From Eledone cirrhosa (lineage: Eukaryota): 64,000 nucleotides of DNA. Positions 1 through 64,000 of the stretch are shown here, one piece after another. The notes under the pieces are model-generated. The model saw only the letters and a list, made by a program, of their open reading frames with translations. It was not told the DNA's origin and did no database searches. Position 1 is the stretch's first letter. The number at the start of each line of letters is the position of its first letter. Position numbers and translations under genes: made by a program. The stretch covers positions 1 through 64,000 of the forward strand of contig OZ024751.1 in assembly GCA_964016885.1 (NCBI GenBank), given 5' to 3'.

Positions 1-318
1 ATAGTTTTGGTGACAAATACAGTGAAGGAGGCAGAGGATTTGATGTCGGAGGTTGAGACTGTGTTGATGAGTGTGGGGCTGAGAATGAATGAGACTAAAA
101 CAAAATATCTGGTAGAGAATGTTGAGAAGCCAGAGGGGATCACTCATGTAGGCGGGAAGCTGCTAGAATTGGTTGAGGACTTTCTGTATTTGGGAGCAAA
201 GATTGGGAATACGGAAGATGATGTGGTTGAGAGGAAGAGCAAAGCCTGGGCGGGCGGCGTGCCACAGCTTGAGGTCGGTGTGGAAGTCGGACCTTCGTAA
301 AGACCTGAAAATCCGCCT
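1..318 (+). mobile_element. Non-LTR retrotransposon RT fragment (RTE-like), frameshifted and truncated at (TA)n
   Basis: Translation gives GLRMNETKTK (RT motif 6) and VEDFLYLG (motif 7), then after a frameshift near 250 AACHSLRSVWKSDLRKDLKIRL, a typical RTE thumb start. It ends at the TA run. Confidence 0.8.
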
Positions 319-878
319 CATATATTTATATATATATATACATAAAACGATTTTGTTCTATGTGAAGAAACGCAACTACCAACACTGCTACTGCCACCAC
401 TCTCTCTATACACAAGAGTTAATTTTACAGTCTCCTTCTCAACAAGGAAGATGAAAAAACTTACCTCAACACTTAATTTTAAATCTTTAATTTTTAGTTT
501 TTAATCCTTATTAATTCTTTTTAATTGTAATACTTAACATTTGATAAGATGAACTTTACTAATACATTGAAACCGGTTATACTTTATATACATTATAAAA
601 CTCTTTTTTTAAAAGAATTGTCCCTCTCATTTTTTTCAATAATGCCACTTTGACGAATCAAAGAAAGGAAAAAAAAGAAAAACAGACCTTTAAATATATT
701 TTATATTTTCAGTGCTATTTACATTTTCATCCTCTCTCTCTATATATATATATATGTTGTATGATTGCTAGGATGTGTCCACAGACGGTATGCCGGTTGA
801 GCACTCTATGCTCCTTCGGAGCAGAGTATAATAAAATGGAAAACGAAGAATCAGTGATGCATTGGAACACAATTTATT

Positions 879-971
879 ACATATTACAATTGTTTCTCCG
901 GGGAACAGCTCGAGGTGCGATCTGTTTGTGGATCAAACCTGACTCTGGACTCGCAAGTTCCTCAGATACGT
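879..971 (-). ncRNA. Type I hammerhead ribozyme motif with long stem-II insertion
   Basis: Minus strand reads ACGTAT-CTGAGGA-(~62 nt)-GAAA-CAATTG-TA-ATATGT. Core is intact, stem I is 6 bp with one G-U, stem III is the palindrome ACAATTGT, and the triplet is GUA. The base of stem II pairs poorly. Confidence 0.6.
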
Positions 972-1479
972 CTAGTGATTTCAAAGCAAATTCTCTTTCT
1001 GCTGGGCTCCGACCCTTCAAATGTTTATCATCTGCCTTCATCCTGTTTGCGTGGCAATTAGATTGATTGATAGATTGTGACACCATCAAGTGTTTGACCA
1101 CTGAAATCTGCCCACTGGCCATCTCCATTCAGGCGTGAGCTGTCACTTACCCCAATCCCATCACAGAGGAAATGACAAAGGAATGCAGCGAGTGGAGAAA
1201 TGCTGAAAAGGACCCCTCCAACCTATGTGAGCATGGAGAAACGGATGTAAAATATATATATGATATATAAATATAATGTTTTATATACATATATAAAAAG
1301 AGAAAGGTAAAATTCAGACTGTGGTGCCAAGCGGTTTCAGCTTGTGTGTAACTGAAACCACTTGACACCGTGGTTGAGATTTTACCAAACTCTATACCCA
1401 CTCTGCATCTCCCCATGCATTGAGTACTCCCATGATTAGTGGTCTCCCCAGTCTCAGCACCACAGACTCTCTATAAAAA

Positions 1480-2226
1480 TTAGGGAGAAGAAAAATTTGG
1501 TATATTTTATCTGACTGTTCTTCAAACTTACAATCTTATATAGCTCTGATTAATAATTATTTGCTTAATTAATTTTTTCATTGAGCCACACCGTGAAAGG
1601 TAGCCACACTCATATATGTATCTGTGACTATGTCTAAATATATACATATATATCCATATGAATTTATTCTATACTCCCGTTCGGTCGAGTAAACCTTAGG
1701 CGGTATTTAACTGTTCCTTCTAGCAGCCAACCTACCTGCCATTCACAACCTTCTACTTTGACCGCTGGCCACGTGATAATTCTTACCCATTTTGAATTCA
1801 TTTCTGGCAGCGATCACTGTGGAAATTTTAGTCCTAACTGAGGGGTCTCTTGAGAAGCTAGAAACTTCATGGATTATACCAGGATTGGACATATCCACAA
1901 AGTACGAGCGAAACTATCGATAGTTGGGACTAGAAGAATTTTGGTAAAGTCTATATACATTTTTTCTTCAAACTTACATTTTAGACCTAGCTCCGTTTAA
2001 TTGATTATTTGTCTAGTTAATTTCTACGGGCTAAGAAGAACGACTGGGTAAATTTTTTCTGATTGTTCTTTTCGGGGGATAGTCTGTGTCATTTATCTGT
2101 TATTTCTTTGAAGTTACATTTTAAACTTAGTTCTGCTTAAATGATTATTTATCTAGTTAATTTCTACGGACTAGGGGAAAGAAAAATTGGGTATATTTTA
2201 TCTGACTGTTCTTCAAACTTACAATT
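1480..2226 (+). mobile_element. Short element with ~50-bp direct terminal repeat and internal decayed hammerhead-like motif
   Basis: GGTATATTTTATCTGACTGTTCTTCAAACTTACAAT occurs at ~1499-1534 and ~2190-2225. Between them lies TTAGTCCTAA-CTGAGGG...GAAACTATCGATAGTT-GGGACTAG (1829-1932). Confidence 0.45.
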
Positions 2227-2306
2227 TTATATATATATGTACTGTATGGAAATAGAATATGAAATTAGGGTGTATGTGTGTGTGTATAAATATGTATAAA
2301 TGGGTA

Positions 2307-2634
2307 AAGACCCCCTTCGGTCCAGAGTGACCATGGGATTTGCACAAAGAAAGTTCCCAATCAAGGCGCAAGACCAGGCAAGGTTGTTTGTAGAAGACCA
2401 ACAGTTCTCCCATTCATACCAGTCTTCACTCGTCATGCCATTGTTGTAGTTCAAGGAAAAGGCAAAGGTCAATACAACTTGGCACCAGTGTCATCACAAT
2501 TCATTTCTACAGCTGAGTAAACTGGAGCAGCGTGAAATAAAGTGTCTTGCTCAATGCGGCACCCAGTCCAAGAATCAAACTCAGAAACTCACAATTGTGC
2601 ATCCAATGCACTAACCACACAGCCACACACCTCC
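2307..2634 (-). mobile_element. tRNA-derived SINE with CORE-like central domain, decayed
   Basis: Shares the block CATTTCTACAGCTGAGTAAACTGGAGCA..TGAAATAAAGTGTCTTGCTCAA with the copies at 8421 and 16121. tRNA-like head lies at the right end, and the tail differs from those copies. Confidence 0.75.
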
Positions 2635-3156
2635 ACAGCAACACACCCCTATATATATTTTTTTTCCTAATTTTATTATTACTAATCTACAATGAATGTG
2701 TTCTTTCTTCTCTCCTCAATAATTTCAATGGAATTCATTTTTTAACACAATATCTTACTTTTTTCTTTCTTTACCTTCTTTTTTTACTGAGACTATCGTT
2801 GCTATAAAAAGTACAATACCTTCTCCTAAGTCACCACATAAAATTATATGTGTACCTGTTAAGGCTTAGTTGGTATAAGTTTTTGTTCTGTCTTGTCTTT
2901 TACTCCAAGGACAGTGGTTAGGTTTGTGTCAACTGCTGTGGCTCCAGATGGACTAGCAGTAATGTCGGTAGGGGTTGAAACTGCCAGAAAGTTCATCTCA
3001 ACAGCTTAAGATCTTGGAGTTCAGTGTTTTTCAAAAAAATTTTATTAAGGTTTCCCCTTCAAAAATGTTTTTTTCCGCTTTGCCTTGTTTTCATTTGTTG
3101 ACCTCTCTTTGTTTATTTCATGATGTTATCATATATATATATACATAATATATTTA

Positions 3157-3268
3157 TTATTAGCACAGATTGAAAGTTTAAGCAAACAATTTCTGATTTC
3201 ACCCTAACAATCGCGATTTAGGGTGAAAGCAGAAATTGTTTGCATAAACTTTTAATCTGGGCTAATAG
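3157..3268. repeat. Fold-back hairpin (MITE-like), ~50-bp arms
   Basis: TATTAGCACAGATTGAAAGTTTAAGCAAACAATTTCTGATTTCACCCTAA is followed after a ~10-nt loop by its near reverse complement. Confidence 0.8.
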
Positions 3269-3402
3269 CAAATATTTGCTCTACGGGTTTATATATATAT
3301 AGTAAGATCGATCGACTTTCGTCAAATCGGACCGAGGAAACAATGTTTTCGTCGGTCTTTCCAGTTGCTAGTACTATCTATCGGTCGCAACCCCAGGTAG
3401 AA

Positions 3403-3522
3403 GGAGCAACATGAAATAAAGTGTCTTGCTCAAGGACATAACGCATCACCCGGTCCAGAAATCGAACTCACAGCCTCAAGATTGTGAATCCAATTCTCTA
3501 ACCACTCAGCCATGCGCCTTCA
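3403..3522 (-). mobile_element. 5' part of tRNA-derived CORE-like SINE
   Basis: Reverse complement gives GGCTGAGTGGTTAGA (A box), GAGTTCGATT (B box) and GTCCTTGAGCAAGACACTTTATTTCA. Confidence 0.75.
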
Positions 3523-3527
3523 CATAT

Positions 3528-3707
3528 ATAGGAAAATGTATGACCCCGACGGCAGAGTTCAAGCCGTTTTCATCCAGAAATAGCCGTTGAAACGGCTTGA
3601 GCTCTGCCGTCGGTGTCATACATTTTCCTATTACCCACTCTACTACCCTAAGTATTTAGTACTCTGGTGCGTTATGGTCAATCTGGTTCCTTACCACAAC
3701 TCTTTCG

Positions 3708-3710
<3 letters not shown>
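3528..3710 (+). mobile_element. Short element with 5' inverted arm and the 3' half of a hammerhead; family copy at 8919-9128 (-)
   Basis: Hairpin at 3528-3631. It contains GAAA-CGGCT-TGAGCTC-TGCCG-TC. The tail TTACCCACTCTACTACCCTAAGTATT...GGTTCCTTACCACA matches the reverse complement of 8930-8995. TA-rich sequence flanks both ends. Confidence 0.7.
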
Positions 3711-3755
<45 letters not shown>

Positions 3756-3778
3756 GTATATATATATGTATATATATA

Positions 3779-4318
3779 TGTCTCATTCTGTTGGACCTTG
3801 CCTGAAGTTACTCATAAAGTCGTCTCAATAAGCAGTGTTTTAAACTCCTATTTATGCCAGTCTAGAAGTCAAATTCTCCATTTTCTTCTCGGATTTTCAA
3901 ATATTATTTTACATGTTTTTAATAATGTCTCTTTCTGTTGGACTCTTCCTAAAAACTAACCTTCTAGTATTATTATTAATTAATTATTCTCGAACCTTCC
4001 TGCATCTCGCTCGCAAACTTTGTAAACACTTTTCTCCTTCTCTCATACCCCCACCACCCGCCTGATCGCAAGTATAAAATAAAACCTTGCTGGTTACCAA
4101 GGACAGAATTTACCTATCGAATCTATCTTATGGGTGATCTGTCGATTTTGAGAATGTAAGCAATGCTTGTCTTTTTTATCCGTAGTGTTTTAAACTCCTA
4201 TTTATGCCAGTCTAAAATTCAAATTCTCCGTTTTCCTCTCGGATTTTCAATTATTATTTTACATGTTTTTAATAATATGTCTCATTCTGTTGGACCCTTA
4301 CTAAAAACTAACCTTCTC
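3779..4318. repeat. Partial tandem duplication, period ~350 bp
   Basis: 3834-3965 matches 4183-4316 (AGTGTTTTAAACTCCTATTTATGCCAGTCTA...CTAAAAACTAACCTTCT). TGTCTCATTCTGTTGGAC occurs three times with minor variation. Confidence 0.8.
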
Positions 4319-4344
4319 CTAAAATTATGCTAATGCACAAATAA

Positions 4345-7300
4345 CCGACAAATAACCGACAGCGACTACTTAATTATTGCTGGCGATCTAAACTGTCACG
4401 TTGGACAATATAGTGATGGCTATGATGGAATCCATGAAGGCTATGGGGATGGAAATAGAAATGAAGAGGGCTTCAGAATCCTGGAATTCTGTGACGCAAA
4501 TAGTCTAACTATCTGTAACACAAACTTCAAAAAGCGTGAAAACCACTTGATCACCTATAGATCAGGGGAACACGCCAGCCAGATAGATTATATCCTTACT
4601 AGAAGACGGGACAAAGTGTCTGTTGTAAACACTAAATCCCTCCCCCTTGAAGAATGAACCTCCCAACATAGTCTAGTAGTTAGTGACCTCATAGTCAGGA
4701 ATAGACGTACTCGACGACAGAGGAGGCCTACCTTGGGGAGAAGAATATGGAAGTTGAAGGACCCCATGGCCAGTGACAAATTTAAAAGCTTATTACTTGA
4801 TGCCTTTGACAATAAGGAAGAGCAATTAGAGACATGCAATATAGAGGAACAGTGGCAATTCTTGAAAGTGAACCTGCTGAGAGCAACGGATGAAATCTAT
4901 GGCTGGAGCAGACCTATTGGCAGGAGGAGAGTAACTTGGTGGTGGAACAGTAAGGTGGAAGAGACAATCAAGGCCAAGAAGCAGACTTGGAAAGTATGGC
5001 AGGATGGGGGAAGTAAAGAGCACTATCAAGTGGCCAGGAGAGTAGCTAGGAGACAAGTGCACCTTGCAAAAAGGGAAGCAGAGGATAGAAAGTTCAAGCA
5101 TGTTCTACAACGTGTGGACCAAAAACGTGAAGTGTTCAGGATTGCTAGACAATGCGTCAAGGAAAACCGTGATATTGTCGGGGAGAAGTGTGTCCGTAAT
5201 GATAACGGTGTACTTACCCCCACTGATACTGATAAGAAGATAGCCTGGAAGTGTCACTACGAGAGACTATTAAATGAGGAGAATAAATGGGAAAAAGATA
5301 GTCTGCCCCAAATCGATCCAATAGAAGGACCAGCGGTACAAGTTAAAGGTAGTATAATAAGTAAGGCAATCAAAGATATGAAGACAGGCAAGGCAGCTGG
5401 GCCTTCGGAGATAGTTGCTGAGATGTTGAAGGCATCTGGTATGGTGGGACACACTCTGATCACCCATATAGTTAACCAAGTGATACAGAATGGGGTCATA
5501 CCGAAAGTCTGGCGTAGCAGCAGCATCATTAACTGCTACAAGGGTAAAGGGGATGCTCTAGATAGGGGTAACTATAGAGGATTTAAGTTAGTTGACCAAG
5601 TCATGAAGATCACAGAAAGAGTTATAGCGCAATAATCAGAGAACGAATTGATCTAGATGAAATGCAGTTTGGGTTTGTGTCAGGTAAAAGTACCACAGAC
5701 GCTCTTTTCCTTGTACAACAACTACAAGAAAAGTACCTAGCTAAAAGTAAACCCCTCTACTTAGCTTTTGTAGACCTGGAGAAAGCCTTTGACAGAGACC
5801 CCTGCTCCATTATCTGGTGGGCTCTTAGAAAAGTAGGTGTAGATTAATGGTTTGTGAGAGCTATACAAGCTATGTATAATTAAACAGTCAGTAAGGTTAA
5901 AATTAACAATGAATATTGTGAAGAATTTAGTGTAAAACTTGGCGTTCATCAAGGCTCTGTCCTTAGCCCCCTCCTATTTATTATTGCCCTTCAGGCTATA
6001 ACAGAGGAGTTCAAGACCGGCTGCCCATGGGAACTCCTATACGCAGATGATCTAACGCTCATAGCTGAATCAATGGCTGAACTAGAGAAGAAATTCCAAA
6101 CATGGAAGCATGGACTAGAATCAAAAGGCCTTAAAGTTAACTTGTCTAAGACTAAAGTTCTAGTTTGTAGAAAGGAAAATAGGGCACAGGTGCCCTCAGG
6201 GAAATGGCCATGCTCAGTGTGTAGGAAAGGAGTAGGCAGAAATTCCATTTTATGTCCCAAATGCAAAGTATGGGTACATAAAAGATGTAGTTGGATCACA
6301 GGTAAACTATCTAAGAACGTAGACTTTATATGTGGCCAATGCTCAGGTGCAATAAGTAGCAAGTGTCCACAGGATACTAGCTCCTTCTATTGCCCAGATG
6401 GTTCTATAGAAATAGTAGACACTTTCCGTTACCTGGGTAACGAAATCAGCAGTGGTGGAGGGTGTTCTGAAAGTACAGTAGCCAGAGTCAGAACGGGATG
6501 GAAAAAGTTCAGAGAGCTTATACCACTATTGGCCGCTAAAAGGTTCTCTCTAAAAATGAAAGGCAGGCTGTATGATGCCTGCATACGAACGGCAATGTTA
6601 CATGGCAGTGAGACTTGGGCATTGTGTGCAAAGGATATACGCAGACTGGAGAGGAACAAAGCTTGCATGCTCCGTTGGATGTGTAATAGTAATATACGTG
6701 AACGGCAAAGCATAAATGAACTAAGGGAGAAGTTAGGAATAAGAGGGATCAGATGTTGTTTACTCGAGAGAAGACTACGTTGGTATGGTCACATGATGCG
6801 CATGAAAGACGACAGCTGTATAAAAAAGTGCAGGGCGATAAAAATAGACGGTAGCCACGGAGTAGGCAGACCCAGAAAAACCTGGGACGACTTGATAAAT
6901 TCTGACCTCACACACTTACACCTCTCCAAGACAATGTCACTGGACCAAGATCTTTGGCGCTACACAGTAATACAAAGGACCCGCCTTGCCTAAGTACAAA
7001 GTGAAACCTACAGTCAGTAGGCACCTCTTAACAAAAATACACCCCCGTCCCACTACCCCCACCCCATCCACACCACCCCTTTCGATGTAAAGTTATGTTG
7101 GTACCACAACATCCAGTCAGAAATAAATGAGGTCGTGTAGGTGTCACGACAAAAAAACACACAGTCCACGCTGTAATGTGGCCGTGTAGGTAACACGGTA
7201 AAAACCTCTCAATCCACACTGTAAACGTGGTTGGTGTTAGGAAGGGCATCCAGCCGTAGAAAACCCACCAGACAGTCCTGTGCGAGCAAGACAACCAATC

Positions 7301-7370
7301 TTGCCTCAAGTGGGAAAATTCCCGTCCAAACCCATGCAAGCGTGGAAGATGGACGTTAAATGATGATGAT
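4345..7370 (+). mobile_element. RTE-clade LINE, 5'-truncated and inactivated (APE endonuclease C-half, RT with inserted PHD-like finger, 3'UTR, (ATG)n tail)
   Basis: Shows LIIAGDLNCHVG and SQIDYIL (APE), [70 protein letters not shown] and GRPRKTW. Stops at ~4656, 5845 and 5881 and a frameshift at ~5632. Tail is ATGATGATGAT. Confidence 0.95.
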
Positions 7371-7377
7371 TATATAT

Positions 7378-7546
7378 ATCATCATCAACATTTAACGTCC
7401 GTGTTCCACGCTTGCATGGGTTTGGACGGGAATTTCCCCACTTGAGGCAAGATTGGTTGTCTTGCTCGCACAGGACTGCCTCGCGGGTTTTTCTACAGCT
7501 GGATGCCCTCCCTAACACCAACCACATTTACAGTGTGGGGCTGGGA

Positions 7547-7548
<2 letters not shown>
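7378..7548 (-). mobile_element. RTE 3'-end fragment, tail-to-tail with the preceding LINE
   Basis: Reverse complement of ~7215-7370, separated from it only by a short TA run. Confidence 0.85.
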
Positions 7549-7574
<26 letters not shown>

Positions 7575-7581
<7 letters not shown>

Positions 7582-8307
7582 CAAATAACGAAACGAAATT
7601 AAATTTCGTTTCGCTTCTAACTCACTTTTGTATGACTGACGCTTAAACAATTAAGTTAAAGTGTACATCTACATATGTATACGGAAGTATTAGTATGCAT
7701 ATAAATACACACATGCATACATATGTACATGTACTCAGCTTTTCACTAGACACTTTACAGTGAGTGTCAGCTAGTCTGTATGTAACCACACAGGCGGACC
7801 GGGTTTTAGAGTCATACGAGTTTTCAAGGAAACACATTTCCTCTATTCTCCAGAGGGCCAGACAGGAATATTGGACTAGTTTCGATGTTATTACATCTCA
7901 TCAGCAATATTTACCCATCTTCCGGCTTCTCTGGAGAATTGTAAAAGCACATATCGTTATATGCTTTTTCTATGAAAATTAGTAGTGGGTAGACCAATTT
8001 GCATAGAACGTGAGTCATTGTACGCACCGGTTCAGCGGAAACGATAAAAACAAATAACGAAACGAAATTAAATTTCGTTTCGCTTCTAACTCACTTTTGT
8101 ATGACTGACGCTTAAACAATTAAGTTAAAGTGTACATCTACATATGTATACGGAAGTATTAGTATGCATATAAATACACACATGCATACATATGTACATG
8201 TACTCAGCTTTTCACTAGACACTTTACAGTGAGTGTCAGCTAGTCTGTATGTAACCACATAGGCGGACCGGGTTTTAGAGTCATACGAGTTTTCAAGGAA
8301 ACACATT
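7575..8307 (-). mobile_element. Hammerhead-containing partial tandem element (469-bp monomer, ~1.56 copies) inserted in (TA)n
   Basis: 7575-7838 and 8044-8307 are near-identical 264-bp direct repeats (one mismatch seen). The hammerhead lies in the spacer, and (TA)n flanks both sides. Confidence 0.8.
7867..7911 (-). ncRNA. Minimal type I hammerhead ribozyme, fully canonical
   Basis: Minus strand reads AATATTG-CTGATGA-GATGT-AATA-ACATC-GAAA-CTAG-TC-CAATATT. Stem I is 7 bp, the core is perfect, stem II is 5 bp with a G-C base, stem III is the palindrome ACTAGT, and the cleavage triplet is GUC. Confidence 0.92.
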
Positions 8308-8310
8308 AAC

Positions 8311-8756
<446 letters not shown>

Positions 8757-8836
8757 TACGTTATTCCGGGTTGAATCGGAGGTAACCACAGTAAGTAAGG
8801 TACTCAATACATTGCAGAGTATAAAAGTTTTAATAT

Positions 8837-8897
8837 AGATGAGATTCCTGATGATTTCTAAAGAATGAAACAGTTCTAGTCCTGTAGAATCTCATCT
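8837..8897 (+). ncRNA. Type I hammerhead ribozyme motif
   Basis: AGATGAGATTC-CTGATGA-T-TTC-TAAA-GAA-T-GAAA-CAG-TTCTAGTC-CTG-TA-GAATCTCATCT. Stem I is a perfect 11 bp, the core is intact, stem III is 4 bp and the triplet is GUA. Stem II is short with a U-U closing pair. Confidence 0.85.
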
Positions 8898-8918
8898 CTC
8901 TCTATATATATATATATA

Positions 8919-9128
8919 ACGAAGGAAATGTGGTAAGGAACCAGGTGGACCATAACGCACCAAAGTACTCAATACTTAGGGTAGTAGAGTGGGTAATAGG
9001 AACGAGTAGGACCCTGACGGCTGAGCTCGAGCCGTTTCGACGGCTAATTCTGGACTAAAATGATTTTAGTCCAGAATTAGCCGTCGAAACGGCTTGAGCT
9101 CAGCCGTCGGGGTTCTACTCGTTCCTAT
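8919..9128 (-). mobile_element. Second copy of the fold-back half-hammerhead element
   Basis: ~65-bp-arm hairpin at 8996-9128 whose arms carry GAAA-CGGCT-..-AGCCG-TC. Homologous to 3528-3710 in the opposite orientation, with (TA)n flanks. Confidence 0.7.
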
Positions 9129-9182
9129 ATATTTATATATATATATGTGTATATATATAGATATATATGTATATATATATAT

Positions 9183-9596
9183 ATATTGTTATACTTGGGG
9201 AGGGTCATATTGTTGTAATAATATTGCCAGAAATAATAACAGAACACACTCACTGTTTGGTTGGTTTTCGCTTCTGTATCTTTTATATCTCCACAGTGTT
9301 TATCATTGTCTACGCTATACAATACAATACAACAGGAGGAACATAATAGTACCACTGATGATGTTGCAGATGTGCAATGAAAGAACTTTGTTAGACTATA
9401 TATATGTGTTTATATCTATATTATATCTGTATTTTTTACTGTTGGTCAGTCAATGATAAACATTGAGGACCAAATGAATTAACTGTGGAGATATAAAAGA
9501 TACAGAAGCGAAAACCAACCAAACAGTCAGTGTGTTCTGTTATTATTTCTGGCAATATTATTACAACAATATGACCCTCCCCAAGTATAACAATAT
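9183..9596. repeat. ~114-bp inverted repeat enclosing a hammerhead-like motif
   Basis: 9183-9297 is the reverse complement of 9482-9596. The spacer contains ATAGT-ACCA-CTGATGA-TG-TTGCA-GATG-TGCAA-T-GAAA-GAAC-TT-TGTT-AG-ACTAT (9346-9399). Confidence 0.8.
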
Positions 9597-9674
9597 TTGT
9601 TTTGACACGATTTCATATCAAAAACCTTGCAAAAGAAATATATATATATATGTATATATATACATATATATACA

Positions 9675-10330
9675 AATATTTGCAATGCGAACACATGTAT
9701 ACTTGTCATTTGCAATGCGAACACATGTATACTTGTATCAGTGTTTATCCCTATCATATATTCATTTGTATTAAACAGCTCGGAAATATTCCTCTCTTTG
9801 AGCTATTTAATTGTAAAAGACTATTTTAAGTTTATAACTCTATATATAATATTCTCGGCTCCATACGTAGAGCTAATTTTTAGTCCCATAAAACCGGCTG
9901 CTATTTTTAGCGGCACGAGTATGGGATGAGCTAGACGCTGTGACACATGTGGGTTTAACAACACATTTCTCTCAGTCTTCTTAAGTATTTTGAAGTGAAA
10001 CTTACCAATTTCTGGATACCCGCAGAAGAGCACAGGAATAGTAACTTTCACTTAATTGTTGCGAAACAAATTTAAAATTTGTCCGGGTATCACGGCCATT
10101 GCCAATATAGGTTTGTTTTTATTGATTTATTATTTTTAATCGAGACAGGCAAACCGTATTATTTTAATTAGTATTTTTCAATCTAGCTAACTTGGTCATT
10201 TGCAATGCGAACACATGTACACTTGTATCAGTGTTTATCCCTATCATATATTCATTTGTATTATACGGCTCGGAAATATTCCTTTCTTTGAGCTATTTAA
10301 TTGTAAAAGACTATTTTGAGTTTATAACTC

Positions 10331-10342
<12 letters not shown>
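9675..10342 (+). mobile_element. Hammerhead-containing partial tandem element (490-bp monomer, ~1.3 copies) bounded by TA repeats
   Basis: 9705-9852 matches 10195-10342 (offset 490). The hammerhead at 10015-10091 lies in the spacer. Confidence 0.75.
10015..10091 (+). ncRNA. Type I hammerhead ribozyme motif (U4A core variant)
   Basis: GATACCCG-CAGAAGA-GCACAG...TTGTTGC-GAAA-CAAATT-TAA-AATTTG-TC-CGGGTATC. Stem I is a perfect 8 bp, stem III is 7 bp, the triplet is GUC and stem II has a G-C base. Confidence 0.85.
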
Positions 10343-10400
<58 letters not shown>

Positions 10401-10573
10401 AAACATAAATTATCGAGATTCGCATTTCGGCCCACGAAATAACGAAAAACAACCTCCGAGATGTGAGGCAAGTGCTCAATGATTCAGATGAACCAGAGCT
10501 ATAATATATATATATATATATATTGAAAAAGTGAAGAATAACATGGTCAACAGTACAAAAAAGGGTTTTATTT

Positions 10574-10688
10574 ACAGTCTGACAATTGTTTCACTGATTA
10601 AGTTGTCTAAAAATTGCTGAACACTTGAAGCAGTGCCACTCAATTTTAAATACGTTGTTAGCGTAACCAGATCATCGGAGATAACTGT
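10574..10688 (-). ncRNA. Type I hammerhead motif with long stem-II extension (U4C variant)
   Basis: Minus strand reads ACAG-TTA-TCT-CCGATGA-T-CTGGTTA...TAATCAG-T-GAAA-CAATTG-TC-AGA-CTGT. Stem I is bulged, stem II has a 7-bp base, stem III is palindromic and the triplet is GUC. Confidence 0.72.
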
Positions 10689-11024
10689 TATATGTTCAGA
10701 ATTCAAATTACAGCATCATTAATAATATTAATAATAAAGATAGAAAGAGAAAAAAGAGAGATAAAGAGAAGAAAGAAAGAAAAAAAAAGAAAAAAGAAAG
10801 AAAAAGAAAAAGGAGAAAGGAAAACAGAAAAAGATATAGAGAAAAAAAGACAGAGAGAAAAGAGGATAGGTTCACTCTCAATCCTTTTGATTCCAACTGC
10901 TGTTTCCATGGCCAGAATTATATATATATATATTATATATATGAATATATGTATAGTATATTTGATAATATACTGTATGTTTAATTAAAAACATTTTGAA
11001 GACCATTTGCTATGTCACTTACTT

Positions 11025-11120
11025 ATTCTCGGCAAAAACAAAGGGGAGTAATCAACAGTCCTGTTTCTCGCTCGTTAATGGTTATCAAAACTACTCACCC
11101 CTTCGTTTCTGCCAAGAATT
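11025..11120. repeat. Short inverted repeat (MITE-like), ~25-bp arms
   Basis: ATTCTCGGCAAAAACAAAGGGGAGTA pairs with TACTCACCCCTTCGTTTCTGCCAAGAAT. Confidence 0.55.
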
Positions 11121-11187
11121 ATAGAAGCTGGATTCTTATAGAATCCTAGTAATGTTTAAGAGGTGATTAAACAGAGTCGTTGCTGGT

Positions 11188-11225
<38 letters not shown>

Positions 11226-11275
11226 CAACCCTTATTGAGTCCTCTCTGGATTTTGGTCTTTGTATTTATTATTAC

Positions 11276-11369
<94 letters not shown>

Positions 11370-11883
11370 TGTATTTTGGCTTGGTTTCTACAGCTAAATG
11401 CCCTTCCTTACTCCAACCATGTTACAGGGTGGACTCTCCAAATTCTTGATTACTTTCTAAGTTATTTGAAAGACTAGGCAGAGTCTTTCATTAGAAATAT
11501 TTTAATTAAAGGGCAAACAGATTGGGTGGGGTTAAACAACAACAATAAATATTACAACTGTCAGTTTTATCAAGTTGATGGTTTACATTTGACCTCTTTT
11601 ACACCAGATTACCCAGCATGCACTAGATGATTTCATTGTAAATATAAACAGCATAGAGTGAGACAGATGTTCTCTCACCTGAGTTGAGATGGTGTTAAAA
11701 TATATATATATAAATCAATAATAATTTTATGTTCTTATCAATGGTTTAAACCAATTTTCCCAAATATAATATTGATAATTTATCTTTATATCTAGAGAAA
11801 CATCATATTAATATGCTTCGTAGTTTGTAACATCTAAGACTGGTGTTAACGTTTTAACATTTACATTACACTATGTATAATAT

Positions 11884-12045
11884 AGGCGGCGAATTGGCTG
11901 AGTCATTAGAACGTCGGATAGAATGCTTTATGGTATTTGTTCCAGTTCTCTGCTCTTTGAGTTCAAATCCCACCGAGTTCAACTTTACCTTTCATCCTTT
12001 CGAGGTTGATAAAAAAAAGTACTAGTCTAGTACTGGGATCGATTC
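11884..12045 (+). mobile_element. tRNA-derived SINE (family 2), decayed
   Basis: TGGCTGAGTCATTAGA (A box), GAGTTCAAATCC (B box) and the conserved CCTTTCATCCTTTCGAGGTTGATAAA..AGTAC block shared with 13577 and 60825. Confidence 0.8.
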
Positions 12046-12386
12046 TTCCTCTATATCTCTCTCTCAGTTTCTATCTTTCTCTGGAAGAAATCTGCTGTAT
12101 TCAGGCCTGGAGAGGGATAGGCTTCACTAGGCTTAAAATGCACAAGAAAAGCTGTTGTCAATACAGCACCCTTACAACTCTATCAGGAGTTACAGGACCA
12201 TACATATATACTATTGTACTTTCGCAGAAAAAGCTTTATTTTACATAATTATCTTACATAATATCGAATCTATGAGATTTTAATATTATTTATTTTGAGA
12301 ACAATACATTAACATCAATACGAGCAGCCAATTACGGCCAGTTTGAACAGAAAGAGGTGAAAGAATTCGGGCCGGATATGGCTGGT

Positions 12387-12693
12387 TTGACCTTTTAGCA
12401 TTTGTATTTTTGTGGTAAAGGCTTTATCTCACATAATATCAAATCTATGAGATTTTGATATTATTTATTTTGAAAACAATACCTTAACATCAGTACGAGC
12501 TGCTGTGTCTGGCCAGAATTCTCTCACCTCTCTCTGTTCAAACAGGTTGTAACTAGCCACTCATACTGATGTTAAGGTATTCTTCTTAAAATAATAACAT
12601 CAAAATTTCATAGATCCGATATTATGACAGATAAAGCCTCTATTGCAAAAATACAATAGTATATATAGAGTGATGTAAATGCTAAAGGATTAA
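12387..12693. mobile_element. piggyBac-like MITE or fold-back with TTAA-type ends; adjacent partial copy at ~12225-12380
   Basis: Ends are TTGA-CCTTTTAGCATTT and AAATGCTAAAGGA-TTAA. Internal arms are inverted (12420-12500 vs 12555-12650). Confidence 0.55.
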
Positions 12694-13084
12694 CCCTTCC
12701 ATGACCATATTTCTAATGAAAAACATGGCCTGTGATTTCCAAATAATTTTGAAAACAATCAAGAATGTTTAGGTATTTAGTAATATTACAAAACACATTA
12801 TCAATCAGATGTTCGGAATATAGCTTAACAAAAGTTCATACACTCAATTATAACGGAAGGTTTTTAGATAAATATAAACACATGAAAATACACAGCTTTA
12901 CATAATAGAACCAGGGGTGTTTCAAGCAGTAATGATTTAGCAAAAAATATCTAAAAACTGTGTGTGATAACTCAAATGTTTATAGTATCTTTATTACTGG
13001 ACAGATTTCTGTGAAAAAATACTGTATTAGTGTAAAGGCTTTCATTTTGAGTGTGAAGCAGTCATAGTGTTGTTTTTATACTTT

Positions 13085-13450
13085 TCAAGAATGTCTTGGT
13101 ATGGTCTGAATCTTGGATAATGACCAAAAGAATATGATCATGAATATAAGCAGCTGAAATGGGACTCTTTGAAGTAACGTTACTCGATAGATCAGAGAGT
13201 CACTCTAGATAGGGTCGCTATTTCACCAAATTGAGAGATCACAGCTCTGATACTATGGACATGTGGTTAGAATGTCTCAAGAAAGAATCACTGGACAGAT
13301 TTTATGGGCACAACCAACCGACAGGAGACCCAGGGGTAGAACCCGAACAAGGTGATTGGATAACATCCATGAGCTTGGCTGGTCTTGCTTGGGAATCCAG
13401 CCGGATTGGAGATGGTTGCTTCTGACAGGACCCACTAGAAGGAGTGTTTG
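13085..13450 (+). mobile_element. Old RTE-type LINE C-terminal fragment
   Basis: Decayed translation includes ESWIMTKR, AAEMG, IERSQL*YYGHVVRMSQERITGQILWAQPTDRRPRGRTRTR*LDNI. Confidence 0.8.
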
Positions 13451-13576
13451 AAGATTCACAATCCTCTCAGGAATAAGTGGGCAAAGAACTTTTGGTAATG
13501 TGGTTTCATGTCGTACAGGACATTAAGAGTTAAAGAGGCTAAACAATAAAAACAATAACATTATCTGTGATAACAA

Positions 13577-13759
13577 GCGGTGGATTGGCAGTATCGGTAG
13601 AGGGTCGGACGCAATGCTTTCCAGCATAGTTACGTCCCTTTACGATCTGAGTTCAAATCCCGCCGAGGTTGACTTTGCCTTTCATCCTTACGGGGTCGAT
13701 AAAATAAAGTACCAGTAATGCACTGGGTAATTGCTGGCCTTGTGCCTAAAGTAGAAACA
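13577..13759 (+). mobile_element. tRNA-derived SINE (family 2) with 17-bp target-site duplication
   Basis: Box A/B-like TGGCAGTATCGGTAGA and GAGTTCAAATCC. ATTATCTGTGATAACAA is duplicated at 13560-13576 and 13760-13776. Highly similar to 60825-61006. Confidence 0.9.
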
Positions 13760-14139
13760 ATTATCTGTGATAACAATAAGCAGCTTCTGTGATATAATAA
13801 AATATTTAATTGGTGCCAACCATGTGGGTGAACTGATAAAATATTTGATCTATCCTAATTTAGAGAAATGAAAAAAAAGATATATAGATATATATATATA
13901 GATATATATATATGACACACATCCAAACAATACAGCATGAAGACCACACACAGTTATGTGTGAGTGTGTGTGAGAGAGAGAGAGGGGGGAGTGCATGTGA
14001 TGGCATTATGTGATCTAGAACAAAGAGGCTAAACCATTGAGTAAAGAGAGAGAGTGGGTTATATATGTGTATATATATATATGTCTGTGTGTGTATACAT
14101 ATATACTATATATGTGTATATATATATATATATATATAA

Positions 14140-14349
14140 AGTGCCCAGCCCACCCTGTAAAGTGGTTGTGTAGGCGTCACGATAAAAAGCACCCAGTGCT
14201 CAGTGGTTGACGTTAGGAAGGGCATCCAGCTGCAGAAATTAAGCCAGAACCAGACCAGTATGGTCACCTGACCTAGGATTGCCGACAACAGGACAATCCG
14301 TCTAACCCATGCTAGCATGGAAATGGAGGTAAGACGGAGGTGATGATGA
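14140..14349 (+). mobile_element. RTE 3'UTR-type fragment
   Basis: GTTAGGAAGGGCATCCAGC...GTCTAACCCATGCTAGCATGGAA..GATGATGAT, flanked by TA repeats. Confidence 0.75.
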
Positions 14350-14418
14350 TATGTGTATATACACACAAATATGTATATTTATGAATATATATGTATATAT
14401 ATACACCATATGTGTATG

Positions 14419-14515
<97 letters not shown>

Positions 14516-14538
14516 GTGTGTGTATATATATATATATA

Positions 14539-16108
14539 TTTGACAGAGTCCCCCGCTCCATTATTTGGTGGACTCTTAGAAAACTAGGTGTAGATGAATG
14601 ACTTGTGAGAGCTATACAAGCTATGTATAATGAAACAGTCAGTACGGTTAGAATTAACAATGAATATTGTGAAGAATTTAGTGTAAAAGTTGACGTTCAT
14701 CAAGGTTCTGTCCTTAGCCCCCTCCTATTTATTATTGCCCTTCAGGCTATAACAGAGGAGTTCAAGACCGGCTGCCCATGGGAACTCCTAGACACAGATG
14801 ATCTAACACTCATAGCTGAATCTATGGCTGAACTAGAGAAGAAATTCCAAACATGGAAGCATGGCCTAGAATCAAAAGGCCTTAAAGTTAACTTGTCTAA
14901 GACTAAAGTTCTAGTTTGTAGAAAGGAAAATAGGGCACAGGTGCCCTCAGGGAAATGGCTATGCTCAGTGTGTAGGAAAGGAGTAGGCAGAAATTCCATT
15001 TTATGTCCTAAATGCAAAGTATGTGTACATAAAAGATGTAGTGGGAACACAGGTAAACTATCTAAGAACGTAGATTTTATATGTGGCCAATGCTCGGGTG
15101 CAATAATTAGTAAGTGTCCACAGGATACGAGCTCTTTCTATTGCCCAGATGGTTCTATAGAAATAGTAGACACTTTCCGTTACCTGGGTGACGAAATCAG
15201 CAGTGGTGGAGGGTGTTCTGAAAGCACGGTAGCCAGAGACAGAACGGGATGGAAAAAGTTCAGAGAGCTATACTGCTGTTGGCCACAAAAGGTTTCTCTC
15301 TAAAAATGAAAGGCAGACTGTATGATGCCTGTATACGAACAGCAATGCTACATGGCAGTGAGACATGGGCATTACGTGCAGAGGACCTGCGCAGACTGGA
15401 GAGGAACGAAGCTTGCATGCTCCGTTGGATGTGTAATAGTAATATACGTGAACACCAAAGTATAAATGAACTAAGTGAGAAATTAGGAATAAGAGGGATC
15501 AGATGCTGTTTACTTGAGAGAAGACTACGTTGGTATGGTCACATGATGCGCATGAAAGACGACAGCTGCATAAAAAAGTGCAAAGCGATCAAAATAGATG
15601 GTAGTTACGGAGTAGGCAGACCCAGAAAAACCTGGGATGATCTGATAAATTCCGACCCTACACACTTGCACCACTCTAAGACTAGACCGAGATCTTTGGC
15701 CCTACGCAGTAATACAGAAGACCCGCCTTGCCTATGTACAAAGCGAAACCTACAGTCAGTAGGCACCTCTTAACCAAATATACACCCCAATCCCCTACCC
15801 CTACCCTATCCTCCCACTCCCACCAATACCATGAGATAATGAGATGGAGATCGCGTAGCTGTCATGACAAAAAAACACACAGTCCACGCTGTAATGTGGT
15901 TGTGTAGGTAACACGGTAAAAAGTTGCCAGTTCCACACTGTAAATGTGGTTGGTGTAAGGAAGGGCATCCAGCCGTAGAAAACCTGCCAGATAGTCCTTA
16001 TATGAGCGAGACACGGTCACCCGACCAACCTTGCCTCAAGTGGGACAACTCACGTCTAACCCATGCTAGCGTGGAAGATGGACGTTAAACAATGATGATG
16101 ATGATGAT
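14539..16108 (+). mobile_element. RTE LINE copy 2 (same family as 4345-7370), 5'-truncated at the TA tract, inactivated
   Basis: Starts at FDRVP. YADD is mutated to DTDD, the PHD-like insert is present, there is a frameshift at ~15270, and it ends in an (ATG)n tail. Confidence 0.95.
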
Positions 16109-16120
16109 ATATGTATATAT

Positions 16121-16426
16121 ATCATTTCATTTTACGTCCGCTTTTTCCCTGCTTGCAAGGGTGGGACGGGAACTGATTCTTGCTTGATTTCTACAGCTGG
16201 ATGCCCTTCCTAACACCAACCTCATTTACAGTGAGTGCTGGGTGCTTTTTTGCCGTGGAATGATATGGACCCCAGGCCCTATCATCTCATTTCTACAGCT
16301 GAGTAAACTGGAGCAATGTGAAATAAAGTGTCTTGCTCAAGGAAACAACACCTCACCCGGTCTGAGAATTGAACTCACCTTTCGATTGCAAGGCCAATGC
16401 TCTAACCACTAAGCCATGTGCCTCCA
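16121..16426 (-). mobile_element. tRNA/CORE-like SINE with RTE tail, tail-to-tail with LINE copy 2
   Basis: Reverse complement closely matches 8421-8723. Confidence 0.88.
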
Positions 16427-16448
16427 TATATATGTGTGTATATATATA

Positions 16449-17301
16449 TCCTTCTTTCTTACATTTCGATTCATCTTGAAAGGTCTTTTTTCTACGCGCT
16501 CATATATTCACCCAGCTTATGCTGACAGAATAACTATGTAGCTTGTGCCCTTCCTATCTACGGTTAGTTTTCCTCTTTGTTGTTACTTGTCTCACTCGCT
16601 TTACGCATTTTAATTGTCCTAATAACTTAATTTAGTTATTATTGCACCAACGTGAGGTATATGGTTTTTAATGCAATGAAATATCAATGATCGTTGGCAA
16701 ATCACTGATGAGGGACTCATTTTATAACATGTTATCCATGTGCAACCTGCAGTATTCTTCTTCCCATTTTTTCACATATATTTACCTAAACTGCGATTCT
16801 GTTTTTCTCTCTCTCTCTCTAACTGCTCCCTCGTTCTCTCTGTTTCTCTTACTTTCTTTCGCCCCCTCTGTCATGTCAGTTAACACTTTCTCTCAACTGA
16901 CCTCTTCCTCACACTTCCACTCACTCACTCACTGTTTCTCCCCTTCTCACTTCACCCCGTTCGCGACAAAAACAATTTCCTTCTTTCTTACATTTGGATT
17001 CATCTCGAAAGGTCTTTTTTCTACGCGCTCATATATTCACCCAGCTTATGCTGACAGAATAACTATGTAGCTTGTGCCCTTCCTATCTACGGTTAGCTTT
17101 CCTCTTTGTTGTTACTTGTCTCACTCGCTTTACGCGTTTTAATTGTCCTAATAACTTAATTTAGTTATTATTGCACCAACGTGAGGTATATGATTTTTAA
17201 TGCAATGAAATATCTATGATCGTTGGCAAATCACTGATGAGGGACTCATTTTATAACATGTTATCCATGTGCAACCTGCAGTATTCTTCTCCCCATTTTT
17301 T

Positions 17302-17306
<5 letters not shown>
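16449..17306 (+). repeat. Partial tandem element (529-bp period, ~1.6 copies) bounded by TA repeats; carries CTGATGA but no GAAA half
   Basis: 16451-16778 matches 16980-17306 (paralogous ORF starts at 16687 and 17216). CACTGATGAGGGA is present in both copies. Confidence 0.8.
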
Positions 17307-17346
<40 letters not shown>

Positions 17347-17377
17347 ATATATATATATATGTGTGTGTATGTTACGC

Positions 17378-17862
17378 TGGTGCCACAAAACTTCCACTGT
17401 AAAGTGATCGTGTAGGTGTCATGACAAAAAGCACCCAGCACACATTGTAATGTGGTTGACACTAAGAAGGGTATCCAGCCATAGAAAACCAGCCAGAATC
17501 AATCCTATATGAGCGAGACACGGTTACCCGACCCAACTTGCCTCTAAATGGGACAAACCTGTCTAACCCATGCTAGCGTTGAAGATAGACATTAAATGAT
17601 GATGATGATGATATATATATATATAATAGATAGATTCCCAAAGGGGATCAGATGATTTCGTATGAATGAAACAGTTCCAATCCTGTAGAAGTCATTTCTA
17701 TATAAATAAACATAAATCATCATGATCATCATCGTTTAACGTCTATCTTCCACGTTAGCATGGGTTAGACGGAAATTGTCCCACTTAAGGCAAGATTGAT
17801 AGGGTGACCATGTCTCATTCGTATAGGACTGTATCTGGCAGGTTTTCTACGGCTGGATGCTC
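17378..17862. mobile_element. Two RTE 3'-end fragments tail-to-tail (17378-17612 +, 17717-17862 -) enclosing a decayed hammerhead copy
   Basis: (ATG)n and (CAT)n tails face each other. The spacer has CAGATGATTTCGTATGAATGAAACAGTTCCAATCCTGTAGAA, homologous to 8848-8889. Confidence 0.75.
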
Positions 17863-17944
17863 TATATTAGAAAATAAACAAGGCTGTTTTGTTTACATAT
17901 ATAAGATACTTTTTGTGTTTCGACCTGTTGCACACATTTTGCAG

Positions 17945-18160
17945 TGAATTGGCTGAAAGTTAACTTGACCAAGACTAATATCCTAGTAAGAAAGATGAGA
18001 GGAGTCTTAATTCCTTCGAGGAAATGGCCATGTCAATATGTAAAAACATAACTGGTAGAGACTCCATAGAGTGAACAAAATGTAAATTATGGGTATGCAA
18101 TAGATGTAGTGGGATTGTGGGTAGGCTGAGAAGAAATGTTGGTTATGTATGTGGTAGGTG
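17945..18160 (+). mobile_element. Old RTE LINE fragment (RT motif 6 plus PHD-like finger) running directly into the 13-bp satellite
   Basis: Translation gives LKVNLTKTNILV, KWPC, TKCKLWVCNRCSGIVGRLRRNVGYVCGRC. Confidence 0.85.
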
Positions 18161-21100
18161 TATATGGTAGGTGTATGTGGTAGGTGTATGTGGTAAGTGT
18201 ATGTGGTAGTAAATGTGGTAGGTGTATGTGGTAAGTCTATGTGGTAAGTGTATGTGGTAAGTATATGTGGTAAGTGTATGTGGTAGGTGTATGTGGTAAG
18301 TGTATGTGGTAGGTGTATGTGGTAAGTGTATGTGGTAGGTGTATGCGGTAAGTGTATGTGGTATGTGGTAGGTCTATGTGGTAGGTGTATGTTGTAGGTG
18401 TATGTGATAGGAGTATGTGGTAGGTGTATATGGTAAGTGTATGTGGTAGGGGTATGTGGTAGGTGTATATGGTAAGTGTATGTGGTAGGTATATGTGGTA
18501 GATGTATGTGGTAGGTGTATGTGGTAAGTGTATGTGGTAGGTGTATGTGGTAAGTGTATGTGGGAGGGGTATGTGGTAGGTGCATGTGGTAAGTGTATGT
18601 GGTAAGTGTATGTGGTAGGTGTATGTGGTAAGTGTATGCGGTAGGAGTATGTGTTACGTGTATGTGGTAAGTGTATGTGGTAAGTGTATGTGGTAAGTGT
18701 ATGTGGTAGGTGTATGTGGTAAGTGTATGTGGTAGGTGCATGTGGTAGGTGTATGTGGTAAGTGTATGTGGTAGGTGTATGTAGTAAGTGTATGTGGTAG
18801 GTGTATGTGGGAAGTGTATGTGGTTGGTGTATGTGGTAGGTGTATGTGGTAAGTGTATGTGGTAGGTGTATGTGGTAAGTGTATGTGGTAGGTGTATGTG
18901 GTAGGTGTATGTGGTAGGGGTATGTGGTAGGTGTATGTGGTAGGAGTATGTGGTAGGTGTATGTGGTAGGAGTATGTGGTAGGAGTATGTGGTAAGTGTA
19001 GGTGGTAGTGTATGTGGTAGGTGTAGGTGGTAGTGTATGTGGTAGGTGTATGTGGTAAGTGTATATGGTAGGTGTAGGTGTATGTGGTAAGTGTATGTGG
19101 TAAGTGTATGTGGTAGTGTATGTGGTAGGTGTATGTGGTAGGTGTATGTGGTAAGTGTATGTGGTAGATGTATGTGGTAGGTGTATGTGGTAAGCGTATG
19201 TGGTAGATGTATGTGGTAGGTGTATATGGTAGGTGTATGTGGTAGGTGTATGTGGTAAGTGTATGTGGTAGTAAATGTGGTAGGTGTATGTGGTAAGTCT
19301 ATGTGGTAAGTGTATGTGGTAAGTATATGTGGTAAGTGTATGTGGTAGGTGTATGTGGTATGTATGTGGTAGGTGTATGTGGTAAGTGTATGTGGTAGGT
19401 GTATGCGGTAAGTGTATGTGGTATGTGGTAGGTCTATGTGGTAGGTGTATGTTGTAGGTGTATGTGATAGGAGTATGTGGTAGGTGTATATGGTAAGTGT
19501 ATGTGGTAGGGGTATGTGGTAGGTGTATATGGTAAGTGTATGTGGTAGTAAATGTGGTAGGAATATGTGGTAGATGTATGTGGTAGGTGTATGTGGTAAG
19601 TGTATGTGGTAGGTGTATGTGGTAAGTGTATGTGGGAGGAGTATGTGGTAGGTGCATGTGGTAAGTGTATGTGGTAGGTGTATGTGGTAAGTGTATGCGG
19701 TAGGAGTATGTGGTACGTGCATGTGGTAAGTGTATGTGGTAAGTGTATGTGGTAAGTGTATGTGGTAGGTGTATGTGGTAAGTGTATGTGGTAAGTGTAT
19801 GTGGTAGGTGTATGTGGTAGGTGTATGTGGTAAGTGTATGTGGTAGGTGTATGTAGTAAGTGTATGTGGTAGGTGTATGTGGGAAGTGTATGTGGTTGGT
19901 GTATGTGGTAGGTGTATGTGGTAGGTGTATGTGGTAGGTGTATGTGGTAGGTGTATGTGGTAGGTGTATGTGGTAGGTGTATGTGGTAGGTGTATGTGGT
20001 AGGTGTATGTGGTAGGAGTATGTGGTAGGAGTATGTGGTACGTGCATGTGGTAAGTGTATGTGGTAAGTGTATGTGGTAAGTGTATGTGGTAGGTGTATG
20101 TGGTAAGTGTATGTGGTAAGTGTATGTGGTAGGTGTATGTGGTAGGAGTATGTGGTAGGAGTATGTGGTACGTGCATGTGGTAAGTGTATGTGGTAAGTG
20201 TATGTGGTAAGTGTATGTGGTAGGTGTATGTGGTAAGTGTATGTGGTAAGTGTATGTGGTAGGTGTATGTGGTAGTGTATGTGGTAGGTGTATGTGGTAG
20301 GTGTATGTGGTAGGAGTATGTGGTAGATGTATGTGGTAGGTGTAGGTGGTAGGTGTATGTGGTAGGTGTATGTGGTAGGTGTATGTGGTAGGTGTATGTG
20401 GTAAGTATATGTGGTAAGTGTGTGTGGTAGGTGTATGTGGTAAGTATATGTGGTAGGTGTATGTGGTAGGTGTATGTGGTAGGTGTATGTGGTAAGTGTA
20501 TGTGGTAGGTGTATGTGGTAGGTGTATGTGGTAAGTGTATGTGGTAAGTGTATGTGGTAAGTGTATGTGGTAGGTGTATGTGGTAAGTGTATGTGGTAGG
20601 TGTATGTGGTAGGTGTATGTGGTAAGTGTAGGTGGTAGGTGTATGTGGTAGGTGTATATGGTAAGTGTATGAGGTAGGTGTATGTGGTAGGTGTATGTGG
20701 TAGGTGTATGTGGTAAGTGTATGTGGTAAGTGTATGTGGTAGGTGTATGTGGTAGGTGTATGTGGTAGGTGTATGTGGTAAGTGTATGTGGTAGGTGTAT
20801 GTGGTAGGTGTATGTGGTAAGTGTATGTGGTAGGTGTATGTGGTAAGTGTATGTGGTAGGTGTATGTGGTAAGTGTATGTGGTAGGTGTAGGTGGTAGGT
20901 GTATGTGGTAGGTGTATGTAGTAGGTGTATGTGGTAGATGTATGTGGTAGGTGTAGGTGGTAGGTGTATGTGGTAGGTGTATGTGGTAGGTGTATGTGGT
21001 AGGTGTATGTGGTAGGTGTATGTGGTAAGTGTATGTGGTAGGTGTATGTGGTAGTTGTATGTGGTAACTGTATGTGGTAGGTGTATGTGGTAGGTGTATG

Positions 21101-24100
21101 TGGTAGGTGTATGTGGTAGGTGTATGTGGTAAGTGTATGTGGTAGATGTATGTGGCAGGTGTATGTGGTAATTCTATGTGGTAAGTGTATGTGGTAAGTG
21201 TATGTGGTAGGTGTATGTGGTAAGTGTATGTGGTAGGTGCATGTGGTAGGTGTATGTGGTAGGTGTAGTGGTAATTGTATGTGGTAGGTTACGTGGTAAG
21301 TGTATGTGGTAGGTGTATATGGTAAGTGTATGTGGTAGTGTATGTAGTGTGTTGGGTGTATGTGGTAGGTGTATGTGGTAGGTGTATGTGGTAGGTGTAT
21401 GTGGTAGGTGTATGTGGTAAGTGTATGTGGTAGGTGTATGTGGTAGGTGTATGTGGTAAGTGTATGTGGTAGGTGTATGTGGTAAGTGTATGTGGTAGGT
21501 GTATGTGGTAGTTGTATGTGGTAACTGTATGTGGTAGGTGTATGTGGTAGGTGTATGTGGTAGGTGTATGTGGTAGGTGTATGTGGTAGGTGTATGTGGT
21601 AAGTGTATAAGGTAGGTGTATGTGGTAGGTGTATGTGGTAGATGTATGTGGTAGGTGTATGTGGTAAGTGTATAAGGTAGGTGTATTTTGGTAGGTTTAT
21701 GTGGTAGGTGTATGTGGTAGGTGTATGTCGTAGGTGTATGTGGTAAGTGTATGTGGTAGGTGTATGTGGTAAGTGTATGTGGTAGGTGTATGTGGTAAGT
21801 GTATGTGGCAGGTGTATGTGGTAGTGTATGTGGTAAGTGTATGTGGTAAGTGTATGTGGTAGGTGTTTGTGGTAGATGTATGTGGTAAGTGTATGTGGTT
21901 GGTGTATGTGGTAGGTATATGTGGTAGATGTATGTGGTAAGTGTATGTGGTAGGTGTATGTGGTAGGTGTATGTGGTAAGTGTATGTGGTAGCTGTATAT
22001 GGTAGGTGTATGTGGTAGTGGTAAGTGTATGTGGTAGGTTATGTGGTAAGTGTATGTGGTAGCTGTATGTGGTAGGTGTATGTGGTAAGTGTATGTGGCA
22101 GGTGTATGTGGTAGTGTATGTGGTAGGTGTATGTGGTAGGTGTATGTGGTAGGTGTATGTGGTAGGTGTATGTGGTAAGTGTATGTGGTAGGTGTATGTG
22201 GTAAGTGTATGTGGTAACTGTATGTGGTAAGTGTATGTGGTAGGTGTATGTGGTAGGTGTATGTGGTAGGTGAATGTGGTAAGTGTATGTGGTAGGTGTA
22301 TGTGGCAAGTGTATGTGGTAGGTGTATGTGGTAGGTGTATGTGGTAAGTGTATGTGGTAGGTGTATGTGGTAAGTGTATGTGGTAGGTGTAGGTGGTAGG
22401 TGTATGTGGTAGGTGTATGTAGTTGGTGTATGTGGTAGATGTATGTGGTAGGTGTAGGTGGTAGGTGTATGTGGTAGGTGTATGTGGTAGGTGTATGTGG
22501 TAGGTGTATGTGGTAAGTGTATGTGGTAAGTGTATGTGGTAGGTGTATGTGGTAAGTATATGTGGTAGGTGTATGTGGTAGGTGTATGTGGTAGGTGTAT
22601 GTGGTAAGTGTATGTGGTAGGTGTATGTGGTAGGTGTATGTGGTAAGTGTATGTGGTAAGTGTATGTGGTAGGTGTATGTGGTAGGTGTATGTGGTAGGT
22701 GTATGTGGTAAGTGTATGTGGTAGGTGTATGTGGTAGGTGTATGTGGTAAGTGTATGTGGTAGGTGTATGTGGTAAGTGTATGTGGTAGGTGTATGTGGT
22801 AAGTGTATGTGGTAGGTGTAGGTGGTAGGTGTATGTGGTAGGTGTATGTAGTAGGTGTATGTGGTAGATGTATGTGGTAGGTGTAGGTGGTAGGTGTATG
22901 TGGTAGGTGTATGTGGTAGGTGTATGTGGTAGGTGTATGTGGTAGGTGTATGTGGTAGGTGTATGTGGTAAGTGTATGTGGTAAGTGTATGTGGTAGGTG
23001 TATGTGGTAAGTGTATGTGGTAGGTGTATGTGGTAGGTGTATGTGGTAAGTGTATGTGGTAGGTGTATGTGGTAAGTGTATGTGGTAACTGTATGTGGTA
23101 AGTGTATGTGGTAGGTGTATGTGGTAAGTGTAGGTGGTAGGTGTATGTGGTAGGTGTATATGGTAAGTGTATGAGGTAGGTGTATGTGGTAGGTGTATGT
23201 GGTAGGTGTATGTGGTAAGTGTATGTGGTAAGTGTATGTGGTAGGTGTATGTGGTAGGTGTATGTGGTAGGTGTATGTGGTAAGTGTATGTGGTAGGTGT
23301 ATGTGGTAGGTGTATGTGGTAAGTGTATGTGGTAGGTGTATGTGGTAAGTGTATGTGGTAGGTGTATGTGGTAAGTGTATGTGGTAGGTGTAGGTGGTAG
23401 GTGTATGTGGTAGGTGTATGTAGTAGGTGTATGTGGTAGATGTATGTGGTAGGTGTAGGTGGTAGGTGTATGTGGTAGGTGTATGTGGTAGGTGTATGTG
23501 GTAGGTGTATGTGGTAGGTGTATGTGGTAGGTGTATGTGGTAGGTGTATGTGGTAAGTGTATGTGGTAAGTGTATGTGGTAGGTGTATGTGGTAAGTATA
23601 TGTGGTAGGTGTATGTGGTAGGTGTATGTGGTAGGTGTATGTGGTAAGTGTATGTGGTAGGTGTATGTGGTAAGTGTATGTGGTAAGTGTATGTGGTAAG
23701 TGTATGTGGTAGGTGTATGTGGTAAGTGTATGTGGTAGGTGTATGTGGTAGGTGTATGTGGTAAGTGTAGGTGGTAGGTGTATGTGGTAGGTGTATATGG
23801 TAAGTGTATGAGGTAGGTGTATGTGGTAGGTGTATGTGGTAGGTGTATGTGGTAAGTGTATGTGGTAAGTGTATGTGGTAGGTGTATGTGGTAGGTGTAT
23901 GTGGTAGGTGTATGTGGTAAGTGTATGTGGTAGGTGTATGTGGTAGGTGTATGTGGTAGGTGTATGTGGTAAGTGTATGTGGTAGGTGTATGTGGTAAGT
24001 GTATGTGGTAAGTGTATGTGGTAGGTGTATGTGGTAAGTGTATGTGGTAGGTGTATGTGGTAAGTGTATGTGGTAAGAGTATGTGGTAAGAGTATGTGGT

Positions 24101-25051
24101 AGGTGTATGTGGTAGGTGTATGTGGTAAGTGTATGAGGTAGGTGTATGTGGTAGGTGTATGTGGTAGGTGTATGTGGTAGGTGTATGTGGTAAGTGTATG
24201 TGGTAAGTGTATGTGGTAGGTGTATGTGGTAGGTGTATGTGGTAAGTGTATGTGGTAGATGTATGTGGTAGGTGTATGTGGTAGGTGTATGTGGTAAGTG
24301 TATGTGGTAGGTGTATGTGGTAGGTGTATGTGGTAGGTGTATGTGGTAAGTGTATGTGGTAGGTGTATTTGGTAGGAGTATGTGGTAGGAGTATGTGGTA
24401 GGTGTATGTGGTAGGTGTATGTGGTAGGTGTATGTGGTAGGTGTATTTGGTAGGAGTATGTGGTAGGAGTATGTGGTAGGTGTATGTGGTAGGTGTATGT
24501 GGTAGGTGTATGTGGTAGGAGTATGTGGTAGGTGTATGTGGTAGGTGTAGTGGTAATTGTATGTGGTAAGTGTATGTGGTAGGTGTATGTGGTAGATGTA
24601 TGTGGTAGGTGTATGTGGTAAGTGTATAAGGTAGGTGTATCTGGTAGGTGTCTGTGGTAAGTGTATGTGGTAGGTGTATGTGGCAAGTGTATATGGTAGG
24701 TGTATGTGGTAAGTGTATAAGGTAGGTGTATGTGGTAGGTTTATGTGGTAGGTGTATGTGGTAGGTGTATGTGGCAAGTGTATGTGGTAGGTGTATGTGG
24801 TAGGTGTATATGGTAAGTGTATGTGGTAGGTGTATGTGGCAAGTGTATGTGGTAAGTGTATGTGTTAAGTGTATGTGGTAGATGTATGTGGTAGGTGTAT
24901 GTGGTAGGTGTATGTGGTAGGTGTATATGGTAGGTGTATGTGGTAGGTGTATATGGTAAGTGTATGTGGTAGGTGTATGTGGCAAGTGTATGTGGTAGGT
25001 GTATGTGTTAAGTGTATGTGCTAGGTGGATGTGGTAAATGTATAAGGTAGG
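18146..25051 (+). repeat. 13-bp tandem array GTATGTGGTA(G/A)GT, roughly 530 copies
   Basis: Direct inspection. Internal block duplications are present, for example an offset of 1060 bp between 18374 and 19434. Confidence 0.97.
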
Positions 25052-25151
25052 TCCACTCGTACAGTTAGAGACAAATACAACACCCACTACACAAATAGAT
25101 ATTATTCAGCCACAAAACACAATGTTTAACATAATAAAACAATGTCTACCA

Positions 25152-25352
25152 TGTGTGTGTGTGTGTAAGTGTGTGTGTATGTGTATGCGTATGTGTAAGT
25201 GTGTGTGTGTGTATGTGTGTGTGAGTGTGTTTTTGTAAGTGTGTGTGTGAGTGTGTCTGTGTGTGTGTGTGTATAAATGTATGTAAGTGTGTGCCAGTAT
25301 GTGTGTATATATGTATGTAAGTGTGTGCCAGTATGTGTGTGTGTGTGTGTGT
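25152..25352. repeat. (GT)n-rich low-complexity tract; (CT/CA)n tract at 25925-26195
   Basis: Direct inspection. Confidence 0.9.
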
Positions 25353-25449
25353 CAGCGTCTATGTTTAAGTTTGTGTCTCATAATTTAGTGGTTTGACAAA
25401 ATGAATTTGATAAAATAAGTACTCGACTGATATATAAGTAGTGGAGTGA

Positions 25450-25740
25450 GGGTGAGAGATTGGTAGACAAACTGCTTTGTAGCATTTACAGCACTTTACG
25501 TTCAAATCCCATGTCAACTTGGCCTTTCGTCCTTCTGACGGCAATAAAATAAAATACCAGTAAAATACTGGTTCGATATAATCAACTTCCCCCCTCCCTC
25601 CCCACAAATTATTGGCATCGTGCCTAAAATTTGAAATCATGAGTACAAGAGTTGATATGGTTGACTATATCAATGTGGTGCCCCAGTATGGCCACAGTCT
25701 GCAGTCATAAAAGACTGAAACAAGTAAAACATAAAAGAAT
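25450..25740 (+). mobile_element. Decayed SINE remnants (family 2 and a second 3' end)
   Basis: GTTCAAATCC..GCCTTTCGTCCTTC..ATAAAATAAAATACCAGT..GTGCCTAAA matches the 13577 family. Confidence 0.6.
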
Positions 25741-26343
25741 ATATATATATATATAGTAAAACTTGTTCTGTTTGTACAGATATGAATTCATGTGTGAGTG
25801 TGTATCTATATGTATATATATATGTGTGTGTGTGTGTATATATATGTGTGTGTGTGTCATGGTGATCTATTATTTTACTGCTGAGGAGACTTGTGTACTC
25901 TAAGGTGATTTTTATTTTGTTTTCTCTCTCATTCACACACACACACACTCTCTCTCTCTCTATCATACACACACTCTCTCTCACAGACCCTCTTTCACAT
26001 ACTCACACTCTCTCTATCTCTCACACACACAATCTCTTTCTCTCTATCACACACTCTCATTCTCACACACACACACTCCCTCTCTTTCTCTATCACACAC
26101 TCTCTCTCATTCTCACACACACTCTCACTCTCTTTCTCACACACTCTTTTGTAAACACACTCACAGAGACACTCTATTTCTTTCTCTCACACTTTCTCAG
26201 TCCTCTTTCTTTAATCAATAATTTAGGTATCTCTGTTCTAGGTCACCCCAAACCAAACATACAGATGCAATCTAGGTATAACTGTGATGTCCTAGTACTG
26301 TATAGTTGGATATCTCTACTAAATTACAGTATCGATAACTATA

Positions 26344-29300
26344 TTGTACAATACCACCACCACATCCCATCTATATAGTTAGAACTTTGCCACACTATAC
26401 TGGCTCTATCTACTGTACAATACCACCACATCCAATCTATATAGTTAGAACCTTGCCACACTATAATGGCTCTATCTACTGTACACCACCACCACATCCC
26501 ATCTATATAGTTAGAACCTTGCCACACTATAATGGCTCTATCTACTATACACCACCACCACATCCCATCTATATAGTTAGAACTTTGCCACACTATACTA
26601 GTTCTATCTACTGTACACCACCACCACATCCCATCTATATAGTTAGAACCTTGCCACACTATACTGGCTCTATCTACTGTACAATACCACCACCACATCC
26701 CATCTATATAGTTAGAACTGTGCCACACTATACTAGCTCTATCTACTGTACACCACCACCACATCCAATCTATATAGTTAGAACTACCACTGTACAATAC
26801 CACCACCACATCCCATCTATATAGTTAGAACCTTGCCACACTATACTGGCTCTATCTACTGTACAATACCACCACTACATCCCATCTATATAGTTAGAAC
26901 CTTGCCACACTATACTGGCTCTACCTACCGTACGATACCACCACTACATCCCATCTATATAGTTAGAACCTTGCCACACTATACTGGCTCTATCTACTGT
27001 ACAATACTACCACTACATCCCATCTATATAGTTAGAACCTTACCACTCTATACTGTTTCTCTCTACTGTACAATACCACCACCACATCCCATCTATATAG
27101 TTAGAACCTTGCCACACTATACTGGCTCTATCTACTGTACAATACTACCACTACATCCATATATATAGTTAGAACCTTGCCACACTATACTGGCTTTATC
27201 TACTGTACACCACCACCACATCCCATCTATATAGTTAGAACCTTGCCACACTATACTGGCTCTATCTACTGTACACCACCACTACCATATCCCATCTATA
27301 TAGTTGGAACCTTGCCACACTATACTGGCTCTATCTACTGTACAATACCACCACCACATACCATCTATATAGATAGAACCTTGCCACACTATACTGACTC
27401 TATCTACGCTACACCACCACCACATGCCATCTATATAGTTAGAACCTTGCCACACTATACTGGCTCTATCTTCTGTACACCACCACCACATCCCATCTAT
27501 ATAGTTAGAACCTTGCCACACTATACTGGCTCTATCTACTTTCAATACCACCACTACATCCCATTTATATAGTTAGAACCTTGCCACACTATACTGGCTC
27601 TATCTACTGTACAATACCACCACTACATCCCATCTATATAGTTAGAACCTTGCCACACTCTACTGGCTCTATCTACTGTACACCACCACCACCACATCCC
27701 ATCTATATAGTTAGAACCTTGCCACACTATACTGGCTCTATCTACTGTACACCACAACCACATCCCATCTATATAGTTAGAACCTTGCCACACAATACTG
27801 TCTCTATCTACTGTACAATACCACCACTACATCCCATCTATATAGTTAGAACCTTGCCACACTCTACTGGCTCTATCTACTGTACAATACCACCACCGCA
27901 TGCCTTCTATATAGTTAGAACCTTGCCACACTATACTGGCTTTATCTACTGTACACCACCACCACATCCCATCTATATAGTTAGAACCTTGCCACACTAT
28001 ACTGTCTCTATCTACTGTACAATACCACCACCACATCCCATCTATATAGTTAGAACCTTGCCACACTATACTGGCTCTATCTACTGTACAATACTACCAC
28101 TATATCCCATCTATATAGTTAGAACCTTGCCAGACTATACTGTTTCTATCTACTGTACAATACCACCACTACATCCCATCTATATAGTTAAAACCTTGCC
28201 ACACTATACTGGCTCTATCTACTGTACAATACCACCACATCCCCATCTATATAGTTAGAACCTTGCCACACTATACTGGCTCTATCTACTGTACAATACC
28301 ACCACTACATCACATCTATATAGTTAGAACCTTGCCACACTATACTGGTTCTATCTAGTGTACAATACCACCACATCCCATCTATATAGTTAGAACCTTA
28401 CCACACTATACTGGCTCTATCTACTGTACACCACCACTACATCCCATCTATATAGTTGGAACCTTGCCACACTATACTGGCTCTATCTACTGTACAATAC
28501 TACCACTGCATCCCATCTATATAGTTAGAACCTTACCACACTATACTGGCTCTACCTACTGTACGATACCACCACTACATCCCATCTATATAGTTAGAAC
28601 CTTACCACACTATACTGGCTCTATCTACTGTACACCACCACTACATCCCATCTATATAGTTAGAACCTTGCCACACTATACTGTCTCTATCTACTGTACA
28701 ATACCACCACCACATACCATCTATATAGATAGAACCTTGCCACACTATACTGGATCTATCTACTGTTCACAACCACCACATCCCATCTATATAGTTAGAA
28801 CCTTGCCACACTATACTGGCTCTATCTACTGTACAATACAACCACTACATCCCATCTATATAGTTACCTTGCCACACTATACTGGCTCTATCTACTGTAC
28901 ACCACCACCACTACATCCCATCTATATAGTTAGAACCTTGCCACACTATAATGGCTCTATCTACTGTACAATACCACCACCACATCCCATCTATATAGAT
29001 AGAAACTTGCCACACTATACTGACTCTATCTACGGTACACCACCACCACATCCCATGTATATAGTTAGAACCTTGCCACACTATACTGTCTCTATCTACT
29101 GTACAATACCACCACCACATGCCATCTATATAGTTAGAACCTTGCCACACTATACTGGCTCTATCTACTGTACACCACCACCACATCCCATGTATATAGT
29201 TAGAACCTTGCCACACTATACTGTCTCTATCTACTGTACAATACCACCACTACATCCCATTTATATAGTTAGAACCTTGCCACACTATACTGGCTCTATC

Positions 29301-32300
29301 TACTGTACAATACCACCACTACATCCCATCTATATAGTTAGAACCTTGCCACACTATACTGGCTCTATCTACAGTACACCACCACCACATGCCATCTATA
29401 TAGTTAGAAGCTTGCCACACTATACTGGTTCTATCTACTGTACAATACCACCACTACATCCCATCTATATAGTTAGAACCTTGCCACACTATACTGGCTC
29501 TATCTACTGTACACCACCACCACATCCCATCTATATAGTTAGAACCTTGCCACACTATACTGGCTCTATCTACTGTACAATACCACCACTACATCCCATT
29601 TATATAGTTAGAACCTTGCCACACTATACTGGCTCTATCTACTGTACAATACCACCACTACATCCCATCTATATAGTTAGAACCTTGCCACACTATACTG
29701 GCTATATCTACAGTACACCACCACCACATGCCATCTATATAGTTAGAAGCTTGCCACACTATACTGGTTCTATCTACTGTACAATACCACCACTACATCC
29801 CATCTATATAGTTAGAACCTTGCCACACTATACTGGCTCTATCTACAGTACACCACCACCACATGCCATCTATATAGTTAGAACCTTGCCACACTATACT
29901 GGCTCTATCTACAGTACACCACCACCACATGCCATCTATATAGTTAGAACCTTACCACACTATACTGGCTCTATCTACTGTACGATACTACCACTATATC
30001 CCATCTATATAGTTAGAACCTTGCCACACTATACTGGCTCTATCTACTGTACAATACCACCACCACATCCCCATCTATATAGTTAGAACCTTGCCACACT
30101 ATACTGGCTCTATCTACTGTACAATACTACCACTGCATCCCATCTATATAGTTAGAACCTTACCACACTATACTGGCTCAACCTACTGTACGATACCACC
30201 ACTACATCCCATCTATATAGTTAGAACCTTGCCACACTATACTGGCTCTATCTACTGTACAATACTACCACTGCATCCCATCTATATAGTTAGAACCTTA
30301 CCACACTATACTGGCTCTACCTACTGTACAATACCACCACCACATCCCATCTATATAGTTAGAACCTTGCCACACTATACTGTCTCTATCTACTGTACGA
30401 TACCACCACTACATCCCATCTATATAGTTAGAACCTTGCCACACTATACTGGCTCTATCTACTGTACAATACTACCACTATATCCCATCTATATAGTTAG
30501 AACCTTGCCACACTATACTGGCTCTATCTACTGTACAATACTACCACTATATCCCATCTATATAGTTAGAACCTTACCACACTATACTGGCTCTATCTAC
30601 TGTACAATACTACCACTATATCCCATCTATATAGTTAGAACCTTGCCACACTATACTGGCTCTATCTACTGTACACCACCACCACATCCCATCTATATAG
30701 TTAGAACCTTGCCACACTATACTGGCTCTATCTACTGTACAATACTACCACTATATCCCATCTATATAGTTAGAACCTTGCCACACTATACTGGCTCTAT
30801 CTACTGTACACCACCACCACATCCCATCTATATAGTTAGAACCTTGCCACACTATACTGGCTCTATCTACTGTACAATACTACCACTATATCCCATCTAT
30901 ATAGTTAGAACCTTACCACACTATACTGGCTCTATCTACTGTACGATACTACCACTATATCCCATCTATATAGTTAGAACCTTGCCACACTATACTGGCT
31001 CTATCTACTGTACAATACCACCACCACATCCCATCTATATAGTTAGAACCTTGCCACACTATACTGGCTCTATCTACTGTACAATACTACCACTGCATCC
31101 CATCTATATAGTTAGAACCTTACCACACTATACTGGCTCTACCTACTGTACGATACCACCACTACATCCCATCTATATAGTTAGAACCTTGCCACACTAT
31201 ACTGGCTCTATCTACTGTACAATACTACCACTATATCCCATCTATATAGTTAGAACCTTGCCACACTATACTGGCTCTATCTACTGTACACCACCACCAC
31301 ATCCCATCTATATAGTTAGAACCTTGCCACACTATACTGGCTCTATCTACTGTACAATACTACCACTATATCCCATCTATATAGTTAGAACCTTGCCACA
31401 CTATACTGGCTCTATCTACTGTACACCACCACCACATCCCATCTATATAGTTAGAACCTTGCCACACTATACTGGCTCTATCTACTGTACAATACTACCA
31501 CTATATCCCATCTATATAGTTAGAACCTTACCACACTATACTGGCTCTATCTACTGTACGATACTACCACTATATCCCATCTATATAGTTAGAACCTTGC
31601 CACACTATACTGGCTCTATCTACTGTACAATACCACCACCACATCCCCATCTATATAGTTAGAACCTTGCCACACTATACTGGCTCTATCTACTGTACAA
31701 TACTACCACTGCATCCCATCTATATAGTTAGAACCTTACCACACTATACTGGCTCTACCTACTGTACGATACCACCACTACATCCCATCTATATAGTTAG
31801 AACCTTGCCACACTATACTGGCTCTATCTACTGTACAATACTACCACTATATCCCATCTATATAGTTAGAACCTTGCCACACTATACTGGCTCTATCTAC
31901 TGTACACCACCACCACATCCCATCTATATAGTTAGAACCTTGCCACACTATACTGGCTCTATCTACTGTACAATACTACCACTATATCCCATCTATATAG
32001 TTAGAACCTTGCCACACTATACTGGCTCTATCTACTGTACACCACCACCACATCCCATCTATATAGTTAGAACCTTGCCACACTATACTGGCTCTATCTA
32101 CTGTACAATACTACCACTATATCCCATCTATATAGTTAGAACCTTACCACACTATACTGGCTCTATCTACTGTACGATACTACCACTATATCCCATCTAT
32201 ATAGTTAGAACCTTGCCACACTATACTGGCTCTATCTACTGTACAATACCACCACCACATCCCCATCTATATAGTTAGAACCTTGCCACACTATACTGGC

Positions 32301-35300
32301 TCTATCTACTGTACAATACTACCACTGCATCCCATCTATATAGTTAGAACCTTACCACACTATACTGGCTCTACCTACTGTACGATACCACCACTACATC
32401 CCATCTATATAGTTAGAACCTTGCCACACTATACTGGCTCTATCTACTGTACAATACTACCACTGCATCCCATCTATATAGTTAGAACCTTACCACACTA
32501 TACTGGCTCTACCTACTGTACAATACCACCACCACATCCCATCTATATAGTTAGAACCTTGCCACACTATACTGTCTCTATCTACTGTACGATACCACCA
32601 CTACATCCCATCTATATAGTTAGAACCTTGCCACACTATACTGGCTCTATCTACTGTACAATACTACCACTATATCCCATCTATATAGTTAGAACCTTGC
32701 CACACTATACTGGCTCTATCTACTGTACAATACTACCACTATATCCCATCTATATAGTTAGAACCTTACCACACTATACTGGCTCTATCTACTGTACAAT
32801 ACTACCACTATATCCCATCTATATAGTTAGAACCTTGCCACACTATACTGGCTCTATCTACTGTACACCACCACCACATCCCATCTATATAGTTAGAACC
32901 TTGCCACACTATACTGGCTCTATCTACTGTACAATACTACCACTATATCCCATCTATATAGTTAGAACCTTGCCACACTATACTGGCTCTATCTACTGTA
33001 CACCACCACCACATCCCATCTATATAGTTAGAACCTTGCCACACTATACTGGCTCTATCTACTGTACAATACTACCACTGCATCCCATCTATATAGTTAG
33101 AACCTTACCACACTATACTGGCTCTACCTACTGTACGATACCACCACTACATCCCATCAATGTAGTTAGAAGCTTGCCACACTATACTGGTTCTATCTAC
33201 TGTACACCACCACCACATCCCATCTATATAGTTAGAACCTTACCACACTATACTGGCTCTACCTACTGTACGATACCACCACTACATCCCATCTATGTAG
33301 TTAGAAGCTTGCCACACTATACTGGTTCCATCTACTGTACAATACCACCACATCCCATCTATATAGTTAGAACCTTACCACACTATACTGGCTCTACCTA
33401 CTGTACGATACCACCACTACATCCCATCTATATAGTTAGAACCTTGCCACACTATACTGGCTCTATCTACCGTACAATACCACCACCACATCCCATCTAT
33501 ATAGTTAGAACCTTGCCACACTATACTGTTTCTATCTACTGTACAATACCACCACTACATCCCATCTATATAGTTAGAACCTTGCCACACTATACTGGAT
33601 CTATCTACTGTTCACAACCACCACATCCCATCTATATAGTTAGAACCTTGCCACACTATACTGGCTCTATCTACTGTACAATACTACCACTATATCCCAT
33701 CTATATAGTTAGAACCTTGCCACACTATACTGGCTCTATCTACTGTACAATACCACCACATCCAATCTATATAGTTAGAATCTTGCCACACTATAATGGC
33801 TCTATCTACTGTACACCACCACCACATCCCATCTTTATAGTTAGAACCTTGCCACACTATAATGGCTCTATCTACTATACACCACCACCACATCCCATCT
33901 ATATAGTTAGAACTTTGCCACACTATACTAGTTCTATCTACTGTACACCACCACCACATCCCATCTATATAGTTAGAACCTTGCCACACTATACTGGCTC
34001 TATCTACTGTACAATACCACCACCACATCCCATCTATATAGTTAGAACTTTGCCACACTATACTAGCTCTATCTACTGTACACCACCACCACATCAAATC
34101 TATATAGTTAGAACCTTGCCACACTATAATGGCTCTATCTACTGTACACCACCACCACATCCCATCTATATAGTTAGAACCTTGCCACACTATACTGGCT
34201 CTATCTACTGTACAATACCACCACTACATCCCATCTATATAGTTAGAACCTTGCCACACGATACTAGCTCTATCTACTGTACAATACTACCACTACATCC
34301 ATATATATAGTTAGAACTACCACTGTACAATACCACCACCACATCCCATCTATATAGTTAGAACCTTGCCACACTATACTGGCTCTATCTACTGTACAAT
34401 ACCACCACTACATCCCATCTATATAGTTAGAACCTTGCCACACTATACTGGCTCTACCTACTGTACGATACCACCACTACATCCCATCTATATAGTTAGA
34501 ACCTTGCCACACTATACTGGCTCTATCTACTGTACAATACTACCACTACATCCCATCTATATAGTTAGAACCTTACCACTCTATACTGTTTCTCTCTACT
34601 GTACAATACCACCACCACATCCCATCTATATAGTTAGAACCTTGCCACACTATACTGGCTCTATCTACTGTACAATACTACCACTACATCCATATATATA
34701 GTTAGAACCTTGCCACACTATACTGGCTTTATCTACTGTACACCTCCACCACATCCCATCTATATAGTTAGAACCTTGCCACACTATACTGGCTCTATCT
34801 ACTGTACACCACCACTACCATATCCCATCTATATAGTTGGAACCTTGCCACACTATACTGGCTCTATCTACTGTACAATACCACCACCACATACCATCTA
34901 TATAGATAGAACCTTTCCACACTATACTGACTCTATCTACGCTACACCACCACCACATGCCATCTATATAGTTAGAACCTTGCCACACTATACTGGCTCT
35001 ATCTTCTGTACACCACCACCACATCCCATCTATATAGTTAGAACCTTGCCACACTATACTGGCTCTATCTACTTTCAATACCACCACTACATCCCATTTA
35101 TATAGTTAGAACCTTGCCACACTATACTGGCTCTATCTACTGTACAATACCACCACCACATCCCATCTATATAGTTAGAACCTTGCCACACTCTACTGGC
35201 TCTATCTACTGTACACCACCACCACCACATCCCATCTATATAGTTAGAACCTTGCCACACTATACTGGCTCTATCTACTGTACACCACAACCACATCCCA

Positions 35301-38300
35301 TCTATATAGTTAGAACCTTGCCACACAATACTGTCTCTATCTACTGTACAATACCACCACTACATCCCATCTATATAGTTAGAACCTTGCCACACTCTAC
35401 TGGCTCTATCTACTGTACAATACCACCACCGCATGCCTTCTATATAGTTAGAACCTTGCCACACTATACTGGCTTTATCTACTGTACACCACCACCACAT
35501 CCCATCTATATAGTTAGAACCTTGCCACACTATACTGTCTCTATCTACTGTACAATACCACCACCACATCCCATCTATATAGTTAGAACCTTGCCACACT
35601 ATACTGGCTCTATCTACTGTACAATACTACCACTATATCCCATCTATATAGTTAGAACCTTGCCAGACTATACTGTTTCTATCTACTGTACACTACCACC
35701 ACTACATCCCATCTATATAGTTAAAACCTTGCCACACTATACTGGCTCTATCTACTGTACAATACCACCACATCCCCATCTATATAGTTAGAACATTGCC
35801 ACACTATACTGGCTCTATCTACTGTACAATACCACCACTACATCACATCTATATAGTTAGAACCTTGCCACACTATACTGGTTCTATCTAGTGTACAATA
35901 CCACCACATCCCATCTATATAGTTAGAACCTTACCACACTATACTGGCTCTATCTACTGTACACCACCACTACATCCCATCTATATAGTTGGAACCTTGC
36001 CACACTATACTGGCTCTATCTACTGTACAATACTACCACTGCATCCCATCTATATAGTTAGAACCTTACCACACTATACTGGCTCTACCTACTGTACGAT
36101 ACCACCACTACATCCCATCTATATAGTTAGAACCTTACCACACTATACTGGCTCTATCTACTGTACACCACCACTACATCCCATCTATATAGTTAGAACC
36201 TTGCCACACTATACTGTCTCTATCTACTGTACAATACCACCACTACATCCCATCTATATAGTTAGAACCTTGCCAGACTATACTGTTTCTATCTACTGTA
36301 CAATACCACCACCACATCCCATCTATGTAGTTAGAAGCTTGCCACACTATACTGGTTCTATCTACTGTACACCACCACCACATCCCATCTATATAGTTAG
36401 AACCTTGCCACACTATACTGGCTCTATCTACTGTACAATACAACCACTACATCCCATCTATATAGTTAGAACCTTGCCACACTATACTGGCTCTATCTAC
36501 TGTACAATACAACCACTACATCCCATCTATATAGTTACCTTGCCACACTATACTGGCTCTATCTACTGTACACCACCACCACTACATCCCATCTATATAG
36601 TTAGAACCTTGCCACACTATACTGGCTCTATCTACTGTACACCACCACCACATCCCATCTATATAGTTAGAACCTTGCCACACTATACTGGCTCTATCTA
36701 CTGTACAATACCACCACTACATCCCATTTATATAGTTAGAACCTTGCCACACTATACTGGCTCTATCTACTGTACAATACCACCACTACATCCCATCTAT
36801 ATAGTTAGAACCTTGCCACACTATACTGGCTCTATCTACAGTACACCACCACCACATGCCATCTATATAGTTAGAAGCTTGCCACACTATACTGGTTCTA
36901 TCTACTGTACAATACCACCACTACATCCCATCTATATAGTTAGAACCTTGCCACACTATACTGGCTCTATCTACAGTACACCACCACCACATGCCATCTA
37001 TATAGTTAGAACCTTGCCACACTATACTGGCTCTATCTACAGTACACCACCACCACATGCCATCTATATAGTTAGAACCTTACCACACTATACTGGCTCT
37101 ATCTACTGTACAATACTACCACTATATCCCATCTATATAGTTAGAACCTTGCCACACTATACTGGCTCTATCTACTGTACAATACCACCACCACATCCCC
37201 ATCTATATAGTTAGAACCTTGCCACACTATACTGGCTCTATCTACTGTACAATACTACCACTGCATCCCATCTATATAGTTAGAACCTTACCACACTATA
37301 CTGGCTCTACCTACTGTACAATACCACCACCACATCCCATCTATATAGTTAGAACCTTGCCACACTATACTGTCTCTATCTACTGTACGATACCACCACT
37401 ACATCCCATCTATATAGTTAGAACCTTGCCACACTATACTGGCTCTATCTACTGTACAATACTACCACTATATCCCATCTATATAGTTAGAACCTTGCCA
37501 CACTATACTGGCTCTATCTACTGTACACCACCACCACATCCCATATATATAGTTAGAACCTTGCCACACTATACTGGCTTTATCTACTGTACACCACCAC
37601 CACATCCCATCTATATAGTTAGAACCTTGCCACACTATACTGGCTCTATCTACTGTACACCACCACTACCATATCCCATCTATATAGTTGCAACCTTGCC
37701 ACACTATACTGGCTCTATCTACTGTACAATACCACCACCACATACCATCTATATAGATAGAACCTTGCCACACTATACTGACTCTATCTACGCTACACCA
37801 CCACCACATGCCATCTATATAGTTAGAACCTTGCCACACTATACTGGCTCTATCTTCTGTACACCACCACCACATCCCATCTATATAGTTAGAACCTTGC
37901 CACACTATACTGGCTCTATCTACTTTCAATACCACCACTACATCCCATTTATATAGTTAGAACCTTGCCACACTATACTGGCTCTATCTACTGTACAATA
38001 CCACCACCACATCCCATCTATATAGTTAGAACCTTGCCACACTCTACTGGCTCTATCTACTGTACACCACCACCACCACATCCCATCTATATAGTTAGAA
38101 CCTTGCCACACTATACTGGCTCTATCTACTGTACACCACAACCACATCCCATCTATATAGTTAGAACCTTGCCACACAATACTGTCTCTATCTACTGTAC
38201 AATACCACCACTACATCCCATCTATATAGTTAGAACCTTGCCACACTCTACTGGCTCTATCTACTGTACAATACCACCACCGCATGCCTTCTATATAGTT

Positions 38301-41300
38301 AGAACCTTGCCACACTATACTGGCTTTATCTACTGAACACCACCACCACATCCCATCTATATAGTTAGAACCTTGCCACACTATACTGTCTCTATCTACT
38401 GTACAATACCACCACCACATCCCATCTATATAGTTAGAACCTTGCCACACTATACTGGCTCTATCTACTGTACAATACTACCACTATATCCCATCTATAT
38501 AGTTAGAACCTTGCCAGACTATACTGTTTCTATCTACTGTACACTACCACCACTACATCCCATCTATATAGTTAAAACCTTGCCACACTATACTGGCTCT
38601 ATCTACTGTACAATACCACCACATCCCGATCTATATAGTTAGAACCTTGCCACACTATACTGGCTCTATCTACTGTACAATACCACCACTACATCACATC
38701 TATATAGTTAGAACCTTGCCACACTATACTGGTTCTATCTAGTGTACAATACCACCACATCCCATCTATATAGTTAGAACCTTACCACACTATACTGGCT
38801 CTATCTACTGTACACCACCACTACATCCCATCTATATAGTTGGAACCTTGGCACACTATACTGGCTCTATCTACTGTACAATACTACAACTGCATCCCAT
38901 CTATATAGTTAGAACCTTACCACACTATACTGGCTCTACCTACTGTACGATACCACCACTACATCCCATCTATATAGTTAGAACCTTACCACACTATACT
39001 GGCTCTATCTACTGTACACCACCACTACATCCCATCTATATAGTTAGAACCTTGCCACACTATACTGTCTCTATCTACTGTACAATACCACCACTACATC
39101 CCATCTATATAGTTAGAACCTTGCCAGACTATACTGTTTCTATCTACTGTACAATACCACCACCACATCCCATCTATATAGTTAGAACCTTGCCACACTA
39201 TACTGGATCTATCTACTGTTCACAACCACCACATCCCATCTATATAGTTAGAACCTTGCCACACTATACTGGCTCTATCTACTGTACAATACAACCACTA
39301 CATCCCATCTATATAGTTAGAACCTTGCCACACTATACTGGCTCTATCTACTGTACAATACAACCACTACATCCCATCTATATAGTTACCTTGCCACACT
39401 ATACTGGCTCTATCTACTGTACACCACCACCACTACATCCCATCTATATAGTTAGAACCTTGCCACACTATAATGGCTCTATCTACTGTACAATACCACC
39501 ACCACATCCCATCTATATAGATAGAAACTTGCCACACTATACTGACTCTATCTACGGTACACCACCACCACATGCCATCTATATAGTTAGAACCTTGCCA
39601 CACTATACTGGCTCTATCTACTGTACACCACCACTACCATATCCCATCTATATAGTTAGAACCTTGCCACACTATACTGGCTCTATCTACTGTACACCAC
39701 CACCACATCCCATGTATATAGTTAGAACCTTGCCACACTATACTGGCTCTATCTACTGTACAATACCACCACTACATCCCATTTATATAGTTAGAACCTT
39801 GCCACACTATACTGGCTCTATCTACTGTACAATACCACCACTACATCCCATCTATATAGTTAGAACCTTGCCACACTATACTGGCTCTATCTACAGTACA
39901 CCACCACCACATGCCATCTATATAGTTAGAAGCTTGCCACACTATACTGGTTCTATCTACTGTACAATACCACCACTACATCCCATCTATATAGTTAGAA
40001 CCTTGCCACACTATACTGGCTCTATCTACAGTACACCACCACCACATGCCATCTATATAGTTAGAACCTTGCCACACTATACTGGCTCTATCTACAGTAC
40101 ACCACCACCACATGCCATCTATATAGTTAGAACCTTACCACACTATACTGGTTCTATCTACTGTACAATACCACCACTACATCCCATCTATATAGTTAGA
40201 ACCTTGCCACACTATACTGGCTCTATCTACTGTACAATACCACCACCACATCCCCATCTATATAGTTAGAACCTTGCCACACTATACTGGCTCTATCTAC
40301 TGTACAATACTACCACTGCATCCCGTCTATATAGTTAGAACCTTACCACACTATACTGGTTCTACCTACTGTACAATACCACCACCACATCCCATCTATA
40401 TAGTTAGAACCTTGCCACACTATACTGTCTCTATCTACTGTACGATACCACCACTACATCCCATCTATATAGTTAGAACCTTGCCACACTATACTGGCTC
40501 TATCTACTGTACAATACTACCACTATATCCCATCTATATAGTTAGAACCTTGCCACACTATACTGGCTCTATCTACTGTACACCACCACCACATCCCATC
40601 TATATAGTTAGAACCTTGCCACACTATACTGGCTCTATCTACTGTACAATACTACCACTATATCCCATCTATATAGTTAGAACCTTGCCACACTATACTG
40701 GCTCTATCTACTGTACACCACCACCACATCCCATCTATATAGTTAGAACCTTGCCACACTATACTGGCTCTATCTACTGTACAATACTACCACTATATCC
40801 CATCTATATAGTTAGAACCTTGCCACACTATACTGGCTCTATCTACTGTACACCACCACCACATCCCATCTATATAGTTAGAACCTTGCCACACTATACT
40901 GGCTCTATCTACTGTACAATACTACCACTGCATCCCATCTATATAGTTAGAACCTTACCACACTATACTGGCTCTACCTACTGTACGATACCACCACTAC
41001 ATCCCATCTATGTAGTTAGAAGCTTGCCACACTATACTGGTTTTATCTACTGTACACCACCACCACATCCCATCTATATAGTTAGAACCTTACCACACTA
41101 TACTGGCTCTACCTACTGTACGATACCACCACTACATCCCATCTATATAGTTAGAACCTTGCCACACTATACTGGCTCTATCTACCGTACAATACCACCA
41201 CCACATCCCATCTATATAGTTAGAACCTTGCCACACTATACTGTTTCTATCTACTGTACAATACCACCACTACATCCCATCTATATAGTTAGAACCTTGC

Positions 41301-41990
41301 CACACTATACTGGATCTATCTACTGTTCACAACCACCACATCCCATCTATATAGTTAGAACCTTGCCAGACTATACTGTTTCTATCTACTGTACAATACC
41401 ACCACTACATCCCATCTATATAGTTAGAACCTTGCCACACTATACTGGATCTATCTACTGTTCACAACCACCACATCCCATCTATATAGTTAGAACCTTG
41501 CCACACTATACTGGCTCTATCTACTGTACAATACTACCACTATATCCCATCTATATAGTTAGAACCTTGCCACACTATACTGGCTCTATCTACTGTACAA
41601 TACTACCACTATATCCCATATATATAGTTAGAACCTTGCCACACTATACTGGCTCTATCTACTGTACAATACCACCACCACATCCCATCTATATAGTTAG
41701 AACATTGCCACACTATAATGGCTCTATCTACTGTACAATACCACCACCACATCCCATCTATATAGTTAGAACCTTGCCACACTATACTGGCTCTATCTAC
41801 TGTACAATACTACCACTATAACCCATCTATATAGTTAGAACCTTGCCACACTATACTGGCTCTATCTACTGTACAATACCACCACTACATCACATCCCTA
41901 TTTATACAGTTAGAACCTTGCTACAATATATCTTTCTATCTACTACACAATTTTCCCACCACATCACTATCTATCTAGTTAGAACATACT
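26344..41990 (+). repeat. 66/69-bp satellite array A, roughly 230 copies, with higher-order duplications
   Basis: Monomer TTGCCACACTATACTGGCTCTATCTACTGTAC(AAT)ACCACCAC(T/C)ACATCCCATCTATATAGTTAGAACC. Variant blocks recur at offsets of 7533 and 2851 bp. Confidence 0.97.
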
Positions 41991-42005
41991 ATATTTGCTC
42001 TTTCT

Positions 42006-43680
42006 ATCATCATCATCATCGTTTTATGTTGATTCTTCCACACCAGCATGGGTTAGACGGGTTGTCCTGTTGTGGGTAATGTTAGGTTGGCTGACCTTGT
42101 CTTGCCTATATGGGAACCGATTTTGGCTTGATTTCTACAGCTGGATGCCCTTCCTAACACCAACCTCATTTACAGTGAGAGTTCGGTGCTTTTTTTTTTG
42201 TGGCGCCTACACTTCCACTTTACAGTGTGGGCTGGGTGCATTTTTGTCATGACACCTCCACGACCACTTTGCAGTGGGAGGTGTGGGGGCATATTGTCTA
42301 TATGCTTCAACTTCAGCTTGTTACCATGAGAAGTTGCGTCTTCTGTATTATTTCATGATGCCAGAGGTCACAGTCCTGTGTCATCACCTTTGAGAAGTGT
42401 AATTTGGCAAGGCCCGCTTTTAACACCTCGTCCCACATCTTCTTGGGTCTCCCCACTCCACGACTTCCATCAACTTTTAGTGCTCAGCACCTTTTTATGC
42501 AGCTGTCATCCTTCATACGCATCACATGTCCATACCAATGTAACCTCCTCTCCTGCACACAGCATTTGATTCCTCTTATACTCAGTCTCTCTCTCAGTTC
42601 GTTTATGCTTTGCCATTTGTGTATATTACTATTACACACCCATCGGAGCATGCAAGCTTTGTTGCTCTCTAATCTATGCAAGTCTTCTACAGACAGTGCC
42701 CAGGTCTCACTACCATGTAACATTGTTGTTCATATACACGCATCATACAGTCTGCCTTTCATTTTGAGGGAAAAGCCTTTTGCAGCTAGCAGTGGCAGTA
42801 GCTCCCTGAACTTATTCCATTCCATTCTTACCCTGGTTATTGTACTTTCAGAACAGCCACCTCTGCAGCTAATTTGGTCACCTAGGTAGCAGAAGCTGTC
42901 TACTGTTTCTACAGAGCCCTCCCTGAGTTTGGTAGTGCTTGTTTCCTGTGGCCGTTTGCTGCTTGCTGTCCCGGTACAGTTGCTACATGTAAAGCCTACA
43001 TTCCTAACTAAGCTTCCTAAGATCCCACTACATCTCTTGTGTACCCATTGTTTGCATTTGGGGAAGAGGATAGAATTCCTACCTACACCCTTCCTACATA
43101 CTGAGCAAGGCCATTTCCCTGAGGGGATCTGAGTTTGTTTTCTCGTCTACTTACGAGGACCTTAATCTTTGTCAGGTTGACTTTAAGACACCTTCTTTCT
43201 AGTCCCTGCTTACAAGTTTGGAATTTCTTCTGTAGTTCCACCATAGATTCAGCTATAAGTGCGAGGTCATCTGCATACAGGAGTTCCCATGGGAATCCGG
43301 TCTTAAACTCCTCCATTATTGCCTGCAGGACTATGATGAACAGGAGAGAGCTAAGAACAGAGCCCTGGTGGACACCGACCTGTATGCTAAATTCCTCGCT
43401 ATAGTCATTGTTAACCCTTACTTTGCTGACTGCTCTGCTATACATGGCTTGTACAGTTTTCACAAGCCATTCATCTACTCCTAGTTTTCTAAGAGCCCAC
43501 CAGATTATAGCACAGGGAACTCTGTCAAAGGATTTCTCGAGATCGACGAATGCCAGGTAGAGTGGCTTACTTTTAGCTAGGTACTTTTCCTGCAACTGCC
43601 TCACAAAGAAGAGGGCATCAGTGGTGCTTTTTCTTGACACAAACACAAACTGCATCTCATCTAGTTTTACCTGATCCCTA
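42006..43680 (-). mobile_element. RTE LINE copy 3 (related subfamily), 5'-truncated at the satellite B junction
   Basis: Shows EMQF.., [26 protein letters not shown], the PHD-like insert, MLHGSETW and RLHWYGHVMRM. The (CAT)n tail is at ~42007-42020. Confidence 0.93.
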
Positions 43681-46600
43681 CACACCCCCACCTATCTAGT
43701 TACAACCTTACTCCAATGACTCTACTGTACAATATCACCCCCACACCACCGTCTATCTAGTTACAACCTTACTCCAATGACTCTACTGTACAATATCACC
43801 CCCACACTCCCATCTATCTAGTTACAACCTTACTCCAATGACTCTACTGTACAATATCACCCCCCACACCATCGTCTATCTAGTTACGACCTTACTCCAA
43901 TGACTCTACTGTACAATATCACCCCCACACCACCATCTATCTAGTTACAAGCTTACTCCAATGACTCTACTGTACAATATCACCCCCACACCACCGTCTA
44001 TCTAGTTACAACCTTACTCCAATGACTCTACTGTACAATATCACCCCCACACCACCATCTATCTAGTTACAACCTTACTCCAATGACTCTACTGTACAAT
44101 ATCACCCCCACACCCCCACCTATCTAGTTACAACCTTACTCCAATGACTCTACTGTACAATATCACCCCCACACCACCGTCTATCTAGTTACGACCTTAC
44201 TCCAATGACTCTACAGTACAATATCACCCCCACACCCCCACCTATCTAGTTACAACCTTACTCCAATGACTCTACTGTACAATATCACCCCTACACTCCC
44301 ATCTATCTAGTTACAACCTTACTCCAATGACTCTACTGTACAATATCACCCCCACACCACCGTCTATCTAGTTACAACCTTACTCCAATGACTCTACTGT
44401 ACAATATCACCCCCACACTCCCATCTATCTAGTTACAACCTTACTCCAATGACTCTACTGTACAATATCACCCCCACACCACCGTCTATCTAGTTACGAC
44501 CTTACTCCAATGACTCTACAGTACAATATCACCCCCACACCCCCACCTATCTAGTTACAACCTTACTCCAATGACTCTACTGTACAATATCACCCCCACA
44601 CTCCCATCTATCTAGTTACAACCTTACTCCAATGACTCTACTGTACAATATCACCCCCACACCACCGTCTATCTAGTTACAACCTTACTCCAATGACTCT
44701 ACTGTACAATATCACCCCCACACTCCCATCTATCTAGTTACAACCTTACTCCAATGACTCTACTGTACAATATCACCCCCACACCACCGTCTATCTAGTT
44801 ACGACCTTACTCCAATGACTCTACTGTACAATATCACCCCCACACCACCGTCTATCTAGTTACAACCTTACTCCAATGACTCTACTGTACAATATCACCC
44901 CCACACCACCATCTATCTAGTTACAACCTTACTCCAATGAATCTACTGTACAATATCACCCCCACACCCCCACCTATCTAGTTACAACCTTACTCCAATG
45001 ACTCTACAGTACAATATCACCCCCACACCCCCACCTATCTAGTTACAACCTTACTCCAATGACTCTACAGTACAATATCACCCCCACACCACCATCTATC
45101 TAGTTACAACCTTACTCCAATGACTCTACTGTACAATATCACCCCCACACCACCGTCTATCTAGTTACAACCTTACTCCAAAGACTCTACTGTACAATAT
45201 CACCCCCACACCACCATCTATCTAGTTACAACCTTACTCCAAAGACTCTACTGTACAATATGACCCCCACACCACCATCTATCTAGTTACAACCTTACTC
45301 CAAAGACTCTACTGTACAATATCAGCCACACACCACCATCTATCTAGTTACAACCTTACTCCAATGACTCTACTGTACAATATCACCCCCACACCACCAT
45401 CTATCTAGTTACAACCTTACTCCAAAGACTCTACTGTACAATATCACCCCCACACTCCCACCTATCTAGTTACAACCTTACTCCAATGACTCTACTGTAC
45501 AATATCACCCCCACACCACCGTCTATCTAGTTACAACCTTACTCCAATGACTCTACTGTACAATATCACCCCCACACCACCACCTTTCTAGTTACAACCT
45601 TACTCCAATGACTCTACGGTACAATATCACCCCCACGACCCAATCTATCTAGTTACAACCTTACTCCAATGACTCTACTGTACAATATCACCCCCACACC
45701 ACCATCTATCTAGTTACAACCTTACTCCAATGACTCTACTGTACAATATCACCCCCACACCACCGTCTATCTAGTTACGACCTTACTCCAATGACTACAG
45801 TACAATATCACCCCCACACCCCCACCTATCTAGTTACAACCTTACTCCAATGACTCTACTGTACAATATCACCCCCACACTCCCATCTATCTAGTTACAA
45901 CCTTACTCCAATGACTCTACTGTACAATATCACCCCACACCACCGTCTATCTAGTTACGACCTTACTCCAATGACTCTACAGTACAATATCACCCCCACA
46001 CCCCCACCTATCTAGTTACAACCTTACTCCAATGACTCTACTGTACAATATCACCCCCACACTCCCACCTATCTAGTTACAACCTTACTCCAATGACTCT
46101 ACTGTACAATATCACCCCCACACCACCATCTATCTAGTTACAACCTTACTCCAATGACTCTACTGTACAATATCACCCCCACACTCCCATCTATCTAGTT
46201 ACAACCTAACTCCAATGACTTTACTGTACAATATCACCCCCACACCACCGTCTATCTAGTTACAACCTTACTCCAATGACTCTACTGTACAATATCACCC
46301 CCACACCACCGTCTATCTAGTTACAACCTTACTCCAATGACTCTACTGTACAATATCACCCCCACACCACCGTCTATCTAGTTACAACCTTACTCCAATG
46401 ACTCTACTGTACAATATCACCCCCACACCACCGTCTATCTAGTTACGACCTTACTCCAATGACTCTACTGTACAATATCACCCCCACACTCCCATCTATC
46501 TAGTTACAACCTTACTCCAATGACTCTACTGTACAATATCACCCCCACACCACCGTCTATCTAGTTACAACCTTACTCCAATGACTCTACTGTACAATAT

Positions 46601-49600
46601 CACCCCCACACCACCGTCTATCTAGTTACAACCTTACTCCAATGACTCTACTGTACAATATCACCCCCACACCACCGTCTATCTAGTTACGACCTTACTC
46701 CAATGACTCTACTGTACAATATCACCCCCACACCCCCACCTATCTAGTTACAACCTTACTCCAATGACTCTACTGTATAATATCACCCCCACACTCCCAT
46801 CTATCTAGTTACAACCTTACTCCAATGACTCTACTGTACAATATCACCCCCACACCACCGTCTATCTAGTTACAACCTTACTCCAATGACTCTACTGTAC
46901 AATATCACCCCCACACTCCCATCTATCTAGTTACAACCTTACTCCAATGACTCTACTGTACAATATCACCCCCACACCACCGTCTATCTAGTTACGACCT
47001 TACTCCAATGACTCTACTGTACAATATCACCCCCACACTACCGTCTATCTAGTTACAACCTTACTCCAATGACTCTACTGTACAATATCACCCCCACACC
47101 ACCATCTATCTAGTTACAACCTTACTCCAATGAATCTACTGTACAATATCACCCCCACACCCCCACCTATCTAGTTACAACCTTACTCCAATGACTCTAC
47201 TGTACAATATCACCCCCACACTCCCATCTATCTAGTTACAACCTTACTCCAATGACTCTACTGTACAATATCACCCCACACCACCGTCTATCTAGTTACG
47301 ACCTTACTCCAATGACTCTACAGTACAATATCACCCCCACACCCCCACCTATCTAGTTACAACCTTACTCCAATGACTCTACTGTACAATATCACCCCCA
47401 CACTCCCACCTATCTAGTTACAACCTTACTCCAATGACTCTACTGTACAATATCACCCCCACACCACCATCTATCTAGTTACAACCTTACTCCAATGACT
47501 CTACTGTACAATATCACCCCCACACTCCCATCTATCTAGTTACAACCTAACTCCAATGACTTTACTGTACAATATCACCCCCACACCACCGTCTATCTAG
47601 TTACAACCTTACTCCAATGACTCTACTGTACAATATCACCCCCACACCACCGTCTATCTAGTTACAACCTTACTCCAATGACTCTACTGTACAATATCAC
47701 CCCCACACCACCGTCTATCTAGTTACAACCTTACTCCAATGACTCTACTGTACAATATCACCCCCACACCACCGTCTATCTAGTTACGACCTTACTCCAA
47801 TGACTCTACTGTACAATATCACCCCCACACTCCCATCTATCTAGTTACAACCTTACTCCAATGACTCTACTGTACAATATCACCCCCACACCACCGTCTA
47901 TCTAGTTACAACCTTACTCCAATGACTCTACTGTACAATATCACCCCCACACCACCGTCTATCTAGTTACAACCTTACTCCAATGACTCTACTGTACAAT
48001 ATCACCCCCACACCACCGTCTATCTAGTTACGACCTTACTCCAATGACTCTACTGTACAATATCACCCCCACACCCCCACCTATCTAGTTACAACCTTAC
48101 TCCAATGACTCTACTGTATAATATCACCCCCACACTCCCATCTATCTAGTTACAACCTTACTCCAATGACTCTACTGTACAATATCACCCCCACACCACC
48201 GTCTATCTAGTTACAACCTTACTCCAATGACTCTACTGTACAATATCACCCCCACACTCCCATCTATCTAGTTACAACCTTACTCCAATGACTCTACTGT
48301 ACAATATCACCCCCACACCACCGTCTATCTAGTTACGACCTTACTCCAATGACTCTACTGTACAATATCACCCCCACACTACCGTCTATCTAGTTACAAC
48401 CTTACTCCAATGACTCTACTGTACAATATCACCCCCACACCACCATCTATCTAGTTACAACCTTACTCCAATGAATCTACTGTACAATATCACCCCCACA
48501 CCCCCACCTATCTAGTTACAACCTTACTCCAATGACTCTACAGTACAATATCACCCCCACACCCCCACCTATCTAGTTACAACCTTACTCCAAAGACTCT
48601 ACTGTACAATATCAGCCACACACCACCATCTATCTAGTTACAACCTTACTCCAATGACTCTACTGTACAATATCACCCCCACACCACCATCTATCTAGTT
48701 ACAACCTTACTCCAAAGACTCTACTGTACAATATCACCCCCACACTCCCACCTATCTAGTTACAACCTTACTCCAATGACTCTACTGTACAATATCACCC
48801 CCACACCACCGTCTATCTAGTTACAACCTTACTCCAATGACTCTACTGTACAATATCACCCCCACACCACCACCTTTCTAGTTACAACCTTACTCCAATG
48901 ACTCTACGGTACAATATCACCCCCACGACCCAATCTATCTAGTTACAACCTTACTCCAATGACTCTACTGTACAATATCACCCCCACACCACCATCTATC
49001 TAGTTACAACCTTACTCCAATGACTCTACTGTACAATATCACCCCCACACCACCGTCTATCTAGTTACGACCTTACTCCAATGACTCTACAGTACAATAT
49101 CACCCCCACACCCCCACCTATCTAGTTACAACCTTACTCCAATGACTCTACTGTACAATATCACCCCCACACTCCCACCTATCTAGTTACAACCTTACTC
49201 CAATGACTCTACTGTACAATATCACCCCCACACCACCATCTATCTAGTTACAACCTTACTCCAATGACTCTACTGTACAATATCACCCCCACACTCCCAT
49301 CTATCTAGTTACAACCTTACTCCAATGACTCTACTGTACAATATCACCCCCACACCACCGTCTATCTAGTTACGACCTTACTCCAATGACTCTACTGTAC
49401 AATATCACCCCCACACCACCGTCTATCTAGTTACAACCTTACTCCAATGACTCTACTGTACAATATCACCCCCACACCACCGTCTATCTAGTTACAACCT
49501 TACTCCAATGACTCTACTGTACAATATCACCCCCACACTCCCATCTATCTAGTTACAACCTTACTCCAATGACTCTACTGTACAATATCACCCCCACACC

Positions 49601-52600
49601 ACCGTCTATCTAGTTACGACCTTACTCCAATGACTCTACAGTACAATATCACCCCCACACCCCCACCTATCTAGTTACAACCTTACTCCAATGACTCTAC
49701 TGTACAATATCACCCCCACACTCCCACCTATCTAGTTACAACCTTACTCCAATGACTCTACTGTACAATATCACCCCCACACCACCATCTATCTAGTTAC
49801 AACCTTACTCCAATGACTCTACTGTACAATATCACCCCCACACTCCCATCTATCTAGTTACAACCTTACTCCAATGACTCTACTGTACAATATCACCCCC
49901 ACACCACCGTCTATCTAGTTACAACCTTACTCCAATGACTCTACTGTACAATATCACCCCCACACCACCGTCTATCTAGTTACAACCTTACTCCAATGAC
50001 TCTACTGTACAATATCACCCCCACACCACCGTCTATCTAGTTACGACCTTACTCCAATGACTCTACTGTACAATATCACCCCCACACCACCATCTATCTA
50101 GTTACAACCTTACTCCAATGACTCTACTGTACAGTATCACCCCCACACCACCATCTATCTAGTTACAACCTTACTCCAAAGACTCTACTGTACAATATCA
50201 CCCCCACACTCCCACCTATCTAGTTACAACCTTACTCCAATGACTCTACTGTACAATATCACCCCCACACCACCGTCTATCTAGTTACAACCTTACTCCA
50301 ATGACTCTACTGTACAATATCACCCCCACACCACCATCCTTCTAGTTACAACCTTACTCCAATGACTCTACGGTACAATATCACCCCCACGACCCAATCT
50401 ATCTAGTTACAACCTTACTCCAATGACTCTACTGTACAATATCACCCCCACACCACCATCTATCTAGTTACAACCTTACTCCAATGACTCTACTGTACAA
50501 TATCACCCCCACACCACCATCTATCTAGTTACAACCTTACTCCAATGACTCTACTGTACAATATCACCCCCACACTCCCATCTATCTAGTTACAACCTTA
50601 CTCCAATGACTCTACTGTACAATATCACCCCCACACCACCATCTATCTAGTTACAACCTTACTCCAATGACTCTACTGTACAATATCACCCCCACACCAC
50701 CATCTATCTAGTTACAACCTTACTCCAATGACTCTACTGTACAGTATCACCCCCACACCACCATCTATCTAGTTACAACCTTACTCCAAAGACTCTACTG
50801 TACAATATCACCCCCACACTCCCACCTATCTAGTTACAACCTTACTCCAATGACTCTACTGTACAATATCACCCCCACACCACCGTCTATCTAGTTACAA
50901 CCTTACTCCAATGACTCTACTGTACAATATCACCCCCACACCACCATCCTTCTAGTTACAACCTTACTCCAATGACTCTACGGTACAATATCACCCCCAC
51001 GACCCAATCTATCTAGTTACAACCTTACTCCAATGACTCTACTGTACAATATCACCCCCACACCACCATCTATCTAGTTACAACCTTACTCCAATGACTC
51101 TACTGTACAATATCACCCCCACACCACCATCTATCTAGTTACAACCTTACTCCAATGACTCTACTGTACAATATCACCCCCACACTCCCATCTATCTAGT
51201 TACAACCTTACTCCAATGACTCTACTGTACAATATCACCCCCACACCACCATCTATCTAGTTACAACCTTACTCCAATGACTCTACTGTACAATATCACC
51301 CCCACACTCCCATCTATCTAGTTACAACCTTACTCCAATGACTCTACTGTACAATATCACCCCCACACCACCGTCTATCTAGTTACAACCTTACTCCAAT
51401 GACTCTACTGTACAATATCACCCCCACACCACCGTCTATCTAGTTACAACCTTACTCCAATGACTCTACTGTACAATATCACCCCCACACCACCGTCTAT
51501 CTAGTTACGACCTTACTCCAATGACTCTACTGTACAATATCACCCCCACACCACCGTCTATCTAGTTACAACCTTACTCCAATGACTCTACTGTACAATA
51601 TCACCCCCACACCACCGTCTATCTAGTTACGACCTTACTCCAATGACTACAGTACAATATCACCCCCACACCCCCACCTATCTAGTTACAACCTTACTCC
51701 AATGACTCTACTGTACAATATCACCCCCACACTCCCATCTATCTAGTTACAACCTTACTCCAATGACTCTACTGTACAATATCACCCCACACCACCGTCT
51801 ATCTAGTTACGACCTTACTCCAATGACTCTACAGTACAATATCACCCCCACACCCCCACCTATCTAGTTACAACCTTACTCCAATGACTCTACTGTACAA
51901 TATCACCCCCACACTCCCACCTATCTAGTTACAACCTTACTCCAATGACTCTACTGTACAATATCACCCCCACACCACCATCTATCTAGTTACAACCTTA
52001 CTCCAATGACTCTACTGTACAATATCACCCCCACACTCCCATCTATCTAGTTACAACCTAACTCCAATGACTTTACTGTACAATATCACCCCCACACCAC
52101 CGTCTATCTAGTTACAACCTTACTCCAATGACTCTACTGTACAATATCACCCCCACACCACCGTCTATCTAGTTACAACCTTACTCCAATGACTCTACTG
52201 TACAATATCACCCCCACACCACCGTCTATCTAGTTACAACCTTACTCCAATGACTCTACTGTACAATATCACCCCCACACCACCGTCTATCTAGTTACGA
52301 CCTTACTCCAATGACTCTACTGTACAATATCACCCCCACACTCCCATCTATCTAGTTACAACCTTACTCCAATGACTCTACTGTACAATATCACCCCCAC
52401 ACCACCGTCTATCTAGTTACAACCTTACTCCAATGACTCTACTGTACAATATCACCCCCACACCACCGTCTATCTAGTTACAACCTTACTCCAATGACTC
52501 TACTGTACAATATCACCCCCACACCACCGTCTATCTAGTTACGACCTTACTCCAATGACTCTACTGTACAATATCACCCCCACACCCCCACCTATCTAGT

Positions 52601-55600
52601 TACAACCTTACTCCAATGACTCTACTGTATAATATCACCCCCACACTCCCATCTATCTAGTTACAACCTTACTCCAATGACTCTACTGTACAATATCACC
52701 CCCACACCACCGTCTATCTAGTTACAACCTTACTCCAATGACTCTACTGTACAATATCACCCCCACACTCCCATCTATCTAGTTACAACCTTACTCCAAT
52801 GACTCTACTGTACAATATCACCCCCACACCACCGTCTATCTAGTTACGACCTTACTCCAATGACTCTACTGTACAATATCACCCCCACACTACCGTCTAT
52901 CTAGTTACAACCTTACTCCAATGACTCTACTGTACAATATCACCCCCACACCACCATCTATCTAGTTACAACCTTACTCCAATGAATCTACTGTACAATA
53001 TCACCCCCACACCCCCACCTATCTAGTTACAACCTTACTCCAATGACTCTACTGTACAATATCACCCCCACACTCCCATCTATCTAGTTACAACCTTACT
53101 CCAATGACTCTACTGTACAATATCACCCCACACCACCGTCTATCTAGTTACGACCTTACTCCAATGACTCTACAGTACAATATCACCCCCACACCCCCAC
53201 CTATCTAGTTACAACCTTACTCCAATGACTCTACTGTACAATATCACCCCCACACTCCCACCTATCTAGTTACAACCTTACTCCAATGACTCTACTGTAC
53301 AATATCACCCCCACACCACCATCTATCTAGTTACAACCTTACTCCAATGACTCTACTGTACAATATCACCCCCACACTCCCATCTATCTAGTTACAACCT
53401 AACTCCAATGACTTTACTGTACAATATCACCCCCACACCACCGTCTATCTAGTTACAACCTTACTCCAATGACTCTACTGTACAATATCACCCCCACACC
53501 ACCGTCTATCTAGTTACAACCTTACTCCAATGACTCTACTGTACAATATCACCCCCACACCACCGTCTATCTAGTTACAACCTTACTCCAATGACTCTAC
53601 TGTACAATATCACCCCCACACCACCGTCTATCTAGTTACGACCTTACTCCAATGACTCTACTGTACAATATCACCCCCACACTCCCATCTATCTAGTTAC
53701 AACCTTACTCCAATGACTCTACTGTACAATATCACCCCCACACCACCGTCTATCTAGTTACAACCTTACTCCAATGACTCTACTGTACAATATCACCCCC
53801 ACACCACCGTCTATCTAGTTACAACCTTACTCCAATGACTCTACTGTACAATATCACCCCCACACCACCGTCTATCTAGTTACGACCTTACTCCAATGAC
53901 TCTACTGTACAATATCACCCCCACACCCCCACCTATCTAGTTACAACCTTACTCCAATGACTCTACTGTATAATATCACCCCCACACTCCCATCTATCTA
54001 GTTACAACCTTACTCCAATGACTCTACTGTACAATATCACCCCCACACCACCGTCTATCTAGTTACAACCTTACTCCAATGACTCTACTGTACAATATCA
54101 CCCCCACACTCCCATCTATCTAGTTACAACCTTACTCCAATGACTCTACTGTACAATATCACCCCCACACCACCGTCTATCTAGTTACGACCTTACTCCA
54201 ATGACTCTACTGTACAATATCACCCCCACACTACCGTCTATCTAGTTACAACCTTACTCCAATGACTCTACTGTACAATATCACCCCCACACCACCATCT
54301 ATCTAGTTACAACCTTACTCCAATGAATCTACTGTACAATATCACCCCCACACCCCCACCTATCTAGTTACAACCTTACTCCAATGACTCTACTGTACAA
54401 TATCACCCCCACACTCCCATCTATCTAGTTACAACCTTACTCCAATGACTCTACTGTACAATATCACCCCACACCACCGTCTATCTAGTTACGACCTTAC
54501 TCCAATGACTCTACAGTACAATATCACCCCCACACCCCCACCTATCTAGTTACAACCTTACTCCAATGACTCTACTGTACAATATCACCCCCACACTCCC
54601 ACCTATCTAGTTACAACCTTACTCCAATGACTCTACTGTACAATATCACCCCCACACCACCATCTATCTAGTTACAACCTTACTCCAATGACTCTACTGT
54701 ACAATATCACCCCCACACTCCCATCTATCTAGTTACAACCTAACTCCAATGACTTTACTGTACAATATCACCCCCACACCACCGTCTATCTAGTTACAAC
54801 CTTACTCCAATGACTCTACTGTACAATATCACCCCCACACCACCGTCTATCTAGTTACAACCTTACTCCAATGACTCTACTGTACAATATCACCCCCACA
54901 CCACCGTCTATCTAGTTACAACCTTACTCCAATGACTCTACTGTACAATATCACCCCCACACCACCGTCTATCTAGTTACGACCTTACTCCAATGACTCT
55001 ACTGTACAATATCACCCCCACACTCCCATCTATCTAGTTACAACCTTACTCCAATGACTCTACTGTACAATATCACCCCCACACCACCGTCTATCTAGTT
55101 ACAACCTTACTCCAATGACTCTACTGTACAATATCACCCCCACACCACCGTCTATCTAGTTACAACCTTACTCCAATGACTCTACTGTACAATATCACCC
55201 CCACACCACCGTCTATCTAGTTACGACCTTACTCCAATGACTCTACTGTACAATATCACCCCCACACCCCCACCTATCTAGTTACAACCTTACTCCAATG
55301 ACTCTACTGTATAATATCACCCCCACACTCCCATCTATCTAGTTACAACCTTACTCCAATGACTCTACTGTACAATATCACCCCCACACCACCGTCTATC
55401 TAGTTACAACCTTACTCCAATGACTCTACTGTACAATATCACCCCCACACTCCCATCTATCTAGTTACAACCTTACTCCAATGACTCTACTGTACAATAT
55501 CACCCCCACACCACCGTCTATCTAGTTACGACCTTACTCCAATGACTCTACTGTACAATATCACCCCCACACTACCGTCTATCTAGTTACAACCTTACTC

Positions 55601-58600
55601 CAATGACTCTACTGTACAATATCACCCCCACACCACCATCTATCTAGTTACAACCTTACTCCAATGAATCTACTGTACAATATCACCCCCACACCCCCAC
55701 CTATCTAGTTACAACCTTACTCCAATGACTCTACAGTACAATATCACCCCCACACCCCCACCTATCTAGTTACAACCTTACTCCAAAGACTCTACTGTAC
55801 AATATCAGCCACACACCACCATCTATCTAGTTACAACCTTACTCCAATGACTCTACTGTACAATATCACCCCCACACCACCATCTATCTAGTTACAACCT
55901 TACTCCAAAGACTCTACTGTACAATATCACCCCCACACTCCCACCTATCTAGTTACAACCTTACTCCAATGACTCTACTGTACAATATCACCCCCACACC
56001 ACCGTCTATCTAGTTACAACCTTACTCCAATGACTCTACTGTACAATATCACCCCCACACCACCACCTTTCTAGTTACAACCTTACTCCAATGACTCTAC
56101 GGTACAATATCACCCCCACGACCCAATCTATCTAGTTACAACCTTACTCCAATGACTCTACTGTACAATATCACCCCCACACCACCATCTATCTAGTTAC
56201 AACCTTACTCCAATGACTCTACTGTACAATATCACCCCCACACCACCGTCTATCTAGTTACGACCTTACTCCAATGACTCTACAGTACAATATCACCCCC
56301 ACACCCCCACCTATCTAGTTACAACCTTACTCCAATGACTCTACTGTACAATATCACCCCCACACTCCCACCTATCTAGTTACAACCTTACTCCAATGAC
56401 TCTACTGTACAATATCACCCCCACACCACCATCTATCTAGTTACAACCTTACTCCAATGACTCTACTGTACAATATCACCCCCACACTCCCATCTATCTA
56501 GTTACAACCTTACTCCAATGACTCTACTGTACAATATCACCCCCACACCACCGTCTATCTAGTTACGACCTTACTCCAATGACTCTACTGTACAATATCA
56601 CCCCCACACCACCGTCTATCTAGTTACAACCTTACTCCAATGACTCTACTGTACAATATCACCCCCACACCACCGTCTATCTAGTTACAACCTTACTCCA
56701 ATGACTCTACTGTACAATATCACCCCCACACTCCCATCTATCTAGTTACAACCTTACTCCAATGACTCTACTGTACAATATCACCCCCACACCACCGTCT
56801 ATCTAGTTACGACCTTACTCCAATGACTCTACAGTACAATATCACCCCCACACCCCCACCTATCTAGTTACAACCTTACTCCAATGACTCTACTGTACAA
56901 TATCACCCCCACACTCCCACCTATCTAGTTACAACCTTACTCCAATGACTCTACTGTACAATATCACCCCCACACCACCATCTATCTAGTTACAACCTTA
57001 CTCCAATGACTCTACTGTACAATATCACCCCCACACTCCCATCTATCTAGTTACAACCTTACTCCAATGACTCTACTGTACAATATCACCCCCACACCAC
57101 CGTCTATCTAGTTACAACCTTACTCCAATGACTCTACTGTACAATATCACCCCCACACCACCGTCTATCTAGTTACAACCTTACTCCAATGACTCTACTG
57201 TACAATATCACCCCCACACCACCGTCTATCTAGTTACGACCTTACTCCAATGACTCTACTGTACAATATCACCCCCACACCACCATCTATCTAGTTACAA
57301 CCTTACTCCAATGACTCTACTGTACAGTATCACCCCCACACCACCATCTATCTAGTTACAACCTTACTCCAAAGACTCTACTGTACAATATCACCCCCAC
57401 ACTCCCACCTATCTAGTTACAACCTTACTCCAATGACTCTACTGTACAATATCACCCCCACACCACCGTCTATCTAGTTACAACCTTACTCCAATGACTC
57501 TACTGTACAATATCACCCCCACACCACCATCCTTCTAGTTACAACCTTACTCCAATGACTCTACGGTACAATATCACCCCCACGACCCAATCTATCTAGT
57601 TACAACCTTACTCCAATGACTCTACTGTACAATATCACCCCCACACCACCATCTATCTAGTTACAACCTTACTCCAATGACTCTACTGTACAATATCACC
57701 CCCACACCACCATCTATCTAGTTACAACCTTACTCCAATGACTCTACTGTACAATATCACCCCCACACTCCCATCTATCTAGTTACAACCTTACTCCAAT
57801 GACTCTACTGTACAATATCACCCCCACACCACCATCTATCTAGTTACAACCTTACTCCAATGACTCTACTGTACAATATCACCCCCACACCACCATCTAT
57901 CTAGTTACAACCTTACTCCAATGACTCTACTGTACAGTATCACCCCCACACCACCATCTATCTAGTTACAACCTTACTCCAAAGACTCTACTGTACAATA
58001 TCACCCCCACACTCCCACCTATCTAGTTACAACCTTACTCCAATGACTCTACTGTACAATATCACCCCCACACCACCGTCTATCTAGTTACAACCTTACT
58101 CCAATGACTCTACTGTACAATATCACCCCCACACCACCATCCTTCTAGTTACAACCTTACTCCAATGACTCTACGGTACAATATCACCCCCACGACCCAA
58201 TCTATCTAGTTACAACCTTACTCCAATGACTCTACTGTACAATATCACCCCCACACCACCATCTATCTAGTTACAACCTTACTCCAATGACTCTACTGTA
58301 CAATATCACCCCCACACCACCATCTATCTAGTTACAACCTTACTCCAATGACTCTACTGTACAATATCACCCCCACACTCCCATCTATCTAGTTACAACC
58401 TTACTCCAATGACTCTACTGTACAATATCACCCCCACACCACCATCTATCTAGTTACAACCTTACTCCAATGACTCTACTGTACAATATCACCCCCACAC
58501 TCCCATCTATCTAGTTACAACCTTACTCCAATGACTCTACTGTACAATATCACCCCCACACCACCGTCTATCTAGTTACAACCTTACTCCAATGACTCTA

Positions 58601-60657
58601 CTGTACAATATCACCCCCACACCACCGTCTATCTAGTTACAACCTTACTCCAATGACTCTACTGTACAATATCACCCCCACACCACCGTCTATCTAGTTA
58701 CGACCTTACTCCAATGACTCTACTGTACAATATCACCCCCACACCACCGTCTATCTAGTTACAACCTTACTCCAATGACTCTACTGTACAATATCACCCC
58801 CACACCACCGTCTATCTAGTTACAACCTTACTCCAATGACTCTACTGTACAATATCACCCCCACACTCCCATCTATCTAGTTACAACCTTACTCCAATGA
58901 CTCTACTGTACAATATCACCCCCACACCACCGTCTATCTAGTTACGACCTTACTCCAATGACTCTACAGTACAATATCACCCCCACACCGCCACCTATCT
59001 AGTTACAACCTTACTCCAATGACTCTACTGTACAATGTCACCCCCACACTCCCATCTATCTAGTTACAACCTTACTCCAATGCCTCTACTGTACAATATC
59101 ACCCCCACACCACCATCTATCTAGTTACAACCTTACTCCAATGACTCTACTGCACAATATCACCCCCACACTCCCATCTATCTAGTTACAACCTTACTCC
59201 AATGACTCTACTGTACAATATCACCCCCACACCACTGTCTATCTAGTTACAACCTTACTCCAATGACTCTACTGTACAATATCACCCCCACACCACCGTC
59301 TATCTAGTTACAACCTTACTCCAATGACTCTACTGTACAATATCACCCCCACACCACCATCTATCTAGTTACGACCTTACTCCAATGACTCTACTGTACA
59401 ATATCACCCCCACACCACCGTCTATCTAGTTACAACCTTACTCCAATGACTCTACTGTACAATATCACCCCCACACCATCGTCTATCTCGTTACAACCTT
59501 ACTCCAATGACTCTACTGTACAATATCACCCCCACACTCCCATCTATCTAGTTACAACCTTACTCCAATGACTCTACTGTACAATATCACCCCCACACCA
59601 CCGTCTATCTAGTTACGACCTTACTCCAATGACTCTACTGTACAATATCACCCCCACACCACCGTCTATCTAGTTACGACCTTACTCCAATGACTCTACA
59701 GTACAATATCACCCCCACACCCCCACCTATCTAGTTACAACCTTACTCCAATGACTCTACTGTACAATATCACCCCCACACCACCGTCTATCTAGTTACA
59801 ACCTTACTCCAATGACTACTGTACAATATCACCCCCACACTCCCATCTATCTAGTTACAACCTTACTCCAATGACTCTACTGTACAATATCACCCCCACA
59901 CTCCCATCTATCTAGTTACAACCTTACTCCAATGACTCTACTGTACAATATCACCCCCACACTCCCATCTATCTAGTTACAACCTTACTCCAATGACTCT
60001 ACTGTACAATATCACCCCCACACCACCATCTATCTAGTTACAACCTTACTCCAATGACTCTACTGTACAATATCACCCCCACACCACCATCTATCTAGTT
60101 ACAACCTTACTCCAATGACTCTACTGTACAATATCACCCCCACACTCCCATCTATCTAGTTACAACCTTACTCCAATGACTCTACTGTACAATATCACCC
60201 CCACACCACCGTCTATCTAGTTACGACCTTACTCCAATGACTCTACTGTACAATATCACTCCCACACTCCCATCTATCTAGTTACAACCTTACTCCAATG
60301 ACTCTACTGTACAATATCACCCCCACACCACCGTCTATCTAGTTACGACCTTACTCCAATGACTCTACTGTACAATATCACCCCCACCCCACCATCTATC
60401 TAGTTACAACCTTACTCCAATGACTCTACTGTACAATATCACCCCCACACCACCGTCTATCTAGTTACGACCTTACTCCAATGACTCTACTGTACAATAT
60501 CACCCCCACCCCACCATCTATCTAGTTACAACCTTACTCCAATGACTCTACTCTACAATATCACCCCCACACCACCATCTATCTAGTTACAACCTTACTC
60601 CAATGACTCTACTGTACAATATCACTCCCACACCACCATCTATCTAGTTAGAACCTT
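43681..60657 (+). repeat. 61-bp satellite array B, roughly 278 copies, with higher-order repeats
   Basis: Monomer CTATCTAGTTACAACCTTACTCCAATGACTCTACTGTACAATATCACCCCCACACCACC(G/A)T. Marker variants recur at 1341, 610 and 7193 bp. Confidence 0.97.
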
Positions 60658-60662
60658 TTTAC

Positions 60663-61090
60663 AAATTACCTGCATCAGTTGTTAGCTGTGAGGACACTGC
60701 ATCCTTCAAAACTTCCATGCTTCCCGAAATTCGCCAACACTACACCTGATATTTCCCCTCCATACATACGCATGCATGTCTGACTCATACACTGTTCACT
60801 TTCCTGACATTTGTACATTATTCTGTGGATTGGCAGTATCGGTAGAGGGTCGGACGCCATGCTTTGCAGCATAGAGTTACGGCCCTTTATGATCTGAATT
60901 CAAATCCCGCCTAGGTTAACTTTACCTTTCATCCTTACGGGGTCGATAAAATAAAGTACAAGTAATGTACTGGGTAATTGGTGGCCTTGTGCCAAAAGTA
61001 GAAACAATTATTCTATGTACTATACATGTACCTTTGATGAGTTGTAGTGCACCTGAGCACCGTACACAATAATTTTCATTATTATTATTA
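60663..61090 (+). mobile_element. 3' end of a CR1/L2-group LINE interrupted by a SINE
   Basis: KLPASVVSCEDTASFKTSMLPEIRQHYT* resembles the (WN)xLP..VV....SFK C-terminus of CR1-group ORF2. (ATT)n tail at ~61078-61090. Confidence 0.65.
60825..61006 (+). mobile_element. tRNA-derived SINE (family 2) with ATTATTCT target-site duplication
   Basis: Close copy of 13577-13759. ATTATTCT at 60817-60824 and 61007-61014. Confidence 0.88.
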
Positions 61091-61172
61091 TAGATCTCTC
61101 TGTCTACTAAACAATTTCACCACTACATCACCAGTATTGATGGGTTGGTATCAAAATAGGAAAGTAACTTAC

Positions 61173-61286
61173 TTGAGTGGAATAACTGCGGATTTTTTGC
61201 CCATCTTCAGTGTAAAAATGAAACCTTCAGTGGCAATGAAGAGGAACTGACTGAAAGTTATAATGTTACCACTACTGGGAATTTCA
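61173..61286 (-). CDS. SLC35B4: Internal coding exon of an SLC35B4-like nucleotide-sugar (UDP-Xyl/UDP-GlcNAc) transporter
   Basis: Minus strand reads tatatttcAG|T GAA ATT CCC...CCA CTC AA|GTAAGT, 114 bp, phase 2-2. It encodes EIPSSGNIITFSQFLFIATEGFIFTLKMGKKSAVIPL, colinear with human SLC35B4 KHPGCGNIVTFAQFLFIAVEGFLFEADLGRKPPAIPI as recalled from memory. It is absent from the ORF track. Confidence 0.88.
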
Positions 61287-61354
61287 CTGAAATATAACAA
61301 CAATATGACAATATTGAATCAATAATAGGAATATATAAATACAATAAAATTAAT

Positions 61355-62205
61355 GTATTACAGAAGATAAAGAACTGGGGATAGAAAGATATAGAATATA
61401 TCATAGTTGATATAGAACTGGGGGATAGAATGATATAAGATATATGTTATAGAAGATGTAGACCTGGTAATAGAAACATATGACATGTCATAGATAATAT
61501 AGAACTGGGAATAGAAAGATGTAAGCTATGTGTTGTAGAAGATATAAAACTGGAGATAGAAAGATATAGGATGTGTTATAGAAAATGTAGGGCTGGTGAT
61601 AGAAAGATATGTGTTATAGAGGATATAGAACTGGTGATAGAAAGATATAGGGTGTGTGTTATAGAGGATATAGAACTGGTGATAGAAAGATATGGGGTGT
61701 GTGTTATAGAGGATATAGAACTGGTGATAGAAAGATATAGGGTGTGTGTTATAGAGGATATAGAACTGGTGATAGAAAGATATAGGGTGTGTGTTAAAGA
61801 GGATATAGAACTGGTGATAGAAAGATATCGGGTGTGTGTTATAGAGGATATAGAACTAGTGATAGAAAGATATGAGGTGTGTGTTATAGAGGATATAGAA
61901 CTAGTGATAGAAAGATATGGGGTGTGTGTTATAGAGGATATAGAACTGGTGATAGAAAGATATGGGGTGTGTGTTATAGAGGATATAGAACTGGTGATAG
62001 AAAGATATAGGGTGTGTGTTATAGAGGATATAGAACTGGTGATAGAAAGATATGGGGTGTGTGTTATAGAGGATATAGAACTGGTGATAGAAAGATATAG
62101 TGCGTGTATTACAGATGATATAGAGCTGGGGATAGAAAGATATAAGATATGTGTTACAGAAGATACAGAATTGGTAATAGGAAGATATAGGACATGGGTT
62201 ATAGA
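61355..62205 (+). repeat. 45-bp minisatellite, ~11 homogeneous copies (61607-62100) with degenerate flanking copies
   Basis: Unit GGATATAGAACTGGTGATAGAAAGATATAGGGTGTGTGTTATAGA. Confidence 0.92.
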
Positions 62206-62489
62206 TTATCCATCCATGGGCCCTGAACTCTTGATTGATAGAATCATGAATACATCATGAGACTTGAATACATCATGAGACCATTTTAAACCTGGTAGAG
62301 CCCATCCTGAACACAGCCAATTTCTTCCAGGGAGAGTGAGAGAGAGAAGTGAGAAAAAGATACAGAGCTAATTTCTTTTAGAGAGAGTGAGAGAGAGAGA
62401 AGTGAGAAAGAAATAATGAGCTAATTTCTTAGAGAGAGCGAGAGAGAGTCGATGTCAAGACTGATACTTTATTTATTTACTTTGAAAAA

Positions 62490-63330
62490 GAATGAACCAC
62501 ACCCCAAATATCTTAGTGTAACATTGGATGGTAGCCTGACCTACCGAGAGCATCTAAAGAGGGCTGCCGGAAAGCTCAAGACCAAGATTAATATCATTCA
62601 CAAGTTGGCAGGAAACAGCTGGGGGTCTGATGCACACACACTTTGTATTGCATGCTTAGCTTAGCTCTTACATACTCAGTTGCAGAGTACTGTTCACTGG
62701 TCTGGCCAGGGAGCTGTCATGCCAAGAAAGTTGACACCATCCTCAACTCGGCAATGTAAACAGTATCTGGCACATTGAAATCTACACCTATTCAGTGGTT
62801 ACCTACTCTTTCTCATACAGCTCCTTCACACATGCAGCATCAGGAGATGATCCACGAGGCAGCACTTCTTACCAAGTCCAAGCCTGACCTTCCCATCCAT
62901 GAAAACTTGGAAAACCTTCCCAACATGCACTTGAAATCACACAAACTATTCTGGGAATCAATGAAGACCCTTCAGGACAACTTTGATCTGAAGGAAGAGT
63001 GGCAAAGATCATGAAATGAGTCCAAATTTGCCAACCAACACCTCATCCAAGACCCCCCATCTAAACCAGCCAGCAAGCAATAATCTGATCCACACAACAC
63101 ATGCCAGGACAGTCCATCATCTTCACCAATGGAAAATGAAAGACAGCCCAGCATGTGACTGTGACGACCCTGACCAGACAGTGCTGCATGTTGTTTGGGT
63201 TTGCCCCTTCAGACGTTTTCCCAGTAGCCTGGAGGCAATCAATAATGTTGCAGTTTGTGCCTTGATCTGGTTTGCTGGTCTTGAACTGCCTCTCTAATTA
63301 TTGTGTATATGTCATACGACAAGAAGAAGA
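62490..63330 (+). mobile_element. 5'-truncated non-LTR retrotransposon, Vingi/Ingi-like, decayed
   Basis: PKYLSVTLDGSLTYREHL, KLAGNSWGSDAHTL, YSVAEYCSLVW, SGTLKSTPIQWLP and a C-terminal CDC..QTVLHVVWVCP (CCHC). No RNase H is visible. Short 3' end CATACGACAAGAAGAAG. Confidence 0.78.
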
Positions 63331-63842
63331 CGAATTGGCCTTGGCAAGATTTGAACTCAGAGAGATGGAATGAATACTACAAAGCATTCTATCCAACATC
63401 CTAATGACTGTCAATTCACTGCCTCACCTGCAGCTTTACAGGAGGAAAGAAGAAGAAAGGAACCAATCATCAGATCAGACCAAGTGTACAATGTTTTCTT
63501 TGATCTTTTCATTGCTGATACTATCTGTCAGTCAAAACTTCTGACAGAAAAAAGGGGCTGATCATCAGATAAGACCAATGCAGTTATGTTTCCTTTGATC
63601 ATTCCATTGCTGGTACTTCTTTGTTAGATACAATTTCTGGCAGAAGAAGGGAGCCAGTTGTTAGATCAAACCAAAGAAACAATGTTTCCATTAGTCTTTC
63701 CATTGCTGATACTATCTGCCAGTTGTACCTCCAGGCAGAACGAGGTGGGGTTTGAACTAAGAACATGTATAGCAAAATCAGACAATACAACAAAGCATCC
63801 CATCCAACTCTTAAACAGCTCTGCCAAACCATCGTCCCCTAG

Positions 63843-63935
63843 ATTGGTACTTTATTTATAAACCCCAAAAGTAGGAAAGGTAAAATTGATCTCAACGGGA
63901 TTTGAACTCAAGTATTTAATCCGCTGCTCTAATGC
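63843..63935 (-). mobile_element. Decayed family-2 SINE fragment
   Basis: Reverse complement contains GAGTTCAAATCCCG..ACCTTTCCTACTTTTGGGGTTTATAAATAAAGTACCA. Confidence 0.6.
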
Positions 63936-64000
63936 CAACTGTGAAGGGGCCTGACCAATTGGTGAGAGTATTGAACTTATGATCATAATGTTGTGGATTC

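Follow-up and report, generated by a model that had tools for sequence, protein, structure and literature searches.

A probable Penelope-type retrozyme insertion of 733 bases with a canonical hammerhead ribozyme in Eledone cirrhosa, and a possible RNA circle as its template

A 733-base insertion flanked by TA tracts in the genome of Eledone cirrhosa (assembly GCA_964016885.1, contig OZ024751.1) is interpreted here, with a probability of roughly 0.9, as a retrozyme, that is, a non-autonomous element of the Penelope type. It lies in a window of 64,000 nucleotides (positions 1 to 64,000 of the forward strand), which is the whole stretch of DNA analysed, and constitutes a new member of the metazoan non-LTR retrozymes, a class of non-autonomous Penelope-like elements that is already known. 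The insertion is longer than one unit of the element, and for this excess length the reading preferred here, with a likelihood just short of even, is that a reverse transcriptase (RT) copied more than once around a circular RNA template of a predicted 469 nt.

The class and the circle model have both been published, and the finding is in this sense no surprise. Reverse transcription around a circle has been a working model since 2014, when the discussion of PMC4209133 put it forward almost as the first-pass annotation of this DNA words it, and it was set out again in PMC7229834 and PMC7761336; in the passages of these papers drawn upon here, the circle as the template of more-than-unit-length cDNA is presented as a model and not as a result. 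No description of such a family was found in the literature on octopus and cephalopod retrozymes, hammerheads and Penelope elements, the supplement of PMC7229834 lying outside this search. The excerpted text of the giant squid genome paper merely counts 235 hammerhead hits, and ribozymes in octopus are not mentioned in the excerpts of PMC13282606 and PMC10886601. What the locus offers is an apparently young, many-copy family with a likely fixed RT start and a ribozyme at a known distance from it, in which the circle question is answerable by counting ends. If the insertion is indeed a fossil of copying around a circle, the copies of the family would form a genome-scale record that decides, from their ends and from within-insert identity, between a circular and a linear origin of the partial tandems typical of Penelope elements.

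Self-comparison of the window identified two direct repeats of 264 nt each (7575-7838 and 8044-8307), which are identical at 263 of 264 positions, recur with a period of 469 and differ solely at 7791 (C) and its counterpart 8260 (T). The length of the insertion corresponds to 1.56 units (733/469), and the near-identical 264-bp repeats and 1.56 copies of a 469-bp monomer described in a first-pass annotation of this DNA were thus reproduced. The same annotation regarded the insertion as young, which is plausible, yet this age estimate rests on a single private mismatch in 264 nt. A spacer of 205 bp separates the repeats and bears a complete type I hammerhead on its minus strand (Table 1). The full monomer would be the first-made copy if RT began at the 7575 end, and the truncated second copy stops 35 nt before the position of the next hammerhead cut site. 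The longest ATG frame in the element covers 64 aa, with a start codon that is altered (7836) in the majority sequence of a public sequencing run (X1, described below), and no Pfam family was found at the cut-off in the two element frames scanned. A promoter scan with bacterial models yielded no promoter. Elsewhere in the window, no second copy of the monomer was found.

Table 1. Features of the insertion, its ribozyme and its junctions (positions in the window).
Feature	Positions	Strand	Remarks
Left flank, (AT)14	7549..7576	.	last 2-3 bases coincide with the element end
Full 469-nt monomer	7575..8043	-	37% GC, non-coding
13-bp hairpin followed by U-rich tail	7587..7615	-	12 nt from the element 3' end; second copy at 8056-8084
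Long stem with the hammerhead at its tip	7845..7939	-	-37.5 kcal/mol, z -4.8
Canonical type I hammerhead	7860..7920	-	core with C3 at 7904; predicted cut 7874|7873
Second copy, 5'-truncated, 264 nt	8044..8307	-	upstream on the RNA strand; partial tandem / pseudo-LTR
15-nt inverted copy (14/15) of 8119-8133	8301..8315	+	5' junction
Right flank, (AT)54	8314..8421	.	begins after 6 non-TA bases

The canonical hammerhead that had been noticed in the spacer was confirmed, with consensus residues at 11 of the 11 invariant core positions and with the G10.1-C11.1 pair present. The cut triplet is GUC, with C17 at 7874, and cleavage is predicted between 7874 and 7873. Helix I comprises 6-7 bp and extends beyond an internal loop into a distal helix; helix II may be drawn with 4 bp and a 6-nt loop or with 5 bp and a 4-nt loop, and helix III consists only of a 6-nt palindrome at 7880-7875 (2 bp and a 2-nt palindromic loop). 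Chance occurrence was assessed with a custom descriptor, for which dinucleotide shuffles of the monomer and shuffles of positions 1-18145 of the window served as the null; the descriptor was passed by none of 2000 of the former and none of 200 of the latter. The Rfam model HH9 matched the hammerhead of the insertion with 31.8 bits (E 6.4e-6), which is under the gathering score of 52, and no Rfam hammerhead reached the gathering level in the window. Sub-threshold matches to Rfam microRNAs were rejected as low-complexity hairpins. A 22-mer of the hammerhead had 0 matches in metagenome and viral contigs, while the matches of a 22-mer from the 3' end at four metagenome loci were attributed to chance, since only 23-27 bases agree and the flanks are unrelated.

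The motif had also been labelled 'minimal', a term that is wrong under the definitions of PMC4209133. There, the 'minimal' hammerheads of Penelope-like elements (PLEs) have no helix III, an extra base between A9 and 10.1 and an enlarged helix II; in the insertion, helix III is present, there is no bulge between A9 and 10.1, and helix I carries its internal loop and distal part, so that the motif corresponds to the canonical metazoan type I hammerhead of the same authors.

With the metazoan non-LTR retrozymes (PMC7229834; bioRxiv 10.64898/2026.07.22.740005) the insertion shares a non-coding unit in head-to-tail arrangement, a GC content below 50%, a canonical type I hammerhead, a circular fold computed to be strongly self-paired and the lack of LTRs, PBS and PPT. 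Its 469-nt unit exceeds the range of 150-450 bp given in PMC7229834 and falls within the 51-972 bp of bioRxiv 10.64898/2026.07.22.740005. The latter source handles metazoan retrozymes and the Penelope-like insertion pattern as one thing, and under its two-unit rule for an 'active' retrozyme the present locus, which has one ribozyme, is not active. Likewise, in the endonuclease-bearing Penelope-like elements (PMC8557442, PMC3846280, PMC11167929, PMC4209133) a 5'-truncated copy stands upstream of a full copy and the target is (TA)n with a hidden duplication. Further similarities to Penelope-like elements are the short inverted 5' junction, which occurs here in miniature only (15 nt, 14/15; PMC3846280), a hammerhead distant from the RT start and a hint of a fixed internal 3' end. 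The insertion differs from them in having neither an RT nor a GIY-YIG frame and in carrying a canonical hammerhead instead of the minimal PLE variant; a GIY-YIG-like motif was absent from the six frames of the window. The non-autonomous Chlamys elements such as MRC1 are similar in being short PLE derivatives that form pseudo-LTRs and head-to-tail multimers and that were once mistaken for LTR elements, but they belong to green algae and are mostly devoid of canonical hammerheads (PMC8557442).

Any target-site duplication of the insertion is masked by the TA microsatellite in which it is embedded. The first-pass annotation had reported pure (TA)n on both sides. This is exact on the left, where the tract overlaps the first 2 bases of the repeat, an overlap that possibly represents priming microhomology; on the right, 6 non-TA bases (8308-8313) precede the tract, and these are accounted for as part of the 15-nt inverted copy of an internal segment (Table 1). 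The 14/15 inverted match was reached in 0 of 5000 shuffles, and the 8 added bases of the junction alone were found in 234 of 5000. The inverted copy looks like an abortive short fold-back of the self-priming kind; inverted 5' junctions with overlaps or palindromes of 15-18 bp are typical of Penelope elements and have been interpreted as self-priming (PMC3846280). At the other end of the insertion, the U-rich tail that follows the 3' hairpin on the RNA strand continues into the TA tract. The DNA cut by the Penelope RT is AT-rich, and synthesis begins at a stem-loop within the RNA of the element (PMC11167929); by analogy the 3' hairpin is a candidate RT start signal. The 30-40-bp tail that is optional in Penelope-like elements was not seen here.

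Folded as a circle, the 469-nt monomer has a computed energy of -154.7 kcal/mol with 69% of its bases paired (z -10 against 60 shuffles). The plus strand of the long stem folds too (z -4.3, against -4.8 for the minus strand), and since fold energy does not decide between the strands, the strand is assigned by the catalytic core. Common variants of the family at 7855, 7856 and 7933 preserve or add minus-strand pairs in this stem. Helix III has a pairing probability of 0.0 within the folded monomer circle; closing it costs about 6 kcal/mol, whereas two open monomers that join in a double hammerhead gain about 5 (-19.4 vs 2 x -7.2), and the lowest-energy two-strand cofold is a plain duplex (-33.2) and not the double hammerhead. 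The earlier suggestion that such hammerheads act mainly as dimers is borne out computationally, helix III being predicted to be too weak in the monomer and able to pair between two copies. A lone hammerhead would, on these models, be unable to form helix III and would leave a circle or a read-through RNA uncut. In its weak palindromic helix III the motif is similar to the dimer-dependent hammerhead of axolotl and newt. Most invertebrate hammerhead motifs cleave as monomers while the amphibian ones require dimers (PMC7761336), and the motif of the insertion, as predicted from its sequence, resembles the amphibian rather than most of the invertebrate ones.

The following course of events may be envisaged for the preferred reading. 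Multimeric source loci elsewhere would be transcribed on the minus strand, and pairs of hammerheads in the transcript would complete helix III mutually and then cut. The 469-nt monomer would be ligated to a circle, whose stability would follow from the inability of a single hammerhead to build helix III. The (TA)n target would be nicked by an endonuclease of the Penelope type. RT would start at 7575, a fixed position within the unit that lies directly beyond the 3' hairpin and 299 nt away from the cut site; it would read through the ribozyme site, pass its own start, i.e. the head-to-tail junction, and stop after 733 nt; the cDNA would then fold back by about 8 nt and join the TA target. The full form of the proposal is a decidedly tentative one: the insertion would directly record, as a fossil, how a retrozyme RNA circle was reverse transcribed, and the abundant, TA-targeting family to which it belongs would have one fixed RT start inside the unit, 299 nt away from the ribozyme cut. 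The locus has one ribozyme and therefore cannot release a circle or a monomer itself, which makes it a product with a source elsewhere. Moreover, the insertion spans both the cut site and the junction, and thus a linear monomer running from cut to cut cannot template it without a jump, whereas a ligated circle or an uncut multimer can.

The occurrence of the family was examined in public sequencing runs. Among the 24 runs listed by the search, 20 shared some sequence with the stretch, and in 5 half or more of its words were present; no RNA run was among those listed, which has no bearing on expression. Four of the 24 (X1, X4, X5 and X22) were compared with positions 7700-8168, which represent one unit with both element ends inside, and runs with small shares were left aside. 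The monomer was matched by 945 contigs of X1, 90 contigs of X5 and one contig of X4, and the raw Hi-C run X22, with 0 reads, is uninformative. The element belongs to a polymorphic, probably high-copy repeat family, for which the summed X1 contig depths of 1e4 to 6.6e5 are not copy numbers and the depth step at 8044 is confounded by branching. A duplication unique to this locus had been named beforehand as evidence against copying around a circle; the junction and the TA-flanked end recur in other runs.

The X4 contig covers the 8043|8044 head-to-tail junction, and the listed variants of the family include no indel at this point at the 3% level. The contig is 499 nt long (469 + 30), its ends overlap, and it forms a closed cycle at depth 2.4. 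In a simulation that assumes 31-mers to be kept from depth 2, this cycle fits one molecule of about 2.5 units (minimum 2, mean 2.39) and not one locus of 1.56 units; simulated short reads seldom yield a closed cycle at depth 2.2-2.6 (at most 1.5% for a circle, 0.2% for dispersed copies). The closed contig suggests multimers or circles, between which it does not distinguish. In one X5 contig, (TA)n stands immediately before 8044, the equivalent of 7575. Contig starts fall at 8044 in 3 of the 17 listed and at 7768 in 5 of the 17, where the clustering is caused by an indel, and no loose end at 7838 was seen among 12 of 45. A fixed 3' end at 8044 (= 7575) is suggested by two TA-flanked observations; instead of the variable circular permutation that the first-pass annotation had proposed to look for, the contig data hint at one fixed end. 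The depth of one X5 variant is equal inside the repeat and across its edge (137.4 at 8044-8129 and 137.3 at 7768-7920).

None of the 20 family variants listed falls at the 11 invariant core positions. A predicted pair is lost in four of the 20, where 9.2 such losses would be expected (P 0.004), a comparison in which the variants are linked in subfamilies and the fold is that of the insertion copy; with row 7849 left out (19 rows), 3 breaks compare with 8.5 expected (P 0.0016). The conservation of the core and the structure-keeping variants show selection on the RNA fold. An abundant X5 subfamily has 18 differences in 154 nt at 7768-7920, and these include the dominant changes of that run, namely C17 to U, at 137 of a depth of 207, and the loss of a pair in helix II, at 137 of 168; a weakened ribozyme seems compatible with abundance in X5. 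The insertion copy differs from the X1 majority at 12 sites, of which the 6 within the repeat are all common to both repeats, a pattern consistent with a second pass of RT over one template unit or with a homogenised array. In a contig of X1 with depth 18.6, position 8155 is joined, with 5 additional letters, to 8056 at the foot of the 3' hairpin, a step back of 99 nt. Four contigs of X1 agree with the monomer on the ribozyme side and depart from it at 7864, where they continue, downstream on the RNA strand, into a dissimilar sequence that contains a U run and an AUG and is possibly a sister family or the start of the autonomous partner; if the circle fossil is real, these contigs, diverging just past the ribozyme, would lead to that partner.

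The model of RT running around a circle, as first proposed for this locus, holds in so far as the insertion is a retroelement copy of more than one unit, is not an LTR element and is not a one-off; the circle itself is not singled out, a linear multimer being nearly as likely. By analogy, the circle fits with related retrozymes that are mostly circular (those of coral, mussel and axolotl accumulate as RNA circles; PMC7229834), with the conserved fold and with a lone ribozyme that would spare the circle. Against it, the closed cycle in X4 and the even depth arise equally from tandem DNA, and the 8155 to 8056 partial tandem is inexplicable by any circle. The junction reads at the cut site that had been recommended as a check are uninformative, because ligation restores the genomic sequence and a circle thus equals uncut linear RNA in reads.

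In the linear alternative, the same family and the same Penelope-type machinery would have copied an uncut or partly cut read-through RNA of a multimer or a partial tandem; the duplication would be an ordinary PLE pseudo-LTR, and the hammerhead a passenger or active at another step. Partial tandems are universal in Penelope-like elements, with a hammerhead or not, and in the Naiads partial tandems in (TA)n are the rule although canonical hammerheads are lacking (PMC8557442). Ribozyme mutants of the anole Penelope insert equally well, uncut RNA being the main template in vitro (PMC11167929), and only 1 of 9 Xenopus retrozyme dimers was cleaved in vitro (bioRxiv 10.64898/2026.07.22.740005). A lone weak hammerhead would leave read-through RNA whole, the variant with the weakened ribozyme is dominant in X5, and the 5' end falls 35 nt short of the next cut site, as if RT had almost reached the end of an RNA with a single upstream cut, a proximity (35 of 469 positions) that is not significant alone. 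However, copying partial tandems keeps or shortens them, and multimeric sources must therefore exist; the selection on the RNA fold described above and the mainly circular state of related animal retrozymes in vivo (PMC7229834) also count against a linear template.

An improbable third route is a template jump, in which RT completed a linear monomer and then continued, by a jump or by renewed priming, at the 3' start site of that RNA or of another one. The X1 contig in which 8155 is joined to 8056, beside the 3' end and with its extra letters, shows that short partial tandems arise through a jump or a local duplication, and the fold-back at 8301-8315 shows that this RT or repair system switches templates. 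Independent jumps, however, should vary the joints, and the junction at the locus is the common junction of the family, free of listed indels at the level given above.

Plant LTR retrozymes (PMC7761336) are also non-coding and hammerhead-bearing, with a circle-based model of spread, but their hammerheads are of type III and lie inside true LTRs accompanied by PBS, PPT and 4-bp duplications, none of which is present in the insertion. That the insertion is a small LTR element (a TRIM or a plant-type LTR retrozyme) with the 264-bp repeats as its LTRs is the least credible of the readings weighed here. On the minus strand the 3' repeat does begin with TG after a purine-rich run, and a TG is found at 8305 in the 5' repeat. 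The purine run, however, forms one arm of the stem that bears the ribozyme, the TG at 7836-7835 is altered in 79% of the X1 depth, the repeats end in TTTTAT and not in CA, and no TGG primer site follows either of them, by which this reading is largely refuted; the hammerhead, moreover, is of type I and lies between the repeats rather than inside them.

A local tandem duplication, an assembly artefact or a Helitron-like element with a chance hammerhead is similarly a very remote explanation. The window is rich in satellites, and a hairpin close to the 3' end is reminiscent of rolling-circle DNA elements. Against these, the junction is present in the independent run X4, contigs of the two other runs match the monomer in the numbers given above, and the hammerhead is beyond chance with an unvaried core.

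Around the insertion, TA tracts are crowded with other elements. Another type I hammerhead, unrelated to the first, occurs at 8837-8897 (plus strand) in a TA-flanked piece at about 8755-8900, with an 11-bp helix I, a 4-bp helix III, a U.U at the base of its 3-bp helix II and GUA as the cut triplet (predicted cut after 8886); its matches to the 469-nt monomer do not exceed 9 nt, and none of the Rfam hammerhead models matches it up to E 1. A 66-nt inverted repeat at 8996-9128 lies between TA tracts and looks like a Penelope-type 5' inversion. Its arms contain the GAAA, helix III and GUC of a half-hammerhead without CUGANGA, one arm extends by about 75 nt, and a 25-nt stretch is 76% like the piece at 8797. 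Near-perfect inverted repeats are also found at 9183-9596 (115-nt arms, 184-nt spacer) and 7260-7491 (116-nt arms, no spacer). A tRNA-like head at 8421-8478 (plus strand; Rfam tRNA, 35.3 bits), which starts at the end of the right TA tract, is probably a SINE. Two broken copies of an endonuclease-RT LINE, with a PHD-like finger after the RT domain, lie at 4334-6993 and 14602-15773 (plus strand). Most of the window is occupied by three long satellite arrays at 18146-25052, 26789-41985 and 43681-60657, with units of 13, 69 and 61 bp, respectively, and a strong strand skew.
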